Assembly (NCBI GenBank): GCA_903831265.1
Contig: CAIKXD010000081.1
Span: 1,737-65,736 of the forward strand
Length of the DNA: 64,000 bases
Direction of reading: 5' to 3'
Source of the DNA: an uncultured Bacteroidota bacterium
GTDB lineage: Bacteria; Bacteroidota; Bacteroidia; UBA4408
In this document: one piece after another, positions 1 through 64,000 of the stretch
How the letters are laid out: each line of letters begins with the position of its first letter
Position numbering within the stretch: position 1 is the first letter of the stretch
Made by a program: the position numbers and the translations under genes
The notes under the pieces: generated by a model
Told to the model about the DNA's origin: nothing
What the model saw: only the letters and a program-made list of their open reading frames with translations
The model's database searches: none

Positions 1-437
1 AAATATTTAGTGGTTTAAACCCAGCTAATAAACCCAAAATAGCCCTTTTCGAAAACAAATATCGCTATAAAGAAATGTTGGTGGAAAAAGAAATTACCTT
101 CTACAGCAATTGTGAACACCACTTTGTTCCCATCATTGGCAAAGCGCATATCGCTTACTATTCTGATGGTAAAGTCATTGGTTTATCAAAACTAAACAGA
201 ATTGTTCAATATTATGCCAAGCGTCCCCAAGTGCAAGAAAGATTAACCATACAAATTGCCAATGAACTAAAAGAAGTTCTTCAAACGGAGGATGTAGCGG
301 TTATTATTGATGCTCATCATTTATGTGTTTCTTCACGAGGCGTGCAAGATGTAAACAGCAACACAGTTACATCTAGTTACGGTGGAAAGTTTATTGACGA
401 TAAAGTTAAAAACGAGTTCTTTAATTACCTTAAGTAA
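1..437 (+). CDS. folE: GTP cyclohydrolase I (5' end lies outside the window)
   Basis: Reading frame 3 is open from the window edge to TAA at 435-437. It contains the FolE motifs NCEHHF and HHLCVSSRGV. Confidence 0.95.
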   Translation, partial: IFSGLNPANKPKIALFENKYRYKEMLVEKEITFYSNCEHHFVPIIGKAHIAYYSDGKVIGLSKLNRIVQYYAKRPQVQERLTIQIANELKEVLQTEDVAVIIDAHHLCVSSRGVQDVNSNTVTSSYGGKFIDDKVKNEFFNYLK

Positions 438-438
438 T

Positions 439-1512
439 TTAATTTGCTGCTCTGTTAAGCAACAAATGCTCTAACCATATAGTTTCTGCATAAGCAACTG
501 AAAAATACTTGATATGCGAAGCACTTAAAAACGATGCTGATCTTAGCCATTTTGGGCTCACTTCCCCTAGTATTCCTGCAATAAAAAATGGGTAGTGAGC
601 CTTTTCTTTGTGGCTTGGTGCAGTAACAAAATATAAACTTGGTTTGAGTTTTTGAATGCAAATGGTTAATAGTAGCCGCTCTATAGTGTTAATCTTATTA
701 TTACTGCGCATTTTAACGCATTGGTTATACAACTTTTCTTGATAAGCTAATAATTGTGTTACATTTAAATCTATCATCAAACGAACAACATGATAAATAA
801 TTAAAATAACAGAAGGGTAATAAGGCGACATTGAGTAAGGCCTTTTCATATAATCATCTTCAGCTATACATTTTGAAATTATTTCTAAGCTTTGCTCATC
901 TTGCTCATTGAGCGGAAGCTGATAATAATATATAAAATATAGTGCATTGCACAAAGCACATATATCAAAAGCAGATGGCATGTTTTTTACAAAAAATGTA
1001 TTATAGGTTTTAAAATTCTCATAACCTTTAACAGGCTTATCGGGCCATTTTAAATTTCCTAATGCAAAACTTACCATTTTGCTTTTTAATAACAGTTGGT
1101 CATCATTTGTGTGTTTTTTTACAAGATGTATCATTGCACTGTCATCAATGTCATCAGGAATCATAAAAAATGTAAACCGTTTGGCAAAATACCCCCCCGG
1201 AAAATGCCTGCTCGGCTTGGTTTGCCAAAAATTATACGAAGCATGGCCGTCTTTATTCCTATACTTTTCGAAAGCTGGGTTCATTTTCTCCAAAATACTA
1301 TTTGCCAAAATCAACTCTTCTTTTGTAAATAGTTTTTTATAACGCATTAAAGTAAAACCAATACAAGCCGTAAAAAAAGCAGTATTATCTTTTCTTTTGT
1401 AAAGGCCTTTTGCCCACCTACGCTCACATGCAAACAAACCATCTGTAAAATACAAATCATTTTTGCATTGCAAACTCGCTACAACTTGTAATTGCGCTAA
1501 TACAGGATTCAT
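439..1512 (-). CDS. hypothetical protein (357 aa, no recognisable motif)
   Basis: Long uninterrupted ORF with non-repetitive composition. It is convergent with folE. Confidence 0.6.
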   Translation of the reverse strand: MNPVLAQLQVVASLQCKNDLYFTDGLFACERRWAKGLYKRKDNTAFFTACIGFTLMRYKKLFTKEELILANSILEKMNPAFEKYRNKDGHASYNFWQTKPSRHFPGGYFAKRFTFFMIPDDIDDSAMIHLVKKHTNDDQLLLKSKMVSFALGNLKWPDKPVKGYENFKTYNTFFVKNMPSAFDICALCNALYFIYYYQLPLNEQDEQSLEIISKCIAEDDYMKRPYSMSPYYPSVILIIYHVVRLMIDLNVTQLLAYQEKLYNQCVKMRSNNKINTIERLLLTICIQKLKPSLYFVTAPSHKEKAHYPFFIAGILGEVSPKWLRSASFLSASHIKYFSVAYAETIWLEHLLLNRAAN

Positions 1513-1736
1513 GATGTAAATAAAATATTTTTTTTTGAATTATATTAAAAAATATATTTCACCCAATCAGCAATGGCTTCATCATTAAGGCATTGCTCTA
1601 ATTCATCAATAATCAGTGACATTTAAGAACAAAAACCAAACGAACACGTTATTTTAGTATACCACATAGAATAGATTACTAAACTTGCAATAATAAATCT
1701 ATTTTTGCGTTTCGATAAAGTTCACTGAAGTATAAA

Positions 1737-2810
1737 ATGAAGCACACTCTTGTAATTTTACTTTCTTTAATAACCACTACTAGCCTTTTACATGCGCAAG
1801 CACCTAAATATAGTAATGAGTTTTTAGCAATTGGTGTTGGTTCTCAAGCGCTTGGTTTAGGCAAAGCTGTTTCGGCCACCACTAATGATATTACCGCAGG
1901 TTATTGGAATCCTGCTGGTTTAGTGCATATCGAAAATAATATACAAGCTGCTTTTATGCACTCTGAATACTATGCTGGAATTGCCAAATACGATTATGGT
2001 GCTGTTTCAAAAAAAATAGATAGCGCCTCTACTGTAGCATTTAGCGTAATTCGTTTTGGTGTTGATGATATACCAAACACCACAGAGCTAATTAATAGCA
2101 ATGGTCAAATTGACTATAATAGAATTACCACTTTTTCGGCTGCAGATTATGCATTTATGGGCTCCTATGCGCGTAAATTAAAATATCCAGGACTTAGCTT
2201 TGGTGCTAACGTTAAAGTAGTGCGCAGAATTATTGGTGATTTTGCTAACTCATGGGGCTTTGGTATAGATGCAGGTTTACAATATAAAAGGAAAAATTTT
2301 AGAGCAGGCATCATGCTGCGCGACATTACAGGCACTTTTAATGCATGGAGTTATTCTTTAAGCGATAGAACCAAAGAAATTTTTACCCAAACAGGCAACG
2401 AAATTCCGGTAAATAGTCTGGAAATTACCCTTCCCAAAATTATACCTGGCGTTGCTTATAAATTTGGCTTCAAAAAGTTTAGTGCCACACCCTCACTCGA
2501 TTTAGACATTACCACCGATGGTAAAAGAAATGTGTTAATCAAATCAAATGTTATTAGTATCGACCCACATTTTGGTGTAGAGTTAGATTACAATAAAGTA
2601 GTGTTTTTAAGAGCTGGAATAAACAATATTCAAGAAATAAAAGAGCAAAACAATATTGTAGTGCAAACAGCTCAACCTAATTTTGGAGTTGGCGTAAAAA
2701 TATTCAATATCACCATAGATTACGCACTAACTAATGTGGGGCAGCAGGTAGGTTTATTATCTCATGTGTTCACTATCCGCGCTAATATTGATGCTAAAAA
2801 GAAAATTTAA
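1737..2810 (+). CDS. PorV/PorQ-family outer-membrane beta-barrel protein (T9SS-associated)
   Basis: Signal peptide ending LHAQA. The N-terminal NEFLAIGVGSQALGLGKA...AGYWNPAGL signature is typical of PorV/LptO-like proteins. The rest shows an alternating beta-strand pattern. Confidence 0.7.
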   Translation: MKHTLVILLSLITTTSLLHAQAPKYSNEFLAIGVGSQALGLGKAVSATTNDITAGYWNPAGLVHIENNIQAAFMHSEYYAGIAKYDYGAVSKKIDSASTVAFSVIRFGVDDIPNTTELINSNGQIDYNRITTFSAADYAFMGSYARKLKYPGLSFGANVKVVRRIIGDFANSWGFGIDAGLQYKRKNFRAGIMLRDITGTFNAWSYSLSDRTKEIFTQTGNEIPVNSLEITLPKIIPGVAYKFGFKKFSATPSLDLDITTDGKRNVLIKSNVISIDPHFGVELDYNKVVFLRAGINNIQEIKEQNNIVVQTAQPNFGVGVKIFNITIDYALTNVGQQVGLLSHVFTIRANIDAKKKI

Positions 2811-2812
2811 AT

Positions 2813-3670
2813 TTATTGCTTAATCAACTTACAACTGTAATCAATACCATCAATAGTAAGTTTACAAAAGTAAACTCCCGCATTTAATTCAGAGGTATTA
2901 ATTTCCGCCTTAAACTTGCCTTCTGGCATATTTTCATGCAACACTTCCTTTACCATATTTCCCAACATATCGTAAACGTTTAACCTAACCTCACTATATT
3001 CTTTTTTATTAAAAACCAAATAAGCCATTTCCCGTGCAGGATTCGGATAAAGCTGTTCTATAATTTGTTTATTTTTATCACCGCTCAACAGGCCTGTATT
3101 ATCGGCACCAAGGTATAAATCATCAATAATAACTGAAGAGCTAACATTCAAGCTATTTCCAACAGGTGCAGTTATAGCAAAATAAATACTACCCTGCCCA
3201 AATAAAGATGGACCCAAAAAAGGCAATACATTTACAAATTTGTATTGATACACGTTGCTTACCGTGCTAAAAGTTTGATCACCATAAGCCAATATGTTAG
3301 CATTAGTGTCAGTTTCTATTAAGGTAAAAGAAGCATTAATGCTGTTGTTACCTTGTAAATTTCCTTTCATCCAAAAAGTAAGCACCTCGGGCATCGTGGT
3401 TAATGGAAAAATATTTAGCGCATAAGGCGCCACAGCTATGCCATTACTATCTAACGCCACATTCATACTTAAAGCAAAATCACCACCATGCGCATCGTTA
3501 GATTGTATGGCAGTTCCTGGATCATAAAAATTAGATGTTTGCCAGTAAACTGGATCACCAGCATCCCAAAGCTCAAAAGATGGATTTTGAAGTTGGCAAA
3601 AAGCGCTGTGTGTAAACGCTAAAATAAAAACCAAAAAGAAATATTTTTTCATAAACACAAATATAAGCAA
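2813..3670 (-). CDS. secreted protein with T9SS C-terminal sorting domain
   Basis: N-terminal signal peptide. The last ~80 aa (LYPNPAREMAYLVF...VYDMLGNMV...AGVYFCKLTIDG...KLIKQ) match the Por secretion-tail pattern. Confidence 0.8.
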   Translation of the reverse strand: MLIFVFMKKYFFLVFILAFTHSAFCQLQNPSFELWDAGDPVYWQTSNFYDPGTAIQSNDAHGGDFALSMNVALDSNGIAVAPYALNIFPLTTMPEVLTFWMKGNLQGNNSINASFTLIETDTNANILAYGDQTFSTVSNVYQYKFVNVLPFLGPSLFGQGSIYFAITAPVGNSLNVSSSVIIDDLYLGADNTGLLSGDKNKQIIEQLYPNPAREMAYLVFNKKEYSEVRLNVYDMLGNMVKEVLHENMPEGKFKAEINTSELNAGVYFCKLTIDGIDYSCKLIKQ

Positions 3671-3724
3671 CCCATTTGAAATTAGTTACAATTAATATAA
3701 ATTGATGTATCAATCGATTAAATT

Positions 3725-4464
3725 GGGCGCATCCCTTCCATTTTTATTCAGCAATAGCTAACATTAAACCTAGGTATAAAAAATGAAAGGGTCAGGCCAT
3801 CCGCTATATCTTTTTGTGCAGATAAATTCATTTTCTAATGCAAGTGCTACCATGCACAAAAAAGGATGTCGCTGCTGTCCTTTGCGCTCTTAAAATTTGT
3901 CTTTCATAATGAATCTTTTAGTTGCTACTTTGCCCCCCGTAAAATCCAAGCTTTGCTTCGTTTTTCTTTAATTTAGCAAGTTGTACTTGCGTGGATATGA
4001 TTTGAATATTGTTTTTGAGTATCAAACTTAACAATATGTCAGAAAGCGTAAAATCGAAGCTTTGCTTCGTTTTCTTTAATTTAGCAAGTTGTACTTGCGT
4101 GGATATGGTTTGAATGTTGTTTTTTAGTATCAAACTCAACAATATGTCAGAAAGCTTTAAAGTTTTTCGCTCTCGCTAGCGTCCCGCGAGTGAGCGCACC
4201 GAGAGGCCTCCGGCCTGTATAAAGAATAGTTTAGCAGTTATATTTAATTTAAGTTCTTTCAAATAAAGGTTTACTCTTTGTTGGTTTCACTACAAAAGCG
4301 AGATCACCAACAAAGCACTAATGCGCAAGGGACAAAAGCGGCATCCTTTTTTAGCAAAGCCTTTGTGTTGCAAAAAAAGATACAGCGGATGGCCCGGCCC
4401 TTCCATTTTTTACTATGAGATTAATTTGAATGCGTATTTTTATAAAAATGGGAGGGATGCGCCC
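3725..4464. repeat. ORF-free structured element bounded by block-wise inverted repeats (arms 3725-3887 and 4323-4464)
   Basis: Reverse-complement blocks are 3725-3745 vs 4444-4464 (20/21), 3778-3820 vs 4368-4411 (38/43) and 3858-3887 vs 4323-4352 (26/30). Each block carries a CATCC/GGATG core. The spacers between blocks are unrelated. Confidence 0.85.
3939..4155. repeat. tandem direct repeat, 109 nt + 108 nt
   Basis: Units 3939-4047 and 4048-4155 differ by 5 substitutions and 1 indel. Each unit holds three small hairpins, for example 4055-4069, 4084-4098 and 4114-4145. Confidence 0.95.
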
Positions 4465-4473
4465 TAAAGTGTA

Positions 4474-4929
4474 TTAAATGACACTTTCTAACGCCTTTAA
4501 TGCTCTATCTTCCTGCGCACGCATTTCAACTTGTTCTGCTGCCTTCTTATCTTTAAATCCACACAGATGCAGAACGCCATGTATTATCACACGGTGTAAC
4601 TCATTTACATAACTTGTTTTAAATGTTTTTGCGTTTTCTTTAACACGTTCAATGCTTATGTAAATTTCGCCAATAATGGCTTTGGATACAGCTTTAGAAG
4701 GTTCAGTATAATCAAAGGTTATAATATCTGTAAAAGTATCATGCCCTAAATATTGTTGATTCATGTTCAACAAATATTCATCAGAGCAAAAGATAAAATC
4801 TATCTGCTCAATTTTACAATGATGTGTGTGCGTCACATCAAAAATCCACTGCCTAAGTATATTTTTTTGCTTTGGTGCGAAAGCCACATCAGCCTTTAAA
4901 AAGTTAATGGCCACTAATTTATTTTCCAA
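4474..4929 (-). CDS. ybeY: rRNA maturation RNase YbeY
   Basis: 151 aa with the metal-binding motif HRVIIHGVLHLCGFKD near the C-terminus. Confidence 0.9.
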   Translation of the reverse strand: MENKLVAINFLKADVAFAPKQKNILRQWIFDVTHTHHCKIEQIDFIFCSDEYLLNMNQQYLGHDTFTDIITFDYTEPSKAVSKAIIGEIYISIERVKENAKTFKTSYVNELHRVIIHGVLHLCGFKDKKAAEQVEMRAQEDRALKALESVI

Positions 4930-4943
4930 ATCTAAAAAAGTAA

Positions 4944-5408
4944 TTATCCTACCATAATGGGTTCCATTTCAAAGTCTAACTGAACTATTTTTCCATTATC
5001 AGAAAAAGAAACATGGTCGGCCAGGTTTCTCATCAAGAAAACACCTCTTCCATTTATTTTTTCGATGTTCGCTGGATCTGTTGGATCAGGAATATTTTCA
5101 AAATCAAAACCATCACCCTCGTCTTTAACAGTAAAGTGTAAACTGTTGGCTTGTTTACTAAAAATAACTTCAATATTTTTATCTGGATTTGATTTATTAC
5201 CATGCTGAATGGCATTGTTTACTGCCTCGGTAACAGCCACCAAAATGTTGCCATAGTAATCCTCGGGTAATTGATACTGCTCGCTTACATCGTTGATTAA
5301 TTTTTCAGCTATAGCCAAATTCTCGTAGCGCGATGCAAATTTGATAGATTGGTCAGTTATCATTCTATGCGCATTTTTAGGGTTAATTAAAGTTGTTGAA
5401 ATACTCAT
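4944..5408 (-). CDS. ATP-binding protein, anti-sigma regulatory factor-like Ser kinase (HATPase fold)
   Basis: N-box EAVNNAIQHGN, G1 box DEGDGF and G2 box GRGVFLM. Confidence 0.75.
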   Translation of the reverse strand: MSISTTLINPKNAHRMITDQSIKFASRYENLAIAEKLINDVSEQYQLPEDYYGNILVAVTEAVNNAIQHGNKSNPDKNIEVIFSKQANSLHFTVKDEGDGFDFENIPDPTDPANIEKINGRGVFLMRNLADHVSFSDNGKIVQLDFEMEPIMVG

Positions 5409-8400
5409 TTACCTTATTTTTATAAAATTGATTTAATGATGGTGGAATGGTTTGTAACAACTCCGCCTCTTTTTGTTTCAGCGTGTTATACTCTAGAAAT
5501 TGATTTTGGTTACGAAAAATTTCATTTTTTGGTTCTTGAGATTCTCTTTTTTCATCTAATTCTCTTTCCCGTTCTGCCTTCTCGGCTTCCAACAACCTTG
5601 TTAAAATTTCTTGCTGCCGTCTTAAAGTTTCTTGGCTAATCATTTTATTTACCAAATCGTTTTCGGTCTTCTCCATATCTTCGGCCAGCTTACTTAAGCC
5701 GCCATTGCCTTGCTTGCCATCTTTGCCCATTTTATCGGCTGCCTTTTGCAGTTCTCTTCTTAATGCTTCTTGTTGTGCCGCTAATTTAGCCAAACCTTCA
5801 CTCATGCCGCCATCACCTGCTCCACCCGATTTACTTTCCCCTTTTTCTTTCCCCTTTTTTCCTTCTTTACCCTTTTCTTTAGCCATTTGTTCTTTCATTT
5901 TCTCCATTTGCTTGTTTATTTGCTCCTGCATGGATTTCATTTTACTCATAGAAGGCTTGCTGCCACTGCCTCCTGGCTTTTTACAACTTCCCGATCCCGG
6001 TTTCGAATTCTTGTTTTGTTGCTGCTGCTGTTGCATTTTCTGTAAAGATTCGCTCAACAATAAAGCTAAATTATTTACGGCAGTCATTACATATTGCCCT
6101 CTTGAGGCGGCTTCCTGCGTATTTCTATCTTCCATATTGCGCAAAGCCTTGGTCATATTGCTATTGATATCAGCAATTTCGCGGTTTACATAGGCCTCAA
6201 TTTTAGGTTGTCTTTTACTTAAAGCAAACAATGAATCTTCAATCATTTTGGCATCATCCTTAATTTTCTTTTGCTGCTGAATCAACTTTAAATACTGCGG
6301 ATTTGCGCGATCTACAACTTTAATTTTATTCATCAAATCTTCTTCAGCAAATGAAACAGCCAACAGATTTTCTAATATTTGTCTTAATGCTTGCTCATCT
6401 TCTCCCTCTTGTTCCTCTTCGGCTTTGGCTTGTTGCATTTTTTTACTCATTTCATCCATTTTTTCAGCTGCGCTTTTTTGCGATTTTGATGCTTTTTTAT
6501 TTTGCTTCTGCTTTAGTTGTTCGCCACTGTCCTCCATATCTTTCTTAATTTCCTCTTCTTGCTTTTGTGTATCTGGCATCTTCATTGGATCTTCTAATTC
6601 TGCATTCTTCTTCTCCATATCATCAATGTCTTTCTTAAGGTCATCAAATTTTTTATTGAGCTCTTCTTGTTCCTTTTTTAAGGCTGCATTATCTCCTTGT
6701 TTATTTTCGGTTTTTTCGGCCAATTTCTTTTGCTCCTCTGCAAGCTTATCCAAATTCTTAATGGCATCATCTAACTTTTGCTCCAATTCCATTTTTTTAA
6801 ATGCTTCAAGTGTTCTGTCTAATTCTTTTTCCATGTCTTTAGCATCTAATTTCATTTTCTCTAAGGCATCTTGTGTTTTCTCCTTATCCATTTGTTGCAA
6901 CAACTTTTCAAGTTCTTTTAACTTCTCTTTCATTTCTTCCGTCATGATGTTTTTCATGAGCTCTTCCAATTGCTTGTGCTTTTCTAATAATTGTTCATCA
7001 GGATTTTTAAACTCGTTTTGTTTTTCAAAACTTTGCTTGTTTTCTTTTTCAAGATTTTCTACTTGATTTTGAAGGTCTTTTTGCTTTTCAACTAAGTCTT
7101 TCATCTTTTTGATGTCATCAAAATTGAGTGTTTTTTTGTCAATTAACTTTTTGTTCATCTCATTCATTTCACGCTGTAAATCCTTAGCTTGTTGAATTGA
7201 CGCTGTTAATTCTTCTTTTATTTTTTGATTGTCTTTATCAGCATTTGCGGCTATCTCTTTTAGTGAGGGAGCTTTGTATGCCATTTTTTGACTAAGAGTT
7301 GATTTATAACCATTTAAGGCATCATTATCTCTTACTTCAAAATAATATTCATAAGAGTCGCCTGCTTGCATACCTATCCTGTCTAAATCCCAATGGTAAA
7401 AGAAATTATCTTGAGCAATATTTTTATTAATAGGAATCAACACTTTTATTTCTTTAGCCACTGCGTTATTTGAATCTGCATTTGTTTTTTTATAGCAAAA
7501 ATTCAAATCATAAAATCCATAATCATCTTTGATATCGCCCTTAAAATATACATGTTTTGCCGAATTACTATCCACCTTTTCCTCTACTTTAATGGCAGGG
7601 TAAACATCAGGAATAACTTCAATGGTATAATTAATTGCTTCTTTCCCCTTTAAATATTGATTAGAGGTAAGCAAACTATAATTCTGGTTTTGAACAAAAG
7701 TTTTAGACATAGTAAACTCATTGTCATTAATCTGCTTTAAGTCAAAAATACTACCATTAAAATCTGCAATTAGCTTGCTTGTGTTTTGTGTTTTGATAGT
7801 CCATGTTACTTTAGTGCCAGCAGGTATAAGTAAGTCTCCAGTATTGTTAATTTGTTCTGTCTTTTTTTGTAGGTAATATGGATAAACAAGATTAACATTA
7901 AAATTTACTAAAGTTGGCTTTGGCAAGGCTTTCAACTCAAATGGTTTACTGTAAAATCCATCTGCAAATAATCTAAAAATAATATTTTTAGGTAAGTTTT
8001 TTATTAAATAGGTAAAATGTAATTTATCACTTTTATCAAGCCTAAATTGATTGTTTTCTATTTCAATAAAAGCTACATCAGGGATTTCTGTGCCTTGCAC
8101 TTTTATTTTAAGTTCAAAATCTTGTTGTTGTATGCCAAGTAAATTCTCATTTTCAATAGTAAAAGTAAAAGGTGCTTGTTTCTCGAAGTAAGTTTCGTGT
8201 GCCACAATGCGTTTGGTACTTTCAGTTAAAATACTTGGTGATGCCACAAGCAAAGCTAAAATAATTGCTAATGGTGCTACAGCATATTTAAGGTACTTTC
8301 TATTTTGAGATAAATCGATAGCTGCAGTAAAAGGAATAAGCTTTAATTCCACAATTTTTTGATTGATTGCAGCTTCTAATAAAGCAAGTGAATTTTGATT

Positions 8401-8760
8401 ATCAACCCCATTTTCGTGCAGCTGCAATACATTAATTAACTTATCTTTTACATGTTGAAAATGTGTTCCAATAATTTGTGCAGCTTGGTGATGGCTAATT
8501 ACTACACCTAATTTATATAGTTTACTCAATGGAATTACAACCCAAATGCCAAGCACAACTGCTGTAGACATAATAAATCCATAAAACAAGGTTGTTCTAA
8601 CAGTGGTCCCAAAATTTCCAAAATACTCCAGTAAGGTAATGCTTAAAAAAGATAGCAATAAAAGCGAGAGGCTATAAATTGTGCCTCTTATGAGTAAATT
8701 CGTATAATATTTTCTAATAAACTCATCCAGTTTTTGAATGAGTAATTCGTAATTATTCAT
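5383..8760 (-). CDS. large membrane-anchored coiled-coil protein (DUF4175-like)
   Basis: 1125 aa with N-terminal transmembrane helices and a long K/E/Q-rich coiled-coil and low-complexity C-terminal half. It overlaps the downstream kinase gene by 26 nt. Confidence 0.7.
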   Translation of the reverse strand: MNNYELLIQKLDEFIRKYYTNLLIRGTIYSLSLLLLSFLSITLLEYFGNFGTTVRTTLFYGFIMSTAVVLGIWVVIPLSKLYKLGVVISHHQAAQIIGTHFQHVKDKLINVLQLHENGVDNQNSLALLEAAINQKIVELKLIPFTAAIDLSQNRKYLKYAVAPLAIILALLVASPSILTESTKRIVAHETYFEKQAPFTFTIENENLLGIQQQDFELKIKVQGTEIPDVAFIEIENNQFRLDKSDKLHFTYLIKNLPKNIIFRLFADGFYSKPFELKALPKPTLVNFNVNLVYPYYLQKKTEQINNTGDLLIPAGTKVTWTIKTQNTSKLIADFNGSIFDLKQINDNEFTMSKTFVQNQNYSLLTSNQYLKGKEAINYTIEVIPDVYPAIKVEEKVDSNSAKHVYFKGDIKDDYGFYDLNFCYKKTNADSNNAVAKEIKVLIPINKNIAQDNFFYHWDLDRIGMQAGDSYEYYFEVRDNDALNGYKSTLSQKMAYKAPSLKEIAANADKDNQKIKEELTASIQQAKDLQREMNEMNKKLIDKKTLNFDDIKKMKDLVEKQKDLQNQVENLEKENKQSFEKQNEFKNPDEQLLEKHKQLEELMKNIMTEEMKEKLKELEKLLQQMDKEKTQDALEKMKLDAKDMEKELDRTLEAFKKMELEQKLDDAIKNLDKLAEEQKKLAEKTENKQGDNAALKKEQEELNKKFDDLKKDIDDMEKKNAELEDPMKMPDTQKQEEEIKKDMEDSGEQLKQKQNKKASKSQKSAAEKMDEMSKKMQQAKAEEEQEGEDEQALRQILENLLAVSFAEEDLMNKIKVVDRANPQYLKLIQQQKKIKDDAKMIEDSLFALSKRQPKIEAYVNREIADINSNMTKALRNMEDRNTQEAASRGQYVMTAVNNLALLLSESLQKMQQQQQQNKNSKPGSGSCKKPGGSGSKPSMSKMKSMQEQINKQMEKMKEQMAKEKGKEGKKGKEKGESKSGGAGDGGMSEGLAKLAAQQEALRRELQKAADKMGKDGKQGNGGLSKLAEDMEKTENDLVNKMISQETLRRQQEILTRLLEAEKAERERELDEKRESQEPKNEIFRNQNQFLEYNTLKQKEAELLQTIPPSLNQFYKNKVNEYFNNFN

Positions 8761-9327
8761 AGCGTCTTAAGGCATTACTAAACATTTAGTACTTTAAATG
8801 TTGACTCCAAATTTAAGAAAAAATAAAACGTATTGCTGTTAAAACTATTTAAGCGCGTTAATAGTTGTGAATAAAATAACCTATTGGCTAAAATGAAGCC
8901 AGAACGCTCTTTTAATTTTAAACTACAGTTTAAAATTTACTATTTGATTATGCAATATTCCCCAAAAAAACTGCTAGAGAGCTTAGTTTAAAAGATTTTA
9001 AATTTTTAATCCGCTTACAATTCTTTTTTAGGTTAACTCCAGCAGATAATACCCGCTGCTAATCCGATAAAAACTAAAATTTGGGTTAAAGAGCGTTAGT
9101 AACAAAAACTATAATCACAAATTAGAAATCTATACACAAAGCTTTCAAAATTTAATTTTTATTGGATCCCTTCAATATTCAAATACCTAAGCCAATTGCT
9201 TAATTAACTTCTAAATTATAAACACTATACAATCTTAAATTGCTTATTTCTACCGATATACTTATTTTAATGCCCAATGGTTGAAACAAATTCTTGGTTT
9301 TTAAATATAATGTCTTAATTTTGTTCG

Positions 9328-9780
9328 TTGAATCATAATAAACAGTCTATTAATTTGGAAAATTCAATTGTAACACGTACGGCCAAAATTACTTTTAATG
9401 TGCAAGAGGGTGTGCTTTACTTTGAATTATTTCCAGGTAATGAAATTGGATTAGAAGATTCTAAAGAACATATAGCAGCTTCCGAAAAATTAACAAATGG
9501 AAAAATGCATTGTGCTTTTATTAAAGCCCTTGGCAATATCGATATTTCATCCGAAGCGCGCAAGTACGGCTCAAATCCAAAAATTCAAGAAAATTTAATC
9601 GCACAGGCTGTTTTGGTAGATTCAATGGCAACCAGAATTGCAGGTAACTTTTATATTCGTTTTAATAAACCACCAAAACCTACCAGAATATTTACTAATC
9701 CCGAAGATGCTAAGTCTTGGCTACTATACAAAAAAGCCGAATTCGATAAGCAACAAGAGGTAGAATCAAATAGTAAGTAA
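9328..9780 (+). CDS. hypothetical protein (possibly a SpoIIAA/STAS-like fold)
   Basis: 150-aa ORF with a TTG start and non-repetitive sequence. The fold assignment is only a guess from size and hydrophobic pattern. Confidence 0.5.
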   Translation: MNHNKQSINLENSIVTRTAKITFNVQEGVLYFELFPGNEIGLEDSKEHIAASEKLTNGKMHCAFIKALGNIDISSEARKYGSNPKIQENLIAQAVLVDSMATRIAGNFYIRFNKPPKPTRIFTNPEDAKSWLLYKKAEFDKQQEVESNSK

Positions 9781-9816
9781 ATTCAAAATCAATAATTTAA
9801 CGCAAATTTTGCAGTA

Positions 9817-9972
9817 GAATCGTTTGTTAGTAAAATTTTGCAATAATATAAAGCGCTCACGGACTGTTTGGATTGAAACAACAGCGAGCTATTTTGAAAT
9901 TCAAAATGGGAGTAGGTGCTTGAGATTGAAGTAAAATGAATTGAGTAGATTTCTAATGTGGGATTTGGGTTT
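9817..9972 (+). repeat. dispersed non-coding repeat, copy A
   Basis: Shares GAATCGTT, GCTCACGGACTGTTTGGATTGAAA, the palindrome ATTTTGAAATTCAAAAT (9891-9907), GGGAGTA, GCTTGAGATTGAAG, TTGAGTAG and ATTTGGGTT with copies at 35159 and 59100. Confidence 0.85.
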
Positions 9973-10118
9973 AATTATGCATTATCAAATAGTTGTTACT
10001 AAGGTGAAGTAACAATTATTAATTGAGCAATTTTACGCATTAATGTTATAGTTGTGTAACAAAAGTAGCTGTGTGTAATTTTAATTCTATCGAAATTTGC
10101 AACATAAAACTATCATTC

Positions 10119-10523
10119 ATGTTACTTGCCAATATTGTTTATTCAGTTGTATTTAATAAATGTCCTCAGTGCCATCAGGGCAAAGTATTAACTTATCCCC
10201 CCTATCAAATAAATAAATTGCTTGATACAGGAGAATCATGTGTTCATTGTGAATTAAAATATGAAAAAGAACCAGGTTTTTTTTATGGTGCTATGTATGT
10301 TTCATACGCCTTAACTTCTGGTGTTTTTATCGTAGCGTATTTATTGCAGTTATTGGTATTAGACTTACCTGAAACACAATTTGCATTATCAATGGTTAGC
10401 TTCATATTGCTTACTTTTCCTTTAGTTGCAAGATGGTCAAGACTATTATGGCTTAACTTTTTTGTTTCTTACGATCCTTTAAAATCTAATATTTCAATTT
10501 CTAAACAAAGCAACTCTAAATAA
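10119..10523 (+). CDS. DUF983-like small membrane protein
   Basis: CPQC...CVHC zinc-ribbon-like pair followed by two transmembrane helices. The internal ATG at 10119 is preferred over the GTG at 10071. Confidence 0.65.
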
Positions 10524-10525
10524 AA

Positions 10526-10822
10526 ATGGCAACTTTTAATGAAATAATTCAATCAGAAAAACCGGTGCTCATCGACTTTTTTGCCGAATGGTGTGGGCCT
10601 TGTAAAATGATGAAACCAATTTTAGAGGATTTAAAATCTTCCATTGGCGAAAAAGCAACCATCATTAAAATTGATGTTGACAAAAACCCACAAGTGGCTG
10701 CACAATACAAAATTCAGGGTGTCCCTACTTTAATGATATTTAAAAACGGGGAGGTTAAATGGCGTCAATCCGGGATAGTGCAAGCTAACCAATTAGAGGC
10801 ACTCATTAAGCAGTATCAGTGA
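10526..10822 (+). CDS. trxA: thioredoxin
   Basis: 98 aa with the WCGPC active site. Confidence 0.95.
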
Positions 10823-11274
10823 GTATTAAAAGTAAAGATTATCTGCTGGTAGCTTTGCAGCTCTTGCTCTTCACGCTCTATTTTTGGAGTCCCTACAAAA
10901 TAACTATTTACCAAGGAAATGATCTCAGTTTAATAGCTTTGGTTTTAGTAATAATTGGTGTAATAATCATGCTACTAGCGGTGTATGCTTTACGAAAAAG
11001 TATTTCTCCATTTCCTAGCCCTCGAAAAAATGCTGTTTTAATTCAACATGGTATTTTTAAATTTATTCGGCATCCAATTTATACTTCAATACTTTTAACA
11101 ACGCTTGGTTGGGCATTTTATAGCAATAGTTTATTCAGAATTTTTATTTTTGCCATGTTAATTATACTTTTCGAAATTAAATCAAATTTCGAAGAAGACT
11201 TATTGATAAAACGTTTTACAAAATACGCTAACTACATTAAAATAACTGGTAAATATCTTCCTAAAATAAATTAA
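10819..11274 (+). CDS. isoprenylcysteine carboxyl / phospholipid methyltransferase-family membrane protein
   Basis: Four hydrophobic helices and the motif [13 protein letters not shown] typical of the ICMT/PEMT family. GTG start overlaps the trxA stop (GTGA). Confidence 0.7.
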
Positions 11275-11275
11275 T

Positions 11276-11986
11276 ATGAAAAAAATAATAGTAAACAGTT
11301 GTGCAATTTTATTACTTGTGTTGAGTGCATGCACCAATGGTCAAAATGCCAATTTTGGTCTTAATGTAAACGAGTTTAACGATAAGCTAAATCAAACGCC
11401 AAATGCACAATTAATTGATGTAAGAACGCCAGGAGAATATGCAGATGGTCATCTTGCCAATGCCCTAAATTTTGATTGGAACGGTGCTGCTTTTGAAACA
11501 CAAATTAAAAATTTGGATAAGCAAAAGCCAGTTTTTGTTTATTGCTTAAGTGGCGGAAGAAGTGGCTCTGCGGCTGCAAAAATGCGTAATGAGGGCTTTG
11601 CAGCAGTATACGAAATGAATGGTGGTATGATGAAATGGCGCGCTGCTGCATTGCCCCAAACCAAAAACGAAACCTCTGTTGAATCTAAAGGGATGTCGTT
11701 AAACGATTACAATAAATTAACCCAAAGCCATAAAAAAGTACTCATCGATTTTTATGCTGAATGGTGCGCTCCTTGTAAGAAAATGAAGCCCTACCTTGAC
11801 GAAATTTCAAAAGACATAAAAGAGGAGGTCACTGTAATAAGAATTGATGCAGATCAAAATAAGTTGCTGTTACAAGAGCTAAAAATTGATGGATTACCGG
11901 TGCTTATTATGTACAAAGATGGCATTCAAACGTGGAGAAATGTTGGATTTATTGACAAAGTCGAAGTGCTTAAAAAAATTAAATAA
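11276..11986 (+). CDS. rhodanese-thioredoxin fusion lipoprotein
   Basis: Lipobox LSAC, rhodanese active-site loop CLSGGRS, and a C-terminal thioredoxin domain with WCAPC. Confidence 0.85.
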   Translation: MKKIIVNSCAILLLVLSACTNGQNANFGLNVNEFNDKLNQTPNAQLIDVRTPGEYADGHLANALNFDWNGAAFETQIKNLDKQKPVFVYCLSGGRSGSAAAKMRNEGFAAVYEMNGGMMKWRAAALPQTKNETSVESKGMSLNDYNKLTQSHKKVLIDFYAEWCAPCKKMKPYLDEISKDIKEEVTVIRIDADQNKLLLQELKIDGLPVLIMYKDGIQTWRNVGFIDKVEVLKKIK

Positions 11987-12113
11987 TTCACATAGCATAA
12001 AAAAAACTTAGCTAAAAAGTGAAGTCATATAGCCAAACAAAAATAAAGTACCATTTAGAATATTTTAAATTAAGTCAAATTTTATAACTTGCGTCCCTTT
12101 AAATATTTTTACA

Positions 12114-13106
12114 ATGATGATGAAAGAACTAGTGGCTGACTTTCCTAAGCAATTACAAAAAGCTTTGCTTATTGCGCAATCTGCACAACTTAATAAAAGC
12201 AATACAGCAATTCAAAATGTTTTTATTTCAGGTTTAGGTGGTTCAGGTATAGGAGGATCAATAGTTGCAGAGTTGGTAAGTCAAGAAGCTACTTGCCCTA
12301 TTGTAATCAATAAAGACTATTTTTCACCTGGCTTTATTAATGAAAATACACTAGCAATAATTTGTACTTACAGTGGTAACACCGAAGAAACTATTCAAGT
12401 GCTCAAGCACTGTATTAAAGCTAAAGCAAAAATAACTGTAATCACTTCTGGTGGAGATGCTGCACATATTGCTGATCAACATCAATTAGATTATATTTTA
12501 CTTCCTTCAGGATTTCCGCCCCGTTCTTGCATTGGTTACTCTATTTGTCAAATCTTAAAGGTGCTTAATTTTCATAAAATTACAGAAACTAACCATCTGT
12601 TAGAAGTAGAAAGTACAATTGCTTTGCTCCAAAATCAACATCAACAAATTGTTACTGAAGCAGAAAATGTGGCCAAGGCAATATACAATAAACTCCCAAT
12701 CATTTACACACTTGGAAATACTGAAGGTGTTGTTGTTAGATTCAGACAGCAACTAAACGAAAATAGTAAAATGCTATGCTGGCATCATGTAATTCCCGAA
12801 ATGAACCACAATGAATTAGTGGGGTGGACCGAAAAAAATGATGACTTGGCGGTTATTGTATTTAGATATGAAAATGATTACTACCGCAGTGTAAAAAGGT
12901 TGGATGTTTGTAAAGAGGTTTTTGCAAAATATTGCAATACTATTATTGAGATAAATGCCAAAGGAAATTCACCCGTTCAGCGTGCTTTATACATGATACA
13001 TTTAGGCGACTGGATTAGTTGCTTAATTGCTGATATTAAAAAGGCAGATGCGATGGATATTTCCATTATCAATCATCTTAAAGCTGAGCTTTCTAAAATG
13101 CAATAA
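12114..13106 (+). CDS. bifunctional phosphoglucose/phosphomannose isomerase-family SIS protein
   Basis: SIS-domain glycine loop GLGGSGIGG. The length and C-terminal NELVGW region are typical of the PGI/PMI family. Confidence 0.75.
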   Translation: MMMKELVADFPKQLQKALLIAQSAQLNKSNTAIQNVFISGLGGSGIGGSIVAELVSQEATCPIVINKDYFSPGFINENTLAIICTYSGNTEETIQVLKHCIKAKAKITVITSGGDAAHIADQHQLDYILLPSGFPPRSCIGYSICQILKVLNFHKITETNHLLEVESTIALLQNQHQQIVTEAENVAKAIYNKLPIIYTLGNTEGVVVRFRQQLNENSKMLCWHHVIPEMNHNELVGWTEKNDDLAVIVFRYENDYYRSVKRLDVCKEVFAKYCNTIIEINAKGNSPVQRALYMIHLGDWISCLIADIKKADAMDISIINHLKAELSKMQ

Positions 13107-13111
13107 CAAGC

Positions 13112-13819
13112 ATGATTAAAAACAAGGAAGTTGTTGTTCAGGATTTAGGATTAATTGATTATCAAAAAGCATGGGATTACCAGGAAGAAATTTTTGCTAA
13201 TACAATTCAAACAAAAGTCAATAACCGACTTCATGAAAATGAAGCAATAAAAACGTCTAACTTTCTTTTGCTCTGCGAGCATCTTCATGTGTATACGCTC
13301 GGTAAAAGTGGCAAGCCAGAAAACCTTTTGGTTAATGAAGAGCAATTAAATCAAATAAAAGCCACTTACTATAAAATAAATAGGGGAGGAGATATTACCT
13401 ATCATGGGCCCGGCCAATTAGTGGGCTATCCTATTTTAGATTTAGATAATTTTTTTACCGATATTCATAAATATTTGCGATTCTTAGAGGAGGCAATTAT
13501 TAATACCTGTGCCGATTATGGTGTAATAGCTGGAAGATATCCCGGCTATACAGGAGTTTGGATTGATGCTGATCAAACTAATGCGCGTAAAATATGTGCA
13601 ATGGGCGTTAGATGCAGCCGTTGGGTTACCATGCATGGCTTTGCATTTAATATAAATACCAATCTCGATTATTTTAAACACATTGTTCCCTGTGGTATTG
13701 ATGATAAAGCCGTTACTTCATTGGCCTTAGAGTTGGGCCATGAAATAAATATAGATGAGGTTAAAAAGAAATTTCTTTCCCATTTTGAAAGTATTTTTGA
13801 AGCAAAAAATATCTATTAG
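13112..13819 (+). CDS. lipB: lipoyl(octanoyl) transferase
   Basis: RGGDITYHGPGQLVGYPIL, KICAMGVR and PCG motifs. Confidence 0.9.
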   Translation: MIKNKEVVVQDLGLIDYQKAWDYQEEIFANTIQTKVNNRLHENEAIKTSNFLLLCEHLHVYTLGKSGKPENLLVNEEQLNQIKATYYKINRGGDITYHGPGQLVGYPILDLDNFFTDIHKYLRFLEEAIINTCADYGVIAGRYPGYTGVWIDADQTNARKICAMGVRCSRWVTMHGFAFNINTNLDYFKHIVPCGIDDKAVTSLALELGHEINIDEVKKKFLSHFESIFEAKNIY

Positions 13820-13824
13820 AAAAT

Positions 13825-14619
13825 CTAAACAGCTACAGCTCCTTTAATTGCTGGATGTGGGTCGTATCCCTCTACACTAAAATCTTCAAATTTGAAACTA
13901 AAAATATCTTTTACTGAAGGATTTATTTTTAACAGAGACAAAGGTCTATATGCACGGCTTAATTGCAAGCGCACCTGCTCCATATGATTTGAGTAAATAT
14001 GAGCATCACCAAGTGTGTGCACAAAATCGCCAACTTTTAAATCGCAAACCTGCGCTACCATGTGTGTTAGTAATGCATAGGAAGCAATATTAAAGGGTAC
14101 ACCTAAAAATATATCAGCACTTCTCTGGTATAATTGGCAGCTTAGTTTACCATCGGCCACATAAAATTGAAAAAACGCATGGCATGGCGGTAGTTTCATT
14201 TGCTCAATATCAGCCACATTCCATGCACTTACTATTAATCTTCTCGAATCAGGATTCTTCTTTATGCTTTCAATTAAATTACTTATCTGATCTATGTGCC
14301 CACCTTCTGGCTTTGGCCAGCTTCTCCATTGATAACCATAAACAGGCCCTAAGTTGCCTTCATTATCTGCCCATTCATCCCATATACTTACTCCATTATC
14401 TTTTAAATAGGATATGTTGGTGCTGCCTTTTAAAAACCATAGCAATTCATGAAATATACTTTTTGTATGTAATTTTTTTGTGGTTAGCAGCGGAAAACCT
14501 TGCTGTAAATCAAAACGCATTTGATAGCCAAAAACACTTGTTGTGCCTGTGCCTGTTCTGTCCGATTTAAATATTCCGTTTTCAAGAACATAATTTAGTA
14601 AGTCGTGGTATTGTTGCAT
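13825..14619 (-). CDS. thyA: thymidylate synthase
   Basis: DRTGTGT, the LPPCH active-site cysteine and [17 protein letters not shown]. Confidence 0.97.
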
Positions 14620-14753
14620 TTTGCTATTGTATTACCATGCAAAATTAGCAAAGCATAAGCAATCTTATGCGCAAATGATATTAACAAATGACTTTAAAAT
14701 TCAACAATATATGCGAATAAGATTTAAACTTGCTCAATAATAAACAACTTGGC

Positions 14754-14788
14754 AAAAAAAAAGTCCCTCAATATCTTGAAGGACTTTT
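14754..14788 (-). terminator. putative rho-independent terminator of the 14809-15384 gene
   Basis: Stem AAGTCC / GGACTT around a 14-nt loop, followed on the minus strand by a 9-T run. Confidence 0.45.
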
Positions 14789-14808
14789 CTTGAATGATAA
14801 AACTATTC

Positions 14809-15384
14809 TTACTTACTCTTTTTTAAGGTATAATATTCCTTGTACATACTCTTTAGCTCTCCATTTACTTTATGTGTGTATGCAGCATCATAATTAAACT
14901 CCTGGTTCATTTTATCATATCTAATTTTTGCCACCGGTTTAAGCAATACATCTGTATTCAAATTCTGAACCTCGGCAAATAATGAAATATCAACACCAAA
15001 GATAAAAGCGTTATTAACATCATTAGGAACTTCAGCATTTACTTCAACTATTTTGGATACATACCCTTTTTTTTGTATAATGATTTTAAACTTTTTATTT
15101 AGTGGTAATTGAAAAGAAGCCTTTCCTTTTTTATCTGTAAAGTATGACGCAACAAGGTAATTACTATTTGAAATAACTTTAATAACTGCCCCTTTAACCA
15201 CAACTTTTTCATCTGCTTTATCAGGTCCTTTTGAATCCTTAACCAAACTATTAATTTGAAGATAATATTTTTTAGGATCTCTGGCTAACGAGCTGTCTGT
15301 TTTGGCTTCTTGAGCTATTAAACTACTCGTTTTTAATAAGCTTATGGCTATTAATAAAAATAATGGTTTAATAATTTTTGTCAT
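14809..15384 (-). CDS. secreted protein with carboxypeptidase-regulatory-like domain
   Basis: Signal peptide. The VVVKGAVIKV...TDKKGKASF...GYVSK pattern resembles CarboxypepD_reg beta-sandwich domains. Confidence 0.55.
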   Translation of the reverse strand: MTKIIKPLFLLIAISLLKTSSLIAQEAKTDSSLARDPKKYYLQINSLVKDSKGPDKADEKVVVKGAVIKVISNSNYLVASYFTDKKGKASFQLPLNKKFKIIIQKKGYVSKIVEVNAEVPNDVNNAFIFGVDISLFAEVQNLNTDVLLKPVAKIRYDKMNQEFNYDAAYTHKVNGELKSMYKEYYTLKKSK

Positions 15385-15523
15385 AACTCTTGTTTTAAAT
15401 TTATAATTATTTGTTCTTTAAGGATATACATCTTGCTGCTAAAATAACCACTATTGCACCACAAACAAAATAACCTGCTCATATTATTGAACAGGTTAAT
15501 GTTTATAAAGGTTTCAAAGAGTA

Positions 15524-17353
15524 TTAATTAACTAAAGATTTTACGGCTTCGTTATCTTTTAATTTCACAAATTCCATATCTGTCTTTGCCATTTCTTTTA
15601 ATGAACCATCTTTTGCAAAAGCAGCATTCAAATACTTAGCAACACCCGCTGCATCAGCTTTTCTAGCAGAAATAATTGCCTTTAAATAATTACCCATGCC
15701 GCTGTCTTTGTCATTTGAAGCTTCAATCGCGCTCATTGCTGCATCGGAATTGCCATTCAATAATTTTGCCAAGGCAGCATTAAAAGAATTGGCATCACCG
15801 TAGTTAGATAACGCGTTCGAATATTTTCCATTCATGATATTAATTCTACCCATGTTGTAGTTTGCTTCTGCAGCACTGCTTTGTCCATAATATGCTATAG
15901 CAGCTTGCTTATCACCTTTTTTCATGGCAATAATACCTAGGTTATTTAAAACAGCTGCATTATTTGCAGAGGCTTGATTTGCCTTTTCGAAAGATGCACC
16001 TGCCTCAGCAATTTTATTTTGCATTAAATACATGCAACCTAAATTATTATGTCCTCTCCATTCGTTTGGATAAATACGTGCACAGTTAGCGTAGATAGCA
16101 GTTTGTGTGGCCATATCTGTTGTAATAGAAGAAGTGTATAACAATTCTTCTGCAGATAATGAATCAGGCATAGCAGCAGCCATTTGAATCAAAACTTCAT
16201 CTGTTTTACATTTCTTTTCAGCGCTTACAGATAATTTTGCTCTTCTTAAAGCGGGTAAAATTTGATCAGAAATTTCTGTATAAGCTTTACTTATGTTTTT
16301 AATTTCGGCCTCTCTTTTATCTAAGTCAGCATAAGTTGATAAAATGCGTAAAATCATTTCTTTGTCTGGAACTGTTGAAGCTTCCATTTTTGTTTTAAAA
16401 CCTTCCCAGTCTTCAGGAGTAGATGCTAAGGTGTAAAACTTATCTTCAATACTTGTTTTAGTTACCTTGCTTGTTACCTTTCCAGTTTTAGGATTTTCGG
16501 TTTTAGTTGTATCTGTAACTTCAATCAAATACATCAAGTCATTCTTTTTAAAGAAGGCATTCAGTTCTTTAGTGGCGGCTTTTCCTCTGTCTGCAGCTAG
16601 GTTTGCATTTTTATCTTGCTCGCCATCTGGTGAAGCGTAAGCAGATATTGAAATACCTTTGATATCGTAATTTTTATTATAACCTATAGTTTTCTTGCCT
16701 TTTTCATCCTTAATGGCAGTTTGACTTCCTGATATAAAATCCATCATGGCTTTCATGTCGTCAGCTTTAAGCTCAGTGGCTTTGATGTTATCTTGGCTAA
16801 TTAAGAAGTGAATATCAGCATCTATTCCCATCGGAATAATTCTCGGCATATTTTCTTTCCCCATTACAGGTTTCTCATCGCTCATTACTAGTAAAGGAGT
16901 AACAACTGTTGCATCTGCCAATTTGGGTAACTGATACTCTTTCTTTACCTTATCTTTTTTTGTTGTTACAGCTTTGGCTGTAAACTCACTAACACGCATT
17001 TCTGGTCTGTAAGCTACTCTTTCGCTGTAATTAAAATTTGTTTCAGTTTTTTTTGCAACAACAATCCCTTTGCCTTCTTTCACTTTTTCACCCTGAAAAA
17101 CAAGCGGCTTTAATGCAACTTCCCCACCATTCCATTTCAGCATTGGTGTTAAAGTAATCATTTCTTTGGGAGCTTGAGTTTTTGCAGGAATTGAACCTTT
17201 TACTGTAATTGTGATTGTATCACCGTGCATTTCCAATGGATTGGGAGTGGTGGTATAGGTTACTTTAGACCAATCTGTGGTCTTGCATCCAGATAACGCA
17301 ATGGCCGCTGACATTACAAATAAAAATTTGTTCTTTAGCAAAGTAGTTTTCAT
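15524..17353 (-). CDS. TPR-repeat lipoprotein
   Basis: The internal ATG at 17353 gives MKTTLL...ALSGCK (lipobox). The C-terminal third has TPR-like repeats (NLGCMYLMQNKIAEAGASFEKA, NLGIIAMKKGDKQAAIAYY). Confidence 0.7.
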   Translation of the reverse strand: MKTTLLKNKFLFVMSAAIALSGCKTTDWSKVTYTTTPNPLEMHGDTITITVKGSIPAKTQAPKEMITLTPMLKWNGGEVALKPLVFQGEKVKEGKGIVVAKKTETNFNYSERVAYRPEMRVSEFTAKAVTTKKDKVKKEYQLPKLADATVVTPLLVMSDEKPVMGKENMPRIIPMGIDADIHFLISQDNIKATELKADDMKAMMDFISGSQTAIKDEKGKKTIGYNKNYDIKGISISAYASPDGEQDKNANLAADRGKAATKELNAFFKKNDLMYLIEVTDTTKTENPKTGKVTSKVTKTSIEDKFYTLASTPEDWEGFKTKMEASTVPDKEMILRILSTYADLDKREAEIKNISKAYTEISDQILPALRRAKLSVSAEKKCKTDEVLIQMAAAMPDSLSAEELLYTSSITTDMATQTAIYANCARIYPNEWRGHNNLGCMYLMQNKIAEAGASFEKANQASANNAAVLNNLGIIAMKKGDKQAAIAYYGQSSAAEANYNMGRINIMNGKYSNALSNYGDANSFNAALAKLLNGNSDAAMSAIEASNDKDSGMGNYLKAIISARKADAAGVAKYLNAAFAKDGSLKEMAKTDMEFVKLKDNEAVKSLVN

Positions 17354-17465
17354 CCTGTGTTTGTTTAATTTAGTATTAACTGTTAATAATAAGCTGCGAA
17401 AATAGTAATGTTTTCTATATAAAAAAAATACTAGTAAGATTAATCGTTCTAGCAAAACTGCCTAT

Positions 17466-18506
17466 CTATTCTTTAAATCGTTCATCTTTTGTAAATTCTA
17501 TATCTGTCAAAGTCTTTAAAAACGCAACTATCTGAGTTTTTTCAGTAGCTGATAAATTAATGCCATTTGCTAAAGTGGGGTCGAGAGTTCCCGATTGCTT
17601 AACTCCATTTGTGTAGTGACTTAAAACCTCTTCAAGTGACTCAAATCGCCCATCATGCATGTATGGGTAGGATAACTCAATATTGCGTAGGGTGGGAACT
17701 TTGAACTTACCCATATCACTGTTAATATTTGTTATATGAAATCTACCGCTGTCAACGAATGTTTCATCAAGTCCATTGTTTCTGTAGCTATTGTCTGTAA
17801 ATAAAGGCGGTGCGTGGCAACTACCGCACTTTTGCTCAAAAATTGCTAATCCTGATTTTTCATCAGTCGAAAATGGATGTTTTCCTGGGTCTTGTAAATG
17901 CTTGTCATAACGAGATGTTGCGCTTATGAATGATCCCATAAATTGCACTAATGCCTTAAGCATCTGCTGACTAGTGATGCTGTCGGAATTAAAAGCTGAT
18001 TTGAAAAGACTCCTGTAATCAGCCCTGTTACTAAGTTTTGTAATTACATTTTCTAAGGTTTCATCCATTTCAATTGGATTTGTAATTGGCCCAATAGGTT
18101 GCACTTCAATGTGTTTAGACCCTCCATCCCAAAAAAACTCTTTTTGCCACATTAGATTAAACAACACAGGCGAATTCCTAACACCCAATAAATTATCAAT
18201 ACCATGACTAAAATCATGGTCGGAATGAGCAAATGCAACAAATTGTTGATGACAACTTCCGCAGCTAATTGTATTGTCTCTGCTCAATAATGGATCATAA
18301 AACAATTTCTTGCCTAACAAAAAACCTTCCTTTGTTCTGGGATTTTCTTCAAAATTATAGACTGGTGTTGGAAAATAATCGGGCCACGATAAAACAATAT
18401 CATCATCAGTAACTAAGGGCTTAACTTTAGAATCGATTTTACATGAAATAGTATTTAAAATTCCAAAAGCTATAATGCAATAAATAAATATTCGTGTAAT
18501 CATCAA
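17466..18506 (-). CDS. di-heme cytochrome c peroxidase family enzyme (MbnH-like)
   Basis: Two CxxCH motifs (CGSCHQQ and CGSCHAPP) spaced as in the bacterial CCP/MauG/MbnH family. Signal/lipoprotein N-terminus. Confidence 0.85.
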   Translation of the reverse strand: MMITRIFIYCIIAFGILNTISCKIDSKVKPLVTDDDIVLSWPDYFPTPVYNFEENPRTKEGFLLGKKLFYDPLLSRDNTISCGSCHQQFVAFAHSDHDFSHGIDNLLGVRNSPVLFNLMWQKEFFWDGGSKHIEVQPIGPITNPIEMDETLENVITKLSNRADYRSLFKSAFNSDSITSQQMLKALVQFMGSFISATSRYDKHLQDPGKHPFSTDEKSGLAIFEQKCGSCHAPPLFTDNSYRNNGLDETFVDSGRFHITNINSDMGKFKVPTLRNIELSYPYMHDGRFESLEEVLSHYTNGVKQSGTLDPTLANGINLSATEKTQIVAFLKTLTDIEFTKDERFKE

Positions 18507-19300
18507 TTTTCTATAGAGGTGATACTAAACATATTTAAACAATTGTTTGCTATTGTTACAGAAATTGGACCTCCCATAGATTCACTAGTTTGTGCAAACT
18601 TAATTAATGAAGGACTTTCAAACATTTCAAGAATATCTGTTTTAATCTCCATTTTGCTTACTTTGTTTTCAGACAGAATTAAATCCCTGGTTCCAAAAGT
18701 TGGTTCAACTTTTCTTATACAGTTGTAAGGTGGTGTAAATCCACCTAAATGAAAAACAATGGCATTGTTAAAACCAACTGAATTAGGCGAGTTGCCTTCG
18801 AGCATTAAAAAAATATAGCCTTGGTTCCATGTCCAAAACATTCCATTAATTGGATCCAATGCCCCAATCTGCGCTCCTGAAGTATTTCTGGTACTATCAA
18901 CACCAAGTATAAAACTTATGCCGTTGTAGGTTCCTACTGGCACGCTATCCAGGATTAAGGAGTATTTATTTCCCTTCCTGTTGTCTATCAAATGATAGCA
19001 TTCTGGCTCGACAAAGGTTGTACCATCAGCATTTTTTAAAACAATGTTGCTTATGTAGTACTTAAACTTTGAAACATTAAAACTGTCACCATTGGCATTC
19101 AAATAATTTCCAATATTCAATTGTAAACTTTCGGAACCAGCTTTATTGTTGAAGTTGATTGTTACACTGCCATATTTTGCGTTACTAGTAGGTGTATTAA
19201 TTGATGGATCTTTAATATCACTCTTTAATTCATTATCTTTTTTACAAGCTAATAAATTGAGTAAAAATAGTAGTGTAAAAAAATTAATTAATTGCTTCAT
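18503..19300 (-). CDS. MbnP-like periplasmic lipoprotein (partner of the di-heme enzyme)
   Basis: Lipobox LLACK and ~260 aa. It is translationally coupled (ATGA overlap) directly upstream of the di-heme peroxidase, and contains GMFWTWNQGYIFLMLEG. The call rests mainly on gene context. Confidence 0.55.
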   Translation of the reverse strand: MKQLINFFTLLFLLNLLACKKDNELKSDIKDPSINTPTSNAKYGSVTINFNNKAGSESLQLNIGNYLNANGDSFNVSKFKYYISNIVLKNADGTTFVEPECYHLIDNRKGNKYSLILDSVPVGTYNGISFILGVDSTRNTSGAQIGALDPINGMFWTWNQGYIFLMLEGNSPNSVGFNNAIVFHLGGFTPPYNCIRKVEPTFGTRDLILSENKVSKMEIKTDILEMFESPSLIKFAQTSESMGGPISVTIANNCLNMFSITSIEN

Positions 19301-19476
19301 GTTTAACAGAATTTTGCCGTAAAGCTAAAAAAAAAGACTCTCATTTTGTATAAACCTAGTTTTAAATTAAATGTTCTTTAAGTTTGAACAAACTTGTGTG
19401 CTTTCAACAAAAAATAGTTTGTTAGAAATCAAAAAATGATATTTGATTTATTATCTTTACCCGATAAATTACTACC

Positions 19477-20355
19477 ATGCTGATTGCCATTTACGGAAAA
19501 TCTTTAAACAACTACAATGCTAATCCAATTCAGCGCCTAATTGCCAAATTGGAGGAAGCGGGTGCAGAGTTGTGTGTGCACGAAGATTTTTACACAATTA
19601 TAAAAGAAAAAATCAAATTCACTTCCATAATCTCATTTTTCAAAGATGAAAAAGTATTGTTAAAAAGGCCTAACTTTTTTTGCAGTATTGGAGGCGATGG
19701 CACAATGTTAAAAACAATTACTTTAGTGGGGGCTTCCGAAGTTCCTATAATTGGCATAAACACCGGCAGATTAGGTTTTTTATCGGGTATTTCCATACAA
19801 GATATTGAACCTGCGATAGACAAAATATTTGCAGGAGATTTCGATTTGGATAAGCGCAGTTTAGTTAGGTTAGAGTCTGTTAATAACCCTTACTTAAAAA
19901 GTAATTTTGCTCTTAATGAAATTACAATTCATAAAAATGACAATACAACCATGATGACCATTCATGCATGGGTTAATGGAGAGTTTTTAAATGCCTACTG
20001 GGCCGATGGATTGATAATTTCAACACCAACTGGTTCTACGGCTTACAGTTTAAGCTGTGGCGGTCCGCTTGTAATGCCCGATTCTGCAAATTTTATTATA
20101 ACACCAATTTCACCACACAATCTCAATGTACGTCCTATTATTATTTCTGATAAAGATGTGGTAACACTCAAAGTGGAAGCCAGAAATAAAAACTTTTTAG
20201 TAACGCTTGATTCTCGCCAAGAGGTCTTTGATGCTGATGAGGAGCTGACAATTTTGCGCGAAAAATTTGAAATTAATCTTGTAAGACTCAAAGGTAACGA
20301 TTTTATGAGCACATTGCGTCAGAAATTAATGTGGGGAATCGACAAAAGAAATTGA
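19477..20355 (+). CDS. nadK: NAD kinase
   Basis: GGDGTML and TPTGSTAYSLSCGGP motifs. Confidence 0.9.
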   Translation: MLIAIYGKSLNNYNANPIQRLIAKLEEAGAELCVHEDFYTIIKEKIKFTSIISFFKDEKVLLKRPNFFCSIGGDGTMLKTITLVGASEVPIIGINTGRLGFLSGISIQDIEPAIDKIFAGDFDLDKRSLVRLESVNNPYLKSNFALNEITIHKNDNTTMMTIHAWVNGEFLNAYWADGLIISTPTGSTAYSLSCGGPLVMPDSANFIITPISPHNLNVRPIIISDKDVVTLKVEARNKNFLVTLDSRQEVFDADEELTILREKFEINLVRLKGNDFMSTLRQKLMWGIDKRN

Positions 20356-20491
20356 AAATTTTATTAATGTATTTCCATTGTTTCATCAACAATCCTTATT
20401 TTAATTCATTCTAAATTGCAATGCAAAGTTCCTTTATGTGAACAATGGCGCGCCTTACGCTGTTTAGCACAAAAATCTAAATAAAAAGAAC

Positions 20492-20522
20492 TTTGATAAA
20501 ACAAGGTATGTTTATAAATTTG
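20492..20522 (+). promoter_or_regulatory. Bacteroidota sigma-A type promoter for sdhCAB
   Basis: TTTG at 20492-20495, a 19-nt spacer, then TAAATTTG (TAnnTTTG) at 20515-20522. This lies 32 nt upstream of the ATG. Confidence 0.5.
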
Positions 20523-20553
20523 CACCACTTTTAAAATAATATTACCGATCAAT

Positions 20554-21255
20554 ATGAATAAAAAATCAACCAAATCAGGATTATTTAGCACCCTCATCGG
20601 AAAAAAGATGTTGATGGGTATAACAGGTCTTTTCCTTATCACTTTTCTTATGGTTCATTGTGGGATTAACATGCTCATTTTTGCTAACGATGGCGGAGTA
20701 TTGTTTAACAAAGGAGCTGAGTTTATGGGAACTAACCCACTAATCAGAATCATGGAAATTGTTTTATTTTTGGGTATTATAGCACATATTGTTGATGCGC
20801 TTGTATTAACTTTAGCAAACAAAAAAAGTCGCTCAGTAAAGTATGCGCATGAAAAACCCAATGCCAATAGTAAATGGTATAGCCGTTGGATGGGCCTTTT
20901 GGGAACTTTAATTTTAATGTTTTTAATTATGCACCTTAACCATTTTTGGATTGTAACTAGATTCACCGATCATATCGCTCACAGTGAATTAGACAAATTG
21001 CCAGGTCAAGAAACCATGTTTGAAGAAATGAAAGAGATATTCGAAAATCCTCTTATTGTGCTCTTATATGTCGCTTCTATGGTTAGTTTAGCTTATCACT
21101 TATTACACGGTTTTCAGTCAGCATTTCAAACTATGGGTTGGAATCATCCAAAATACACACCAGCCATCAAAAAAACAGGTTTTTGGTTTTCTGTTATCAT
21201 TTCAGTTTTATTTGCGATTATGCCTATTGCTATGCACTTAGGTATCATAAAATAG
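20554..21255 (+). CDS. sdhC: succinate dehydrogenase/fumarate reductase cytochrome b subunit
   Basis: 233 aa with five hydrophobic helices and conserved His residues. It sits immediately upstream of sdhA/sdhB. Confidence 0.85.
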   Translation: MNKKSTKSGLFSTLIGKKMLMGITGLFLITFLMVHCGINMLIFANDGGVLFNKGAEFMGTNPLIRIMEIVLFLGIIAHIVDALVLTLANKKSRSVKYAHEKPNANSKWYSRWMGLLGTLILMFLIMHLNHFWIVTRFTDHIAHSELDKLPGQETMFEEMKEIFENPLIVLLYVASMVSLAYHLLHGFQSAFQTMGWNHPKYTPAIKKTGFWFSVIISVLFAIMPIAMHLGIIK

Positions 21256-21307
21256 TAATTCTTGAACCAATAAAAAAATTAAATTAATATCATCAAAATA
21301 AGAAGAT

Positions 21308-23224
21308 ATGACAGTACTAGATTCAAAAATACCCGAAGGTCCATTAGAAACTAAGTGGAGCAATTATAAATCGCACGTTAAATTAGTCAATCCTTCCAAT
21401 AAAAGAAAGTTAGAAATTATTGTTGTTGGAACTGGTTTAGCTGGAGCTTCAGCTGCAGCAAGTTTGGCAGAATTAGGTTATAAAGTAAAAGCTTATTGTT
21501 ACCAAGATAGCCCAAGAAGAGCACATTCGATTGCTGCTCAAGGCGGTATTAATGCAGCAAAAAACTACAAAAATGATGGCGATAGCGTTTACCGATTATT
21601 TTATGATACCATCAAAGGTGGCGATTTTAGAGCGCGTGAGGCCAATGTGTATAGATTAGCTGAAGTTAGCACAAGCATCATAGATCAATGTGTTGCACAG
21701 GGTGTACCTTTTGCTCGCGAATATGGTGGCTTGTTAGACAACCGTTCTTTTGGTGGAGCACAAGTATCACGTACCTTTTATGCAAGAGGGCAAACAGGAC
21801 AGCAATTATTATTGGGCGCTTATTCTGCTCTAAGCCGTCAAATTGGTCTAGGAAATGTTGAAATGTTTAGCCGTCACGAAATGGTTGAACTCGTTAATAT
21901 TGATGGAAAAGCCAGAGGAATAATAGCTCGCGATTTAAAAACTGGAAAATTAGAACGTCATTTTGGTCATGCAGTTGTATTAGCCACTGGTGGATATGGA
22001 AATGTGTTTTTCTTAAGCACAAACGCTATGGGCTGCAACGTAACAGCGGCTTGGAAAGCGCATAAGAAAGGCGCATTTTTTGCAAACCCTTGCTACACAC
22101 AAATACATCCAACTTGTATTCCCGTTTCTGGCGACTATCAGTCAAAACTTACTTTAATGAGTGAGTCTTTACGTAATGATGGTAGGGTTTGGGTGCCTAA
22201 AAAACAGGGCGATAAACGTAAACCACAGGATATTCCTGAAGAAGAAAGAGATTACTATTTAGAACGCAAGTATCCTAGTTTCGGAAATTTAGCACCTCGT
22301 GATATTTCATCAAGAGCAGCCAAAGAAGCTTGTGATGATGGCAGAGGTGTAGGTGAATCGGGATTAGCAGTTTATCTTGATTTTGCGGATGCGGTTAAAA
22401 GATTAGGTAAAAGCGTGGTTGAAGCTCGTTATGGAAACCTCTTCGATATGTACAAACACATTACCAATGAAGATCCATACCAAACACCTATGCGCATATA
22501 TCCTGCAGTGCATTACACGATGGGAGGCTTATGGGTTGATTACAACTTAATGACAACTGTTCAAGGTTTATACGCTACAGGCGAAAGTAATTTTAGTGAT
22601 CATGGTGCTAATAGACTGGGAGCAAGTGCCTTAATGCAAGGCTTAGCCGATGGTTATTTTGTATTGCCATATACAATTGGCGATTACTTAGCTGGTGAAA
22701 TTTTTACCAAAGCAGTTCCAACAGATCACCCTGCATTTGTGGAAGCAGAAAAAGCAGCTAACGAGAGAATTCAAAAGCTTTTATCGGTTAAAGGTAATAG
22801 AACAGTGGATGATTTTCATAAATCATTAGGCAAAATTATATGGGAATACTGCGGAATGGCGCGCAGTGCAGAAGGCTTAACTAAAGCTAAAGGTTTACTA
22901 AAGCAATTAAGAGAAGATTTTTGGAAAGATGTGAGAGTTACAGGTGGAGCTGAAGAAATGAATGTTGATTTAGAAAAAGCAGGACGTGTAGCTGACTTTA
23001 TAGAACTTGGTGAGTTAATGGTGAACGATGCTTTGCAAAGAAATGAAAGTTGTGGTGGACATTTTAGAGTAGAATATCAAGATGAAGGTGAAGCCCAGAG
23101 AAATGACGCTGAGTATGCTTATGTATCTGCATGGGAGCACAAAGGTGTTGGTCAAGAAGCCCAATTGCATAAAGAAGACCTAGTTTTCGAAAATATAAAA
23201 TTAGCAACACGTTCATACAAGTAA
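21308..23224 (+). CDS. sdhA: succinate dehydrogenase/fumarate reductase flavoprotein subunit
   Basis: FAD fold [13 protein letters not shown]-attachment region [13 protein letters not shown] and HYTMGGL. Confidence 0.97.
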
Positions 23225-23261
23225 TAACTAAGTTTAAACAGGTTTTAAATACCTAAATCAT

Positions 23262-24002
23262 ATGAAGTTTAATTTAAAAATATGGCGTCAGAAAAACGCC
23301 CAGGTAGCAGGTAAAATGGTCGATTATGTTATCGACAATATCAACGCGGATATGTCATTTTTAGAAATGATGGATGTGTTGAATGAAGAATTAATAAGAA
23401 AAGGTGATGAGCCTGTGGCATTCGACCACGATTGCCGAGAAGGTATTTGTGGCATGTGCAGTATGCATATTAATGGACGTCCACACGGGCCATTAAGAGG
23501 TACCACCACCTGTCAATTGTACATGCGTAATTTTACCGATGGTGAAACCATTTATATTGAACCATTTAGAGCAGATGCCTTTCCTATAATTCGTGATTTG
23601 GCGGTCGATCGTAGTGCTTTTGATCGTATCATGCAAGTAGGTGGATTTATTTCAGTAAATACAGGCCAAGTGCAAGATGCAAACAATATTCCGGTGAATA
23701 AAGCGGATGCTGATTTAGCAATGGATGCTGCTTCTTGTATAGGCTGTGGAGCCTGCGTGGCTGCTTGCAAAAACGCTTCGGCAAGTTTGTTTGTAAGTGC
23801 TAAAATTTCGCAATACGCACTTTTGCCTCAAGGCAGAATTGAAGCCAAAGAGAGAGTATTAGCTATGGTTAACCAAATGGATGATGAAGGCTTTGGCAGT
23901 TGCACTAACACTGGCGCTTGCGAAGCTGAATGCCCTAAAGGAATATCACTAACCAATATTGCTCGTATGAATAGAGAGTATTATTCAGCTTCTATTTCTT
24001 AA
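23262..24002 (+). CDS. sdhB: succinate dehydrogenase/fumarate reductase iron-sulfur subunit
   Basis: Cys clusters [20 protein letters not shown] and [12 protein letters not shown]. Confidence 0.95.
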
Positions 24003-24020
24003 TAATTTATCAATTTTTAA

Positions 24021-24054
24021 AAACCGCAAAGCATAATAACTTTGCGGTTTTTTT
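24021..24054 (+). terminator. rho-independent terminator after sdhB
   Basis: Stem CCGCAAAG (24024-24031) pairs with CTTTGCGG (24040-24047), followed by T7. Confidence 0.85.
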
Positions 24055-24084
24055 ATAGTTTCACCCTCTTTTAAAAGCACAAAC

Positions 24085-25152
24085 ATGTCAAGATTTCATT
24101 CACTTACCGTAAAGGAAGTTACACGCGAAACTGCAGATTGCGTTTCTATTGCCTTTCAAATTCCTACGCATTTAAGCAGCGAGTTCACCTACTTGCATGG
24201 TCAATACATTACTTTTAAATTAAACATTGCTGGTCAAGAAATAAGACGCTCCTATTCGGTTTGCAGCAGTCCTTTAACCGATGAAGATTTGCGTGTGGCA
24301 GTTAAAAAAGTAAAAGAAGGTAAAGGATCAACTTTTTTGAATGATCATGTAAAGGCAGGGGATGTGTTAGAAGTAATGACACCGATGGGTAATTTTAATA
24401 CCCCGATTAATGCTTCAAATGAAAAAGAATATATTTTATTTGCAGGAGGAAGTGGCATAACACCTATGCTAAGTATCATTAAAAGTGTTTTAAAATCCGA
24501 GCCACAAAGCACTATTCAGTTGTTTTATGGTAATGAAAATGAAGCTTCAATTATTTTTAAACAACAACTTGCTAACATAGAACAAGAATCTCAAGGCAAG
24601 TTAAAGGTTCATCATATCCTAAATCAGGCAGATGCATCTCATAATGCCATTTATAAAGGTATTATGACCATGGATAAAGTTGCAGCTTTGATGAATGGTT
24701 TTGTAAAAGTAAATAGCAATTCTGAAATCTTTATCTGCGGCCCAACGCCAATGATGCAGAATGTGGAGCAAACCTTGCAAAACCTCAATGTACCAAAAGC
24801 TCAGGTGCATTTAGAATATTTTACAGCACCTGTTGATGCTGCTGCTATGGCAGAACCTACAGGCACAAAAAAAGCCAGTTTAACCATTATTTTAGATGGC
24901 GATGAAGTGGTAACAGAATTATTACCCGATGAAACCATTTTAGAAGCAGCTTTAAGAATCAACTTAGATGCACCTTATGCATGCCAAGGAGGTTCATGCT
25001 GCACTTGCAGAGCTTTACTAGTAGAAGGTAAAGTAGAAATGAAAGTAAACTACGCCCTATTAGATGCCGAAGTAAAACAAGGGTTTATTTTAACCTGCCA
25101 ATCGCACGCCCTTAGTGATACGATTGTGGTGGATTATGATAAAGGTAAATAA
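24085..25152 (+). CDS. ferredoxin-NAD(P) reductase with C-terminal 2Fe-2S domain (PaaE-like)
   Basis: RSYS flavin motif, GGSGITP NAD(P) motif and C-terminal CQGGSCCTCRA...LTCQS plant-type ferredoxin cysteines. Confidence 0.85.
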   Translation: MSRFHSLTVKEVTRETADCVSIAFQIPTHLSSEFTYLHGQYITFKLNIAGQEIRRSYSVCSSPLTDEDLRVAVKKVKEGKGSTFLNDHVKAGDVLEVMTPMGNFNTPINASNEKEYILFAGGSGITPMLSIIKSVLKSEPQSTIQLFYGNENEASIIFKQQLANIEQESQGKLKVHHILNQADASHNAIYKGIMTMDKVAALMNGFVKVNSNSEIFICGPTPMMQNVEQTLQNLNVPKAQVHLEYFTAPVDAAAMAEPTGTKKASLTIILDGDEVVTELLPDETILEAALRINLDAPYACQGGSCCTCRALLVEGKVEMKVNYALLDAEVKQGFILTCQSHALSDTIVVDYDKGK

Positions 25153-25278
25153 GTTTTAAAAATCAGCTTTATTTTTACTTTTAATACAATTTATCATTTG
25201 ATGAATTAAACTAAAGCATATTTCTTTGTTTTAAAATTCAAAGAATAGAGGCGTTTGCAGTTTTTTAAATTAACACAA

Positions 25279-26046
25279 CTATTTTACAATCACATCTTCG
25301 TGTACAATTCTGTAGTAGTGCCCAGAAGCCATGAAGTGCGGTAATTTTTGAGCTAACCAATTATCGAATTTTGATAATGACTTTAGCGGTATAAACGGCA
25401 AATAAGTTTCAAAAATAGGTGCAAGAAAATATGCATTCTTTACTTCAATTACCTTCATTCCCATTGCTTTTAATTCGCGTTTAAGACGGGGAACAGTAAA
25501 GAAATTTACATGAGGTGTGTCATAATTTTGAGAGTAGGGTTCTTTTTTTCCTAAGAGTTTTTTTACTTTCCAAATAAACCCATTTAAACCCATTTTTCGC
25601 ATTAAGTAAAGTGGCTGCATTCCAATCTCAAACGGACCAAAGCCATTGGGTACAGTTATTAATAACTGCATACCTTTTTTTCCATTTTTGGCTGCGTAAG
25701 CCAAAATTTCAGTATAGTTTGGAATGTGTTCCAACACTTCGGTTAAAATGATATAATCATACTTACTGATATCACCTTTCTCGAAATATAAAAACTCTAA
25801 TTTTAAATTATTAAATTTATTTTTACTTGCTGTAATATCTAGGTTACCTTGGTGCACATCTATTCCCGTGACTTGCGCATTAGGAATAAGACAAAGTGGT
25901 AAAGTTACATTTCCTGTACCACAACCCACATCTAATATATTAACAGGGGTTTTTTTTGAATTTTTGATGGTATTATATATCCAATCAAGTCTTTCGTAAT
26001 GACAAGGAAAGTCTACATATTCGGTGTACTGATCAAATTCGGCCAT
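25279..26046 (-). CDS. class I SAM-dependent methyltransferase
   Basis: Motif I ILDVGCGTGN plus a downstream acidic loop. Confidence 0.8.
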   Translation of the reverse strand: MAEFDQYTEYVDFPCHYERLDWIYNTIKNSKKTPVNILDVGCGTGNVTLPLCLIPNAQVTGIDVHQGNLDITASKNKFNNLKLEFLYFEKGDISKYDYIILTEVLEHIPNYTEILAYAAKNGKKGMQLLITVPNGFGPFEIGMQPLYLMRKMGLNGFIWKVKKLLGKKEPYSQNYDTPHVNFFTVPRLKRELKAMGMKVIEVKNAYFLAPIFETYLPFIPLKSLSKFDNWLAQKLPHFMASGHYYRIVHEDVIVK

Positions 26047-26067
26047 AAAATTTTATTTCTACAAAAA

Positions 26068-26859
26068 TTAGAACTTGATGCCCAACTTGAGCATCGTTCT
26101 TTTAATGTTATTCTTTAAAGTTTCCTTAACATCTGTTTTAATCTTTTTAAGCGCGCCTTCTTCGGGCCTTGCTTTAAATACGGTATCATGGTATTTTCCT
26201 TTATAATCTCCAATAGGAGTGTAGTAATAAGAATAAAAAGATTTACGTGTTTCGCCTTCAGGAACAGTAATAGTGGAATAACCATGATAGCTTATTTCAC
26301 TGGTTTCGAAAATTACACAACGGTTAAAACTTGGTAAATAAGCTTGACCTAATTTTGTAACATCCTTATTCCACAATTCTACTTTCCCACCATACTCTTC
26401 CTTCCAGTTTTTATTTAGGAAAATTAAAAGATTCAAGCGCCTGTGAATTTTTTGAATATGATGAATATTAAAATCAATATGTACATCCAAATAGCTTCCA
26501 TTTTTTCCTTGGTGAACCCCTGAGCCAAGACTGTCATTGGTAGTAAACAAATCTTTAATACCTGTAATTTTTTCTAGCGTGTCTGTCATTTCTTTAGAAG
26601 AAACAGCCTCTTTTAATTCTTGGAAACAAGGATTGAATTGCTCAAAATTACTACCTTCTGACTTGTTCTCGTTGAGCCCATGATAATGTTTATTTAATAC
26701 TTCCAAAGGCGGAAAATGATTGTATATTTTGTCGGCAAACTCTGGCGTTAAAAAGTTGTCGATAGCCAAATGCTTGTATGGTTGTGCATTATTAAATTGG
26801 CTACTAAGATGAGCGATATTTTCTTCGGTGAAAAAATCTTTTCTGATTATACTTTGCAT
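26068..26859 (-). CDS. 2OG-Fe(II) oxygenase-superfamily protein (putative)
   Basis: HxD in LDVHIDFN and a distal His in EISYHGYS, with spacing compatible with the jelly-roll facial triad. Confidence 0.55.
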   Translation of the reverse strand: MQSIIRKDFFTEENIAHLSSQFNNAQPYKHLAIDNFLTPEFADKIYNHFPPLEVLNKHYHGLNENKSEGSNFEQFNPCFQELKEAVSSKEMTDTLEKITGIKDLFTTNDSLGSGVHQGKNGSYLDVHIDFNIHHIQKIHRRLNLLIFLNKNWKEEYGGKVELWNKDVTKLGQAYLPSFNRCVIFETSEISYHGYSTITVPEGETRKSFYSYYYTPIGDYKGKYHDTVFKARPEEGALKKIKTDVKETLKNNIKRTMLKLGIKF

Positions 26860-26900
26860 CGGATATTTCTTTAAAAGGTCTTCAAAATTAACAATAAGAT

Positions 26901-27278
26901 TTATTTTTTTGTACTACTGTAGAGCATTAAGGTTTCAAATACCGTAAAACAGGTATAGTGGAGCAAAAACCAAATTATAAATGTTTTTGCCATCATTTTA
27001 TTGAATAGAAAGAAAAAAACGATAATGGCCAAATATAAAAGTAATTTAAGCGTGGTTGCCAGCATAAATTTTCGAACAAACGCGTTGGCCTTTTCATTTG
27101 CGCCAGTAGTTAAAAAAAGATGCATCAAAAGGGTGGTGATGACAAAGAGTACATAAATACTCCATGTTAATTTATTAAGCGGCAATGCCTCAATAGTATT
27201 GCTTAGTGATATTATTAGTATTAAAAAACCAACATTAAAAAGCCCAAATATTACAGGGTACCGCTTTAACATATACAC
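26901..27278 (-). CDS. small polytopic membrane protein
   Basis: 125 aa with four hydrophobic helices. It lies 4 nt downstream of the AtpZ-like gene. Confidence 0.55.
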   Translation of the reverse strand: MYMLKRYPVIFGLFNVGFLILIISLSNTIEALPLNKLTWSIYVLFVITTLLMHLFLTTGANEKANAFVRKFMLATTLKLLLYLAIIVFFFLFNKMMAKTFIIWFLLHYTCFTVFETLMLYSSTKK

Positions 27279-27282
27279 TTTC

Positions 27283-27528
27283 TTATTTATTTTTTATAAG
27301 GTCTTTAATAGTAAGATAAACTGCAATAATTACCGAAAGTATAGTTAGCGTGGCAGTAAATATATTGTTTTTAATGCCAAAGTATTTATCAATTTGAATA
27401 CCTCCAAAAGCTCCAAGAAGCATGATGGCACCCATTTGCAAACCCATACCACTATATCGGAGTATGCTGTTTGATTGATTGGTTTTAGGCTGTTTTTTCG
27501 ATTTTTTTATCTCTTCCTTGTTCTGCAT
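27283..27528 (-). CDS. AtpZ/AtpI-like small membrane protein
   Basis: 81 aa with a basic N-terminus followed by YSGMGLQMGAIMLLGAFGG and a second helix. Confidence 0.55.
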   Translation of the reverse strand: MQNKEEIKKSKKQPKTNQSNSILRYSGMGLQMGAIMLLGAFGGIQIDKYFGIKNNIFTATLTILSVIIAVYLTIKDLIKNK

Positions 27529-27919
27529 GTTTCAAGTCTTTAACTACCCCACCCATGCTGCAAGAACCGCTAAAGTTAGCACCCGGTTCAATTGAAAGTT
27601 TGTTGGTTACAATTTCTCCTTTAAGGTTTGCTGTAGCTTTTAATGCCAATAGTTCGGTTACTGTGATATTACCTTTTATTGCACCTGATATGTCTGCATT
27701 TTGGCAAATGATTTCGCCTTCTACGCTACCAGTGCTGCCAATCACAACTTTTCCCTTAGTGTTTACCGAACCTACTAATGTTCCATCAATTCTAACATCA
27801 CCATTAGATTTTATCTCCCCACTGATGCTCGTGCCCACACCAATTAAGTTAATGCTTCCTGTATCGATATCATGATTTTTAGTCATAAAAGAAGTTTTGG
27901 TTTTATTAAACATGGCCAA
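27485..27919 (-). CDS. bactofilin (polymer-forming cytoskeletal protein)
   Basis: Repetitive beta-helix pattern (G.I.S.GDVRIDG.L.G.V...GKVVIG..G.VEGEI) typical of bactofilins. Confidence 0.8.
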   Translation of the reverse strand: MAMFNKTKTSFMTKNHDIDTGSINLIGVGTSISGEIKSNGDVRIDGTLVGSVNTKGKVVIGSTGSVEGEIICQNADISGAIKGNITVTELLALKATANLKGEIVTNKLSIEPGANFSGSCSMGGVVKDLKHAEQGRDKKIEKTA

Positions 27920-28046
27920 AGTATTTTAAGATTAAGAATTAATAGAATTATTAGTTAATGGCAAATGTACACATTATTTAAAAATTCATTCATTTTAGCT
28001 TATTATGAAAGGTTAAAAGCATATAAATCAATACTTTGTGTTTTTA

Positions 28047-28853
28047 TTAATTGGCATAAATATCAATTTTATCTGGTAATCTCATAAAAACTCTGTTTTT
28101 TTGGAGACGAATTTGTTTGATATCATTTTGGGGCAAAGGCATTTCATTTTCTTGTAATAAATCCATACTAAAACTTCCAAATCCTTTATTATCGATAAAA
28201 TATAAGCTGTTGTTTTCGACCTGTAAATCAATAATTGATTTTAGAGGAATTGTTTTGATATAAGTTCCAAATACATCAAATATCAATACTCCTGCAGTAG
28301 TATCGCATAAGTATACTTTGTTATTTGTTTCGAATAATGCAGTGGGTTTTATAGCATGGCCTGTTAATTGCGCAATATTTCCGCTTTGATGTGAAATTTT
28401 TAGGGTAGGCTCCATTCTAACGATCTCGAAATTAAGACTATTAAACACCCACATTCCATTGTCATGCGAAGAGCATGTTAAGGTTACCTGATCAAATCCT
28501 ATAGCAGATAAATCGATGCTGCTGGCCGAAGGAGCAAGCATGTTGTCTAAAAATAGAATTTTATTATAATCTTTATAAAAAGCCAATATCTTCATAGGAT
28601 TGCTAACATCTATGGAGAATAAATTACCAAAGCTTTTCAATGAGTTTTTTTGCAACAAAGTTCCTTGTGCGTCAAATTTAAAAATTTCTTCATTAGCTAC
28701 CGCATATAAGTTTCCTAACTTGTCGGTAGTAATGTTTTGCGATTTTAAGTCAATAGTTTTTATTAATTTGAGATTCTCAAAGGGAGTTTGGGCTTGTAAT
28801 GATAAAGACCAAAACACTAAACAATTAATTGCTACTAATGGCAGATTATACAT
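28047..28853 (-). CDS. hypothetical secreted protein (beta-propeller-like repeats)
   Basis: Signal peptide ending LQAQT. It overlaps the upstream GH3 gene by 8 nt. Confidence 0.55.
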   Translation of the reverse strand: MYNLPLVAINCLVFWSLSLQAQTPFENLKLIKTIDLKSQNITTDKLGNLYAVANEEIFKFDAQGTLLQKNSLKSFGNLFSIDVSNPMKILAFYKDYNKILFLDNMLAPSASSIDLSAIGFDQVTLTCSSHDNGMWVFNSLNFEIVRMEPTLKISHQSGNIAQLTGHAIKPTALFETNNKVYLCDTTAGVLIFDVFGTYIKTIPLKSIIDLQVENNSLYFIDNKGFGSFSMDLLQENEMPLPQNDIKQIRLQKNRVFMRLPDKIDIYAN

Positions 28854-30363
28854 TGTGATTCATGTGAAATAAAATTTCGTCAATAATAATGCGTTCATTT
28901 GACAGGCGGGGTACTTTGAACTGACCGCCTAATTTGTTTTTACTTTTCAACCAATTAAAAAAAGTTCCATTAATTGCCTCAACTATTACAGGTGGTTTTA
29001 AAATCATATCGCTGTAGCGCTTGGCTTCATAATCCGAATTAAGATTCTTTAAAGAATTATCGAGTAATTCTGCAAAAAATTCTATATCATTTGGTCTTTT
29101 ATCAAACTCTATTAACCACTGATGACTGCCGCTTTCTTTATCTTCAAAATATACAGGTGCAGCAGTATATTCAATAATTGTGGCTTCGGTTTTTTCACAA
29201 GCTACTAAAAGAGCTTGTTCAGCATTGTCAATCATCAACTCTTCGCCAAAAGCATTTATATAGTGTTTTGTTCTACCAACAATTTTAAAACGAAAAGGAT
29301 TTAAACATGTAAATTGAATAGTATCACCAATCTGATAACGCCAAAGACCACCATTTGTAGAAATTACCATTGCATAATCTACGTTTAGCTTTACTTCGTG
29401 TAATAAAATAGTTTTATTTCCAAGAGTATTATTGGGTAAAAAGGGTATGAATTCGTAATAAATGCCATAATCCAACATCAATAAAAAATCTTTAGAATTT
29501 AACCGGTCTTGAATGCCAAAAAATCCCTCAGAAGCATTGTAGGTTTCTAGATAGAAAATGTCTTTGTGGATAATACTCTTAAAACTATTTATATATGGAT
29601 TAAAATTAATACCTCCATGGAAATATACCTCTAGGTTAGGCCAAACCTCATTAATGTACTTTTTGCCAGTTTTTTCAAGAATGTGTCGCAGTAATATTAA
29701 CATCCAAGAAGGAACTCCAGCAAGGCTGGTAACATTTTCGATAATTGTTGCTTCGGCAAGCTTTTCAATTTTTTCTTCCCAATTATCCATTAAAGTAATT
29801 TCAGAATTTGGGGTTCTAGCTAGCTCCGCTAAAAAAGGTAAATTTTGAACAATAACTGCCGATAAGTCACCATCATAAGCGGTCTCTAGCCCTTGCACAG
29901 TTCTTAAGCTTCCTGCAAGTGTTAACGACTTTCCTGTAAAAAGTTGGGTTTCGGGAAAGTTACTGCAAAAAATACTCAGCATGTCTTTACCTCCCTTAAA
30001 ATGGCATTCTTCGAGAGATTCTGTGCTTATTGGAATAAATTTACTTTTATCATTTGTGGTACCCGAAGATTTTGCAAACCATTTAATTTCTGTATTCCAT
30101 AGGATCTGATGCTCACCTTTTCTCATTCTATCAATGTAAGGTTTTAGGCTATCATAATCCTGCAAAGGCACTCTTTCTGCAAATTGTTTAGCGTTTTCTA
30201 TCTCTTTATAATTATACATTCTGCCCCACTGCGTATCTGATGCAGATTTTAATAATTTGCTTAATCCTTCTCTCTGCACTTCATGCGGGTATTTCATAAA
30301 AAGCTCAATTTGATGCATGCGCTTTTTCATTAACCAAGATGCTATAGAATTAATTATTGCCAA
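28846..30363 (-). CDS. GH3-family acyl-acid amido synthetase-like protein
   Basis: About 500 aa with an N-terminal FAERVPLQDYDSLKPYI...FAKSSGTT..KSKFIP adenylation motif and the overall GH3 layout. Confidence 0.75.
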   Translation of the reverse strand: MAIINSIASWLMKKRMHQIELFMKYPHEVQREGLSKLLKSASDTQWGRMYNYKEIENAKQFAERVPLQDYDSLKPYIDRMRKGEHQILWNTEIKWFAKSSGTTNDKSKFIPISTESLEECHFKGGKDMLSIFCSNFPETQLFTGKSLTLAGSLRTVQGLETAYDGDLSAVIVQNLPFLAELARTPNSEITLMDNWEEKIEKLAEATIIENVTSLAGVPSWMLILLRHILEKTGKKYINEVWPNLEVYFHGGINFNPYINSFKSIIHKDIFYLETYNASEGFFGIQDRLNSKDFLLMLDYGIYYEFIPFLPNNTLGNKTILLHEVKLNVDYAMVISTNGGLWRYQIGDTIQFTCLNPFRFKIVGRTKHYINAFGEELMIDNAEQALLVACEKTEATIIEYTAAPVYFEDKESGSHQWLIEFDKRPNDIEFFAELLDNSLKNLNSDYEAKRYSDMILKPPVIVEAINGTFFNWLKSKNKLGGQFKVPRLSNERIIIDEILFHMNHNV

Positions 30364-30433
30364 TTTTTCAGAGATATTGAAGTGTAAATTTAGTGTGATT
30401 TTTTAATAAACAATGTAAGTTAGTGTTTAAATA

Positions 30434-31354
30434 TCAACCTTTAACCCATCTAATAATTTTAGGCAAATTATTTTTACGAATTGAGCAATAGTTGATTGAC
30501 TTGGCTCCAAATCCCAGATAAAATCTTGCTAAGTTTTTGTTGTTTGATCCTTCAAAGTCTAGAAGTAATTTGGTTGATGCATTACTTTTAATAAAATTAT
30601 CTATCAATAAAGTCATTGCTCCGCAAGATTTAGCTTCATCATTTGCTCCCGAAAATAAAAAAATAGCCTGATCGTTGTATTTTATAAAAATGGCTCCGGC
30701 AATGTATAGGTTTGTGTTGTTTTTTACACCTGTGCAAATTAAAGCATTGTTATTGGCCAAAACTTTGCATAAATCTATTAACTTACTGTATATTTTATTT
30801 TTTAAATTTTTAATAGTTTTACCTTTATTAGATTTAAATAAATCTGCAATAGTTTGTGTACTAATATCATGGCAAATGCTGAGCTTACTTGCTTCTGCCT
30901 TTTTAAGGTTTCTAATAATTTGCTGAGAGTAATTGCCTTTTATTACTTCATATGAACTTGAAAGATCGAGGTGGCAGGTAATATTTTGTTTTGATGTGAA
31001 GGAACTATTCGATTGTATGTTAAAGGAGTTGAGGTTTAATTCAATGAGCTTAAACTTATTTGGAATTGCCGTTAAAAAATCATTAGTGGCATGCATGTGC
31101 TCTAAATCGGAATAAAAAACACCAAGCTGTTGGGTAAATGCGGGCTGAGCTAAGTAGGCTAAGGTAAATCTTTTACGCTGTGTAAGTGGCATAATGGCCT
31201 CGTAATTGCCCAATACAAGTGCATCCCAGTTAGGTGAAACTGCATCAAGGTACCACGAATAAGCATAAACTAACTGATTTGCGGCATTATCCAAACAATG
31301 ATTCCATGCTTCTTTATTAATTTCTTTGTGCGGTATATATTTTATAACTTTCAA
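30434..31354 (-). CDS. FemAB/GNAT-like acyltransferase-fold protein (putative)
   Basis: 306 aa. The C-terminal LLDFEGSN..NLARFYLGFGA region resembles the FemAB-like / BioF2-like acetyltransferase family. This is a weak call. Confidence 0.45.
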   Translation of the reverse strand: MKVIKYIPHKEINKEAWNHCLDNAANQLVYAYSWYLDAVSPNWDALVLGNYEAIMPLTQRKRFTLAYLAQPAFTQQLGVFYSDLEHMHATNDFLTAIPNKFKLIELNLNSFNIQSNSSFTSKQNITCHLDLSSSYEVIKGNYSQQIIRNLKKAEASKLSICHDISTQTIADLFKSNKGKTIKNLKNKIYSKLIDLCKVLANNNALICTGVKNNTNLYIAGAIFIKYNDQAIFLFSGANDEAKSCGAMTLLIDNFIKSNASTKLLLDFEGSNNKNLARFYLGFGAKSINYCSIRKNNLPKIIRWVKG

Positions 31355-31462
31355 TCAAATGATATTTGTTACAAAATAAAGAATAAAAAAAGAGGATTGT
31401 TATTTATTTTGGAATTGCAAAACAGATTCGAGAAAAAATTATTGTTTTTTACGAAGTTAAAT

Positions 31463-32149
31463 TCAATTGTTTAGCAGAAAAATTTCGAAAATATAATTAT
31501 CCTCAATAAGAAATTTTTTGGTTGCTTTTAACTCCATAATTAAGTTGTTTTTTTTGGCAATTTTATTGATTTCGCTTAAATTACATTGACTTGAAAGCAC
31601 CATTATTATTTTACTTTTAGGGCTCATAAAATGAACTGCTTGAGAGAAAAATTTTTGAAAATATTGGAACTCCTCTCCACAGTTCCAGGCTAGTTCAGCT
31701 TCAGTTTTAATTTTGTTAGGATAGTAGGGAGGGTTTACCAAAATAAAATCAAAAATAAATGGCTCAATGGCATCGAATAAATTACTTTCAATAATTTGTA
31801 ATGTATCTTTTGGCAACAATGTTTTGTTTGCTTGTTCATTCAATTGCAACCCATTTATTGCCTGTTTACTAAGTTCAAGGGCTACAACTTTTTTGGCTTT
31901 AAGCGCCAATAAAAATGAAATTAAACCATTTCCAGCTCCAACTTCAATTACACTTTTGTTACTAAAGTTAATTTGTTGAAGATATTGCAATAAAAATTTG
32001 GTGCTATAAAAAAAAGCAGGATGAAAAACACCAGGTAAAATAATTAAACGAAAAGGCACATAAGAAAAAAACCTAGGCTTTGTGAGATAATAAGCAAGTA
32101 TAGGTTTGTAAAAACGGGTTGTAATTTTCCGAAGGAGAAGCTGTAACAA
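31463..32149 (-). CDS. SAM-dependent methyltransferase with NPPY motif (HemK/PrmC-like)
   Basis: Motif I VIEVGAGNG and catalytic LVNPPYYP. Confidence 0.75.
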   Translation of the reverse strand: MLQLLLRKITTRFYKPILAYYLTKPRFFSYVPFRLIILPGVFHPAFFYSTKFLLQYLQQINFSNKSVIEVGAGNGLISFLLALKAKKVVALELSKQAINGLQLNEQANKTLLPKDTLQIIESNLFDAIEPFIFDFILVNPPYYPNKIKTEAELAWNCGEEFQYFQKFFSQAVHFMSPKSKIIMVLSSQCNLSEINKIAKKNNLIMELKATKKFLIEDNYIFEIFLLNN

Positions 32150-32154
32150 AATAT

Positions 32155-33201
32155 TTACACTTTTTTGAGTGTAAATATAAAGGTTGTTCCTTCACCTTCT
32201 GTACTTTTAACATCAATAGTTTGATTATGAGCTTCAATAATGTGCTTTACAATAGCTAAGCCAAGTCCTGTTCCTCCATGATCTCTAGAGCGTCCTTTAT
32301 CGACACGATAAAATCTTTCAAAAATGCGAGGTAAATGATGCTTTGCAATACCCATTCCATTATCACTTATTTCTATAACTACATGTTGGTATAAATCTGT
32401 AAATCTCACTTGAGATATTCCATCTTGTTTGCCGTATTTGATGGAATTTACAATTAAGTTGGTTACTACTTGTCTGATGTGGTGTTTATCGGCAGAAACA
32501 TAAATAGGCCTGTTGTAATTTTCGGCAAATTTTAGTTTAATATTTCTACCTGATGCTTTCATTTCGAGGCCAAGAAATAATTCGTTAACCAAAGCCACAA
32601 TGTCAAATTTCTCGAAGTATAAACTTAACTCACCCGATTCCATTTGTGAAATAGTATCTAAATCTTCTACAATTGAAATCATGCGCTCAACGCTTTTAGA
32701 TGCTCTAGTAAGATAATCAACATTTATGTTGTCATCCTCTAGCCCACCATCAAGTAATGTAAGAATATACCCTTGAATATTAAAGATGGGTGTTTTAAGT
32801 TCGTGAGAAACATTACCTACAAATTCTCTTCGATAAGCTTCAAGTTTTTTTAACTGTTCAATTTCATTTTTATTGCTCACGGCCCACTGCTGCACATCAG
32901 TATTTATTTCTTTAAAAATATCCTCGCCAAGATCTAAGTTTTCCATACTAAAATCCTTGGATGCTTTTAAATCGTGAACGGTAGTGTAGATGCTTTTAAT
33001 TTTATCGTAAATTAAAATTTTTAAAGAGGCAAATAGTAATAAATACGAAACTGCCATAGTGCCAAATCCAACAAAAAGTAATTGCACATGATTGCTTTCG
33101 GTAAAAGGAATTGGATTGGTAATAATCGAGAGCAATACCACAATTAATGCGATAATGATAGAAACAGCTAAAGCTATATTTCGTGGAGTGAATTTGTTCA
33201 A
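32155..33201 (-). CDS. sensor histidine kinase
   Basis: Two N-terminal transmembrane segments, H-box SHELKTP, N-box NLIVNSIKYG and G2 box GGTGLGLAIVK. Confidence 0.9.
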   Translation of the reverse strand: MNKFTPRNIALAVSIIIALIVVLLSIITNPIPFTESNHVQLLFVGFGTMAVSYLLLFASLKILIYDKIKSIYTTVHDLKASKDFSMENLDLGEDIFKEINTDVQQWAVSNKNEIEQLKKLEAYRREFVGNVSHELKTPIFNIQGYILTLLDGGLEDDNINVDYLTRASKSVERMISIVEDLDTISQMESGELSLYFEKFDIVALVNELFLGLEMKASGRNIKLKFAENYNRPIYVSADKHHIRQVVTNLIVNSIKYGKQDGISQVRFTDLYQHVVIEISDNGMGIAKHHLPRIFERFYRVDKGRSRDHGGTGLGLAIVKHIIEAHNQTIDVKSTEGEGTTFIFTLKKV

Positions 33202-33271
33202 GATGCGGAATTAATCTTTATTAATGTAACAAACAAAAATAAAATAAAATAGTGAGAAAATTGATTTTGGT

Positions 33272-33952
33272 TTATAAATCAAATTTATAGCCCACTCCTT
33301 TGATTGTTTTTATATAATTATCTCCTAATTTTTCTCTTAATTTTCTGATGTGAACGTCAATAGTTCTGTCGCCAACAACCACATCGCCACCCCAAACTTT
33401 ATCAAGAATTTCTTCTCTTAAAAATACTTTCCCTGGCTTCGACATCAACAGGGCCATTAGTTCGAACTCCTTTTTTGGTAAACTTACTGGTGTTCCGTCT
33501 TTAAACACAATAAATTTTTCTCTGTCTAAAACTAATCCGCCAATCTCAGCTTCAATATCTTTTTCATTCGAAAGAAAGCGTCTTAAAATGCCGGCAATTC
33601 TACTCAATAAAACTCTAGGTTTGATTGGTTTGTTGATATAGTCATCAGCACCAGCATCAAATCCTGCAATTTGCGAATAATCTTCATTGCGCGCTGTTAA
33701 AAAGGCAACCAAGGTGTCGGTAAGTGATTTTTCGTTTCTTATCTGACGGCATGTTTCTATACCATCTAATTCTGGCATCATTACATCAAGTAAAATGAGC
33801 TGTGGAAGAATTTCTTTTGCTTTGTTGATAGCGTCTTTACCGTTGTCGCAAACAAAAACTTGATAGCCTTCTCGCTTTAGGTTATAGCTTAAAAATTCTA
33901 AAATATCATTTTCATCATCAACAATTAGAATTTTAATATCTTCTTTATTCAT
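33272..33952 (-). CDS. OmpR/PhoB-family response regulator
   Basis: Receiver domain (DDEND, LLDVMMPELDG) plus a winged-helix C-terminus (RTIDVHIRKLREKL, GVGYKF). Confidence 0.92.
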   Translation of the reverse strand: MNKEDIKILIVDDENDILEFLSYNLKREGYQVFVCDNGKDAINKAKEILPQLILLDVMMPELDGIETCRQIRNEKSLTDTLVAFLTARNEDYSQIAGFDAGADDYINKPIKPRVLLSRIAGILRRFLSNEKDIEAEIGGLVLDREKFIVFKDGTPVSLPKKEFELMALLMSKPGKVFLREEILDKVWGGDVVVGDRTIDVHIRKLREKLGDNYIKTIKGVGYKFDL

Positions 33953-34259
33953 ATTTTAGAAATTTAATCTAAGAGCGGTGGTTTTGATTCAGCGCAAAGA
34001 TATCATTAAAGCGTCAATGACATGAAAATTAGAGTTCATTTAACTATTTCTTAATACACATCTGATAAAACATATCAAAGCTCTAAAGCTATTATCTTCC
34101 CTTTAAACTTATATTTCTTGGTAATTATTTAAATCAAACTAAGCCGTTGTGTTGTGCGGCTGTTTTTTTTAATCGAAAAAAATATTTTTATAGTTAATAC
34201 TAAATTAATATTGGTTTATAATATTATGTAGGTTCCTTAAAATTGTAAAATTCTCTAAT

Positions 34260-34952
34260 CTAAAGTAAATCCATTATTGGTTTAGGAATGCTGTTGTTTG
34301 GCCAAAAGTGATTAATCATATCTGACCAATAAAAAAGCACTTTAAAAACATAAATAGGAGCAGTGAGTTGTTCTTTAAATTGATTGTTTTTATATAATGC
34401 TAAACGCAATCCCATTTCGGTGCCAACTGCAATATAGGGTAATACTCGATAGTTTACACTTAAACATGGTTCATATAAAAGTACCAAATAACTTGGAGAT
34501 TGATAATTATTTTCGAGGTCGGAAAAAGCCACATATTTTGTAGAGCCAACGCCAAGCTGCACTGGAACCGAAAGTTCCCATTTGTTTTTTCGATAATAAA
34601 CATATTCCACATAAAAGCTCACGTAGCGCATGCGTAATGTGGTTTTTATAGGTTCGCCAGTTACAGTTGAAATTAAATTTACCTTTGCAGGAAGTCTAGA
34701 TTTAAGGTAATTATAGCCAACGCCAAATCTAATTCTTCGATTATATCCGATACCAAATTTTATACCCCAAACATTGGCATTTCTATTATCTATAAATGCA
34801 CTTCTGCTATCAAATTTATAATGAAAAACAGGTTTTTTCTTGAGATCAGATTTTATAGAGTCAAACAACTGCGCATTGCAAAATAAGCACTGGCAGCCAA
34901 GCAGCATAAGTAGAATAATCTTTTTTGACTGTATTGATATTGTTTTTTTCAA
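34260..34952 (-). CDS. hypothetical outer-membrane beta-barrel-like protein
   Basis: Signal peptide and alternating hydrophobic beta-strand pattern rich in aromatic residues. Confidence 0.5.
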   Translation of the reverse strand: MKKTISIQSKKIILLMLLGCQCLFCNAQLFDSIKSDLKKKPVFHYKFDSRSAFIDNRNANVWGIKFGIGYNRRIRFGVGYNYLKSRLPAKVNLISTVTGEPIKTTLRMRYVSFYVEYVYYRKNKWELSVPVQLGVGSTKYVAFSDLENNYQSPSYLVLLYEPCLSVNYRVLPYIAVGTEMGLRLALYKNNQFKEQLTAPIYVFKVLFYWSDMINHFWPNNSIPKPIMDLL

Positions 34953-35158
34953 TGTAGCTAATAGACTACAAACATAAGTATAAACAATCGTTGAACATTA
35001 AAAGCAATTTAAGTTTATCCACTTTTTATTGGTGATTTCTTATGATTTAAAACTTTGACAATATAAAATTAGTAAATGTTTGATTTGGCATTTATGCATT
35101 GTATTTATTGCATTGGAGTTTCAATTGAGAATAAATTTTTAGCCATATTTCGCGCTAG

Positions 35159-35317
35159 GAATCGTTGGTAAGTATAATTTTACAATGATTTCAAGTGCTC
35201 ACTTTCTGTTTTGGTTTTATAGAAAAGAGCGGGCTGTATTGAAACTCAAAATGGGAGTAACTGCTTTAGATTGAGGGAAAATGAAGTTGAGTAGTTTGCT
35301 AATGCGCAATTTGGGTT
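35159..35317 (+). repeat. dispersed non-coding repeat, copy B (most diverged)
   Basis: Aligns with copies A and C through GAATCGTTGGT, GCTCAC, CAAAATGGGAGTAA, GCTTTAGATTGAGG, TTGAGTAG and AATTTGGGTT. Confidence 0.8.
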
Positions 35318-35395
35318 GCAAAGAATATTTTACAGTAAAGCTACAATTATTAAGTATTTGATATACTATTGTAAAAATCATCAGAAATAAAAATA

Positions 35396-36076
35396 ATGAG
35401 CGATAACATACAAATAGAAACGAGTTGGAAGGATCAGCTAAAGAATGAGTTTAATCAGGATTATTTTGCACATATTAAGCAGTTTATAATCAATGAAAAA
35501 GCCAAAGGAAAGGAAGTATATCCACCCGGAAAATTGATGTTTAATGCATTTAATTTAACGCCATTTGAACAAGTAAAAGTGGTTATAATTGGACAAGATC
35601 CCTATCATGGAATGGGACAGGCGCATGGTTTAAGTTTTTCAGTGCCCTTAGGTGTAAAAACACCTCCTTCGTTACAAAATATTTATAAAGAAATTGAACA
35701 AGATTTAGGTTTCCCAATTCCCAATCACGGCAATTTATCAAATTGGGCGCAACAAGGTGTTTTGCTCCTAAATGCTGTATTGTCTGTAAATGCTGGTGAG
35801 CCGGCATCTCATAAAGCGGCAGGATGGGAGAATTTTACCAATGCGGTTATTTATCATCTTTCGAAAAAACGCCAAAATTTAGTTTTTATACTGTGGGGAA
35901 GATTTGCGCATGAAAAAGAACTTCTTATTGATGCTAATAAACATCTAATTTTAAAAGCGGCACATCCTTCTCCTTTTTCAGCTTATCAGGGGTTTATGGG
36001 ATGCAAGCATTTTTCTAAAACTAATGCTTATTTACAAAGTTGCAACCTTAAAACCATCGATTGGCAAATTATGTAG
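35396..36076 (+). CDS. ung: uracil-DNA glycosylase
   Basis: GQDPYH water-activating loop and HPSPFSA leucine-loop region. Confidence 0.95.
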   Translation: MSDNIQIETSWKDQLKNEFNQDYFAHIKQFIINEKAKGKEVYPPGKLMFNAFNLTPFEQVKVVIIGQDPYHGMGQAHGLSFSVPLGVKTPPSLQNIYKEIEQDLGFPIPNHGNLSNWAQQGVLLLNAVLSVNAGEPASHKAAGWENFTNAVIYHLSKKRQNLVFILWGRFAHEKELLIDANKHLILKAAHPSPFSAYQGFMGCKHFSKTNAYLQSCNLKTIDWQIM

Positions 36077-36188
36077 GTTTAAACAAATTGATTAATATGG
36101 CTGTTTGCATTGAAAATCATTTTTTAGGGTTAACAAACCTTAATTTTACTTATAATTGCATCCTATTTAAAATACAAAACTAAACGAT

Positions 36189-37166
36189 ATGAGAATCATA
36201 CAATTTCGCGAAGCATTAAGAGAAGCTTTAACCGAGGAAATGAGAAAAGATGAATCTGTTTTTTTAATGGGTGAGGAAGTGGCCGAGTATAATGGCGCAT
36301 ACAAAGTTAGTCAGGGTATGCTTGATGAGTTTGGCGATAAAAGAGTAATTGATACACCTATTGCAGAATTGGGATTTGCAGGAATTGCAGTTGGGGCAGC
36401 GATGAATGGTTTGAGACCAGTAGTCGAATTTATGACATTTAATTTTTCATTAGTAGCAATTGATCAGGTTATTAATTCGGCTGCAAAAATGATGAGTATG
36501 AGCGGTGGACAGTTCACCGTTCCTATAGTTTTCAGAGGCCCAACAGCTTCTGCTGGAATGCTAAGTTCACAACATTCTCAAGCATTTGAAAACTGGTATG
36601 CTAACTGCCCAGGATTAAAGGTTGTTGTGCCTTCTAATCCATACGATGCAAAAGGTTTATTAAAATCGGCTATACGCGATAACGACCCTGTAATTTTTAT
36701 GGAAAGCGAACAAATGTATGGCGATAAAGCTGAAGTGCCAGAAGAAGAATATTTGATTCCTATTGGTGTTGCCGATATTAAAAGAGCTGGAACTGATGTA
36801 ACACTAGTTTCGTTTGGAAAAATTATTAAAACATGCTATGCTGCTGCTGAAGAGTTAGAAAAAGAAGGAATAAGTGCCGAAATAATCGACTTAAGAACAG
36901 TAAGACCAATAGACTACGATTGCATTATTAATTCTGTAAAGAAAACAAATAGACTAGTAATTGTTGAAGAGGCATGGCCTCTAGCTTCCATCTCATCGGA
37001 AATAACTTTTAAGGTGCAAAAAGAAGCATTTGATTACCTAGATTCACCAATTTTAAGGGTAACAGCAGCTGATGTGCCACTACCATATGCACCCACATTA
37101 ATTGAAGCATCATTGCCAAATCCAACAAGAATTATTAAAGCAGTAAAGCAGGTTTTGTATAAATAA
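36189..37166 (+). CDS. pdhB: pyruvate/2-oxoacid dehydrogenase E1 component beta subunit
   Basis: 325 aa with the transketolase-like pyrimidine-binding region VIDTPIAELGFAGIAVGAA and a C-terminal domain. Confidence 0.9.
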   Translation: MRIIQFREALREALTEEMRKDESVFLMGEEVAEYNGAYKVSQGMLDEFGDKRVIDTPIAELGFAGIAVGAAMNGLRPVVEFMTFNFSLVAIDQVINSAAKMMSMSGGQFTVPIVFRGPTASAGMLSSQHSQAFENWYANCPGLKVVVPSNPYDAKGLLKSAIRDNDPVIFMESEQMYGDKAEVPEEEYLIPIGVADIKRAGTDVTLVSFGKIIKTCYAAAEELEKEGISAEIIDLRTVRPIDYDCIINSVKKTNRLVIVEEAWPLASISSEITFKVQKEAFDYLDSPILRVTAADVPLPYAPTLIEASLPNPTRIIKAVKQVLYK

Positions 37167-37187
37167 TATATTATCTTCTTTTCTGAA

Positions 37188-37226
37188 CTGCCACAAATAC
37201 TGCTTTTGTGGCAGTTTTGTTTTTTA
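37188..37226 (+). terminator. rho-independent terminator after pdhB
   Basis: Stem CTGCCACAAA (37188-37197) pairs with TTTGTGGCAG (37205-37214), followed by a T-rich tract. Confidence 0.85.
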
Positions 37227-37290
37227 TTAAGTTTGAACATACGTTTTGAATTAACTACTTTCGCAGAGCAAAAAAACTTTAATTTAAAAC

Positions 37291-38046
37291 ATGCAAGCAG
37301 TATTTAAAGTAATAGGAGTGATCTGGAAAATGCTGTTTTTGCTGCATTTTGCCGTAACTCTTATACTTTTATACCCATTATTTTATCTCTTTTTGATGCG
37401 TAAAGAGTGGTATTGGTTGGCGTTTAAATTAAAAAGACTGTGGGCACATATTCTCGTTTTTCCTGTTGGAATATTTTTTACCGTTGATTACAAATTTAAA
37501 CCAAAGCCAGGTAAAACTTATGTGTTTTGTGCTAATCATACTTCTTACATTGATATTATATTAAGCTATTGCGTTCTTGAGCATTACTTTATATTTATGG
37601 GAAAAGAAGAATTAAAAAAGGTACCCTTGTTTAAAATATTTTTCAAGGATATGAATATATTAGTCAATCGTAAAAGTATGACTGCTTCTTACCAAGCATT
37701 TAAAAGTGCAGCAAATGAATTAAGAAATGGACATAGTGTAATTTTATTCCCAGAAGGCACCATATCGCGCAGAGCGCCAATATTAAAAGATTTTAAAAGT
37801 GGCGCTTTTAGACTAGCTATTGATGAACAAATAGAAATTGTTCCAATTACCTTTGAAAACAACTGGAAATTACTACAAGACAGGGCTTTTTTACAAGGAA
37901 ACATGCGACCAGGATTAGCACGAATTGTTGTGCATGAGCCAATATCAACAAAGGGTTTAACTGAAAATGATGTAGAAACCCTAAAATTACAAGTAAAAAA
38001 AATTATTGAGGCGCCTTTAAAAAAATATAAGGAATTTAAGGGCTAA
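37291..38046 (+). CDS. plsC: 1-acyl-sn-glycerol-3-phosphate acyltransferase
   Basis: HX4D motif NHTSYID and FPEGT motif, with an N-terminal membrane anchor. Confidence 0.85.
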   Translation: MQAVFKVIGVIWKMLFLLHFAVTLILLYPLFYLFLMRKEWYWLAFKLKRLWAHILVFPVGIFFTVDYKFKPKPGKTYVFCANHTSYIDIILSYCVLEHYFIFMGKEELKKVPLFKIFFKDMNILVNRKSMTASYQAFKSAANELRNGHSVILFPEGTISRRAPILKDFKSGAFRLAIDEQIEIVPITFENNWKLLQDRAFLQGNMRPGLARIVVHEPISTKGLTENDVETLKLQVKKIIEAPLKKYKEFKG

Positions 38047-38252
38047 ATTTTTACCTATTAACGCCAGCTGAGTTTAATATAAGTGCGCAATAATTGTTTT
38101 TTGATTTACCTCACATATGAATTCATTGGCCTCAATTACCATTCATCATTGTGTGCTTTGATTAATATTGCAGTATATTAATCGTTCAGTTAATAATTTG
38201 TTGTTAATTCAAGTTAGGTGAATTAAGTCTATAAAACATAAATATTGTAAAC

Positions 38253-38495
38253 ATGAAACTAAAAAAAAACATAGCCACAAGTGAAAGTGGTTTCGTATTT
38301 AATCCTAGTTCGGGCGATAGTTTTTCGTTGAACATTATTGGAGCTGAGATATTACTACAAATGAAAGAAAGTAAATCTTCTGACGAAATTAAAAAAGATA
38401 TTCTTAATAGATATGAAGTAGATAAAAGCCTTCTTGAAAAAGATTGGGATGATTTTATGGCACAATTAAAAGACAATAACTTATTAGAGTTTTAG
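38253..38495 (+). CDS. PqqD-family peptide-binding chaperone (RRE-like)
   Basis: 80 aa. The pattern SGFVFNPSSGDSFSLNIIGAEILLQM...SSDEI...YEVD...LEKDWDDFMAQLKDNNLL follows the PqqD/RRE winged-helix layout. It is the first gene of the operon. Confidence 0.7.
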   Translation: MKLKKNIATSESGFVFNPSSGDSFSLNIIGAEILLQMKESKSSDEIKKDILNRYEVDKSLLEKDWDDFMAQLKDNNLLEF

Positions 38496-38510
38496 CTTTT
38501 TTTGATAAAA

Positions 38511-39566
38511 ATGAAAGATACATCAATAAAAAAATTAGTTATCGCCGTAACAGGCCTGAATGCCATTGACAGTCCTGGCCCAGGCATTGCTGTTATTAGA
38601 GGTATTCGTGATTGTAAGGATTGGGATGTGCGCATTATTGGTTTATCATACGAGAGTTTAGAGCCTGGAATTTATATGCACGATGTGGTAGATAAAACTT
38701 ACCAAATTCCATATCCATCTGCAGGAAGCGAAGCGCTTTTAAATCGTTTGATACATATACATGAATCAGAAAAAATTGATGTTATTATTCCTAATTTTGA
38801 TGCAGAGCTACAAAACTTCATTAAAATAAGCAATGATCTCAAAAAAATAGGAATTGGAACATTCTTGCCATCCTTAGCGCAGCTGGAGGCCAGAGATAAA
38901 GTTAATCTTTATCATTTTGGGACTCAACATAACCTGCTTGTACCAGCCGACAGAATTATTTATAAAGTTGACGATTTAAAAAGTGTAATTGATCAATTTG
39001 GTTCTCCCATTGTGGTTAAAGGAAAATACTACGAGGCAGTAGTTACATACACATTAGAGCAAGCGCAAAAAGCATTTCATAAATTACAAGCAAAATGGGG
39101 CTTGCCAATTATTGTTCAACAATTTATTAATGGCACAGAAATAAATATTGCCGCATTGGGCGATGGCAAAGGAAATACAATAAGCGCCATTCCAATGCGC
39201 AAACTATATATTACAGATAAGGGCAAAGCTTGGGCAGGAATTACATTAGAAGATAAATCACTCATTGATTTGGCTAAACATTTTATTTCAGTCACAAAAT
39301 GGAGTGGGGGATTTGAATTGGAAATAATGAGAACAGCAGATAATAAACCTTATATCATGGAAATTAACCCAAGATTTCCGGCATGGATATACTTAACCAC
39401 AGGCGCTGGTCAAAATCAACCAGAAGCTTTGGTTAAAATGGCCTTAGGTGAAGAAGTTAAACCCTATACAGATTACGAAGTTGGTAAAATATTTATCAGA
39501 TACAGTTGGGATTTGATTACCAATATTGAAGAATTTCAAAAAATTTCTGCTTTTGGCGAATTGTAG
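38511..39566 (+). CDS. ATP-grasp ligase
   Basis: ATP-grasp core with IVVKGK, QQFINGTEINIAALGDG and the Mg-binding motif MEINPRFPAW. The ORF is open from the TTG at 38502. Confidence 0.85.
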   Translation: MKDTSIKKLVIAVTGLNAIDSPGPGIAVIRGIRDCKDWDVRIIGLSYESLEPGIYMHDVVDKTYQIPYPSAGSEALLNRLIHIHESEKIDVIIPNFDAELQNFIKISNDLKKIGIGTFLPSLAQLEARDKVNLYHFGTQHNLLVPADRIIYKVDDLKSVIDQFGSPIVVKGKYYEAVVTYTLEQAQKAFHKLQAKWGLPIIVQQFINGTEINIAALGDGKGNTISAIPMRKLYITDKGKAWAGITLEDKSLIDLAKHFISVTKWSGGFELEIMRTADNKPYIMEINPRFPAWIYLTTGAGQNQPEALVKMALGEEVKPYTDYEVGKIFIRYSWDLITNIEEFQKISAFGEL

Positions 39567-39606
39567 CTTAAGCAAATCATATTCATATAACTAAAAACTA
39601 AAAGTT

Positions 39607-40965
39607 ATGTCAAAATTAAAATACGAAAGTCCTGTCATCAAAAAGATGAATGCAGGATTAATGAACAAATTTGGTACACGCACAGAATATCAACCTTTAA
39701 AGCATATTGATGGTGTAGCTGTAAAAGATATGATAGCAAAATATGGTTCACCGCTTTTTGTGTTGTCGGAGCGCAAAATGCGAAATAATTATCAAGCCGC
39801 TCTGCGTGCATTTAAAACGAGGTATCCAAAGGTGCAATTTGCTTGGAGTTATAAAACACACTACAATAATGCAGTATGCAATGTTTATCATCAAGAAGGC
39901 TCGTGGGCTGAGGTTGTTTCAGGATTTGAGTATCAAAAAGCATTGAAAAATGGCGTGCCCGGCAATAAAATTATTTTTAATGGACCTGATAAAAGTATTG
40001 ATGAGTTAAACGAAGCCATAAAAAATGACAGTTTAATACATATTGATCACTTCGATGAGTTATACACCTTGATTGAGCTTTCCGAAAAGGCAGTAAAAAA
40101 GCCAAGAGTGGCCATCAGAGTTAATATGGACACAGGTATTTATCCTTTGTGGGATCGCTTTGGGTTTAATTATGAAAATGGCACAGCATGGAATGCTATC
40201 ACAAAAATTGTGGCATCGGGTAAGTTAAATTTAGTTGGCTTGCATTGTCACATTGGCACTTACATGCTTGCACCATGGGCCTATGCAACGGCAGCATCAA
40301 AGTTGTGTGACCTTGCGTGGCATGCAAAAAATCAATTAAACAATCCGGTTCAATACATTGATCTTGGAGGTGGTTTTCCAAGTGCTAATACGCTTAAGGG
40401 CGCATATTTACCTGGCTCAGATACGGTGCCTCATATTGAAGAATTTGCCGAGGCTATTGCAAGCACAATTATTGCTTATGGCTTTAAACCAGACGAATTG
40501 CCTTTGCTTATTTTAGAAAGTGGTAGAGCATTAATTGATGATGCAGGATATTTATTAGGAACTATTTTAGCCAATAAAAGATTAAGTGATGGGCGAAGAG
40601 CAACAATCTTGGATTTTGGGGTAAATATGCTCTTTACCTCATTTTGGTATGACCATAAAATAAGTCCAGCCCAAGATTTTACGCATCATTCCGAAGATCA
40701 AGTTTTATACGGGCCACTCTGTATGAACATTGATGTTATCAGAGAAAGCGTAAATTTGCCACTTTTAAATAAAGGAGATCAAGTGGTAGTTCATAAAGTT
40801 GGGGCATATAATATGACACAGTGGATGCAGTTTATTGCCATGCGGCCAAATGTGATTATGATTGATATGAAAGGAGAAACTCATTTAATTAGACAAAAGG
40901 AAACATTGCAATATTTAGAAATGCCCGAAGAAATGCCTTTACATTTGAAAGAATTTAAACTGTAA
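39607..40965 (+). CDS. PLP-dependent decarboxylase, Orn/DAP/Arg decarboxylase (alanine-racemase fold) family
   Basis: PLP-lysine context WSYKTH, phosphate loop DLGGGFPS, ESGRAL and active-site Cys in GPLCMNIDV. Confidence 0.88.
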   Translation: MSKLKYESPVIKKMNAGLMNKFGTRTEYQPLKHIDGVAVKDMIAKYGSPLFVLSERKMRNNYQAALRAFKTRYPKVQFAWSYKTHYNNAVCNVYHQEGSWAEVVSGFEYQKALKNGVPGNKIIFNGPDKSIDELNEAIKNDSLIHIDHFDELYTLIELSEKAVKKPRVAIRVNMDTGIYPLWDRFGFNYENGTAWNAITKIVASGKLNLVGLHCHIGTYMLAPWAYATAASKLCDLAWHAKNQLNNPVQYIDLGGGFPSANTLKGAYLPGSDTVPHIEEFAEAIASTIIAYGFKPDELPLLILESGRALIDDAGYLLGTILANKRLSDGRRATILDFGVNMLFTSFWYDHKISPAQDFTHHSEDQVLYGPLCMNIDVIRESVNLPLLNKGDQVVVHKVGAYNMTQWMQFIAMRPNVIMIDMKGETHLIRQKETLQYLEMPEEMPLHLKEFKL

Positions 40966-40975
40966 CTACCAGAAA

Positions 40976-43150
40976 ATGATAGAAAAAAAAGCGAGATTTA
41001 TTTTTGAAGGTGTAATCAACAGTTACGCTGTCTTGTTTTTTTCTAACCACAAGGTGTTTTCTTATTTGTTAATTGCTGTAAGCTTTTTTAACCCCGCTGC
41101 CGGAATGGCTGGTTTGATTGCTGTTTTAACAGCTGTTTTTACAGCCACCACAATGGGCTTTAATGCGGTTGCTACTAGGTCGGGTTTTTATAGTTTTAAT
41201 GCTTTGCTTACAGGTATTGGTTTTGGTTCTTTTTTTGAAAGCTCAGCAGTGTTTTTCTTCCTATTAATACTAGCAGCTTTGTTTACCTTGGTGCTATCCG
41301 TAACACTTAGTGGGGTTTTAGGTAAATATGGATTGCCATTTTTATCTATTCCATTTATTATTACATTTTGGATAATTTTACTGTCAACCAAAGAGTTCAG
41401 TAATTTGGGATTAACTCAAAGAAATATCTATTGGATTAATGAAATGTATGCCGTGGGAGGCAAACCACTTTTAAATTTATTCAACGCCATTGAAAATATT
41501 CCATTACCAAAATGGCTTTCTGTTTATTTTAAAGCACTTAGCGCCATATTCTTTCAAGACAATATATTAAGCGGTTTTTTACTTTCGATTGGCATAATAG
41601 TTTATTCTAGAATTGCTTTTACTTTGAGTTTAGTGGGTTTTTTTGGAGCGTATTTGTTTAACGAATTTACCGGTGCAAACCAGGCAGGAATAAACGCTTA
41701 TCATTTAGGAAGTAATTATATGATGATAGCAATGGCTATTGGTGGTTTCTTTACAATTTCCAGTGTTTACAGTTATTTATGGGCATTTTTGAGTGTTCCA
41801 ATTACTAATATTTTGGTGATTTCACTTTCAAAAGTTTTTGGAGTATTTCTTTTGCCAATTTTCTCGTTACCTTTTTGTATAATGATTTTGCTTTATTTAT
41901 ACTTTTTAAAATTGCGTGTTTTTGCCCAAAAATTGGTTTTAACGCCAATTCAACATTATTCTCCAGAAATTAATTTATATCAATTTAAAAATGGAAGTGA
42001 ACGATTAAAAAATGAATATTATTTTAAATTTAACTTACCTATAATTGGCGAATGGTTAGTTACCCAAGGTTATGATGGTAAAATTACGCATAAAGAAGAT
42101 TGGAGTAAGGCGTTGGATTTTATGATTTTAGATCACCAACTTAAATCATTCTCTGGCAAAGGTAACGCCCTTGAAAATTTTTATAGTTATAATAAACCTG
42201 TATTAGCGCCAGGTGATGGCTATGTGCAGGAAATAGTCGACTACATTGATGACAATCCAATAGGAGAAATTAATCGAGAACAAAACTGGGGGAATTCAAT
42301 TGTATTATTTCATGCAACAGGTTTATTTTCTAAGTTATCGCACCTAAAGAAAAACTCCTTTATTGTAAAGCAAGGCGAATATGTAAAAAAAGGACAGGTG
42401 TTAGCTTATTGTGGCAACTCTGGTAGGTCACCTGAGCCACATTTGCATTTTCAAATTCAATCAACACCCTACATTGGTAGTAAAACATTAGCTTATCCAA
42501 TTAGTTATTTTTATCAAGGTGATGGAAAAGAAATTAAATATAAAACATTTTCTACTCCGCAGGAAGGCAGTTTTGTTGCCAATATCAATATCAATAAATT
42601 GTTACAGCAAGCATTTGCTTTTCAACCCGGATATAGCATTAAATTTAAAGAAGGAAACATAATTGAAACTTGGACTGTATATACAGATGCCTACAATCTA
42701 ACCTATATTAGTTGTAAAGAAAACAATGCAGTGGCGTATTTTATAAACAACGAAACGGTATTTTATTTTACAAACTTTTATGGAAGTAAAAACTCCATGC
42801 TTTATCAGTTCTACTTGTCTGTTTTTAAAGTTGTATTTAGTTATATGCCACAAGTTACCATTGATGATGTGCTGCCTTTAAGCATAGTGAAAGCGCCTAT
42901 TGTCAAAATAATACAAGATTTTGTGGCTCCCTTTGTACAACTAATAAAACCAAAGTATATGTTAAACTACACAAGTATTGATGATGAGTATTTTACCTCT
43001 GAAATCAAACTTGAATCGGTGATAGAGATTGATGTGATGAGGCACAAACGTATTTATAGAACAAGCCAGATTACCTTAAGTAATGGAAGATTAAATCAAT
43101 TAGTGATTAATGAAGCCGGAAAAGAAAGAGTATTTACATGTATAGATTAG
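40976..43150 (+). CDS. urea-transporter-like membrane domain fused to M23 metallopeptidase domain
   Basis: The N-terminal ~330 aa are polytopic and start GVINSYAVLFFSN (the UT-family SYSQVFF-type motif). The C-terminal part has the M23 signature H..DWSKALDF...GNSGRSPEPHLHFQI. Confidence 0.8.
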   Translation: MIEKKARFIFEGVINSYAVLFFSNHKVFSYLLIAVSFFNPAAGMAGLIAVLTAVFTATTMGFNAVATRSGFYSFNALLTGIGFGSFFESSAVFFFLLILAALFTLVLSVTLSGVLGKYGLPFLSIPFIITFWIILLSTKEFSNLGLTQRNIYWINEMYAVGGKPLLNLFNAIENIPLPKWLSVYFKALSAIFFQDNILSGFLLSIGIIVYSRIAFTLSLVGFFGAYLFNEFTGANQAGINAYHLGSNYMMIAMAIGGFFTISSVYSYLWAFLSVPITNILVISLSKVFGVFLLPIFSLPFCIMILLYLYFLKLRVFAQKLVLTPIQHYSPEINLYQFKNGSERLKNEYYFKFNLPIIGEWLVTQGYDGKITHKEDWSKALDFMILDHQLKSFSGKGNALENFYSYNKPVLAPGDGYVQEIVDYIDDNPIGEINREQNWGNSIVLFHATGLFSKLSHLKKNSFIVKQGEYVKKGQVLAYCGNSGRSPEPHLHFQIQSTPYIGSKTLAYPISYFYQGDGKEIKYKTFSTPQEGSFVANININKLLQQAFAFQPGYSIKFKEGNIIETWTVYTDAYNLTYISCKENNAVAYFINNETVFYFTNFYGSKNSMLYQFYLSVFKVVFSYMPQVTIDDVLPLSIVKAPIVKIIQDFVAPFVQLIKPKYMLNYTSIDDEYFTSEIKLESVIEIDVMRHKRIYRTSQITLSNGRLNQLVINEAGKERVFTCID

Positions 43151-44337
43151 CATTAATAATATTGCTTTGTAGTGTAGGCCTTTTAAAAGGTCAGCAAATA
43201 ACTTATGGCTATATTGATAGCTTAAGCTACGCGCAATATATAGCAGGTGATTGGGACAACTTAATACAAACTGCAAACGTTGCTAAAAAGGCTGATATAA
43301 CTTTTCCTTTATTGAATATGAGAATTGGATATGCAGCCTTTATGAAAGGTAATAATAGTTTATCACTAAAACATTATACAAATGCATTGGAGTTTGATAG
43401 TTTTAATCAGGATGCACTTTATTATGCAGTACTAAACAATACCTTGCTTTCAAGAAGAGACGCTGCTGCCTATATTTCTTTAAATTTAAATGATGATCGA
43501 AAAAAGCCTTTAAATGTTGGATATAAAAAATGGGTTGAATTAATTGATGTGGAATCAAGCCTTAAACCCACTAATACTGAAACACGCAAGGTGGGCCAAT
43601 ACTATAGGTTTGGCATTGGTAATAGAATTAATTATCGTTGGAGACTTTATCATAGTTTAATATCCTATCGTCAACATTTATTGACCCCAAATAATGATAT
43701 AAATTCTGGCCCTCCTAATAGAAATAAGCCAACAACATTTAGAAGTTATTTAGCAAATGATTATCAGTATTATTTAAAATCTGAAGTGTTTTTAAATTCG
43801 AAGTTATCATTAATCAATGCTTTTCATTATACCTCTACTTATTTTGATAATGCAACTTATACTACATGTATAGTTAATATAGGTCTTAAGTTAACGCAGC
43901 CTTATCTTGATTATAAACTAGAGCTAAATGTTGGTCAAATACTCGGCTCATTGGAAACTCAAGTAGCAGTTTCCTCTACCTATTATCCATTTGGAAATTT
44001 AAATTTTTATGGAAACAGTAGGTTGAGCTTTCAAACCGGAACCAATATATCGCAAATAAATTACGCTCAAATGTTTGGATTTAAATTAAGCAGTAAAGTG
44101 TGGCTAGAAACACATGCCACATTGGGCCAAATTAAAAACTTAATGGATAACGAAGCGCTTTATATTTATGATGCACTTGATGTTGGAAAATTTAGAATAG
44201 GGGCCTCATTACTTATTCCTTTCAACTCAAAATTTACTTTACTAACCAGTTATTATTACGAGCAAAAACAATTATATTTACAAAACACCAAATACAACTT
44301 AAATTCATTTACAATAGGAATATCATGGAAACTTTAA
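43138..44337 (+). CDS. hypothetical secreted protein, TPR-like N-terminus and beta-barrel-like C-terminus
   Basis: Signal peptide. Aromatic-rich alternating strands run to the C-terminus (FTIGISWKL). It overlaps both neighbouring genes by 13 nt. Confidence 0.55.
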   Translation: MYRLALIILLCSVGLLKGQQITYGYIDSLSYAQYIAGDWDNLIQTANVAKKADITFPLLNMRIGYAAFMKGNNSLSLKHYTNALEFDSFNQDALYYAVLNNTLLSRRDAAAYISLNLNDDRKKPLNVGYKKWVELIDVESSLKPTNTETRKVGQYYRFGIGNRINYRWRLYHSLISYRQHLLTPNNDINSGPPNRNKPTTFRSYLANDYQYYLKSEVFLNSKLSLINAFHYTSTYFDNATYTTCIVNIGLKLTQPYLDYKLELNVGQILGSLETQVAVSSTYYPFGNLNFYGNSRLSFQTGTNISQINYAQMFGFKLSSKVWLETHATLGQIKNLMDNEALYIYDALDVGKFRIGASLLIPFNSKFTLLTSYYYEQKQLYLQNTKYNLNSFTIGISWKL

Positions 44338-44945
44338 AAAAAATAATTTTTACCATTGCCATTATAACTGTGCAAAATTATGTTCATGCGCAAACAGAAA
44401 TTGCTCAGCAAAAAGCTTTCTCGGCAAGTTATGTAGCCGAATCAAAGTATAATTATACAGAGGCAATTAACCAAATTAATAACGTATATCTAGAGCAAAA
44501 TTATGAAATGAATTTACGTTTAGGATGGCTAAACTATCTTGCAAAGAACTACACAAATTCAGTTAAGTTTTATGAAAAAGCTACCATGCTCAAGCCATAT
44601 GCCATTGAAGCTAAATTTGGGCTTATAAAACCACAAGCAGTGCTCGAAAGTTGGGATAAAGTAATAAAACAGTATGAATCTATTTTAAGTATTGATCCTC
44701 AAAATACTACTGCAAATTATTATTTAGGTTACGCATTATACAACAGAAAACAATATGAAGCAGCCTCTAAACATTTTGAAAAGGTGGTTAATTTATACCC
44801 ATTTGATTACCAAAATTCAATTATGTTGGCGTGGAGCTATTTGCGACTTGGAAAAAATAATGAAGCAAAGATACTTTTCAATAAAGTATTGATGATGAGT
44901 CCCAACGATGCCTCAGCTTTGGAGGGTTTAGCTTTAATTAAGTAA
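44325..44945 (+). CDS. TPR-repeat protein (secreted)
   Basis: Signal peptide ending VHAQT. TPR units include NYYLGYALYNRKQYEAASKHFEKVV and MLAWSYLRLGKNNEAKILFNKVL. Confidence 0.7.
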   Translation: METLKKIIFTIAIITVQNYVHAQTEIAQQKAFSASYVAESKYNYTEAINQINNVYLEQNYEMNLRLGWLNYLAKNYTNSVKFYEKATMLKPYAIEAKFGLIKPQAVLESWDKVIKQYESILSIDPQNTTANYYLGYALYNRKQYEAASKHFEKVVNLYPFDYQNSIMLAWSYLRLGKNNEAKILFNKVLMMSPNDASALEGLALIK

Positions 44946-44982
44946 CAAAAAAAGCTGTGTTGAAATTTCAACACAGCTTTTT
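44945..44982. terminator. bidirectional rho-independent terminator
   Basis: A-run, then stem AAGCTGTGTTGAAA / TTTCAACACAGCTT (44951-44978), then T-run. It lies between convergent genes. Confidence 0.85.
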
Positions 44983-45001
44983 TATGATAATACCTTGTTT
45001 G

Positions 45002-45442
45002 TTACTGTTTAAATCCTACTAATACAGCAGCGCATCCTGTTTTGCTTAAATCGTTTGATGTTTTAGGAGCAGGCGGAATAATTACCACTACTTTCATTTG
45101 TTGCGTACTTGCAACTTCAAATTCCCAAAACTTGGCAAAGTTGTGATCCTTATTGTCAAAAACTAATTTATTTTTATTGTCAAAAACTTGAAATTGAGCC
45201 TTCCCAATGGCATCCTGACAACAGATGAGTAATCGATAGCTCATTCCTGAATAAAATGTCAAATCTAATTCGGCTTCTTCTCCGGGTGCCATCTGTTGTA
45301 TGTTCAATTGCCCATTGTGTGTGAATGGATTCAATTCGGGCATACATGTTTTTTTTGCAAATTGATTGCATTGCGCTTTTGAAATTCCTGCAGTTCCTGC
45401 AATTAGGAATAAGGAGAATAGTATTTTTATGGTTGTTTTCAT
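45002..45442 (-). CDS. hypothetical secreted protein
   Basis: 146 aa with a signal peptide ending SKAQ. Confidence 0.55.
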   Translation of the reverse strand: MKTTIKILFSLFLIAGTAGISKAQCNQFAKKTCMPELNPFTHNGQLNIQQMAPGEEAELDLTFYSGMSYRLLICCQDAIGKAQFQVFDNKNKLVFDNKDHNFAKFWEFEVASTQQMKVVVIIPPAPKTSNDLSKTGCAAVLVGFKQ

Positions 45443-45462
45443 ATCTTTTCTTTTATTAATTA

Positions 45463-46353
45463 CTAACTAACAATCATGGTTCTAATGGCAGTAATTTTTT
45501 TGGTTATTTCTGCTAATTGCTCTGGAGTTAAAGTTAATTCACCACCTGAACCAATTACTGTTTTTTGAGCAGCATTATCTGTTTTGACCTCCGAAGCAGG
45601 AACTTCGGTTATTGTTACTTTGTCATAAATTGTTTTCAATGATTTAATCTCAGCCATAATCTCAGGCGCATTTTCATTGGCCTCATTACTTTCTAATAGG
45701 CCAATCAGATTTTCTAAAACTAGTTTTTGTTCAGCAATTCTCTTTACTATCATTTGATTGTTAGCATTTTGAGCTGCGATATTGACAGAAATATACAAGC
45801 CTTCTAACCAACCACCTGCAACTACTAGAGCAGAAACACCGGCACGGTCGTTATTTTTAAGGTAAATATCTGTCTCTAGATAAGTATCAGAAATAATTTT
45901 TAACAATGAGTCTTTATTGTTTAAGTTTTCCTCCATGCGTTTAACCGTTCTTTCGTTTATAGCTCCTGTAATTCCTAATCCATCGGCTAGTTTTTTACAA
46001 ACACCCATGTAAACCATTGCATCTTGTGTTTGATCAAAAGTACTGGTATAACTAAGATCTGCTCCATAAATGCCGAGGTTCATTGCTTTTTGAATGATTG
46101 AAGTATACTTGGCTTCATTAGTAGCCGGATTCAACATGTTTTTGTTGTAATTGGCACCAGTTGCTTTTATCATGGCCGATAGCTCACTCGGTGAAGGAAC
46201 GGCATAAAACACCTTTGAAACTTTGTTTTTACTATCTAAAGCAGCTGAATCTACATCTTCAGTATCCGACTTAGAGCCATTATTACAAGCAAATAATGAT
46301 GAGATAATTGCCAAAGCAATTACAAAATTTAATTTAGCATTTAACCACTTCAT
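45463..46353 (-). CDS. hypothetical lipoprotein
   Basis: Lipobox LFAC. The mature part is predicted to be helical. Confidence 0.6.
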   Translation of the reverse strand: MKWLNAKLNFVIALAIISSLFACNNGSKSDTEDVDSAALDSKNKVSKVFYAVPSPSELSAMIKATGANYNKNMLNPATNEAKYTSIIQKAMNLGIYGADLSYTSTFDQTQDAMVYMGVCKKLADGLGITGAINERTVKRMEENLNNKDSLLKIISDTYLETDIYLKNNDRAGVSALVVAGGWLEGLYISVNIAAQNANNQMIVKRIAEQKLVLENLIGLLESNEANENAPEIMAEIKSLKTIYDKVTITEVPASEVKTDNAAQKTVIGSGGELTLTPEQLAEITKKITAIRTMIVS

Positions 46354-46499
46354 AATGAATTATTTTAAAGTTTATTTACAAAAAAATTACATACAAACCT
46401 ACAACTTTTAAAGATAAAAACAAATCATTTGTTATTTTACTCCTACAAAAACATTGAAAAATAGTGCTTTTGTTGTTAATTTGTTGCATAAAATAATAC

Positions 46500-48056
46500 A
46501 TGCAAATAATTATTGCTCTTCTTTTTGCAACTGCTCTAGCTTGGCTCACGTTTAGCTGGAAATTCATCATTAACAAAGAAAATCGCTCAGGTACCTTTTG
46601 CGGTATTTTTGTATTGAAACTGCTTTTTGGTGTAGGTTTTTATTTGGTTTATACTGTTTACTATAGCGATAGTCAAACTAGTGATATGCACAAATATTAT
46701 AATGATGCCGTAAAGATATTTGAACTTACTAAGGAAAAACCACGCTCTTATTTTAGCATTTTAACAGGTGTTCAAATGAATAGTAATGATGAAATGATTA
46801 CCCAACAACTTAGTTTTTGGTATCAAGAAGAAAGTGCCTCGGTCATTAATGATTCTAGAATGATTATCCGTTTTAATTTAATGATGCTCCCATTTAGCCG
46901 AGGCAATATTTATCTGCATTTAGTAATGATGGTTTTTCTTTCATTTATAGGACTCTATTTTATTTATTTGAGTTTCGAGAAATCATTTAAAGATAAAGAA
47001 ATTTTGCTCTTGATTGCATGTTTTGGTATACCTTCTGTTATGTTCTGGTCGTCAGGTATTATGAAAGAAGGTTTACTCGTTTTTTTCTTTGGGATATTGA
47101 TTCATTGTTTATTTGGGAGGAATGAAAAAAAATATAAAACGGTCCTGCTTTTTTTACTTTCAATTGGTGGGATGTTTTTGTCAAAATTTTATGTGGCATT
47201 GGCACTTTTTCCATCCCTCATTTTTCTTTTGATAGGATTAATTTATAAAAAAAAATCTCCACTATGGCATCTCATTACCACCGGCATTATAGTAATTATT
47301 AGTACATTTAGTTTTAACACGGCTTTTAATAATTTGCCACTTCAAAAATTATCCAAAAAGCAAAACGACTTTATCAATTTATCCATAGGGGGTGTTTATT
47401 TAGTCAACACAAACTATCCTAATGATACTATTTTTACACTCCACCAGCGTTCGTTAACTTATACTGCTAATTTAATTGAAAGAAAAACAGCAACATTAAA
47501 AACTGGAACTATTTATCATCATTGGGATAATCCGGGCTATGCCGATACACTGCTAGCCATCAATAACCAAAATATTTATCAGGTAATTAAGGTGCTGGAT
47601 TCTACAGGAAGTGCTATATCTCTTAAAAGATTAATGCCTAACTATAGCAGCGTAATTCGTTTGTTTCCTGTGGCTTTTATCAATGTTTTTTTTAGGCCTT
47701 TTATCTGGGATGTTGAAAATGCGTTATCTCTTTTTGCATGTATCGAAAATATTGTATTAATCTTCTTATTTTGTATGATGATTTATTTTTATCAAAAACC
47801 TTCCAATGCTAATCAAAAAATAATTATTTTTTCTTTACTTTTTGTTTTTACTCTTTACTCGTTGGTGGGCTTAACAACCCCTGTTTTGGGCGCTGCGGTA
47901 AGATATAAGGCACCAGCCTTGCCGTTTTTGCTTATAAGTATATTTTTACTTTGCGACTTCACTAAATTCAAACTTCGCTTGAAACGAGTTAGTAAGCATT
48001 TCAATAAACAACAAAATAGCAATAAATTGAGTGCAAATACAAGTGCAAAACACTAA
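46500..48056 (+). CDS. hypothetical polytopic membrane protein
   Basis: 518 aa with at least 10 hydrophobic helices. The layout resembles glycosyltransferase-C / polymerase-like proteins, but I recognised no motif. Confidence 0.6.
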   Translation: MQIIIALLFATALAWLTFSWKFIINKENRSGTFCGIFVLKLLFGVGFYLVYTVYYSDSQTSDMHKYYNDAVKIFELTKEKPRSYFSILTGVQMNSNDEMITQQLSFWYQEESASVINDSRMIIRFNLMMLPFSRGNIYLHLVMMVFLSFIGLYFIYLSFEKSFKDKEILLLIACFGIPSVMFWSSGIMKEGLLVFFFGILIHCLFGRNEKKYKTVLLFLLSIGGMFLSKFYVALALFPSLIFLLIGLIYKKKSPLWHLITTGIIVIISTFSFNTAFNNLPLQKLSKKQNDFINLSIGGVYLVNTNYPNDTIFTLHQRSLTYTANLIERKTATLKTGTIYHHWDNPGYADTLLAINNQNIYQVIKVLDSTGSAISLKRLMPNYSSVIRLFPVAFINVFFRPFIWDVENALSLFACIENIVLIFLFCMMIYFYQKPSNANQKIIIFSLLFVFTLYSLVGLTTPVLGAAVRYKAPALPFLLISIFLLCDFTKFKLRLKRVSKHFNKQQNSNKLSANTSAKH

Positions 48057-48079
48057 ATTTGTAAAATTAAAAAGTAGAA

Positions 48080-49009
48080 GTGAAAATACATTACGATATA
48101 GAATCAATTCCCGCTTTGAATACTACAGCCGTTACTACTGGTACGTTTGATGGTGTTCACTTAGGACATAAAATAATTATAGAAAGACTAATTGCGGCTG
48201 CCAGAACAATAGGAGGAGAGTCGGTTTTGCTTACCTTTTATCCTCATCCTAGAATGGTGTTGTTTCCAGATGATGATCAAATTAAAATGCTGAATACACC
48301 CCTAGAAAAAGAAAATTTGTTGCAGGCTTCGGGTATTGACCACCTCGTTGTAATTCCATTCACAAAAGAGTTTTCCCGTCTTTCCTCATTAGAGTTTGTT
48401 CGAAATATTTTATCCAATACCTTAAAAGCTAAAAAATTGGTAATAGGTTACGATCATCATTTTGGTAGAAACCGCGAAGGAAGTTTTGCTCATTTGCTTG
48501 AATTTGGCTCTTTGTATGGTTTTCAAGTGGAAGAAATACCTGCTCAAGATATTGACCATGTGGCAATAAGCTCCTCAAAAATAAGGCAAGCATTAGCTTC
48601 GGGTGATTTAAATACTGCAAATAGTTATTTAGGTTATGAATACAGTATCACCGGAAAAGTAATAAAAGGTAAACAGCTTGGCAGAACAATCGGTTACCCA
48701 ACCGCAAACATCGAAATTAACGACAACTATAAATTAATTCCCGCAATTGGGGTTTATGCCGTAAAAATTAAATACGCTTTAAACATATATAATGGTATGC
48801 TTAGCATAGGTAAAAATCCAACAGTTACCGAAAATGGGCCACTAACAATTGAGGTCAATATTTTTGATTTTGATCTTGAAATTTATAATAAACAAATTAC
48901 TGTTTATTTTTATAAAAAATTGCGTAATGAGGAAAAGTATGATTCAATTAATCAACTCAAATCACAACTAGCTATTGACAAAGAAAATGCTCTTAAATAC
49001 CTCATATAA
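48080..49009 (+). CDS. ribF: bifunctional riboflavin kinase / FAD synthetase
   Basis: GTFDGVHLGH nucleotidyltransferase motif and GYPTANI kinase motif. GTG start. Confidence 0.92.
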   Translation: MKIHYDIESIPALNTTAVTTGTFDGVHLGHKIIIERLIAAARTIGGESVLLTFYPHPRMVLFPDDDQIKMLNTPLEKENLLQASGIDHLVVIPFTKEFSRLSSLEFVRNILSNTLKAKKLVIGYDHHFGRNREGSFAHLLEFGSLYGFQVEEIPAQDIDHVAISSSKIRQALASGDLNTANSYLGYEYSITGKVIKGKQLGRTIGYPTANIEINDNYKLIPAIGVYAVKIKYALNIYNGMLSIGKNPTVTENGPLTIEVNIFDFDLEIYNKQITVYFYKKLRNEEKYDSINQLKSQLAIDKENALKYLI

Positions 49010-49627
49010 ATGAAAAATTGCATCAAAATTAGCATATGCATCTCTTTGATTTTAATATTGATAAATTCTTTGTTTTTAGGCGCCCAAAATTTTCAGAAAG
49101 GTCTTTCTGAAACGAATTTAAAAATGTACACATCAATCGAGGATGCCCTATTAAATCCAGATAGTGTAAGGTATTTAAGTCTTAAGCATAAAAAACTAAA
49201 GGTGTTACCAAAAGAAGTTTTCCTATTTAAAAATCTTGAAATTTTAGATGTCAGCAAAAACAAACTGGATGAACTTCCAGAAGAATTGGAAAAGCTCGTT
49301 GAGCTCCGTGAATTAAGTGTTTCAAACAATAATCTAACAACATTTCCTATCCAAATTGGTAAATTAGTTAAACTTAAAAAAATCATAGCTTGTCAAAACA
49401 ATATAGTTTTATTGCCTAACACTATTAGTAATTTAATTAATCTTCAATTTTTGGATTTATGGAGCAATGAAATTGAAGTTTTTCCAAATGAAATAAAAGA
49501 TTTAACACAACTTAAATTTGTTGACTTAAGAGGTATTATGTTAACTGATGAACAAAAGGCAGCCATAAAAATACTGCTTCCCCATGCCGATGTTGTTTTT
49601 TCTATGGGCTGCAATTGCTTAAAATAA
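49010..49627 (+). CDS. leucine-rich repeat protein
   Basis: Signal peptide followed by six to seven LxxLxLxxNxL units (LEILDVSKNKLDELP, LRELSVSNNNLTTFP and others). Confidence 0.8.
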   Translation: MKNCIKISICISLILILINSLFLGAQNFQKGLSETNLKMYTSIEDALLNPDSVRYLSLKHKKLKVLPKEVFLFKNLEILDVSKNKLDELPEELEKLVELRELSVSNNNLTTFPIQIGKLVKLKKIIACQNNIVLLPNTISNLINLQFLDLWSNEIEVFPNEIKDLTQLKFVDLRGIMLTDEQKAAIKILLPHADVVFSMGCNCLK

Positions 49628-49763
49628 GATTTTTTTTGCTTTCTGAGTTCGGGTAATATTCATTAAAATAATTATGAGCTTTAAGTTGATGGAAAAAACC
49701 TTAAAAAAGATCTATTTCTATACTTAAATTTACGATATTCGCAGCAAAACTTATAAATAAAAT

Positions 49764-50792
49764 ATGGAGTTCAAAAAAATGGTTACTACCCTTGGTCAGT
49801 TTATTATTGAGCGTCAGGCAGATTATCCTTACTCTAAAGGTGAATTATCGCGCTTGCTAAGAGATATTGGTATAGCAGCTAAAATTGTAAATCGTGAAGT
49901 AAATAAAGCTGGATTAGCTGATATTTTAGGTGAAGCAGGCGAAACCAATATACAAGGCGAAAGTGTTAAAAAATTAGACACATTTGCAAATGATCAATTT
50001 ATAAGTGCGCTTAGCACTGGTGGCGAATGCTGTGCTATTGCATCTGAAGAAAATGAAGAATTTATCCCAATTGATAATTTAGTTTCGCAAAACGCAAAGT
50101 ATGTAGTTTGCATGGACCCTTTAGATGGTTCATCAAATATTGATGTAAATGTTTCCATCGGAACAATCTTTTCTATTTACCGCAGAAAATCAAAAGCTGT
50201 TGGACCCGGTACTATTGAAGATTTCTTGCAAAAAGGTACAGAGCAAGTGGCTGCAGGATATATTATATATGGTTCATCAACCATGTTGGTTTATACCACA
50301 GGTAAAGGAGTAAACGGTTTTACATTAGATCCTAGTATTGGAGAATTTTGTTTATCACATCCCGACATGAAAGCGCCAAATATGGGTGAAATTTATTCCA
50401 TCAACCAAGGTAATTTTGTACATTTTCCGCCAGGGGTTAAAGAATATATAAAATATTGTCAAGATTTAGACAAAGACACCAACCGTCCCTACACATTGAG
50501 ATATATAGGTTCTTTAGTTGCCGATTTTCATAGAAACTTAATTAAAGGAGGAATTTATATTTATCCGCCAACCTACAAATCACCTAATGGTAAATTAAGA
50601 TTGTTATACGAATGCAATCCATTGGCATTTATTGCAGAACAAGCTGGTTCAAAGGCTACCGATGGTTTTAGAAGAATTTTAGAAATAGAACCAACAGATA
50701 TTCATCAACGTGTTCCATTGTTTATTGGATCTACCGAAATGGTCGAAAAAGCTGAAGATTACATGGCTAAACAACCCGAGTTGCAGAGTTAA
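49764..50792 (+). CDS. fbp: class 1 fructose-1,6-bisphosphatase
   Basis: [10 protein letters not shown] metal site, [12 protein letters not shown] and GGIYIYP. Confidence 0.95.
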
Positions 50793-51447
50793 GGCTCAAC
50801 TTTTATTAATTTGTTGTTTTGCTTTCAAACCCTAGAAATAATTTAATGTCTATTTAAATTTAGTATTCTCTATACTGATTAAATCTTGCTAATTTACTTT
50901 CAAATTGCCCTGCAAATGACAGAGCAGTCCACAAATATATTTTTTAAGTTTATGAATTCATTTTGTTAAATTAATTGGTTTTGTGCCAACCTAGTGCAAA
51001 ACTTGCAGTTGAATTTTAATTTCCAAATTAATTACTTTTTGTGGCATCTGAATATTAAAAATTGAAAACTATTACACCATAAAAGTTTATTGTTTAAAGC
51101 CATCAACTAGCTTACGTACAATTTTTAATAAAATAAACTACCATATTATATTGGTTATGTTGAGAAACCTTTAATACGAGGCTTTCAAAGTATCCTGACC
51201 GTTGCTTCATGTTATAACATTTGTTCTTATAAATTGCCCAAAGCAGTTTAATAAATTTACTATGGTTAATGCCGATGGAACGAAATATTGTAAAATAATA
51301 GTGGCCTGTTTATTTTGTATATTAGGTATTGGTTTATTATTTAGGTTATTTTGTTGTGAATACTTCAAAAAAACAGACTTTGATTTGTTAAAAAGTAATC
51401 CTATGTCTTTATATTTCAAGCACTTGAAATATAATTGTAAAAATCAT

Positions 51448-51478
51448 TTTGTGCTTTTAGTAACAATTTGTACTTTTG
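51448..51478 (+). promoter_or_regulatory. Bacteroidota sigma-A type promoter for rpmE2
   Basis: TTTG at 51448-51451, a 19-nt spacer, then TACTTTTG at 51471-51478. This lies 23 nt upstream of the ATG. Confidence 0.5.
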
Positions 51479-51500
51479 CCCTCCCGAAAAAATATAAAAT

Positions 51501-51767
51501 ATGAAAAAGAATACACATCCAGAAAATTACAGATTTGTGGTTTTTAAAGATTTATCAAATGAATATGCATTTTTAACGCGTTCTGCGGCCGATACAAAAG
51601 ATACAATAGTTTGGGAAGATGGAAATGAATACCCTCTAGTAAAATTAGAGATTTCCCATACATCACATCCATTTTACACAGGAAAAGTTAAACTGGTTGA
51701 TACTGCAGGTCGTGTTGACAGATTCCGTAGTCGTTATGGTAAAAAAACAGAGGAAGTTAAAGGATAA
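51501..51767 (+). CDS. rpmE2: 50S ribosomal protein L31, type B (no zinc-binding Cys)
   Basis: HPFYTGK motif. The N-terminal region lacks the CxxC pair. Confidence 0.9.
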
Positions 51768-51805
51768 TCATTATTTTTTAATTAATCCATTAATTATAAT
51801 GAACA

Positions 51806-51836
51806 GAAACCCTTCGGCATCGGAGGGTTTTTTGTG
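51806..51836 (+). terminator. rho-independent terminator after rpmE2
   Basis: Stem CCCTTCG / CGGAGGG around loop GCAT, followed by T6. Confidence 0.8.
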
Positions 51837-51893
51837 TTTTATAAATTCCTTATTTCAAAAAAGCACTAAGTTTACCACTCAAAATAAATTACA

Positions 51894-53066
51894 ATGAATT
51901 ATATTTTATTTGATGAAACCAATCGCCAACAACTCTTCCCATTTACGCTGAGTCGACCTGTTTGCGAAATAAGAGCAGGTATTTTAACCATCAAACAAAA
52001 GTGGGAAAAACACTTAGGTGAAAATTGTGCCTACCATACAGCAAAATACTTAGAAGGTAAATTCCCACCATTAAGCATTGAGCAAAGCGAAAAGAGCTGT
52101 TTGTATATAAATGGAGCTGTTTTTCCTTGCCCTGAGCTTATAAATGAAATAATAAATTTGTTACCCAATACAGCCCTTGTTAAAGAAAATAAAATTGTTG
52201 CAGTAGCCTGTGAAGCTTATCATCAAAGCTATGACCCCAACAACCATGGCTTTGCTATTGTCGAGTCATCTTCAACTATTCAAACCCTCCAAAAACCATG
52301 GGAAATATTTGCTCAAAATGCCAAAAATATTCAAGACGACTTTGTATTGCTTACCAAAAATCGCACTAGTGCCATTATTGATAACAGTAATCAAGTTATT
52401 AACCCAGGAAATATTTTTATTGAAGAAGGAGCAAGCGTGCATTGTAGTATTTTAAATGCAGCAGCAGGCCCTATCTATATTGCCAAAGATGCCGAAGTAA
52501 TGGAAGGAAGCATGATTCGTGGACCCTTTGCCTTAGGCGAACATTCGGCCTTAAAAATGGGAGCTAAAATATATGGGCCTACCACCATTGGCCCCGAATG
52601 TAAAGTTGGTGGAGAGGTTAACAATTCAGTTATTTTTGGCTATTCAAACAAGGCTCATGATGGCTTTTTAGGGAATAGTGTTATTGGTGAATGGTGCAAC
52701 CTTGGTGCCGACACTAATAACTCAAATTTGAAAAATAACTACGGTCAAGTAAAAGTTTGGGACATCGCCAAAAATGACTGGCAAGCCACAGGACTTCAAT
52801 TTTGTGGTTTACTCATGGGCGATCATAGCAAAGCAGGTATAAATACCATGTTTAACACTGGCACAGTAACTGGATTTTGTGCAAATATTTTTGATGGAGG
52901 CTTTCCACCTAAATACATTCCATCATACAGTTGGGGAGGGCATAAAAACGCACCTAAATTTGAATTAGCAAAAGCAATGGAGGTTGCCACCAGGGTTTTT
53001 GAAAGAAGAGGATTACATTTTAACGAAGGAGACAGAGCAATATTTGAGTACCTTTTCGAAAAGTAA
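51894..53066 (+). CDS. GlmU-family putative sugar nucleotidyltransferase/acyltransferase (left-handed beta-helix)
   Basis: Nucleotidyltransferase-like N-terminus, then hexapeptide repeats (IGPECKVGGEVNNSVIFGYSNKAHDGFLGNSVIGEWCNLGA). Confidence 0.7.
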   Translation: MNYILFDETNRQQLFPFTLSRPVCEIRAGILTIKQKWEKHLGENCAYHTAKYLEGKFPPLSIEQSEKSCLYINGAVFPCPELINEIINLLPNTALVKENKIVAVACEAYHQSYDPNNHGFAIVESSSTIQTLQKPWEIFAQNAKNIQDDFVLLTKNRTSAIIDNSNQVINPGNIFIEEGASVHCSILNAAAGPIYIAKDAEVMEGSMIRGPFALGEHSALKMGAKIYGPTTIGPECKVGGEVNNSVIFGYSNKAHDGFLGNSVIGEWCNLGADTNNSNLKNNYGQVKVWDIAKNDWQATGLQFCGLLMGDHSKAGINTMFNTGTVTGFCANIFDGGFPPKYIPSYSWGGHKNAPKFELAKAMEVATRVFERRGLHFNEGDRAIFEYLFEK

Positions 53067-53185
53067 GTTTGTAGATTCTCCCAACTTAAGAGCAGCCAAA
53101 AAAATTATTGCAATATCCACAATCTCAATCGCCAACAAAATTAAAATCTACAAAGTATTGTTTGCGCAATTCATTATATAATGTG

Positions 53186-55993
53186 TTATACAACAATATT
53201 CACAATTTTCTGATGCACCACAATCACCTTCTTGGGTGCTTTACCATCTAGTATTTTTATTGTTTGATCTAAACTCATCACAGCTTTTTCTAATTCTTCT
53301 TTGGTGATTGATAAATCAAACTCATGATTAAATTTTGTTTTACCATTTAATGAAATGGGATAACTAAATGAAGTCTCTACCAGGTATGACTCATTGCATT
53401 CAGGAAAATTAGCATAAGTAATGGTTTCGCTGTGACCTAACTTATTCCATAACTCTTCGGCAATATGCGGTGCATATGGCGCAATAAGAATTGCTAATGG
53501 TTCTAAAATAGATCTTTTGTTGCACTTTAATTCCGTTAGCTCATTTACACAAATCATAAAATTGCTCACTGAAGTGTTAAATGAAAAATTTTCAATGTCA
53601 TAATTTATTTTTTTGATAGTTTTATGTAAAGTTTTCAATTCGGCCTTGTTAGCCTCCTCATCACTTACATTGTAAATATCTCCATCGTGATACAATCGCC
53701 ACAATTTGCGCATAAAATTAGAAACACCCGTAATGCCATTTGTATTCCATGGTTTACTTAATTCCAATGGACCTAAAAACATCTCATACAAACGCAAACA
53801 GTCAGCGCCATATTGGGCTACCATATCATCAGGCGATACAACATTCCACTTCGATTTCGACATTTTTTCAACTTCGCTTCCGCAGATATATTTTCCATCT
53901 TCCAAAATGAATTCGGCTTGTTTATATTCTTCTCTCCAGTTTCTAAATGCTTCAATATCTAAAATGTTATTATCTACTAAATTTACATCTACGTGAAGAG
54001 GGGTTACCTTGCCATACTTGTGATAACTTGAGTTTTGCCAAGCGCTTATATTTTCGTCTTTTGCGTTGGTTAAAGAGGCTAGCTTTTCCAATTCTTCAAT
54101 AGAAGTTTTATCAAATTGATCTTTTATAAGATGGTAAGACACAAATGAATTTTTTGCATTGGATCGGTAAACAAAAGAACTTACCCCCTGTATCATCCCT
54201 TGATTTATCAATTTCTTAGCGGGTTCAATTACTGGAATCAAACCTAAATCGTATAGAAATTTAGTCCAAAAACGCACATACAATAAATGCCCCGTAGCAT
54301 GTTCTGCACCTCCAATGTACAAATCAACATTTTGCCAATACTCGGCAGCTTGTTTACTTATAAACTCTTTGTCGTTATTTGCATCCATGTAACGTAAAAA
54401 ATACCATGATGAGCCCGCCCATCCTGGCATAGTGCTGTATTCATAATCAAAATTGCCATTTTTTTTCCATGAATTAGAGGCTCTTGCCAATGGTGGCTCA
54501 CCTGTTTCTGTAGGTAAATACTTATCCACTTCTGGTAAGATCAACGGTAATTCACTTTCGTCTAAAACTTTAGGCAAACCATCTTTATAATAAACTGGTA
54601 TGGGCTCCCCCCAGTACCTTTGACGCCCAAAAATAGCATCACGCAATCGATAGTTTGTTTTTCCTTTTCCAAGCCCTTTATCTTCAATAACTGAGATGGC
54701 TTTCTTTGTTGCAACACTAACTTCAAGACCATCTAAAAAATCAGAATTAATTAATGTCCCTTCTTTAGCATCATATGATGATATACTTAAATCGCCTCCT
54801 CTTACTACTTCAATAATTGGCAATTCAAATTGTTTGGCAAAAGCAAAATCTCTCGAATCGTGACCTGGTACAGCCATCACTGCGCCAGTGCCATATCCTG
54901 CCAATACGTAATCTCCTACCCAAACGGGTATTTTTTTACCATTAAAAGGATGCAAAGCAAATGCACCAGTAAATACACCACTAATCTTTTTTACATCAGC
55001 CATGCGCTCACGATCACTCCGTTTTTTTGAAACAGTAACGTATTCATCAACATATATTTTTTGTTCCGATGTGGTAATCATATTTACCAATTCATGTTCT
55101 GGTGCCAAAGTCAAAAAGGAAACACCAAATATCGTATCTGGTCTTGTTGTAAACACTTCTATTTGCTCTTGGCTGTTTTCAATTTCGAATAGGAGAGAAG
55201 TACCTTCCGATTTTCCAATCCAGTTTCGTTGTGCCTCCTTAATGCTATCTGTCCAATCAATGTATTCTAAATCGTTTAACAGTCTTTCTGCATATGCAGT
55301 TATTCTCAAACTCCATTGCTTCATTAACTTTCGTTCAACAGGATATCCTCCGCGCTCGCTAACTCCATCTTTAACTTCTTCATTGGCCAATACAGTGCCC
55401 AACGCTGGGCACCAATTAACCATAGTATCACTTAAAAAAGCCAATCTATATTGGAGTAATAAATCTGATTGTTCTTTTTCTGAAAGGGTTTCAAAATTCT
55501 CAAGTTGAGGTATTAGAGTGGCTATAGGCTCAGCTTTTGATGTTTCTGGATTGTACCAACTGTTAAATAATTGAATAAAAATCCATTGTGTCCATTTATA
55601 ATATTTAGGATCAGAGGTGCGAACTTCTCGATCCCAATCAAATGAAAAACCAATTTTATCTAACTGCTCACGATAGCGCGCAATATTGGTTTTTGTAGTT
55701 ATTTCAGGATGCTGACCCGTTTGTATAGCATATTGTTCTGCTGGCAATCCAAATGAATCGTATCCCATTGGGTGTAAAACATTGAAACCTTTCAATCGCT
55801 TATATCTTGCAAAAATATCTGAGGCTATATAACCCAACGGGTGCCCAACATGCAAACCTGCTCCACTAGGATATGGAAACATATCAAGTACATAATACTT
55901 TGGCTTATCTGATTTAAGTTCAGTTTTAAATGTTTTGCGACTTGCCCAATATGACTGCCACTTTTGCTCTATTTCTTTAAAATTGTACTCCAT
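53186..55993 (-). CDS. leuS: leucine--tRNA ligase
   Basis: HIGH-type motif HVGHPLGY and the KMSKS motif ([10 protein letters not shown]). 935 aa. Confidence 0.98.
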
Positions 55994-56023
55994 GATTCAA
56001 TACTTGTTTTTTATGAAAGGTTG

Positions 56024-56031
56024 CAAAATTA
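56024..56031 (-). promoter_or_regulatory. candidate -7 box (TAATTTTG on the minus strand) for leuS
   Basis: CAAAATTA on the plus strand lies 30 nt upstream of the leuS ATG. Confidence 0.4.
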
Positions 56032-56142
56032 AACTTTTAATTCAATTCATTTTTTATATTAATTTCATTATTTCAATTTGTTACTAATAGTTAAAGCGCC
56101 TTAAAATGGGCCTTTCAATACTTGTTTTTTGAAAAAAAAATA

Positions 56143-56150
56143 TACTTTTG
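56143..56150 (+). promoter_or_regulatory. candidate -7 box TACTTTTG for ftsX
   Basis: Matches TAnnTTTG and lies 12 nt upstream of the ATG at 56163. It argues against the upstream TTG start at 56148. Confidence 0.45.
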
Positions 56151-56162
56151 CACATCTGCAAA

Positions 56163-57044
56163 ATGGCAAACACTAACGAAAAATATTCTCATAGAAAAAT
56201 TAGGTCTTCCTTTTTTTCAATCATCGTAAGCCTATCTCTTGTGCTATTTGTGCTCGGGTTGTTAGGATTAGTTGTCCTTAACGCAAAAAAATTGTCTGAC
56301 CATGTTAAAGAAAATATAGGGTTAAGCATTATAATTAACGATGGAATTAAAGAAGCAGATTTGATGATGCTCAAAAAACAATTGGATATTGCTCCTTTTG
56401 TAAAAAAATCAACCTTCGTTACAAAAAATCATGCAGCGGAAAGTTTGCAAAAAGATTTAGGAGAAGATTTTGTAAAGTTTTTAGGCTACAATCCCTTGCT
56501 ATCATCTTTTGATATTAAATTAAAAGCTCAATATGCCAACAACGATAGTCTTGAAGCAATTGAGAAAAGATTAATCCTTAACAACAACATCAAAGAAGTT
56601 TATTATCAAAAATCATTGGTAAACGTAATAAACGAAAACGTAAAGAAAATTGGAATTATTTTGCTTGCTTTTTGCATTCTTTTAAGCGTAATTTCAATTG
56701 CCCTAATCAATAACACCATAAGATTATATATTTATTCAAAGCGATTTATTATTAAAACAATGCAGTTAGTTGGTGCTACGCAATCATTCATAAGCAAACC
56801 TTTCATCGTTAGAAGCGTTTGGAATGGTTTTTATAGTGCACTTATAACAATCGCATTATTAATGGGGCTTATTTACACAGCTCAAAATAATTTCCCCGAG
56901 TTAATTGAACTGCAGGATATCAACCTGTTCATTGAATTGTTTTTAATGGTAATGATAGCAGGTGTAGGAATTACATTTATAAGTACTTACTTTGCAGTTA
57001 AAAGATTCTTGAAAATTCAAACAGACGAATTATATCAACTTTAA
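56163..57044 (+). CDS. ftsX: cell division protein FtsX-like permease
   Basis: One N-terminal transmembrane segment, a periplasmic loop domain and three C-terminal transmembrane segments (FtsX topology). MANTNEKY start. Confidence 0.85.
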   Translation: MANTNEKYSHRKIRSSFFSIIVSLSLVLFVLGLLGLVVLNAKKLSDHVKENIGLSIIINDGIKEADLMMLKKQLDIAPFVKKSTFVTKNHAAESLQKDLGEDFVKFLGYNPLLSSFDIKLKAQYANNDSLEAIEKRLILNNNIKEVYYQKSLVNVINENVKKIGIILLAFCILLSVISIALINNTIRLYIYSKRFIIKTMQLVGATQSFISKPFIVRSVWNGFYSALITIALLMGLIYTAQNNFPELIELQDINLFIELFLMVMIAGVGITFISTYFAVKRFLKIQTDELYQL

Positions 57045-57054
57045 AAAAATAAAA

Positions 57055-57309
57055 ATGTCTAACAAAACAACTGAAACATCCATTAAAAAAGAAGGGTTTG
57101 CCTTTGGTAAAGAAAACTATTTGTTCATGATTATAGGAGTTATTGTAATCATAATTGGAAACTTATTAATGATTGGTGGAGGTTCTGTAGACGAAAAAGT
57201 GTTCGATCCTGAAATTTTTAACTTTCGAAGACTAACGCTTGCTCCTGTCGTTATTTTGGTTGGATTTATTATTGAAATCTTCGCAATAATGCGTAAGCCT
57301 AAAGATTAA
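57055..57309 (+). CDS. small membrane protein (DUF3098-like)
   Basis: 84 aa with two hydrophobic helices. It occupies the conserved position after ftsX. Confidence 0.6.
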   Translation: MSNKTTETSIKKEGFAFGKENYLFMIIGVIVIIIGNLLMIGGGSVDEKVFDPEIFNFRRLTLAPVVILVGFIIEIFAIMRKPKD

Positions 57310-57333
57310 TTAAATAGAAATAGACACACCGTA

Positions 57334-58137
57334 ATGACAATTATCCACGCGCTAATTTTAGCGATTATTGAAGGGCTTACAGAATTTCTCCCGGTTTCAT
57401 CAACTGGTCATCTTATCATTGGATCATCAATTATGGGTCTTTTGCAAGATGAAACAACCAAAGAATTTACTAAATTTTTCCTAGTTTCTATACAATTTGG
57501 ATGTATCCTTTCTGTAATGGTGCTTTATTGGAAAGACTTCTTCCAAAGTATTGATTTTTACTTTAAACTTTTTATCGCTTTTATTCCAGCCCCAGTTTTT
57601 TATTTTATTTTTAAAAAAACTATTGATGGGTTTCTTGAAAATGTAATTACAGTAGCCGTTTCATTAGTTATTGGTGGTTTAATTCTATTATTCGTTGATA
57701 AATGGTTCGAAGTTAAAGAAGATGAAGAAGAGCCTTTAGATAATAAAAAGGCACTAAAAATCGGACTTTTTCAAACAATTTCAATGATTCCAGGGGTTTC
57801 TAGATCTGCAGCAACAATTATTGGTGGCTTATCACAAAAATTGACAAGAAAAAAAGCAGCAGAATTTTCATTCGTCTTAGCTGTTCCAACTATATTTAGC
57901 GCATCTGTTTACAAATTATTTTCATACGTAAAGGATGGTGCTAGTTTCGAAGCTAACCAAGTTCATTTGCTTGTGCTTGGCAATGTAGTAGCATTTCTGG
58001 TTGGTGTGCTTGCTATTAAATACTTTATAGGCTATCTCACAAAATATGGATTCAAATTGTTTGGTTACTACAGAATTGCTATCGGTTTAACTATACTAGT
58101 GCTCCACTTTATGGGTATTAAACTAGGAATGCTGTAA
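57334..58137 (+). CDS. uppP: undecaprenyl-diphosphate phosphatase
   Basis: [15 protein letters not shown] and [10 protein letters not shown] motifs. Confidence 0.93.
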
Positions 58138-58141
58138 TCTT

Positions 58142-58858
58142 TTGAATATACCAGAAATCACACTTGAATCATTAAAAACAGGTTCAGTTTTATTAATTGA
58201 CAAACCCATTAAATGGACCTCCTTTGATGTGGTAAACTACATAAGAAAGTCTATTAATGTTAAAATTGGTCATGCAGGAACCCTTGATCCTCTTGCTAGT
58301 GGTCTGTTGATACTTTGTACAGGCAAAATGACCAAACAAATTGACAACTATCAAGGAATGGACAAAGAGTATACGGGAACTATTATTCTTGGCCAAACAA
58401 CACCTTCTTTTGATTTGGAAACAGAAATATCAGATACAAAGGATTGTTCATCAATCAGTGACAAAGAAATATACGATTTGGCGAATCAAATGATTGGTGC
58501 ACAAAACCAAATTGCTCCTTCATATTCGGCAAAAAAAATTGATGGAGAACGTGCATATCATAAAGCAAGGAGGGGCGAGGATGTGGAACTAAAAGCAAGA
58601 GAAATTGAAATCAAAGAATTCGATATTATTGAAATCACAAGAAACAGTGATCTTATTAATGTAAATTTTAGAATTGTATGTTCCAAAGGCACGTACATAA
58701 GAGCTATTGCACGAGATTTTGGCCTGAAACTTAATAATATAGCATACCTCTCAAATCTTGTAAGAACTAAAATTGGGCAGTTTAACTTGAGTGATGCCCT
58801 AACTTTGGATGCTTTTAAAATACTATTTCCTGTACCATTCAAATATAAACAACCTTAA
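58142..58858 (+). CDS. truB: tRNA pseudouridine(55) synthase
   Basis: Catalytic Asp motif HAGTLDPLASGLL and GTYIRA. TTG start. Confidence 0.9.
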   Translation: MNIPEITLESLKTGSVLLIDKPIKWTSFDVVNYIRKSINVKIGHAGTLDPLASGLLILCTGKMTKQIDNYQGMDKEYTGTIILGQTTPSFDLETEISDTKDCSSISDKEIYDLANQMIGAQNQIAPSYSAKKIDGERAYHKARRGEDVELKAREIEIKEFDIIEITRNSDLINVNFRIVCSKGTYIRAIARDFGLKLNNIAYLSNLVRTKIGQFNLSDALTLDAFKILFPVPFKYKQP

Positions 58859-59099
58859 ATAAAAGTTGAGTTTACGGTAATTCTCTGCGTAACACTCATT
58901 AAACATTTTCTGGAGGCTTTCATGCTTCGTTTATTCTAATCTAACAATACTTCTTATTTTACTACTTGTAAGTCATCTTTAAAAAGTCAATTTAAAGAAA
59001 AAAGAAATTGGCCCTTTAAAAGTAGCGTAAATTATAATAAGATCGAATGCTTTCACTATGTTAGAATTAGAAAATCTTTTAATCCGAATAATGGAGTTG

Positions 59100-59381
59100 G
59101 AATCGTTGGTCAACAAAATCTTTCAACAATATTAATTGCTCACGGACTGTTTTGGATTGAAAAAATAGCCCTATTTTGAAATTCAAAATGGAAGTAATAC
59201 CAATTGCATTTATTTTTTTGTTAGACTTAAAAATAAATATGCAATGGTCAATGCCGATATCACTTGAAATTAGTACAATAAGGTAATGCCGCAATTGGAC
59301 TAAATTGAAAGTAGAATCGCTATAAATGCTTAAGATTGAAGTAAATAAAGTTGCGTATGTTTCTATTACGGAATTTGAGTT
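59100..59381 (+). repeat. dispersed non-coding repeat, copy C, interrupted by a ~128-nt insertion
   Basis: The 5' part (59100-59197) and 3' part (59326-59381) align to copy A. The intervening insert carries inverted termini CCAATTGCATT (59200-59210) and AATGCCGCAATTGG (59285-59298). Confidence 0.8.
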
Positions 59382-59786
59382 AATATAAGTGGCCAATTTT
59401 GTCAATGCCTATTTTAGAAGATGATTGGAACTATTTTAGTTTAATTAATTTTTAACCGCCATAATTCAATAAAAAAACAATCGTAATTCAAACTAGTTTC
59501 AATCTCTCAACTTTTTACCAAAATGTTTTAAAAACGGCGCCCAATTCATTCTATTCTTGTTAATAAACTAGCATTCTTACTAACACTTTATTTATAAAAT
59601 CTAACAATGATTATGATAATGTTTTGAAAATCATTAGAATAAACTATTTGTTTAGAATCTTTTTAAATTATTAATTTCGTAAAAAAATATAAATATAATT
59701 TGCCTTTGAAATGGGTATTCTTATAATTTTGTCGCGTGAAAATAAAGCCATCTGACATTTTTGTGACAAAAGAAAAATTAACATAT

Positions 59787-60962
59787 ATGCATAAAATCAA
59801 CAAAGCATTTAAAGTTTATTTAAATCAGCTAATCCTAATTGCTGCCTTACTCATATTCAATTCCAATCAGGTGTTGAGTCAAGATGTTGCAGCAGGTGAA
59901 AAACTTTTTAAAAACAATTGTGCCCAATGTCACAAAGTAACCGACCAAAAATTGGTAGGTCCGGGCCTAAAAGGCGTGGCAGACAGAGTTCCTAAACCTG
60001 CTGAAGCATGGTTAATTAAATGGATTAAAAACTCTCAGTCCTTGGTAAAGGCGGGAGATGCGTACGCGGTTAAAATATTCGAAGAATACAACAAGTCAGT
60101 AATGCCTTCACAAGCAGTAACTGACGATGAAATTAAATCTATATTAGCATACATTGCTAATCCTCCAGCTGATCCTAAGGCAGCTGCAACAGCAACAGCC
60201 ACTCCTGATGGAGCTACAACCAAAACAGACTCTTCAACAGTTTTGTATTTTTTATTAGGATTAATCCTTTTGTTCTTAATTTTAATAAGCGTATTGAATG
60301 GGGTTAAAAATTCGTTGCAACGCCTTGTCAATAATAAAGAAGGTATCCCAGAGCCTGTGCAAGTATCATACGACACTGCGTATTTTAAAAATTGGGCTAG
60401 AACTAACAAAAAAATAGTTGCGTTAGGTTTAATTGTAATTGTAAGTTATGGAGCCAAAGCTGCTTGGAATGGAATGATGGGTATCGGTATTTACGAGGGA
60501 TACGCTCCAGAACAACCAATTAACTTTAGCCATAAAATTCATGCTGGTCAAAATGCAATCAATTGTGTTTACTGCCATTCTGGAGTCGAAAAAAGTAAAA
60601 TTTCAAATGTCCCCTCTGCAAATGTTTGTATGAATTGTCATAAAGCTATTCAGGAAGGACCGGTAGCAGGTAAAAAAGAAATTGCAAAAATATATGCTGC
60701 GCTTGATTACGATCCAGCTAAAGATACTTATGGACCAAATCCAAAACCAATTAAATGGATAAAAGTACACCAATTACCAGAACATGCCTACTTCAACCAC
60801 GCGCAACATGTAACTGTTGGTAAACAAGAGTGTACAACCTGCCATGGACCTATAGCAGAGATGGATACAGTTCGCCAATTTACGCCATTAACAATGGGTT
60901 GGTGTATCGATTGTCATCGCAAAACTGAAGTTAAAATGGAGGGTAATCCATATTATAACTAG
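59787..60962 (+). CDS. actA: Alternative Complex III multiheme cytochrome c subunit ActA, fused to an N-terminal class I cytochrome c domain and ended prematurely by an in-frame TAG
   Basis: CxxCH motifs CAQCH, CVYCH, CMNCH, CTTCH and CIDCH, with a central transmembrane helix. A candidate -7 box TAATTTTG at 59724-59731 favours the ATG at 59787 over the GTG at 59736. Confidence 0.85.
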   Translation: MHKINKAFKVYLNQLILIAALLIFNSNQVLSQDVAAGEKLFKNNCAQCHKVTDQKLVGPGLKGVADRVPKPAEAWLIKWIKNSQSLVKAGDAYAVKIFEEYNKSVMPSQAVTDDEIKSILAYIANPPADPKAAATATATPDGATTKTDSSTVLYFLLGLILLFLILISVLNGVKNSLQRLVNNKEGIPEPVQVSYDTAYFKNWARTNKKIVALGLIVIVSYGAKAAWNGMMGIGIYEGYAPEQPINFSHKIHAGQNAINCVYCHSGVEKSKISNVPSANVCMNCHKAIQEGPVAGKKEIAKIYAALDYDPAKDTYGPNPKPIKWIKVHQLPEHAYFNHAQHVTVGKQECTTCHGPIAEMDTVRQFTPLTMGWCIDCHRKTEVKMEGNPYYN

Positions 60963-61052
60963 TTGCACGAGGAACTTAAAAAGACTTATGGCAAAAAACC
61001 AATCACTGTTAGTATGATGGGTGGTATCGAATGTGGTAAATGTCATTACTAA
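60963..61052 (+). other. actA: in-frame continuation of actA after the TAG, encoding the final heme motif
   Basis: The same frame reads LHEELKKTYGKKPITVSMMGGIECGKCHY, then TAA at 61050-61052. It has no plausible start codon of its own. Confidence 0.8.
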
Positions 61053-61117
61053 AATAAAGAATAATTAACAACAGCATATAACCAATCCCTGCATTGCAGG
61101 AGCAAGTAATAAAAAAT

Positions 61118-64000
61118 ATGAGCAACAAAAAATATTGGAAATCGCTAGAGGATCTTAACAATAGTCCTGAGATTATTAAAAAGGCTCAAAATGAGTTTGC
61201 CCAAGAAATACCGTTAGAAGCGTTTTTAGGTAACAACGACTCTTTGAGTAATTCTAAAACACCAAGAAGAGATTTTTTAAAATTTTTAGGGTTTTCAGTA
61301 ACAGCAGCGTCGCTTGCTGCATGCGAAACTCCAGTAAGAAAAACTGTTCCGTATCTGATAAAGCCAGAAGAAATTACAATTGGTGTTTCAAATTGGTATG
61401 CAACAACTATAGATGATGGAGCTGATTTATGCAATGTACTTGTTAAAACGCGTGAAGGTCGTCCTATTAAAGTTGAAGGAAACAAACTATCTAACTTCAC
61501 CAACGGTGGCACCAATGCCAGAGTGCAAGCTTCTGTATTATCACTTTATGATATGGAAAGATTGCAAGGTCCGACCAAAGATGGAAAAGCTGCAAATTGG
61601 AAAGATATTGATACTGAAATTGAAGCTAAGATTGAAGCAGCCAACACAGCGGGTGCTGCAATACGAATATTGACTTCTACTATAACAAGTCCTTCATTAA
61701 ATTCGTTAGCAGCAGAATTTGTAGCTAAGTATTCTTCTGCAAAACATGTTGTTTATGATGCAGTTTCTTATGCAGGTATTCGTAAAGCAAATTTACAAAC
61801 TTATGGAGCCTCTATTATCCCTTCATACGATTTCAGTAAAGCAAATGTAATTGTTAGTTTTGGAGCCGATTTCTTGGGAAATTGGATTTCTCCAATACAA
61901 TTTGCTCGCCAATATGGTCAAACAAGAAAATTAAATAAAGATAAAAAGGAAATGAGCAAGCACTTTCAGTTCGAAAGTGTAATGTCATTATCTGGTGCCA
62001 ATGCCGATGTTCGTGTAGGTATTAAACCATCACAAACAGGTGCGGCTGTGGTTAATTTGTATAATGCTATCGCCTCTAAAGCGGGCATGCCATTAATCTC
62101 AGCAGGAAAAATTAACTTTGAAAAGAGTATTGCAAAAACAGCAGACGCTTTATGGGCTAGCAGAGGAAAATCAATAGTCGTTTGTGGATCAAATGATACA
62201 CATGTGCAATCTGTTGTGAATGGAATTAATTTCATGTTAGGAAATTATGGAGCAACAATCGATTTGTCGAACCCATTGAATATAGGACAGGGTAACGATT
62301 CAGATTTTACTACCTTGGTTACTGAAATGAAAGAAGGTAAAGTGGCAGTCTTAATCATGTTAAACTGTAACCCTATTTATACTTCTCCGAAAGCACTTGG
62401 ATTTGAAGCTGCCCTAACAAAAGTACCAACATCTATCTCAACAGCAGATAGAAAGGACGAAACAGCATCTAAGTGCAAGTATATTTGCCCTAACAATCAT
62501 TACCTCGAATCTTGGGGTGATGCTAGTCCAAGAGCAAATTCTTATGCAATGATTCAACCTACGATTTATCCACTTTTTAATACAAGAGCTTTTGGTGATA
62601 GCCTTTTAACTTGGATGAAAAACCCTTTGAAGTATCAGGATTATGTAAAGGCAAATTGGGAAAAGAAAATGTTTCCACTACAGTCTGCCGAATTGATGTT
62701 CGAAAATTTTTGGATGAAAAGTTTGCATGATGGTGTGTTTGAAGTGGCCATGACGCCAAACACCCCTGTTAATTGGACATTTGACCTTTCCAACGCAGCA
62801 ACCGAAATCGCTAAAGAAACTGGTAGCGAGATGGAAATTACCTTATATCAAAAAGTAGGAGCTGGAATTGGAACACAAGGGAATAATCCTTGGCTGCTCG
62901 AAATGCCAGACCCTATTTCTAAAGTTACTTGGGATAACTACATAACAATGTCTCCAAAAGAAATGGAGAAAAAAGGATATAATACCACCCACGAAAAAGA
63001 AGAAGAAATGAACACGGTTAACCTTACTGTTAACGGTGTCCTTTTAGAAAAAGTACCAGTGTTTCCGCAACCAGGTCAGCCTGAAGGCACAATAGGTTTA
63101 GCAGTTGGTTTTGGTAGAACAATGGTCGGTAAGGCAGGTAATAACGTAGGTGTAAATGCATTCGAACTTATTGGCACTAATAGTAGTGGTTTAATGAGCT
63201 ATCATGCAACCAAAGTTAGTATTGCCAACAATGAAGAAAAACATATGGTTGTCACTACTCAAACTCATCATACTTTGATGGGTAGAGAAATGGTGAAGGA
63301 AACAACGCTAAGCGAATTCCAAAAGAATGGTAAAGCTGGAAACCATACCGAAATGTTGTACATGGCTGATGGTCATGAACATAAAAAAGTACCTGCACAT
63401 ACTGTGGATTTGTGGGCAACTAAAGAAAATCCCGGTTTCGATAAACCAGGGCTGCAATGGAGCATGGGTATTGACTTGAATTCATGCATTGGATGTGGTA
63501 ACTGCCTAATATCTTGTCAATCAGAAAACAATGTGTCCGTCGTTGGTAAAGATGAAGTGAGAATGAATCGTGAGATGCATTGGATTAGAATAGATAGATA
63601 CTATTCAAGTGCCATGACCAAGGAGAAAGCCGAAGCAGAAGGAACAGGTGTTGTAGATATGTACCATGAAATGGAAGTTCCTGAGGAAAATCCACAAGTT
63701 GTGTTTCAACCTATGATGTGCATGCATTGCAATCATGCTCCTTGCGAAACGGTATGTCCTGTTTTAGCGACCACACATAGTAGTGAAGGTTTAAATCAAA
63801 TGACATATAACCGTTGTGTTGGAACTAAATATTGCGCGAATAATTGTCCTTACAAGGTGAGAAGATTTAATTGGTTTAAATACTTCGAAAATGATCAGTT
63901 TGATTTTCATATGAATAATGATTTGGGTAAAATGGTGCTCAACCCTGATGTTACTGTTCGCTCAAGAGGAGTAATGGAAAAATGCTCTATGTGTATACAA
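61118..64000 (+). CDS. actB: Alternative Complex III ActB (molybdopterin-oxidoreductase-like plus 4Fe-4S domains), 3' end outside the window
   Basis: My manual translation is open from the ATG at 61118 to the window end. It shows the twin-arginine signal RRDFLKFLG and the Fe-S motifs CIGCGNCLISC, CMHCNHAPCETVCP and CVGTKYCANNCPYKVRRFN. Confidence 0.93.
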   Translation, partial: MSNKKYWKSLEDLNNSPEIIKKAQNEFAQEIPLEAFLGNNDSLSNSKTPRRDFLKFLGFSVTAASLAACETPVRKTVPYLIKPEEITIGVSNWYATTIDDGADLCNVLVKTREGRPIKVEGNKLSNFTNGGTNARVQASVLSLYDMERLQGPTKDGKAANWKDIDTEIEAKIEAANTAGAAIRILTSTITSPSLNSLAAEFVAKYSSAKHVVYDAVSYAGIRKANLQTYGASIIPSYDFSKANVIVSFGADFLGNWISPIQFARQYGQTRKLNKDKKEMSKHFQFESVMSLSGANADVRVGIKPSQTGAAVVNLYNAIASKAGMPLISAGKINFEKSIAKTADALWASRGKSIVVCGSNDTHVQSVVNGINFMLGNYGATIDLSNPLNIGQGNDSDFTTLVTEMKEGKVAVLIMLNCNPIYTSPKALGFEAALTKVPTSISTADRKDETASKCKYICPNNHYLESWGDASPRANSYAMIQPTIYPLFNTRAFGDSLLTWMKNPLKYQDYVKANWEKKMFPLQSAELMFENFWMKSLHDGVFEVAMTPNTPVNWTFDLSNAATEIAKETGSEMEITLYQKVGAGIGTQGNNPWLLEMPDPISKVTWDNYITMSPKEMEKKGYNTTHEKEEEMNTVNLTVNGVLLEKVPVFPQPGQPEGTIGLAVGFGRTMVGKAGNNVGVNAFELIGTNSSGLMSYHATKVSIANNEEKHMVVTTQTHHTLMGREMVKETTLSEFQKNGKAGNHTEMLYMADGHEHKKVPAHTVDLWATKENPGFDKPGLQWSMGIDLNSCIGCGNCLISCQSENNVSVVGKDEVRMNREMHWIRIDRYYSSAMTKEKAEAEGTGVVDMYHEMEVPEENPQVVFQPMMCMHCNHAPCETVCPVLATTHSSEGLNQMTYNRCVGTKYCANNCPYKVRRFNWFKYFENDQFDFHMNNDLGKMVLNPDVTVRSRGVMEKCSMCIQ

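Follow-up and report, generated by a model that had tools for sequence, protein, structure and literature searches.

Two inverted extended Flavo-1 units and a probable REP-RAYT relic between ybeY and a T9SS cargo gene in uncultured freshwater Bacteroidota

The ybeY-cargo gene interval

The window analyzed here is the whole 64-kb stretch of the contig, in which a 740-bp intergenic block (3725-4464) is flanked by two genes on the minus strand. The gene on the right is ybeY (4474..4914; Pfam PF02130, 96 bits) and the gene on the left encodes a T9SS cargo protein (2813..3652; Pfam PF18962, Por_Secre_tail), in agreement with the first-pass annotation made from the sequence alone. The three inverted-repeat blocks described in that annotation were all found in place around the ORF-poor interval: 3725-3747 with 4442-4464 (96% identity), 3777-3820 with 4369-4412 (89% identity), and 3858-3887 with 4323-4352 (87% identity). 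On recount the outer and inner match counts of 20/21 and 26/30 were reproduced and the middle block became 39/44 rather than 38/43; the substitutions within the blocks are eight transitions and two transversions, as reported. The spacers of the first pair are indeed non-homologous, but they are 31 nt long, not 32 nt. The terminal 21-mer occurs exactly twice in the 64 kb at three or fewer mismatches (shuffled sequences: expectation 0). Both proposed local folds (3733-3745 with 3779-3791 and 3809-3820 with 3853-3866) are real, and so are the tandem repeat, the GC island and the 10-bp-stem hairpin of the interior. The block contains three small ORFs only: one of 74 aa with a TTG start runs across the tandem repeat, and the right arm holds the other two (46 and 48 aa).

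From the right arm's 3' end it is 6 to 9 nt to the ybeY stop codon. On the other side, pairing in the left arm stops at 3725, which is 54 nt from the cargo gene if translation starts at TTG 3670 and 72 nt if it starts at ATG 3652, which is the more likely start codon. Cargo proteins identical to that of the window are encoded on metagenome contigs; one of these, contig 3N63b1Xa, has a ybeY-cargo spacer of 265 bp, a point against the explanation preferred below, and was not recovered by the metagenome pattern scan. Four of the eight metagenome pattern matches were chance matches, and the pattern AGCCCGACC..CACGCCC applied to viral contigs gave nearly all chance matches in GC-rich contigs. Exact-protein look-ups with YbeY (two start choices) and with a 357-aa neighbor found no match, and the two 357-aa neighbors compared are not paralogues.

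Each arm is an extended Flavo-1 unit

An Infernal/Rfam scan, which had been proposed as a check on the block, identified both arms. Each arm is one copy of the Flavo-1 motif (Rfam RF01705), and the two copies are inverted relative to each other. Both matches cover the full covariance model (positions 1-76) above its gathering threshold of 42 bits: 3786-3892 on the minus strand at 48.1 bits and 4320-4403 on the plus strand at 45.6 bits. No Rfam family besides Flavo-1 was matched in the 740-bp block. A three-way-junction model (R1) was built from 22 Flavo-1 units of other organisms, with the window sequences excluded; its sources were Weinberg seed members with their flanks, viral-contig loci and locus L012R, aligned with MAFFT (alignment A3). 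Over model positions 1-93, R1 matches the left arm at 3887-3722 (47.0 bits, E 4e-9) and the right arm at 4323-4467 (52.2 bits, E 2e-10), with zero matches beyond the two arms in the 64 kb.

At about 145-166 nt, the extended Flavo-1 unit forms a three-way junction and ends in ...GC-CC(A/U). Two hairpins, the Flavo-1 hairpin (P2) and a variable one (P3), sit inside a closing stem of 5 bp (P1). The left unit (3722..3887, minus strand, RF01705 and R1) reads outward, toward the cargo gene. Its P1 is formed by GCGCA (3887-3883) with TGCGC (3731-3727), its P2 is the Flavo-1 hairpin on the minus strand, its P3 pairs 3791-3779 with 3745-3733, and the tail CCCAA occupies 3726-3722. The right unit (4323..4467, plus strand, RF01705 and R1) reads outward to the ybeY stop codon, antisense to ybeY. 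P1 pairs 4323-4327 with 4458-4462, P2 is the Flavo-1 hairpin on the plus strand, P3 pairs 4398-4410 with 4444-4456, and the tail is CCCTA (4463-4467). The RNAfold minimum-energy fold of the right arm is the three-way junction; that of the left arm forms P1 and P3 and pairs P2 in a way unlike the Flavo-1 model. The outermost block of the earlier annotation falls within the extended unit. Its reading of block-wise conservation as selected pairing is borne out as well: the blocks form the strands of the helices, and the unrelated spacers between them correspond to hairpin loops.

Covariation, another of the proposed checks, favors local pairing. The three-way-junction pairing is kept in 96.5% of cells on alignment A3 and 97.5% on alignment A6, and 0 of 500 shuffles reach these values. 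P1 is paired in 100% of cells, with compensatory changes at three of its five pairs; the 100% figure over 28 units comes from an alignment fitted to the model, and it is the same on the independent MAFFT alignment A3. Relatives keep the stems and swap the loops (L005 and L016), and an orthologous copy of the right arm adjoins ybeY in L016, L161 and L163. RNAfold over 35 Flavo-1 units favored the modelled strand in 24/35 and the complement in 6/35. The idea that the two arms are each other's closest relatives, as in a recent duplication-inversion, was rejected: the right arm is nearer to the unit of L013 than to the left arm. ARAGORN found no tRNA-like gene in the unit despite its CC(A) tail. 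In blastn searches one arm gave no match to plasmids and the whole element gave no match to phages.

The interior holds RAYT remains

RAYTs (REP-associated tyrosine transposases) are HUH Y1 transposases that act on single-stranded DNA hairpins. The window contains no RAYT coding sequence. Between the arms there are two tandem 108-nt units (3938..4155, plus strand; TRF: period 108, two copies, 94%). Each unit carries one REP-type hairpin with a GTAA tag, CGTAAAAT-CGAAGCTTTGCTTCG (3946-3960 and 4055-4069), a second hairpin, GCAAGTTGTACTTGC, a RAYT upstream region, and a RAYT start codon with the first codons, ATGTCAGAAAGC (4036-4047 and 4144-4155, continuing to about 4165, plus strand). By blastn and alignment the units match the 5' flank and the ATGTCAGAAAGCTATAAA start of the intact RAYT genes in L163 and L172. 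Judged by these alignments, the 108-nt unit represents a RAYT 5' flank together with the first four to seven codons of the gene.

At the break point of the RAYT relic there is a GC-rich double hairpin (4168..4217; CTCGC..GCGAG and AGGCC..GGCCT). Related copies of this GC island are found in L014, L016 (three copies), L161 and L163, and there is no second copy in the 64-kb window. The 10-bp-stem hairpin CTTTGTTGGT / ACCAACAAAG (4276..4315) adjoins the 5' end of the right arm and is kept in L005, L015, L161 and L163. Scans for sigma-70 promoters and terminators gave only the REP hairpin itself above background. Neither the REP hairpin nor Flavo-1 occurs elsewhere in the 64 kb.

The same slot in related species

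The lineage carrying this slot is one of uncultured freshwater Bacteroidota; YbeY and RAYT relatives are labelled Bacteroidota/Bacteroidia at source, and the window has a T9SS cargo gene. The block is found at the same chromosomal slot in species whose YbeY is 77-83% identical. In the sister species L163, with a ybeY 77% identical to that of the window, the hairpin, the GC island and the tandem units all recur between the same two arms, at 4448-4580 (minus strand) and 7727-7894 (plus strand). These arms also enclose an additional 175-aa protein, which is an intact RAYT in the ybeY-cargo slot: it matches NCBIfam NF047646 (REP-associated tyrosine transposase) at 95.8 bits with a cut-off of 80, also matches Pfam Y1_Tnp, and has the HVH and YIHNNP motifs. 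Two unrelated genes lie between these arms as well, which we count against the explanation preferred below.

The block is polymorphic and decaying among relatives. The right-hand arm of L163 no longer has the 5' half of P2, and in L161 the arms have diverged to 28-29 bits. L015 has a single repeat unit instead of two. The interior varies from one or two repeat units to a 2.7-kb insertion, or is absent. In the more distant L165, where the gene order is the same, the intergenic region is 298 bp and contains none of these parts.

RAYT loci and Flavo-1 units elsewhere

Inverted GTAC/GTAA-tagged double hairpins of the window-unit type flank the RAYT gene in L167, L168 and L172, and inverted hairpin repeats of 39-59 nt flank it in these three loci and in L173. 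The order RAYT or relic, REP hairpins, outward-reading Flavo-1 recurs at three independent loci (this slot, L167 and L013). No Flavo-1 was found within 4-8 kb of the RAYT of the same protein clade in L168, L169 and L172, or within 4-8 kb of a distant viral-contig homolog, L173 (39% identical); when viral contigs were searched with a RAYT profile, a single locus came up, and it has no Flavo-1. Because L168, L169, L172 and L173 have no Flavo-1, the motif is not obligatory at RAYT loci. Since the recurrence at three loci is offset by these RAYT loci without Flavo-1, a functional link between RAYT and Flavo-1 is only possible.

In 26 other loci the Flavo-1 units are mostly single. With a narrow regex, no GTA-tagged REP hairpin was seen near most of these units, nor, in loci L012-L163, near Flavo-1 units beyond the window and L167 loci; the regex is insensitive, as it missed the known REP array in L013. 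The neighboring gene on the 3' side lies on the opposite strand for 25 of 29 units (about 17 of 21 independent loci), and its stop codon is usually 2-90 nt from the Flavo-1 unit. Lagging-strand bias was set aside, by reasoning only, as the sole source of this orientation bias, which was judged too strong and too closely tied to stop codons.

Discussion

It is likely that the 740 bp are not one element but a decayed REP-RAYT locus, sitting in the ybeY-cargo slot between two inverted extended Flavo-1 units. A RAYT gene with its own GTA(A/C)-tagged REP hairpins would formerly have stood between the arms. The gene would have been lost in this strain, leaving a tandemly duplicated piece with the REP hairpin, the upstream region and the first four to seven codons; the GC-rich double hairpin that marks the break would be a further remnant, as would another hairpin. 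We infer that the window lineage lost the RAYT, rather than that the sister species L163 gained it. Without a RAYT, the block would be subject to decay only, by slippage, deletion and loop replacement. The inverted symmetry would then be the usual architecture of RAYT-flanking repeats, not the product of an invertase or the termini of a MITE, and the Flavo-1 units would presumably be part of the RAYT system rather than mere neighbors. Any current role would be that of a transcript-end structure between ybeY and the cargo gene.

The two arms could instead be independent Flavo-1 structures at transcript boundaries (3'-end protector, terminator, insulator, or antisense small RNA), with a functionally unconnected RAYT/REP nest landed between them. 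The preference for an opposite-strand 3' neighbor, which the right arm fits exactly, speaks for such independence, as do the predominance of single units and the four RAYT loci without Flavo-1. The Flavobacterium psychrophilum transcriptome study (PMC9723704) is also in its favor: it placed Flavo-1 matches variously within 5' transcribed regions, on the strand opposite such regions, or away from them. On the other side, RAYT or relic, REP hairpins and outward Flavo-1 occur together at three independent loci although RAYT is low-copy, the left arm is atypical in orientation (sense, upstream of the cargo gene), and neither strand has a U-tract after the structure. The decay of the units in the sister species L163 and L161 speaks against strong selection for a role at this site. 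We regard independence of the arms from the RAYT locus as unlikely.

The three proposals of the first-pass annotation fare worse, each as an account of the whole block. To call it MITE-like was right in so far as it is a transposase-less remnant, and wrong as to its kind: what lies here is the remnant of a REP-RAYT locus that occupies a fixed slot in several species. As a non-autonomous element moving as a unit, with the arms as terminal inverted repeats, the block would have in its favor the inverted termini of 21-23 nt at 96%, the lack of an ORF, and the presence, in L163, of a related transposase gene flanked by these arms. Yet there is no target-site duplication (flanks ...TTAAATT and TAAAGTG...), scans of the GTDB representative genomes and of JGI metagenomes with the terminal 19/21-mer turned up no more than four distinct loci and no second paired copy, single arms occur at other loci, and the block keeps one chromosomal slot across species. 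RAYT-type HUH enzymes (IS200/IS605 and RAYT families) are not known to use terminal inverted repeats with target-site duplications. The MITE reading is largely refuted and we hold it to be very improbable. An invertible switch, with the arms as invertase sites and a promoter-bearing interior that flips to switch the cargo gene, drew on the inverted repeats upstream of a surface/secreted-protein gene in a Bacteroidota genome and on one TAnnTTTG-like box directed toward the cargo gene (4030-4023). That box, taken as the switch promoter, is not conserved in the second repeat unit or in relatives. Immediately ahead of the cargo-gene ATG, and thus not within the element, the cargo gene keeps a conserved promoter-like TATATTTG. 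At the assembly level the orientation is the same in the five independent spanning assemblies (window, L001, L002, L005 and L015), and contig breaks, at window positions 3841, 4150, 4196 and 4249, fall within polymorphic interior parts rather than at the repeats' inner edges. The reported absence of a recombinase was upheld: among the 50 ORFs of 150 aa or more in the 64 kb, none has a recombinase domain. The arms are 145-166-nt structured units that occur singly elsewhere. Inversion is not supported by the assemblies, and as an explanation of the block it is extremely improbable. The suggestion of a large structured RNA fails for the whole; each arm alone is a strongly supported structured unit. 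Long-range pairing of the arms over 3725-4464 would agree with their mutual complementarity in a read-through transcript and with their covarying helices; the covariation nevertheless fits local three-way junctions and not arm-to-arm pairing, the interior is unconserved and varies freely, and Flavo-1 alone among Rfam families is matched, so that a single RNA over the block is hardly credible.

The decayed REP-RAYT locus between two Flavo-1 units remains the reading we prefer. The block is properly annotated as two Flavo-1 units and a RAYT pseudogene remnant, not as a phase switch of a T9SS cargo gene. The object itself is ordinary; the lead on Flavo-1 is modestly interesting. Three by-products could help to resolve this Rfam orphan: in its real form the unit extends past the Rfam model as a three-way junction; it is mostly antisense, a few to tens of nucleotides past the stop codon of a convergent gene; and it reads outward just outside the REP hairpins of a RAYT or relic in the three loci above. 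It is possible, if doubtful, that Flavo-1, an abundant family, is not an RNA gene but serves a REP-RAYT system of Bacteroidota as its large structured repeat. Equally tentative is its reading as a REPIN-like single-stranded DNA three-way junction that RAYT recognizes or uses as a landing site. Such a repeat would account for the many copies, the fixed orientation at gene ends and the place outside REP arrays. If the RAYT link is true, Flavo-1 would be reclassed from candidate sRNA to REP-like DNA repeat and a described REP-RAYT system would be gained for Bacteroidota.

Comparison with known systems

The block resembles the invertons of Bacteroidales in having inverted repeats upstream of a surface/secreted-protein gene. 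It differs in that its repeats are structured units of about 150 nt, compared with recombinase sites of 10-40 bp, and in that there is no invertase in the 64 kb and no flipped form among the assemblies. With pneumococcal BOX elements and E. coli BIMEs it shares modular short repeats, strain-variable copy number and complementary outer modules; there is no sequence relationship to either, and one module here is the 5' end of a transposase gene.

The REP/BIME and RAYT (TnpA-REP) systems of Proteobacteria (Nunvar, 2010, PMC2817692; Bertels and Rainey, 2011, PMC3116915) offer a closer parallel. In the sister species a Y1 HUH transposase of the RAYT equivalog is likewise present as a single-copy gene, tagged hairpins are inverted around the gene and form arrays of alternating orientation, and the locus occupies a fixed, inherited chromosomal site that is intergenic and near gene ends. 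The differences are the phylum (Bacteroidota), the tag (GTAC/GTAA vs GTAG), the lack of the gene in the window copy, and the larger structured repeat, Flavo-1, outside the REP arrays at three loci.

The Flavo-1 RNA motif was described by Weinberg et al. (2010, PMC2864571) and is filed in Rfam (RF01705) as an sRNA gene of unknown function. The arms share with it the phylum and a hairpin whose symmetric internal loops are rich in purines (..GNAGCGG.. on both strands). The Rfam model is a 76-position hairpin only, whereas the arms and the flanked seed members are longer; the extension described here adds a further hairpin, which is variable, and the stem GCGYR/YRCGC that closes the three-way junction, with the end GC-CC(A/U). 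The contexts of the units, mostly antisense after stop codons and beside RAYT/REP arrays, suit a REP-like repeat no less well than an sRNA gene.

Inverted repeats between ybeY and the cargo gene

Direct reading of the sequence confirmed the three pairs of inverted repeats in the block at 3725-4464: an outer pair (3725-3747 with 4442-4464, 96%), a middle pair (3777-3820 with 4369-4412, 89%) and an inner pair (3858-3887 with 4323-4352, 87%). A recount gave 20/21, 39/44 and 26/30 matches, with eight transitions and two transversions, in agreement with the eight transitions in ten substitutions of the first-pass annotation. With up to three mismatches allowed, the 64 kb contain two occurrences of the 21-nt terminus, and shuffled sequence contains none. 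The neighbours of the block, ybeY and a T9SS cargo gene (Por_Secre_tail), are both encoded on the minus strand. No recombinase or transposase domain was found in the 50 window ORFs of 150 aa or more, as had been stated. In the interior, the 108-nt tandem repeat in two copies (3938-4155), the GC island (4168-4217) and the hairpin with a 10-bp stem (4276-4315) are all present; a 74-aa TTG ORF through the tandem repeat and two short right-arm ORFs make up the whole ORF content of the block.

The arms are Flavo-1 units

The Rfam scan proposed with the first-pass annotation was run on the whole window and returned exactly two matches above the gathering score, both to Flavo-1 (RF01705) and one in each arm: 3786-3892 (minus strand, 48.1 bits) in the left arm and 4320-4403 (plus strand, 45.6 bits) in the right arm, with a cut-off of 42. 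Each arm thus holds one Flavo-1 hairpin, whose two strands are the two inner repeat blocks and whose apical loop is the unrelated spacer separating them. When first described, in 2010, Flavo-1 was presented as a candidate sRNA of Bacteroidetes, and no function was suggested for it (PMC2864571). In a Flavobacterium psychrophilum transcriptome, Flavo-1 matches were sense, antisense or outside transcribed regions and no conclusion was drawn (PMC9723704).

The outermost repeat block falls outside the Rfam model. Folding of each arm gave three helices with one shared junction: a 5-bp closing stem P1 (GCGCA/TGCGC), the Flavo-1 hairpin P2 and a second hairpin P3 (CCCTTCCATTTTT/AAAAATGGGAGGG). The outer block consists of the 3' strands of P3 and P1. 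Nearly the same layout was found in all ten seed members checked in the original Flavo-1 alignment with flanks: GCGUG, GCGUU or GCAUU, a hairpin, ..GCCCGACC, a variable hairpin, CACGC, AACGC or AAUGC, and then CC(A/U). The member AAMZ deviates slightly (GCCCGGUC, four of five P1 pairs). RNAfold formed at least P1 and P3 in most seed members, and 20 further units from viral-contig loci show the same layout.

An alignment of 22 Flavo-1 units, none from the window, was annotated for P1, the basal pairs of P2 and the base of P3. In this alignment 96.5% of cells are paired; shuffles reach 85% and slid partners 23-50%. P1 pairing is complete (100% of cells), and compensatory changes occur at three of the five P1 pairs. 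A covariance model built from it and searched against the window with filters off matched both arms end to end, at 4323-4467 on the plus strand (52.2 bits, E 2e-10) and at 3722-3887 on the minus strand (47.0 bits, E 4e-9). These are the only two credible matches; the third-ranked has an E-value of 4.5. A 28-unit alignment that includes the window arms, which is model-fitted and leans towards the model, has 97.5% of cells paired (P1 100%), with GCGUG/CACGC replaced by window-type GCGCA/UGCGC pairs. Each arm thus represents a single complete extended Flavo-1 unit, and both units read outward from the interior.

The interior is a RAYT remnant

The same two arms occupy the orthologous slot in L163 (GCA_964268615.1, YbeY 77% identical), at 4448-4580 (minus strand, after ybeY, where P2 has lost its 5' half) and 7727-7894 (plus strand, before the cargo gene). 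The interval contains the hairpin, GC island and tandem units known from the window and, in addition, about 2.7 kb that is absent there and holds a 213-aa ORF, a 38-aa ORF, a 175-aa protein, an Ig-like surface protein and a truncated second copy of the N-terminal half of the 175-aa protein. This protein matches the REP-associated tyrosine transposase (RAYT) family NF047646 (95.8 bits, cut-off 80) and Pfam Y1_Tnp, contains HVH and YIHNNP motifs, and has relatives widely labelled RayT in Bacteroidota. The 108-nt units of the window align with about 95 nt upstream of the L163 RAYT gene and with its start. The start appears as ATGTCAGAAAGC at 4036 and 4144, and the second copy runs on as ..TTTAAAGTTT. 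The upstream region and start of the RAYT gene at an unrelated locus, L172, align likewise. No further RAYT coding sequence was found in the window by tblastn. The interior is therefore what is left of a RAYT locus.

A GC-rich double-hairpin module (..CTCGC-N-GCGAGTGAG..AGGCCTCYGGCCT, or its core GGGACGCNAGCGAGNGCGAA) at window 4168-4217 recurs beside RAYT relics and REP units, at L014 170-225, L016 2780-2830, 2895-2945 and 3010-3066, L161 4738-4790, and L163 4660-4715, 5015-5045 and 6895-6925. The module is similar to GAGCGAAGCGAA-type sequences found in apical loops of F. johnsoniae-type Flavo-1 units.

The block in related genomes and alternative explanations

The block is present, with unchanged orientation, in two near-identical strains (L001 and L002, 99.6-99.8%) and in the strain L005 (96.8%). 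The left unit of L005 keeps its stems unchanged and has its whole apical loop swapped for unrelated sequence (window 3821-3852 versus L005 5419-5451), in strains otherwise 97% identical. L015 has one 108-nt unit versus two in the window. L016 is 83% identical in nucleotides over the right arm, ybeY and the next gene; its ybeY-side unit keeps the stems almost perfectly, differs in both loops and has an insertion at the P2 apex. Among orthologous slots retrieved via YbeY homologs, L161 (YbeY 83% aa identity) retains both arms in diverged form (28-29 bits) in a 652-bp spacer without tandem units. L165 (72%) keeps the ybeY-cargo gene order, and its AT-rich 298-bp spacer contains no arm, island or repeat. 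Divergence from L163 is uneven along the block: the left arm and cargo promoter region (window 3600-3887, L163 7727-8016) are 91% identical, and the ybeY side only 74%. The contig of L004 begins within the left apical loop (window 3841). Contig 3N63b1Xa (ERZ1426762) encodes an identical cargo protein and has a ybeY-cargo spacer of 265 bp versus 821 bp in the window, possibly a shortened form of the block.

Three explanations had been offered for the block. If it were an inverton, the arms would be the recombination sites of a phase switch; however, the five assemblies spanning the element show a single orientation, contigs break in polymorphic interior parts and not at repeat edges, no recombinase was found in the window, and the leftward TAnnTTTG box is not conserved. 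As a MITE, the whole block would be a non-autonomous transposon, for which other copies and border duplications are expected marks. No target-site duplication was found at the borders, and scans of GTDB representative genomes and JGI metagenomes recovered the terminal 19/21-mer at no more than four distinct loci, with no second copy of the paired block; the block keeps to one chromosomal slot across species. A single large RNA over the whole block accords poorly with an interior that is not conserved among relatives. The block is best explained as a dead RAYT locus enclosed by two copies of a known motif. The main rival concerns the relation between these parts and not their identity: the arms would be gene-end elements independent of the RAYT nest, which lies between them by chance.

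Orientation of Flavo-1 units

Neighbouring genes were called by simple ORF prediction for 29 units (the window and loci L012-L160). On their 3' side, 25 of them (about 17 of 21 independent loci) face a convergent gene on the opposite strand, whose stop codon usually lies 2-90 nt from the unit end, often within 2-20 nt. The 5'-side gene is also mostly on the opposite strand. A position shortly downstream of a gene, in antisense to that gene, is thus typical of the units. The right arm, 6-9 nt beyond the ybeY stop, conforms to it, and the left arm is an example of the rarer sense-upstream arrangement. Of 35 units, RNAfold favoured the Rfam strand for 24 and the complement for six. This orientation rule was not found described in the literature searched that mentions the motif.

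Possible association of Flavo-1 with RAYT

Several loci favour a functional link. In L167, a different locus with a RAYT 71% identical, the gene is followed by three REP copies and, 24 nt further on, by a same-strand Flavo-1 unit; in L013 a C-terminal RAYT relic is followed by two REP copies and a same-strand Flavo-1 unit. Downstream, the window and L163 show this order; upstream they show it mirrored. One F. psychrophilum seed member (NC_009613.1/2312573-2312089) has, after its Flavo-1 unit, a tandem array of at least three 60-nt repeats with GGUACCCGAGAGCAAAGCUCG, a GTAC-tagged hairpin like the REPs of the RAYT loci here. Other loci speak against the link. No Flavo-1 was found within 4-8 kb of the RAYT in L168, L169, L172 and L173, each with its own flanking repeats. 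Nearly all of about 20 distinct Flavo-1 loci sampled outside the lineage of the window have a single unit, and at nearly all of them no REP hairpin was found near Flavo-1. Overall, a real functional link is possible but somewhat doubtful, and a role of Flavo-1 as RAYT substrate, which is the stronger claim, is unlikely.

The exception among these loci, L149 (a 9.2-kb viral-labelled contig), has three units at 443-540 (+), 6250-6367 (-) and 9039-9138 (-). Two are near the contig ends, inverted and reading inward, a polarity opposite to that of the window pair.

The observation holds, known kinds of element largely account for it, and as a genomic object the block is ordinary. The leads to keep are the extended three-way-junction definition of Flavo-1, the orientation rule and the recurrent place outside RAYT/REP arrays.

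REP-type hairpins around RAYT genes

The first part of each 108-nt unit is a double hairpin, CGTAAAAT-CGAAGCTTTGCTTCG...GCAAGTTGTACTTGC, which also flanks the RAYT genes of L167 and L168 in inverted orientation. RAYTs are usually single-copy; L168 (GCA_963853145.1) has two 96%-identical copies (6001-6471 and 10382-10849) 4 kb apart, near a tmRNA gene (3224-3591). The RAYT of L172 lies between two arrays (7250-7990 and 8530-9250), each about 700 bp long and built of GTAA-tagged double hairpins in alternating orientation. The double hairpins are REP-type repeats with a GTAC or GTAA tag in the position of the GTAG tag of proteobacterial REPs, a comparison based on the REP literature (PMC2817692, PMC3733652). 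The alternating arrays of L172 are a BIME-like organisation, here in Bacteroidota.

Follow-up and report, generated by a model that had tools for sequence, protein, structure and literature searches.

A conserved six-gene operon of Bacteroidota, probably for making and exporting a small amine-containing compound

The 64,000-nucleotide stretch of DNA analysed here (the window) carries an operon of six co-directional genes that is probably an uncharacterised module for making and exporting a small amine-containing compound. The genes encode a PqqD/RRE protein, an ATP-grasp ligase, a PLP decarboxylase, a fusion of a urea-transporter (UT) domain with an M23 metallopeptidase domain, an outer-membrane barrel and a TPR protein (Table 1). 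The identical order recurs in every related locus on a contig long enough to show all six genes (58 of 58), while the flanking genes differ, so the arrangement is far above chance and the genes form one unit, as the initial annotation had supposed. Its authors knew of no characterised pathway with this gene set, and none was found in the literature, NCBIfam or PADLOC.

The list of open reading frames (ORFs) agrees with the spacing first described: successive genes are separated by 6 or 15, 40 and 10 nt, and the last two junctions are overlaps of 13 nt. The ATP-grasp gene may start at TTG 38502 (354 aa) or at ATG 38511 (351 aa), and the latter is favoured since most homologues are 351 aa long. 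The terminator expected at the operon end is located as a hairpin, AAAAAAGCTGTGTTGAAATTTCAACACAGCTTTTTT, which is bidirectional in that it also ends the convergent gene at 45002-45442. Pfam recovers the PqqD, ATP-grasp, Orn_Arg_deC, UT, Peptidase_M23 and TPR domains that had been called without database searches. The motifs EINPRFPAW, WSYKTH, GGGFPS, GPLCMNID and HLHFQI are all found in the translations, and their catalytic residues are not only intact but also conserved across homologues.

Table 1. Features of the six-gene operon, in window coordinates
Feature	Coordinates	Strand	Basis
Operon, six co-directional genes	38253-44945	+	ORF list
CCTCA box pair, 21-bp spacing, candidate LytTR-type operator	38109..38134	+	
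Gene 1, stand-alone PqqD/RRE protein, 80 aa, cytoplasmic	38253..38495	+	Pfam, profile match
Gene 2, ATP-grasp amide ligase, 351 aa	38511..39566	+	Pfam
Gene 3, fold-type III PLP decarboxylase, FigC/DAPDC clade, 452 aa	39607..40965	+	PDB match
YESPVI motif (Y6, P9, I11) in decarboxylase N-terminal extension, candidate RRE ligand	39622..39639	+	
Gene 4, UT-M23 fusion, 724 aa	40976-43150	+	ORF list, Pfam
UT channel domain, residues 1-315 of gene 4	40976..41920	+	Pfam, AlphaFold2, Foldseek
M23 metallopeptidase domain, residues ~355-500, predicted cytoplasmic	42038..42475	+	Pfam, Foldseek
Beta-rich C-terminal domain, residues ~505-724, and stop codon	42488..43150	+	AlphaFold2 model
Gene 5 (ORF5), outer-membrane protein, 399 aa	43138..44337	+	AlphaFold2, Foldseek
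Gene 6, secreted (periplasmic) TPR protein, 206 aa	44325..44945	+	Pfam
Bidirectional intrinsic-terminator hairpin, operon end	44948..44983	.	16-pair stem, A/T runs both sides

A relative of the ATP-grasp ligase is encoded in at least 581 species genomes. The operon order is kept across hundreds of Bacteroidota species and rearranged in other phyla, although the module is limited to part of the phylum. Sequence identity between orders is 67-92% for the enzymes (for the ATP-grasp, 67-90% across Bacteroidota). In distant high-GC relatives, the core consists of PqqD, ATP-grasp, decarboxylase, UT fusion and TPR protein, the last of which is present in every module variant. Among these relatives, PqqD is fused to ATP-grasp (P0378) or ATP-grasp to the decarboxylase (P0353) in modules that otherwise retain the same partners, and the UT domain is fused to SIR2, with or without GNAT, at the M23 position. 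The PqqD/ATP-grasp and ATP-grasp/decarboxylase fusions argue for physical coupling of the three cytoplasmic proteins.

The decarboxylase, which matches Orn_Arg_deC_N and the C-terminal domain in Pfam, has N-citrylornithine decarboxylase (FigC; 7kh2, 1e-52) as its best PDB match. Its Cys loop CMNID and specificity helix FTSFWY are both invariant in 76 homologues. The DAP-binding Arg and the acidic residue that follows the catalytic Cys are replaced, DAPDC R343 being Thr in the window enzyme and the residue after the Cys being Met, as in FigC, where these specificity changes accommodate an N-acylated diamino acid (residue reading via PMC7857480). The top NCBIfam match is lysA (TIGR01048), at 213 bits against a curated cut-off of 297.9; from this sub-cut-off score and the FigC-type specificity residues, the enzyme is judged not to be the housekeeping lysA copy that the initial annotation had raised as a possible objection. 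The same residues suggest that ligation precedes decarboxylation, which would act on the conjugate, so that the earlier picture of a pre-made amine that is then ligated would have to be reversed.

The proposed chemistry parallels that of rhizoferrin in Francisella, made by FigA/FigC (FslA/FslC), and of staphyloferrin B (SbnH): there, an amide ligase first couples the side-chain amine of a diamino acid to a carboxylate, and the conjugate is then the substrate of a DAPDC-like PLP decarboxylase. Like FigC, the window enzyme has Met directly following its catalytic Cys and a Thr/Tyr specificity helix, but FigC H357 and T330 are Ile and Trp in it, respectively, and it scores 204 bits with the FslC model against a cut-off of 500. 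Moreover, the window ligase is an ATP-grasp enzyme and not an IucA/IucC NIS synthetase, and PqqD, UT-M23, barrel and TPR protein have no counterpart in the siderophore systems. Unlike the case of Francisella rhizoferrin, neither an MFS exporter nor a TonB-dependent receptor recurs beside the module in the neighbourhood survey. A second parallel is butirosin biosynthesis, where the genes for a small protein (BtrI), an ATP-grasp ligase (BtrJ) and a DAPDC-like PLP decarboxylase (BtrK) are neighbours and the substrate of the decarboxylase is an amino acid pre-attached via its side chain. BtrK is a detectable homologue of the window decarboxylase (3.5e-21), whereas the small protein of the window has a PqqD/RRE fold instead of that of an acyl carrier protein, with neither a flexible tail nor a phosphopantetheine site, and aminoglycoside genes are absent.

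The ATP-grasp ligase matches ATPgrasp_Ter and ATP-grasp_3 in Pfam, and is predicted to be catalytically competent from its invariant residues, which include K170, K172, E269, E271, E284, N286 and R288. Solved ATP-grasp enzymes give remote matches only, and Ddl-type matches are weak. The characterised ligases being so distant, its substrates cannot be read from the sequence.

The 80-aa protein (Pfam PqqD, 5e-12) has the lasso leader-binding proteins TbiB1 (5v1u, 1e-10) and TfuB1 (6jx3, 2e-6) as the nearest solved relatives of its profile, by which it is assigned as a true RRE-type PqqD, as had been proposed. Lasso B1 proteins recognise a YxxPxL motif (PMC10368454). A conserved YxxPx[IL] motif is borne by the N-terminal extension (~20 aa) of the decarboxylase: across the 76 homologues, Y and P are each present in 100% and L/I/V/M in 99%, against 4 of 823 other ORFs as background. 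Distant variants keep the motif (YEKPRL, YSRPVI, YQPPLI, YVRPSI), with Pro displaced in one locus (L086, YEPMRL). This lasso-leader-like tail is a possible ligand of the RRE. The motif and a separate PqqD are present even where the ligase is fused to the decarboxylase, and thus simple tethering is not the whole story. Lasso pathways also encode an ATP-dependent amide-forming enzyme and a peptidase, but here a B2 transglutaminase-type protease, an asparagine-synthetase-like cyclase and a precursor gene are missing, the motif sits on a 452-aa enzyme, and Thr at leader position -2 is lacking. The match to the motif was noticed post hoc, at ~0.5% per protein with six proteins examined.

From the RRE, the initial annotation deduced a peptide substrate. 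In such a RiPP-like pathway, a ribosomal peptide whose gene lies elsewhere in the genome would be presented by the RRE, given an amine-bearing modification by the ATP-grasp ligase and decarboxylase, freed of its leader by M23 and exported by the envelope proteins. The RRE assignment stands, with its resemblance to lasso leader-binding proteins, but the implied peptide does not follow: in 84 loci no small conserved ORF that could be a precursor peptide was found within 10 kb or inside the operon, although one may exist at a greater distance in the genome. M23 peptidases cleave peptide bonds and a peptide cargo would suit the TPR and TPR-plus-barrel proteins, yet a peptide cannot traverse a UT pore. 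LytTR regulators, which often adjoin the module, classically control peptide-signal loci, whereas RiPP tailoring enzymes do not usually reach the degree of identity that the enzymes show across orders here. The ATP-grasp is also unrelated to graspetide ligases, in that TIGR0418x models give no match and the module is absent from the graspetide survey. Furthermore, a fold-type III decarboxylase requires a free alpha-amino acid moiety, which leaves a side-chain-linked residue as the only possible substrate. Altogether, a RiPP-like pathway is unlikely.

Gene 4 matches UT (3e-49) and Peptidase_M23 (9e-16) in Pfam. The AlphaFold2 model of its UT domain (pLDDT 88) has a Foldseek TM-score of 0.85 to dvUT (3me1), and as in the urea transporters dvUT, UT-A and UT-B, the UT fold is complete and the LPxxS/T motifs of T5a/T5b are conserved. 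In contrast to these transporters, the window protein carries Ser in place of Q(Pa) (S23) and of both pore Thr, T(5a) (S124) and T(5b) (S297), whereas Q(Pb) is kept as Q194; its UT score is 111.7 against a curated urea-transporter cut-off of 274.6; the channel is fused to a predicted cytoplasmic M23 domain and a further C-terminal domain; and urease genes do not recur near the module in the neighbourhood survey. Homologues conserve the pore residues Q194, S124 and S297, which predicts a working channel rather than a mere anchor. The UT pore is very narrow and even with Ser may pass only urea-sized molecules, and the domain could instead be a membrane anchor or a sensor.

The M23 domain retains H372, D381, H489 and H491 as invariant residues; DipM, ShyA and Csd are its Foldseek matches and the peptidoglycan endopeptidases Pgp3, MepM, ShyA and DipM its closest relatives. 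It had been described as periplasmic, which is probably wrong. No hydrophobic segment is present beyond residue 318 and the linker is K/R-rich; together with a complete N-in/C-in UT fold, these features make the M23 domain most likely cytoplasmic, as predicted from homology and hydropathy. The SIR2 and SIR2-GNAT domains that take its place in distant relatives depend on NAD and acetyl-CoA, which likewise points to the cytoplasm. The loop between the two UT repeats corresponds in the alignment to the part of human UT-A1 that bears an N-I-T sequon and that we take to be its extracellular glycosylated loop. The C-terminal domain is modelled with confidence and moderately conserved, with no Pfam or PDB sequence match. 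By analogy, peptidase-containing ABC transporters (PCATs) also fuse a cytoplasmic peptidase to a membrane exporter and couple cleavage to export, as the model proposed below would; they differ in using a C39 peptidase instead of M23, an ABC transporter instead of a UT channel, and another energy source.

The resemblance of M23 to peptidoglycan endopeptidases raises the question of whether the module serves to modify or recycle the stem peptides of peptidoglycan. M23 would then cut stem or cross-linked peptides, the decarboxylase would act on the free D-centre of peptide-bound meso-DAP, the ATP-grasp would re-ligate like Ddl or Mpl, and the envelope proteins would link the system to the wall. 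A DAPDC-clade enzyme that has lost the residues binding the distal amine and carboxylate is what a peptide-embedded distal centre would lead one to expect, the ligase does show its faint similarity to Ddl, and LytS/LytTR systems are tied to murein hydrolase control in Firmicutes. However, the M23 domain is predicted to lie in the cytoplasm, away from the wall, its replacement by SIR2/GNAT misfits peptidoglycan cleavage, and UT is no peptide transporter. Mur, Amp or Ldc-type recycling genes do not recur in the 84 neighbourhoods, and the occurrence of the module in part of the phylum only indicates that it is not core wall metabolism. Such cell-wall handling is quite improbable.

Also most unlikely is a sensing device, in which UT admits or senses a small solute of the periplasm (urea or an amide, for instance) and thereby controls the fused cytoplasmic M23, SIR2 or GNAT domain; together with the ligase and decarboxylase, that domain would modify an intracellular protein reversibly (e.g. 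by acylation and deacylation of lysine or the C-terminus). In its favour, the domains fused to UT, peptidase, sirtuin deacylase and acetyltransferase, all target amides of proteins or peptides; the Q(Pb) pocket, which faces the periplasm, is conserved, whereas Q(Pa) on the cytoplasmic side is replaced; and a dedicated two-component system is associated with the module. Against it, UT domains are without precedent as sensors, the chemistry of the decarboxylase is not known to take part in reversible modification of proteins, and an outer-membrane barrel is hard to account for in a purely sensory system.

An ordinary metabolic neighbourhood, that is, a meaningless cluster of a housekeeping lysA or polyamine enzyme with a urea channel for nitrogen, is scarcely credible: lysA and urea transporters are indeed the matches obtained, but both fall short of their cut-offs, and the replaced DAP-binding Arg and post-Cys acidic residue, the invariant order between different flanks, the PqqD/ligase/decarboxylase fusions and the lack of recurrent urease genes all contradict it.

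The last two genes of the operon belong to the envelope. ORF5 has no Pfam match, although its profile matches TPR proteins over residues 39-125. The AlphaFold2 model (pLDDT 89) has a signal peptide, a TPR-like helical domain (23-125) and a 14-stranded beta-barrel (131-398), for which Foldseek returns PorV, FadL, OmpG, PelBC and BcsC; model and matches together support the earlier suggestion of a barrel, predicted to lie in the outer membrane. Gene 6, whose N-terminus resembles a signal peptide, matches several TPR families in Pfam, TPR_Slam weakly, and also has a weak match to PgaA. The exporters PelB/PelC, BcsC, PgaA, AlgK/AlgE, Slam and the like similarly join or pair a periplasmic TPR with an outer-membrane barrel, and the Slam barrel is also 14-stranded. 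Unlike these exporters, ORF5 matches none of the DUF560, PgaA and BcsC families, the module includes neither glycosyltransferase nor polymer synthase, and the barrel is small (~270 aa), with the generic 14-strand barrels PorV, FadL and OmpG as its top structural matches. The usual ligands of TPR proteins are peptides, proteins or polymers, a poor fit to a small-molecule product.

The reading that we prefer, tentatively and at somewhat less than an even chance, is that the ligase and the decarboxylase, coupled to each other, produce an amide-linked amine, and that this compound is exported after processing at the UT channel mouth. All its chemical steps are taken from family resemblance. PqqD/RRE, ATP-grasp ligase and FigC-like decarboxylase would act in the cytoplasm as one physically coupled unit, in which the RRE probably grips the YxxPx[IL] tail of the decarboxylase to hold the complex, instead of binding a separate precursor peptide. 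Using ATP, the ligase would attach a carboxylate at the end of the side chain of an amino acid, most likely an ornithine-, lysine- or DAP-type diamino acid, whose alpha-amino and alpha-carboxyl groups are left free. The decarboxylase would then strip the alpha-carboxylate from the conjugate to give an amide ending in a primary amine. At the cytoplasmic end of UT, the amide-cleaving M23 domain and the C-terminal domain would process the conjugate at the channel mouth, and a small polar product would exit via the pore, whose ladder side chains are smaller than those of true urea channels. The periplasmic TPR protein and the TPR/14-strand barrel would form the outer-membrane leg.

In many lineages, the operon may be activated by a dedicated LytS-type kinase and LytTR regulator through 21-bp direct repeats. 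The window has one CCTCA box 144 nt and another 123 nt upstream of the start codon of PqqD; the pattern CCTCA-N16-CCTCA has this single occurrence in the 64 kb, against 0.04 expected. When the intergenic region is aligned with those of two related loci (L005 and L006), the two boxes stand out as conserved islands amid divergent sequence, and direct repeats of 21-bp period are found at the same position in at least 20 other loci. These repeats are a candidate operator of a LytTR-type response regulator. Of 83 loci, about 33 have a pair of PF06580 kinase and LytTR regulator adjoining the module (Pfam confirmed in 5 of 5 sampled, and the pair in L001/L002 identified via precomputed Pfam hits), and the LytTR regulators are 54-84% identical across Bacteroidales-type lineages.

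The six co-directional genes of the operon are laid out as the initial annotation had described them, and the gene-level facts are solid. The ORF list gives intergenic gaps of 6 or 15, 40 and 10 nt, with overlaps of 13 nt at the last two junctions, and the operon runs into a terminator hairpin of 16 pairs with A and T runs on either side, which is bidirectional and common to the operon and a convergent gene. All of the motifs quoted for the catalytic domains are present in the translations. Pfam recognizes PqqD, ATP-grasp, both halves of a fold-type III decarboxylase, the urea-transporter (UT) domain together with Peptidase_M23, and TPR, confirming the domain calls that were to be checked by HMM search. 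None of the six proteins reaches a curated NCBIfam cut-off (June 2026). The G+C content of the window is about 33%, and neighbours at 20554-24002, 12114-13819, 46500-48056 and 57334-58858 are ordinary housekeeping genes (membrane and iron-sulfur subunits of succinate dehydrogenase/fumarate reductase with a large ORF between them, a PGI-like SIS protein, lipoate-protein ligase, a PMT_2 glycosyltransferase, undecaprenyl-diphosphatase BacA and TruB); the module therefore belongs to the core chromosome rather than to an island. Two genes for secreted proteins that have no Pfam family converge on the operon terminator, and the nearer one encodes a 146-aa protein, 86% identical in the closest MAG (L006), that lies outside the conserved module.

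Coordinates of the module, its surroundings in the window and features of related loci (L numbers)
Feature	Position	Strand	Remark
PqqD gene	38253-38495	+	80 aa, ORF list
ATP-grasp gene	start 38502 or 38511, end 39566	+	
Decarboxylase gene	39607-40965	+	452 aa
UT-M23 fusion gene	40976-43150	+	724 aa
ORF5 gene	43138-44337	+	399 aa
TPR gene	44325-44945	+	206 aa
CCTCA-N16-CCTCA	38109-38134		window
Terminator hairpin	44948-44983		window
Secreted 146-aa protein	45002-45442	-	window, convergent
Secreted protein	45463-46353	-	window
OmpR-type two-component system	32155-33952	-	window
230-aa protein	34260-34952	-	window
Kinase + LytTR pairs	L001 5852-7634; L034 7652-9500; L060 7776-9641; L082 10627-12518		about 30 more loci
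266-aa sorting-domain protein	L025 9114-9914		also L029, L031, L047, L050, L062, L075
DUF2202 lipoproteins, inside operon	L050 11285-12019; L047 11218-11985		between ligase and decarboxylase genes
DUF2202 lipoproteins, upstream	L081 8748-9428; L055 8746-9402; L073 4104-4745		just before PqqD gene
Solitary ATP-grasp paralogue	L088 8001-9056		
G+C-rich palindromes	L003 9045-9163, 10526-10817		enlarged operon gaps

The ATP-grasp protein has thousands of relatives, with 71-93% identity among the matches listed, and when one genome per species was scanned, at least 581 genomes proved to have a relative. The best 80 loci are titled as Bacteroidota MAGs (Chitinophagaceae, Paludibacter, Prolixibacteraceae, Lentimicrobiaceae, Rikenellaceae, Sphingobacteriales and 'Flavobacteriia'), except for three records, one of which is named only 'metagenome' and two of which bear proteobacterial names. 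The same six-gene order is found in 58 of the 58 loci whose contig spans the region, with flanking genes that vary between loci; the supposition that the gene set might be absent elsewhere therefore clearly fails. The window is most closely related to L005 and L006, both MAGs titled 'Bacteroidia bacterium', and only these two closest MAGs share with it the acyltransferase upstream and the 146-aa gene downstream. Median identities fall from the decarboxylase (73%) and the ATP-grasp enzyme (72%) through PqqD (58%), the TPR protein (54%) and the UT-M23 fusion (47%) to ORF5 (29%).

Assignment of the 80-aa protein to the RRE family is sound at the level of sequence, as had been proposed: it matches Pfam PqqD (5e-12) over residues 15-78, and a profile built from 29 homologues hits two RREs that bind lasso leaders, TbiB1 (1e-10) and TfuB1 (2e-6). 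It has no match to acyl carrier proteins in Pfam or NCBIfam, and its score of 15.9 against the PQQ model TIGR03859 is below the cut-off of 46; PqqA, PqqB, PqqC and PqqE are all absent from the window operon and related loci. A role as a carrier protein was rejected, as there is no tail past the domain and the C-terminus, often Glu or Asp, is variable. A peptide substrate, which the RRE had been taken to imply, found no counterpart in a precursor gene. Searches of the intergenic regions of four loci, clustering of all ORFs of at least 25 aa and sensitive short-ORF clustering of 1126 intergenic ORFs yielded no conserved small ORF (18-75 aa) within 10 kb in 84 loci, and the recurrent small ORFs near the module are shadows of the six genes only. 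A RiPP pathway with a precursor encoded elsewhere in the genome we regard as unlikely.

The model of the 724-aa UT-M23 protein (pLDDT 88) consists of a complete UT fold in residues 1-315 (Foldseek TM-score of 0.85 to the solved urea transporter dvUT), an amphipathic helix, an M23 fold at residues about 355-500 and a β-rich C-terminal domain (505-724). The last has no Pfam or PDB sequence match, and the 50 Foldseek matches listed are all UT or M23 structures. The UT fold starts and finishes in the cytoplasm, two UT units being joined in tandem in mammalian UT-A1. In an alignment with human UT-A1, the loop between the repeats (about 143-178) falls on a stretch bearing an N-I-T sequon, the extracellular glycosylated loop of that protein. 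There is no hydrophobic segment beyond residue 318, and the linker (312-352) carries 7 K/R against 3 D/E. Because the UT fold has both ends inside, no later membrane segment follows and the linker is K/R-rich, homology and hydropathy predict that the M23 and C-terminal domains should be cytoplasmic, opposite to the periplasmic metallopeptidase of the initial annotation. The M23 domain itself (Pfam 9e-16) has its zinc ligands and catalytic His in place, H372, D381, H489 and H491 being invariant in 33 sequences, and its fold matches DipM and ShyA. Handling of peptidoglycan peptides would suit this fold, but a peptidoglycan endopeptidase belongs outside the cytoplasm, on the other side of the membrane from the predicted domain, and we consider it quite improbable. 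As judged by alignment, the pore signature of the UT part is conserved yet altered: Q(Pb) is kept as Q194, while T(5a) is replaced by S124, T(5b) by S297 and Q(Pa) by Ser23. The full urea recognition motif is not kept, and the score against the urea-transporter model TIGR03441 is 111.7 against a cut-off of 274.6. That the module is a sensing or protein-modification device seems a slighter prospect still.

A full-library search returned 227 cluster representatives at E < 1e-30, among which rearranged forms of the module were found. In L093/L094, which have the entire six-gene arrangement, and in the short contig L096, which has PqqD, ATP-grasp, decarboxylase and UT-M23, the ATP-grasp enzyme is 49% and 45% identical, respectively, and the G+C content is 55-57%. 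L086 (70% G+C) encodes a TPR lipoprotein, PqqD, a tandem double ATP-grasp protein (711 aa), the decarboxylase and a UT-SIR2 fusion, and L092 a TPR protein, a PqqD-ATP-grasp fusion, a degenerate second ATP-grasp protein (hhalign probability 98%), the decarboxylase and a UT-SIR2-GNAT fusion. L089-L091 combine a giant TPR protein, TonB_C and HEAT proteins, PqqD, an ATP-grasp-decarboxylase fusion (871 aa) and a hybrid kinase; a 637-aa protein of the L089 variant was considered as the UT-M23 counterpart and proved unrelated to it. By their fusions, PqqD, ligase and decarboxylase are tied together physically. PqqD, the ATP-grasp enzyme, the FigC-like decarboxylase, a UT fusion and a TPR protein make up the core of the wider family. 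The C-terminus of the UT domain holds interchangeable amide- or amine-acting enzymes among the variants, and the two that need NAD or acetyl-CoA give independent support for a cytoplasmic M23 domain.

ORF5 is indeed 'barrel-like': its model (pLDDT 89) shows a signal peptide followed by a TPR-like domain (23-125) and a barrel of 14 strands, with structural matches to PorV, FadL, OmpG, PelBC and BcsC in Foldseek. It has no Pfam or NCBIfam match and does not belong by sequence to Slam/DUF560, PgaA, BcsC or PelB, with which it has only the architecture of TPR plus 14-strand barrel in common. Elsewhere in the window, a protein of 230 aa that is unrelated to the module has a signal peptide, lacks any Pfam match and shows a sequence pattern that suggests a small outer-membrane β-barrel.

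Among solved structures the decarboxylase matches the N-citrylornithine decarboxylase FigC/FslC best (7kh2, 1e-52); archaeal diaminopimelate decarboxylase (DAPDC) and BtrK follow. At the specificity positions named in the FigC structural paper (PMC7857480), R343 of MjDAPDC, which binds the distal carboxylate, aligns with Thr; the specificity helix reads FTSFWY against PTISTY in FigC; and the Cys loop reads CMNID against CMQHD in FigC and CESSD in DAPDC, so that the residue following the catalytic Cys is Met as in FigC rather than acidic. Both segments are invariant in 76 homologues. Since R343 is replaced by Thr, the Met is FigC-like and the segments are invariant, the substrate would seem to be acylated or otherwise uncharged at its distal end, that is, an amino acid pre-ligated via its side chain. 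The likeness to FigC/FslC is one of active-site type only, the score of 204 bits against NF041039 lying below the cut-off of 500. The enzyme is not a housekeeping lysA copy, an identity ruled out both by score (TIGR01048, 213.4 bits against a cut-off of 297.9) and by active-site residues, since the specificity-helix Arg of LysA and the acidic residue beyond its catalytic Cys are both missing. The ATP-grasp enzyme matches none of the graspetide NCBIfam/TIGRFAM models; its best NCBIfam matches are CPSase-like PRK12767 models, all under cut-off, and sequence and profile searches against the PDB for clues to its substrate gave only remote matches (2pn1, CPSase, PurD and Ddl). A solitary paralogue, 45% identical and without PqqD, decarboxylase or UT, adjoins a 1263-aa protein without known family and genes with PTL_trimer and T6SS_HCP domains. 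As to a siderophore module, DUF2202 ferritin-like lipoproteins recur in a few lineages; however, neither a TonB-dependent receptor nor a NIS synthetase recurs, no IucA/IucC gene being present in any of the loci examined, and the case for such a module is weak. Ordinary metabolism is barely credible as the module's role, and anti-phage defence was rejected as none of the six proteins has a PADLOC match.

In the reading that we tentatively favour, a coupled RRE-ligase-decarboxylase would make an amine-terminated amide conjugate; we infer every chemical step of it. The ATP-grasp enzyme would act first to form an amide-linked conjugate, and decarboxylation of that conjugate would then expose a terminal amine. 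The amide-acting domain on the UT-type channel would process the product at the channel mouth, with the TPR protein and the outer-membrane barrel as the outer leg. A lead found post hoc bears on what the RRE might bind. Lasso B1 proteins recognize a YxxPxL motif (PMC10368454). At its N-terminus the decarboxylase carries about 20 extra residues, missing from LysA and FigC, with the consensus KLRYERPxIxKMNxGLMNKFGTRTEY, in which Y6 (100%), P9 (100%) and I11 (99%) are kept in 76 homologues. The motif persists in diverged modules as YEKPRL (L093), YSRPVI (L096), YQPPLI (L092) and YVRPSI (the ATP-grasp-decarboxylase fusion linker of P0353, a distant relative), and in shifted form as YEPMRL (L086); it occurs in the first 30 residues of 4 of the 823 other ORFs of at least 200 aa in the same loci. 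The YxxPx[IL] tail is thus a candidate RRE ligand. A doubtful but more far-reaching reading is that the RRE binds this tail instead of a precursor and assembles or gates a ligase-decarboxylase complex on an exporter of a new kind with the UT fold, for multi-phylum synthesis and release of an amine metabolite or signal. The cytoplasmic end of the UT channel would carry M23 in Bacteroidota and SIR2 or SIR2-GNAT elsewhere, the TPR protein and the outer-membrane barrel would complete the exporter, and LytTR control would apply in many lineages.

The module borrows the logic of FigA/FigC, BtrI/J/K, lasso B1-leader recognition and TPR-barrel exporters, but fails the defining tests of each. Of lasso clusters it has the B1-like RRE alone, with no B2 cysteine protease, C lactam synthetase or precursor, its other five components being ATP-grasp, PLP decarboxylase, UT-M23, barrel and TPR proteins. 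The butirosin trio employs an ACP with a phosphopantetheine serine, whereas the small protein here is of the PqqD family. Graspetide clusters have an MdnB/MdnC-clade ligase, which the module lacks, and the module is missing from the graspetide phylogenomic survey. In agreement with the initial statement that no characterized pathway with this gene set was known, searches of the open-access literature, including that graspetide-wide survey, and of NCBIfam (June 2026), Pfam, PADLOC and Rfam turned up no account of it, and we rate it, set against the open-access literature, as a new kind of system. It extends to at least several hundred Bacteroidota species of water, sediment and soil, with a rearranged form in high-GC phyla. 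If the favoured reading is true, a new biosynthetic logic would be at work, in which the RRE assists ATP-grasp ligation and the conjugate is then decarboxylated; a probably widespread amine-containing product would be revealed, and the UT fold would take on a new role, that of a channel for export to which a cytoplasmic processing enzyme is fused. If tail binding is true, this might be the first RRE that recognizes an enzyme tail and not a precursor peptide, and the reading of 'RRE-containing' clusters in genome mining would change. The current labels, 'carbamoyl-phosphate synthase large subunit', 'diaminopimelate decarboxylase' and 'urea transporter/MepM', are probably all misleading.

In about 33 of 83 Bacteroidota loci (about 40%), the module has a co-directional gene pair beside it that encodes a histidine kinase (PF06580) and a response regulator of the LytTR type. 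The pair mostly lies directly upstream of the PqqD gene and in two cases directly after the TPR gene, and Pfam confirmed all five pairs that were sampled. Between Paludibacter, Prolixibacteraceae, Lentimicrobiaceae and Rikenellaceae, the regulators share 54-84% identity and therefore constitute a dedicated orthologous regulatory system. Direct repeats spaced by 21 bp are the classic geometry of LytTR operators. A 9-mer direct repeat (TTTCACTGA twice or TTCGTATCT twice, for example) lies upstream of the PqqD gene in 26 of 80 loci against 12.7 expected, with a spacing of exactly 21 bp in 20 of these 26, at 67-220 nt and mostly 85-145 nt from the ATG. The window has a CCTCA-N16-CCTCA element, the sole occurrence in 64 kb (0.04 expected), whose boxes are kept in the two closest MAGs while the remaining spacer has diverged. 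No LytTR two-component pair was found near the window operon. The two-component system 4.3 kb upstream, on the opposite strand and not conserved with the module, was rejected as its regulator, being of OmpR type (HisKA/HATPase kinase and Trans_reg_C), and ten other window ORFs considered are housekeeping genes. Rfam detected no riboswitch or known RNA upstream in the window or seven loci, two weak matches on the terminator hairpin being due to chance. A scan for sigma-70 promoters gave 38 against an expectation of 46 and so showed no enrichment, which is no surprise in Bacteroidota.

Some lineages have additions to the module. In Lentimicrobiaceae-like loci, a conserved gene between those for PqqD and the ATP-grasp enzyme encodes a secreted protein of 266 aa, which bears a C-terminal sorting domain for type IX secretion and an N-terminal domain without family match. 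DUF2202 ferritin-like lipoproteins are encoded inside the operon or just upstream of it, and their recurrence hints at a metal link. An Acyl_transf_3 membrane protein accompanies some loci. In a Bacteroidales MAG (L003), the enlarged operon gaps are filled with G+C-rich palindromes (CCCCCAAAGGGGG-like ones and GGGGAGGTCGGGAGGGG, for example), which look like REP-type repeats.
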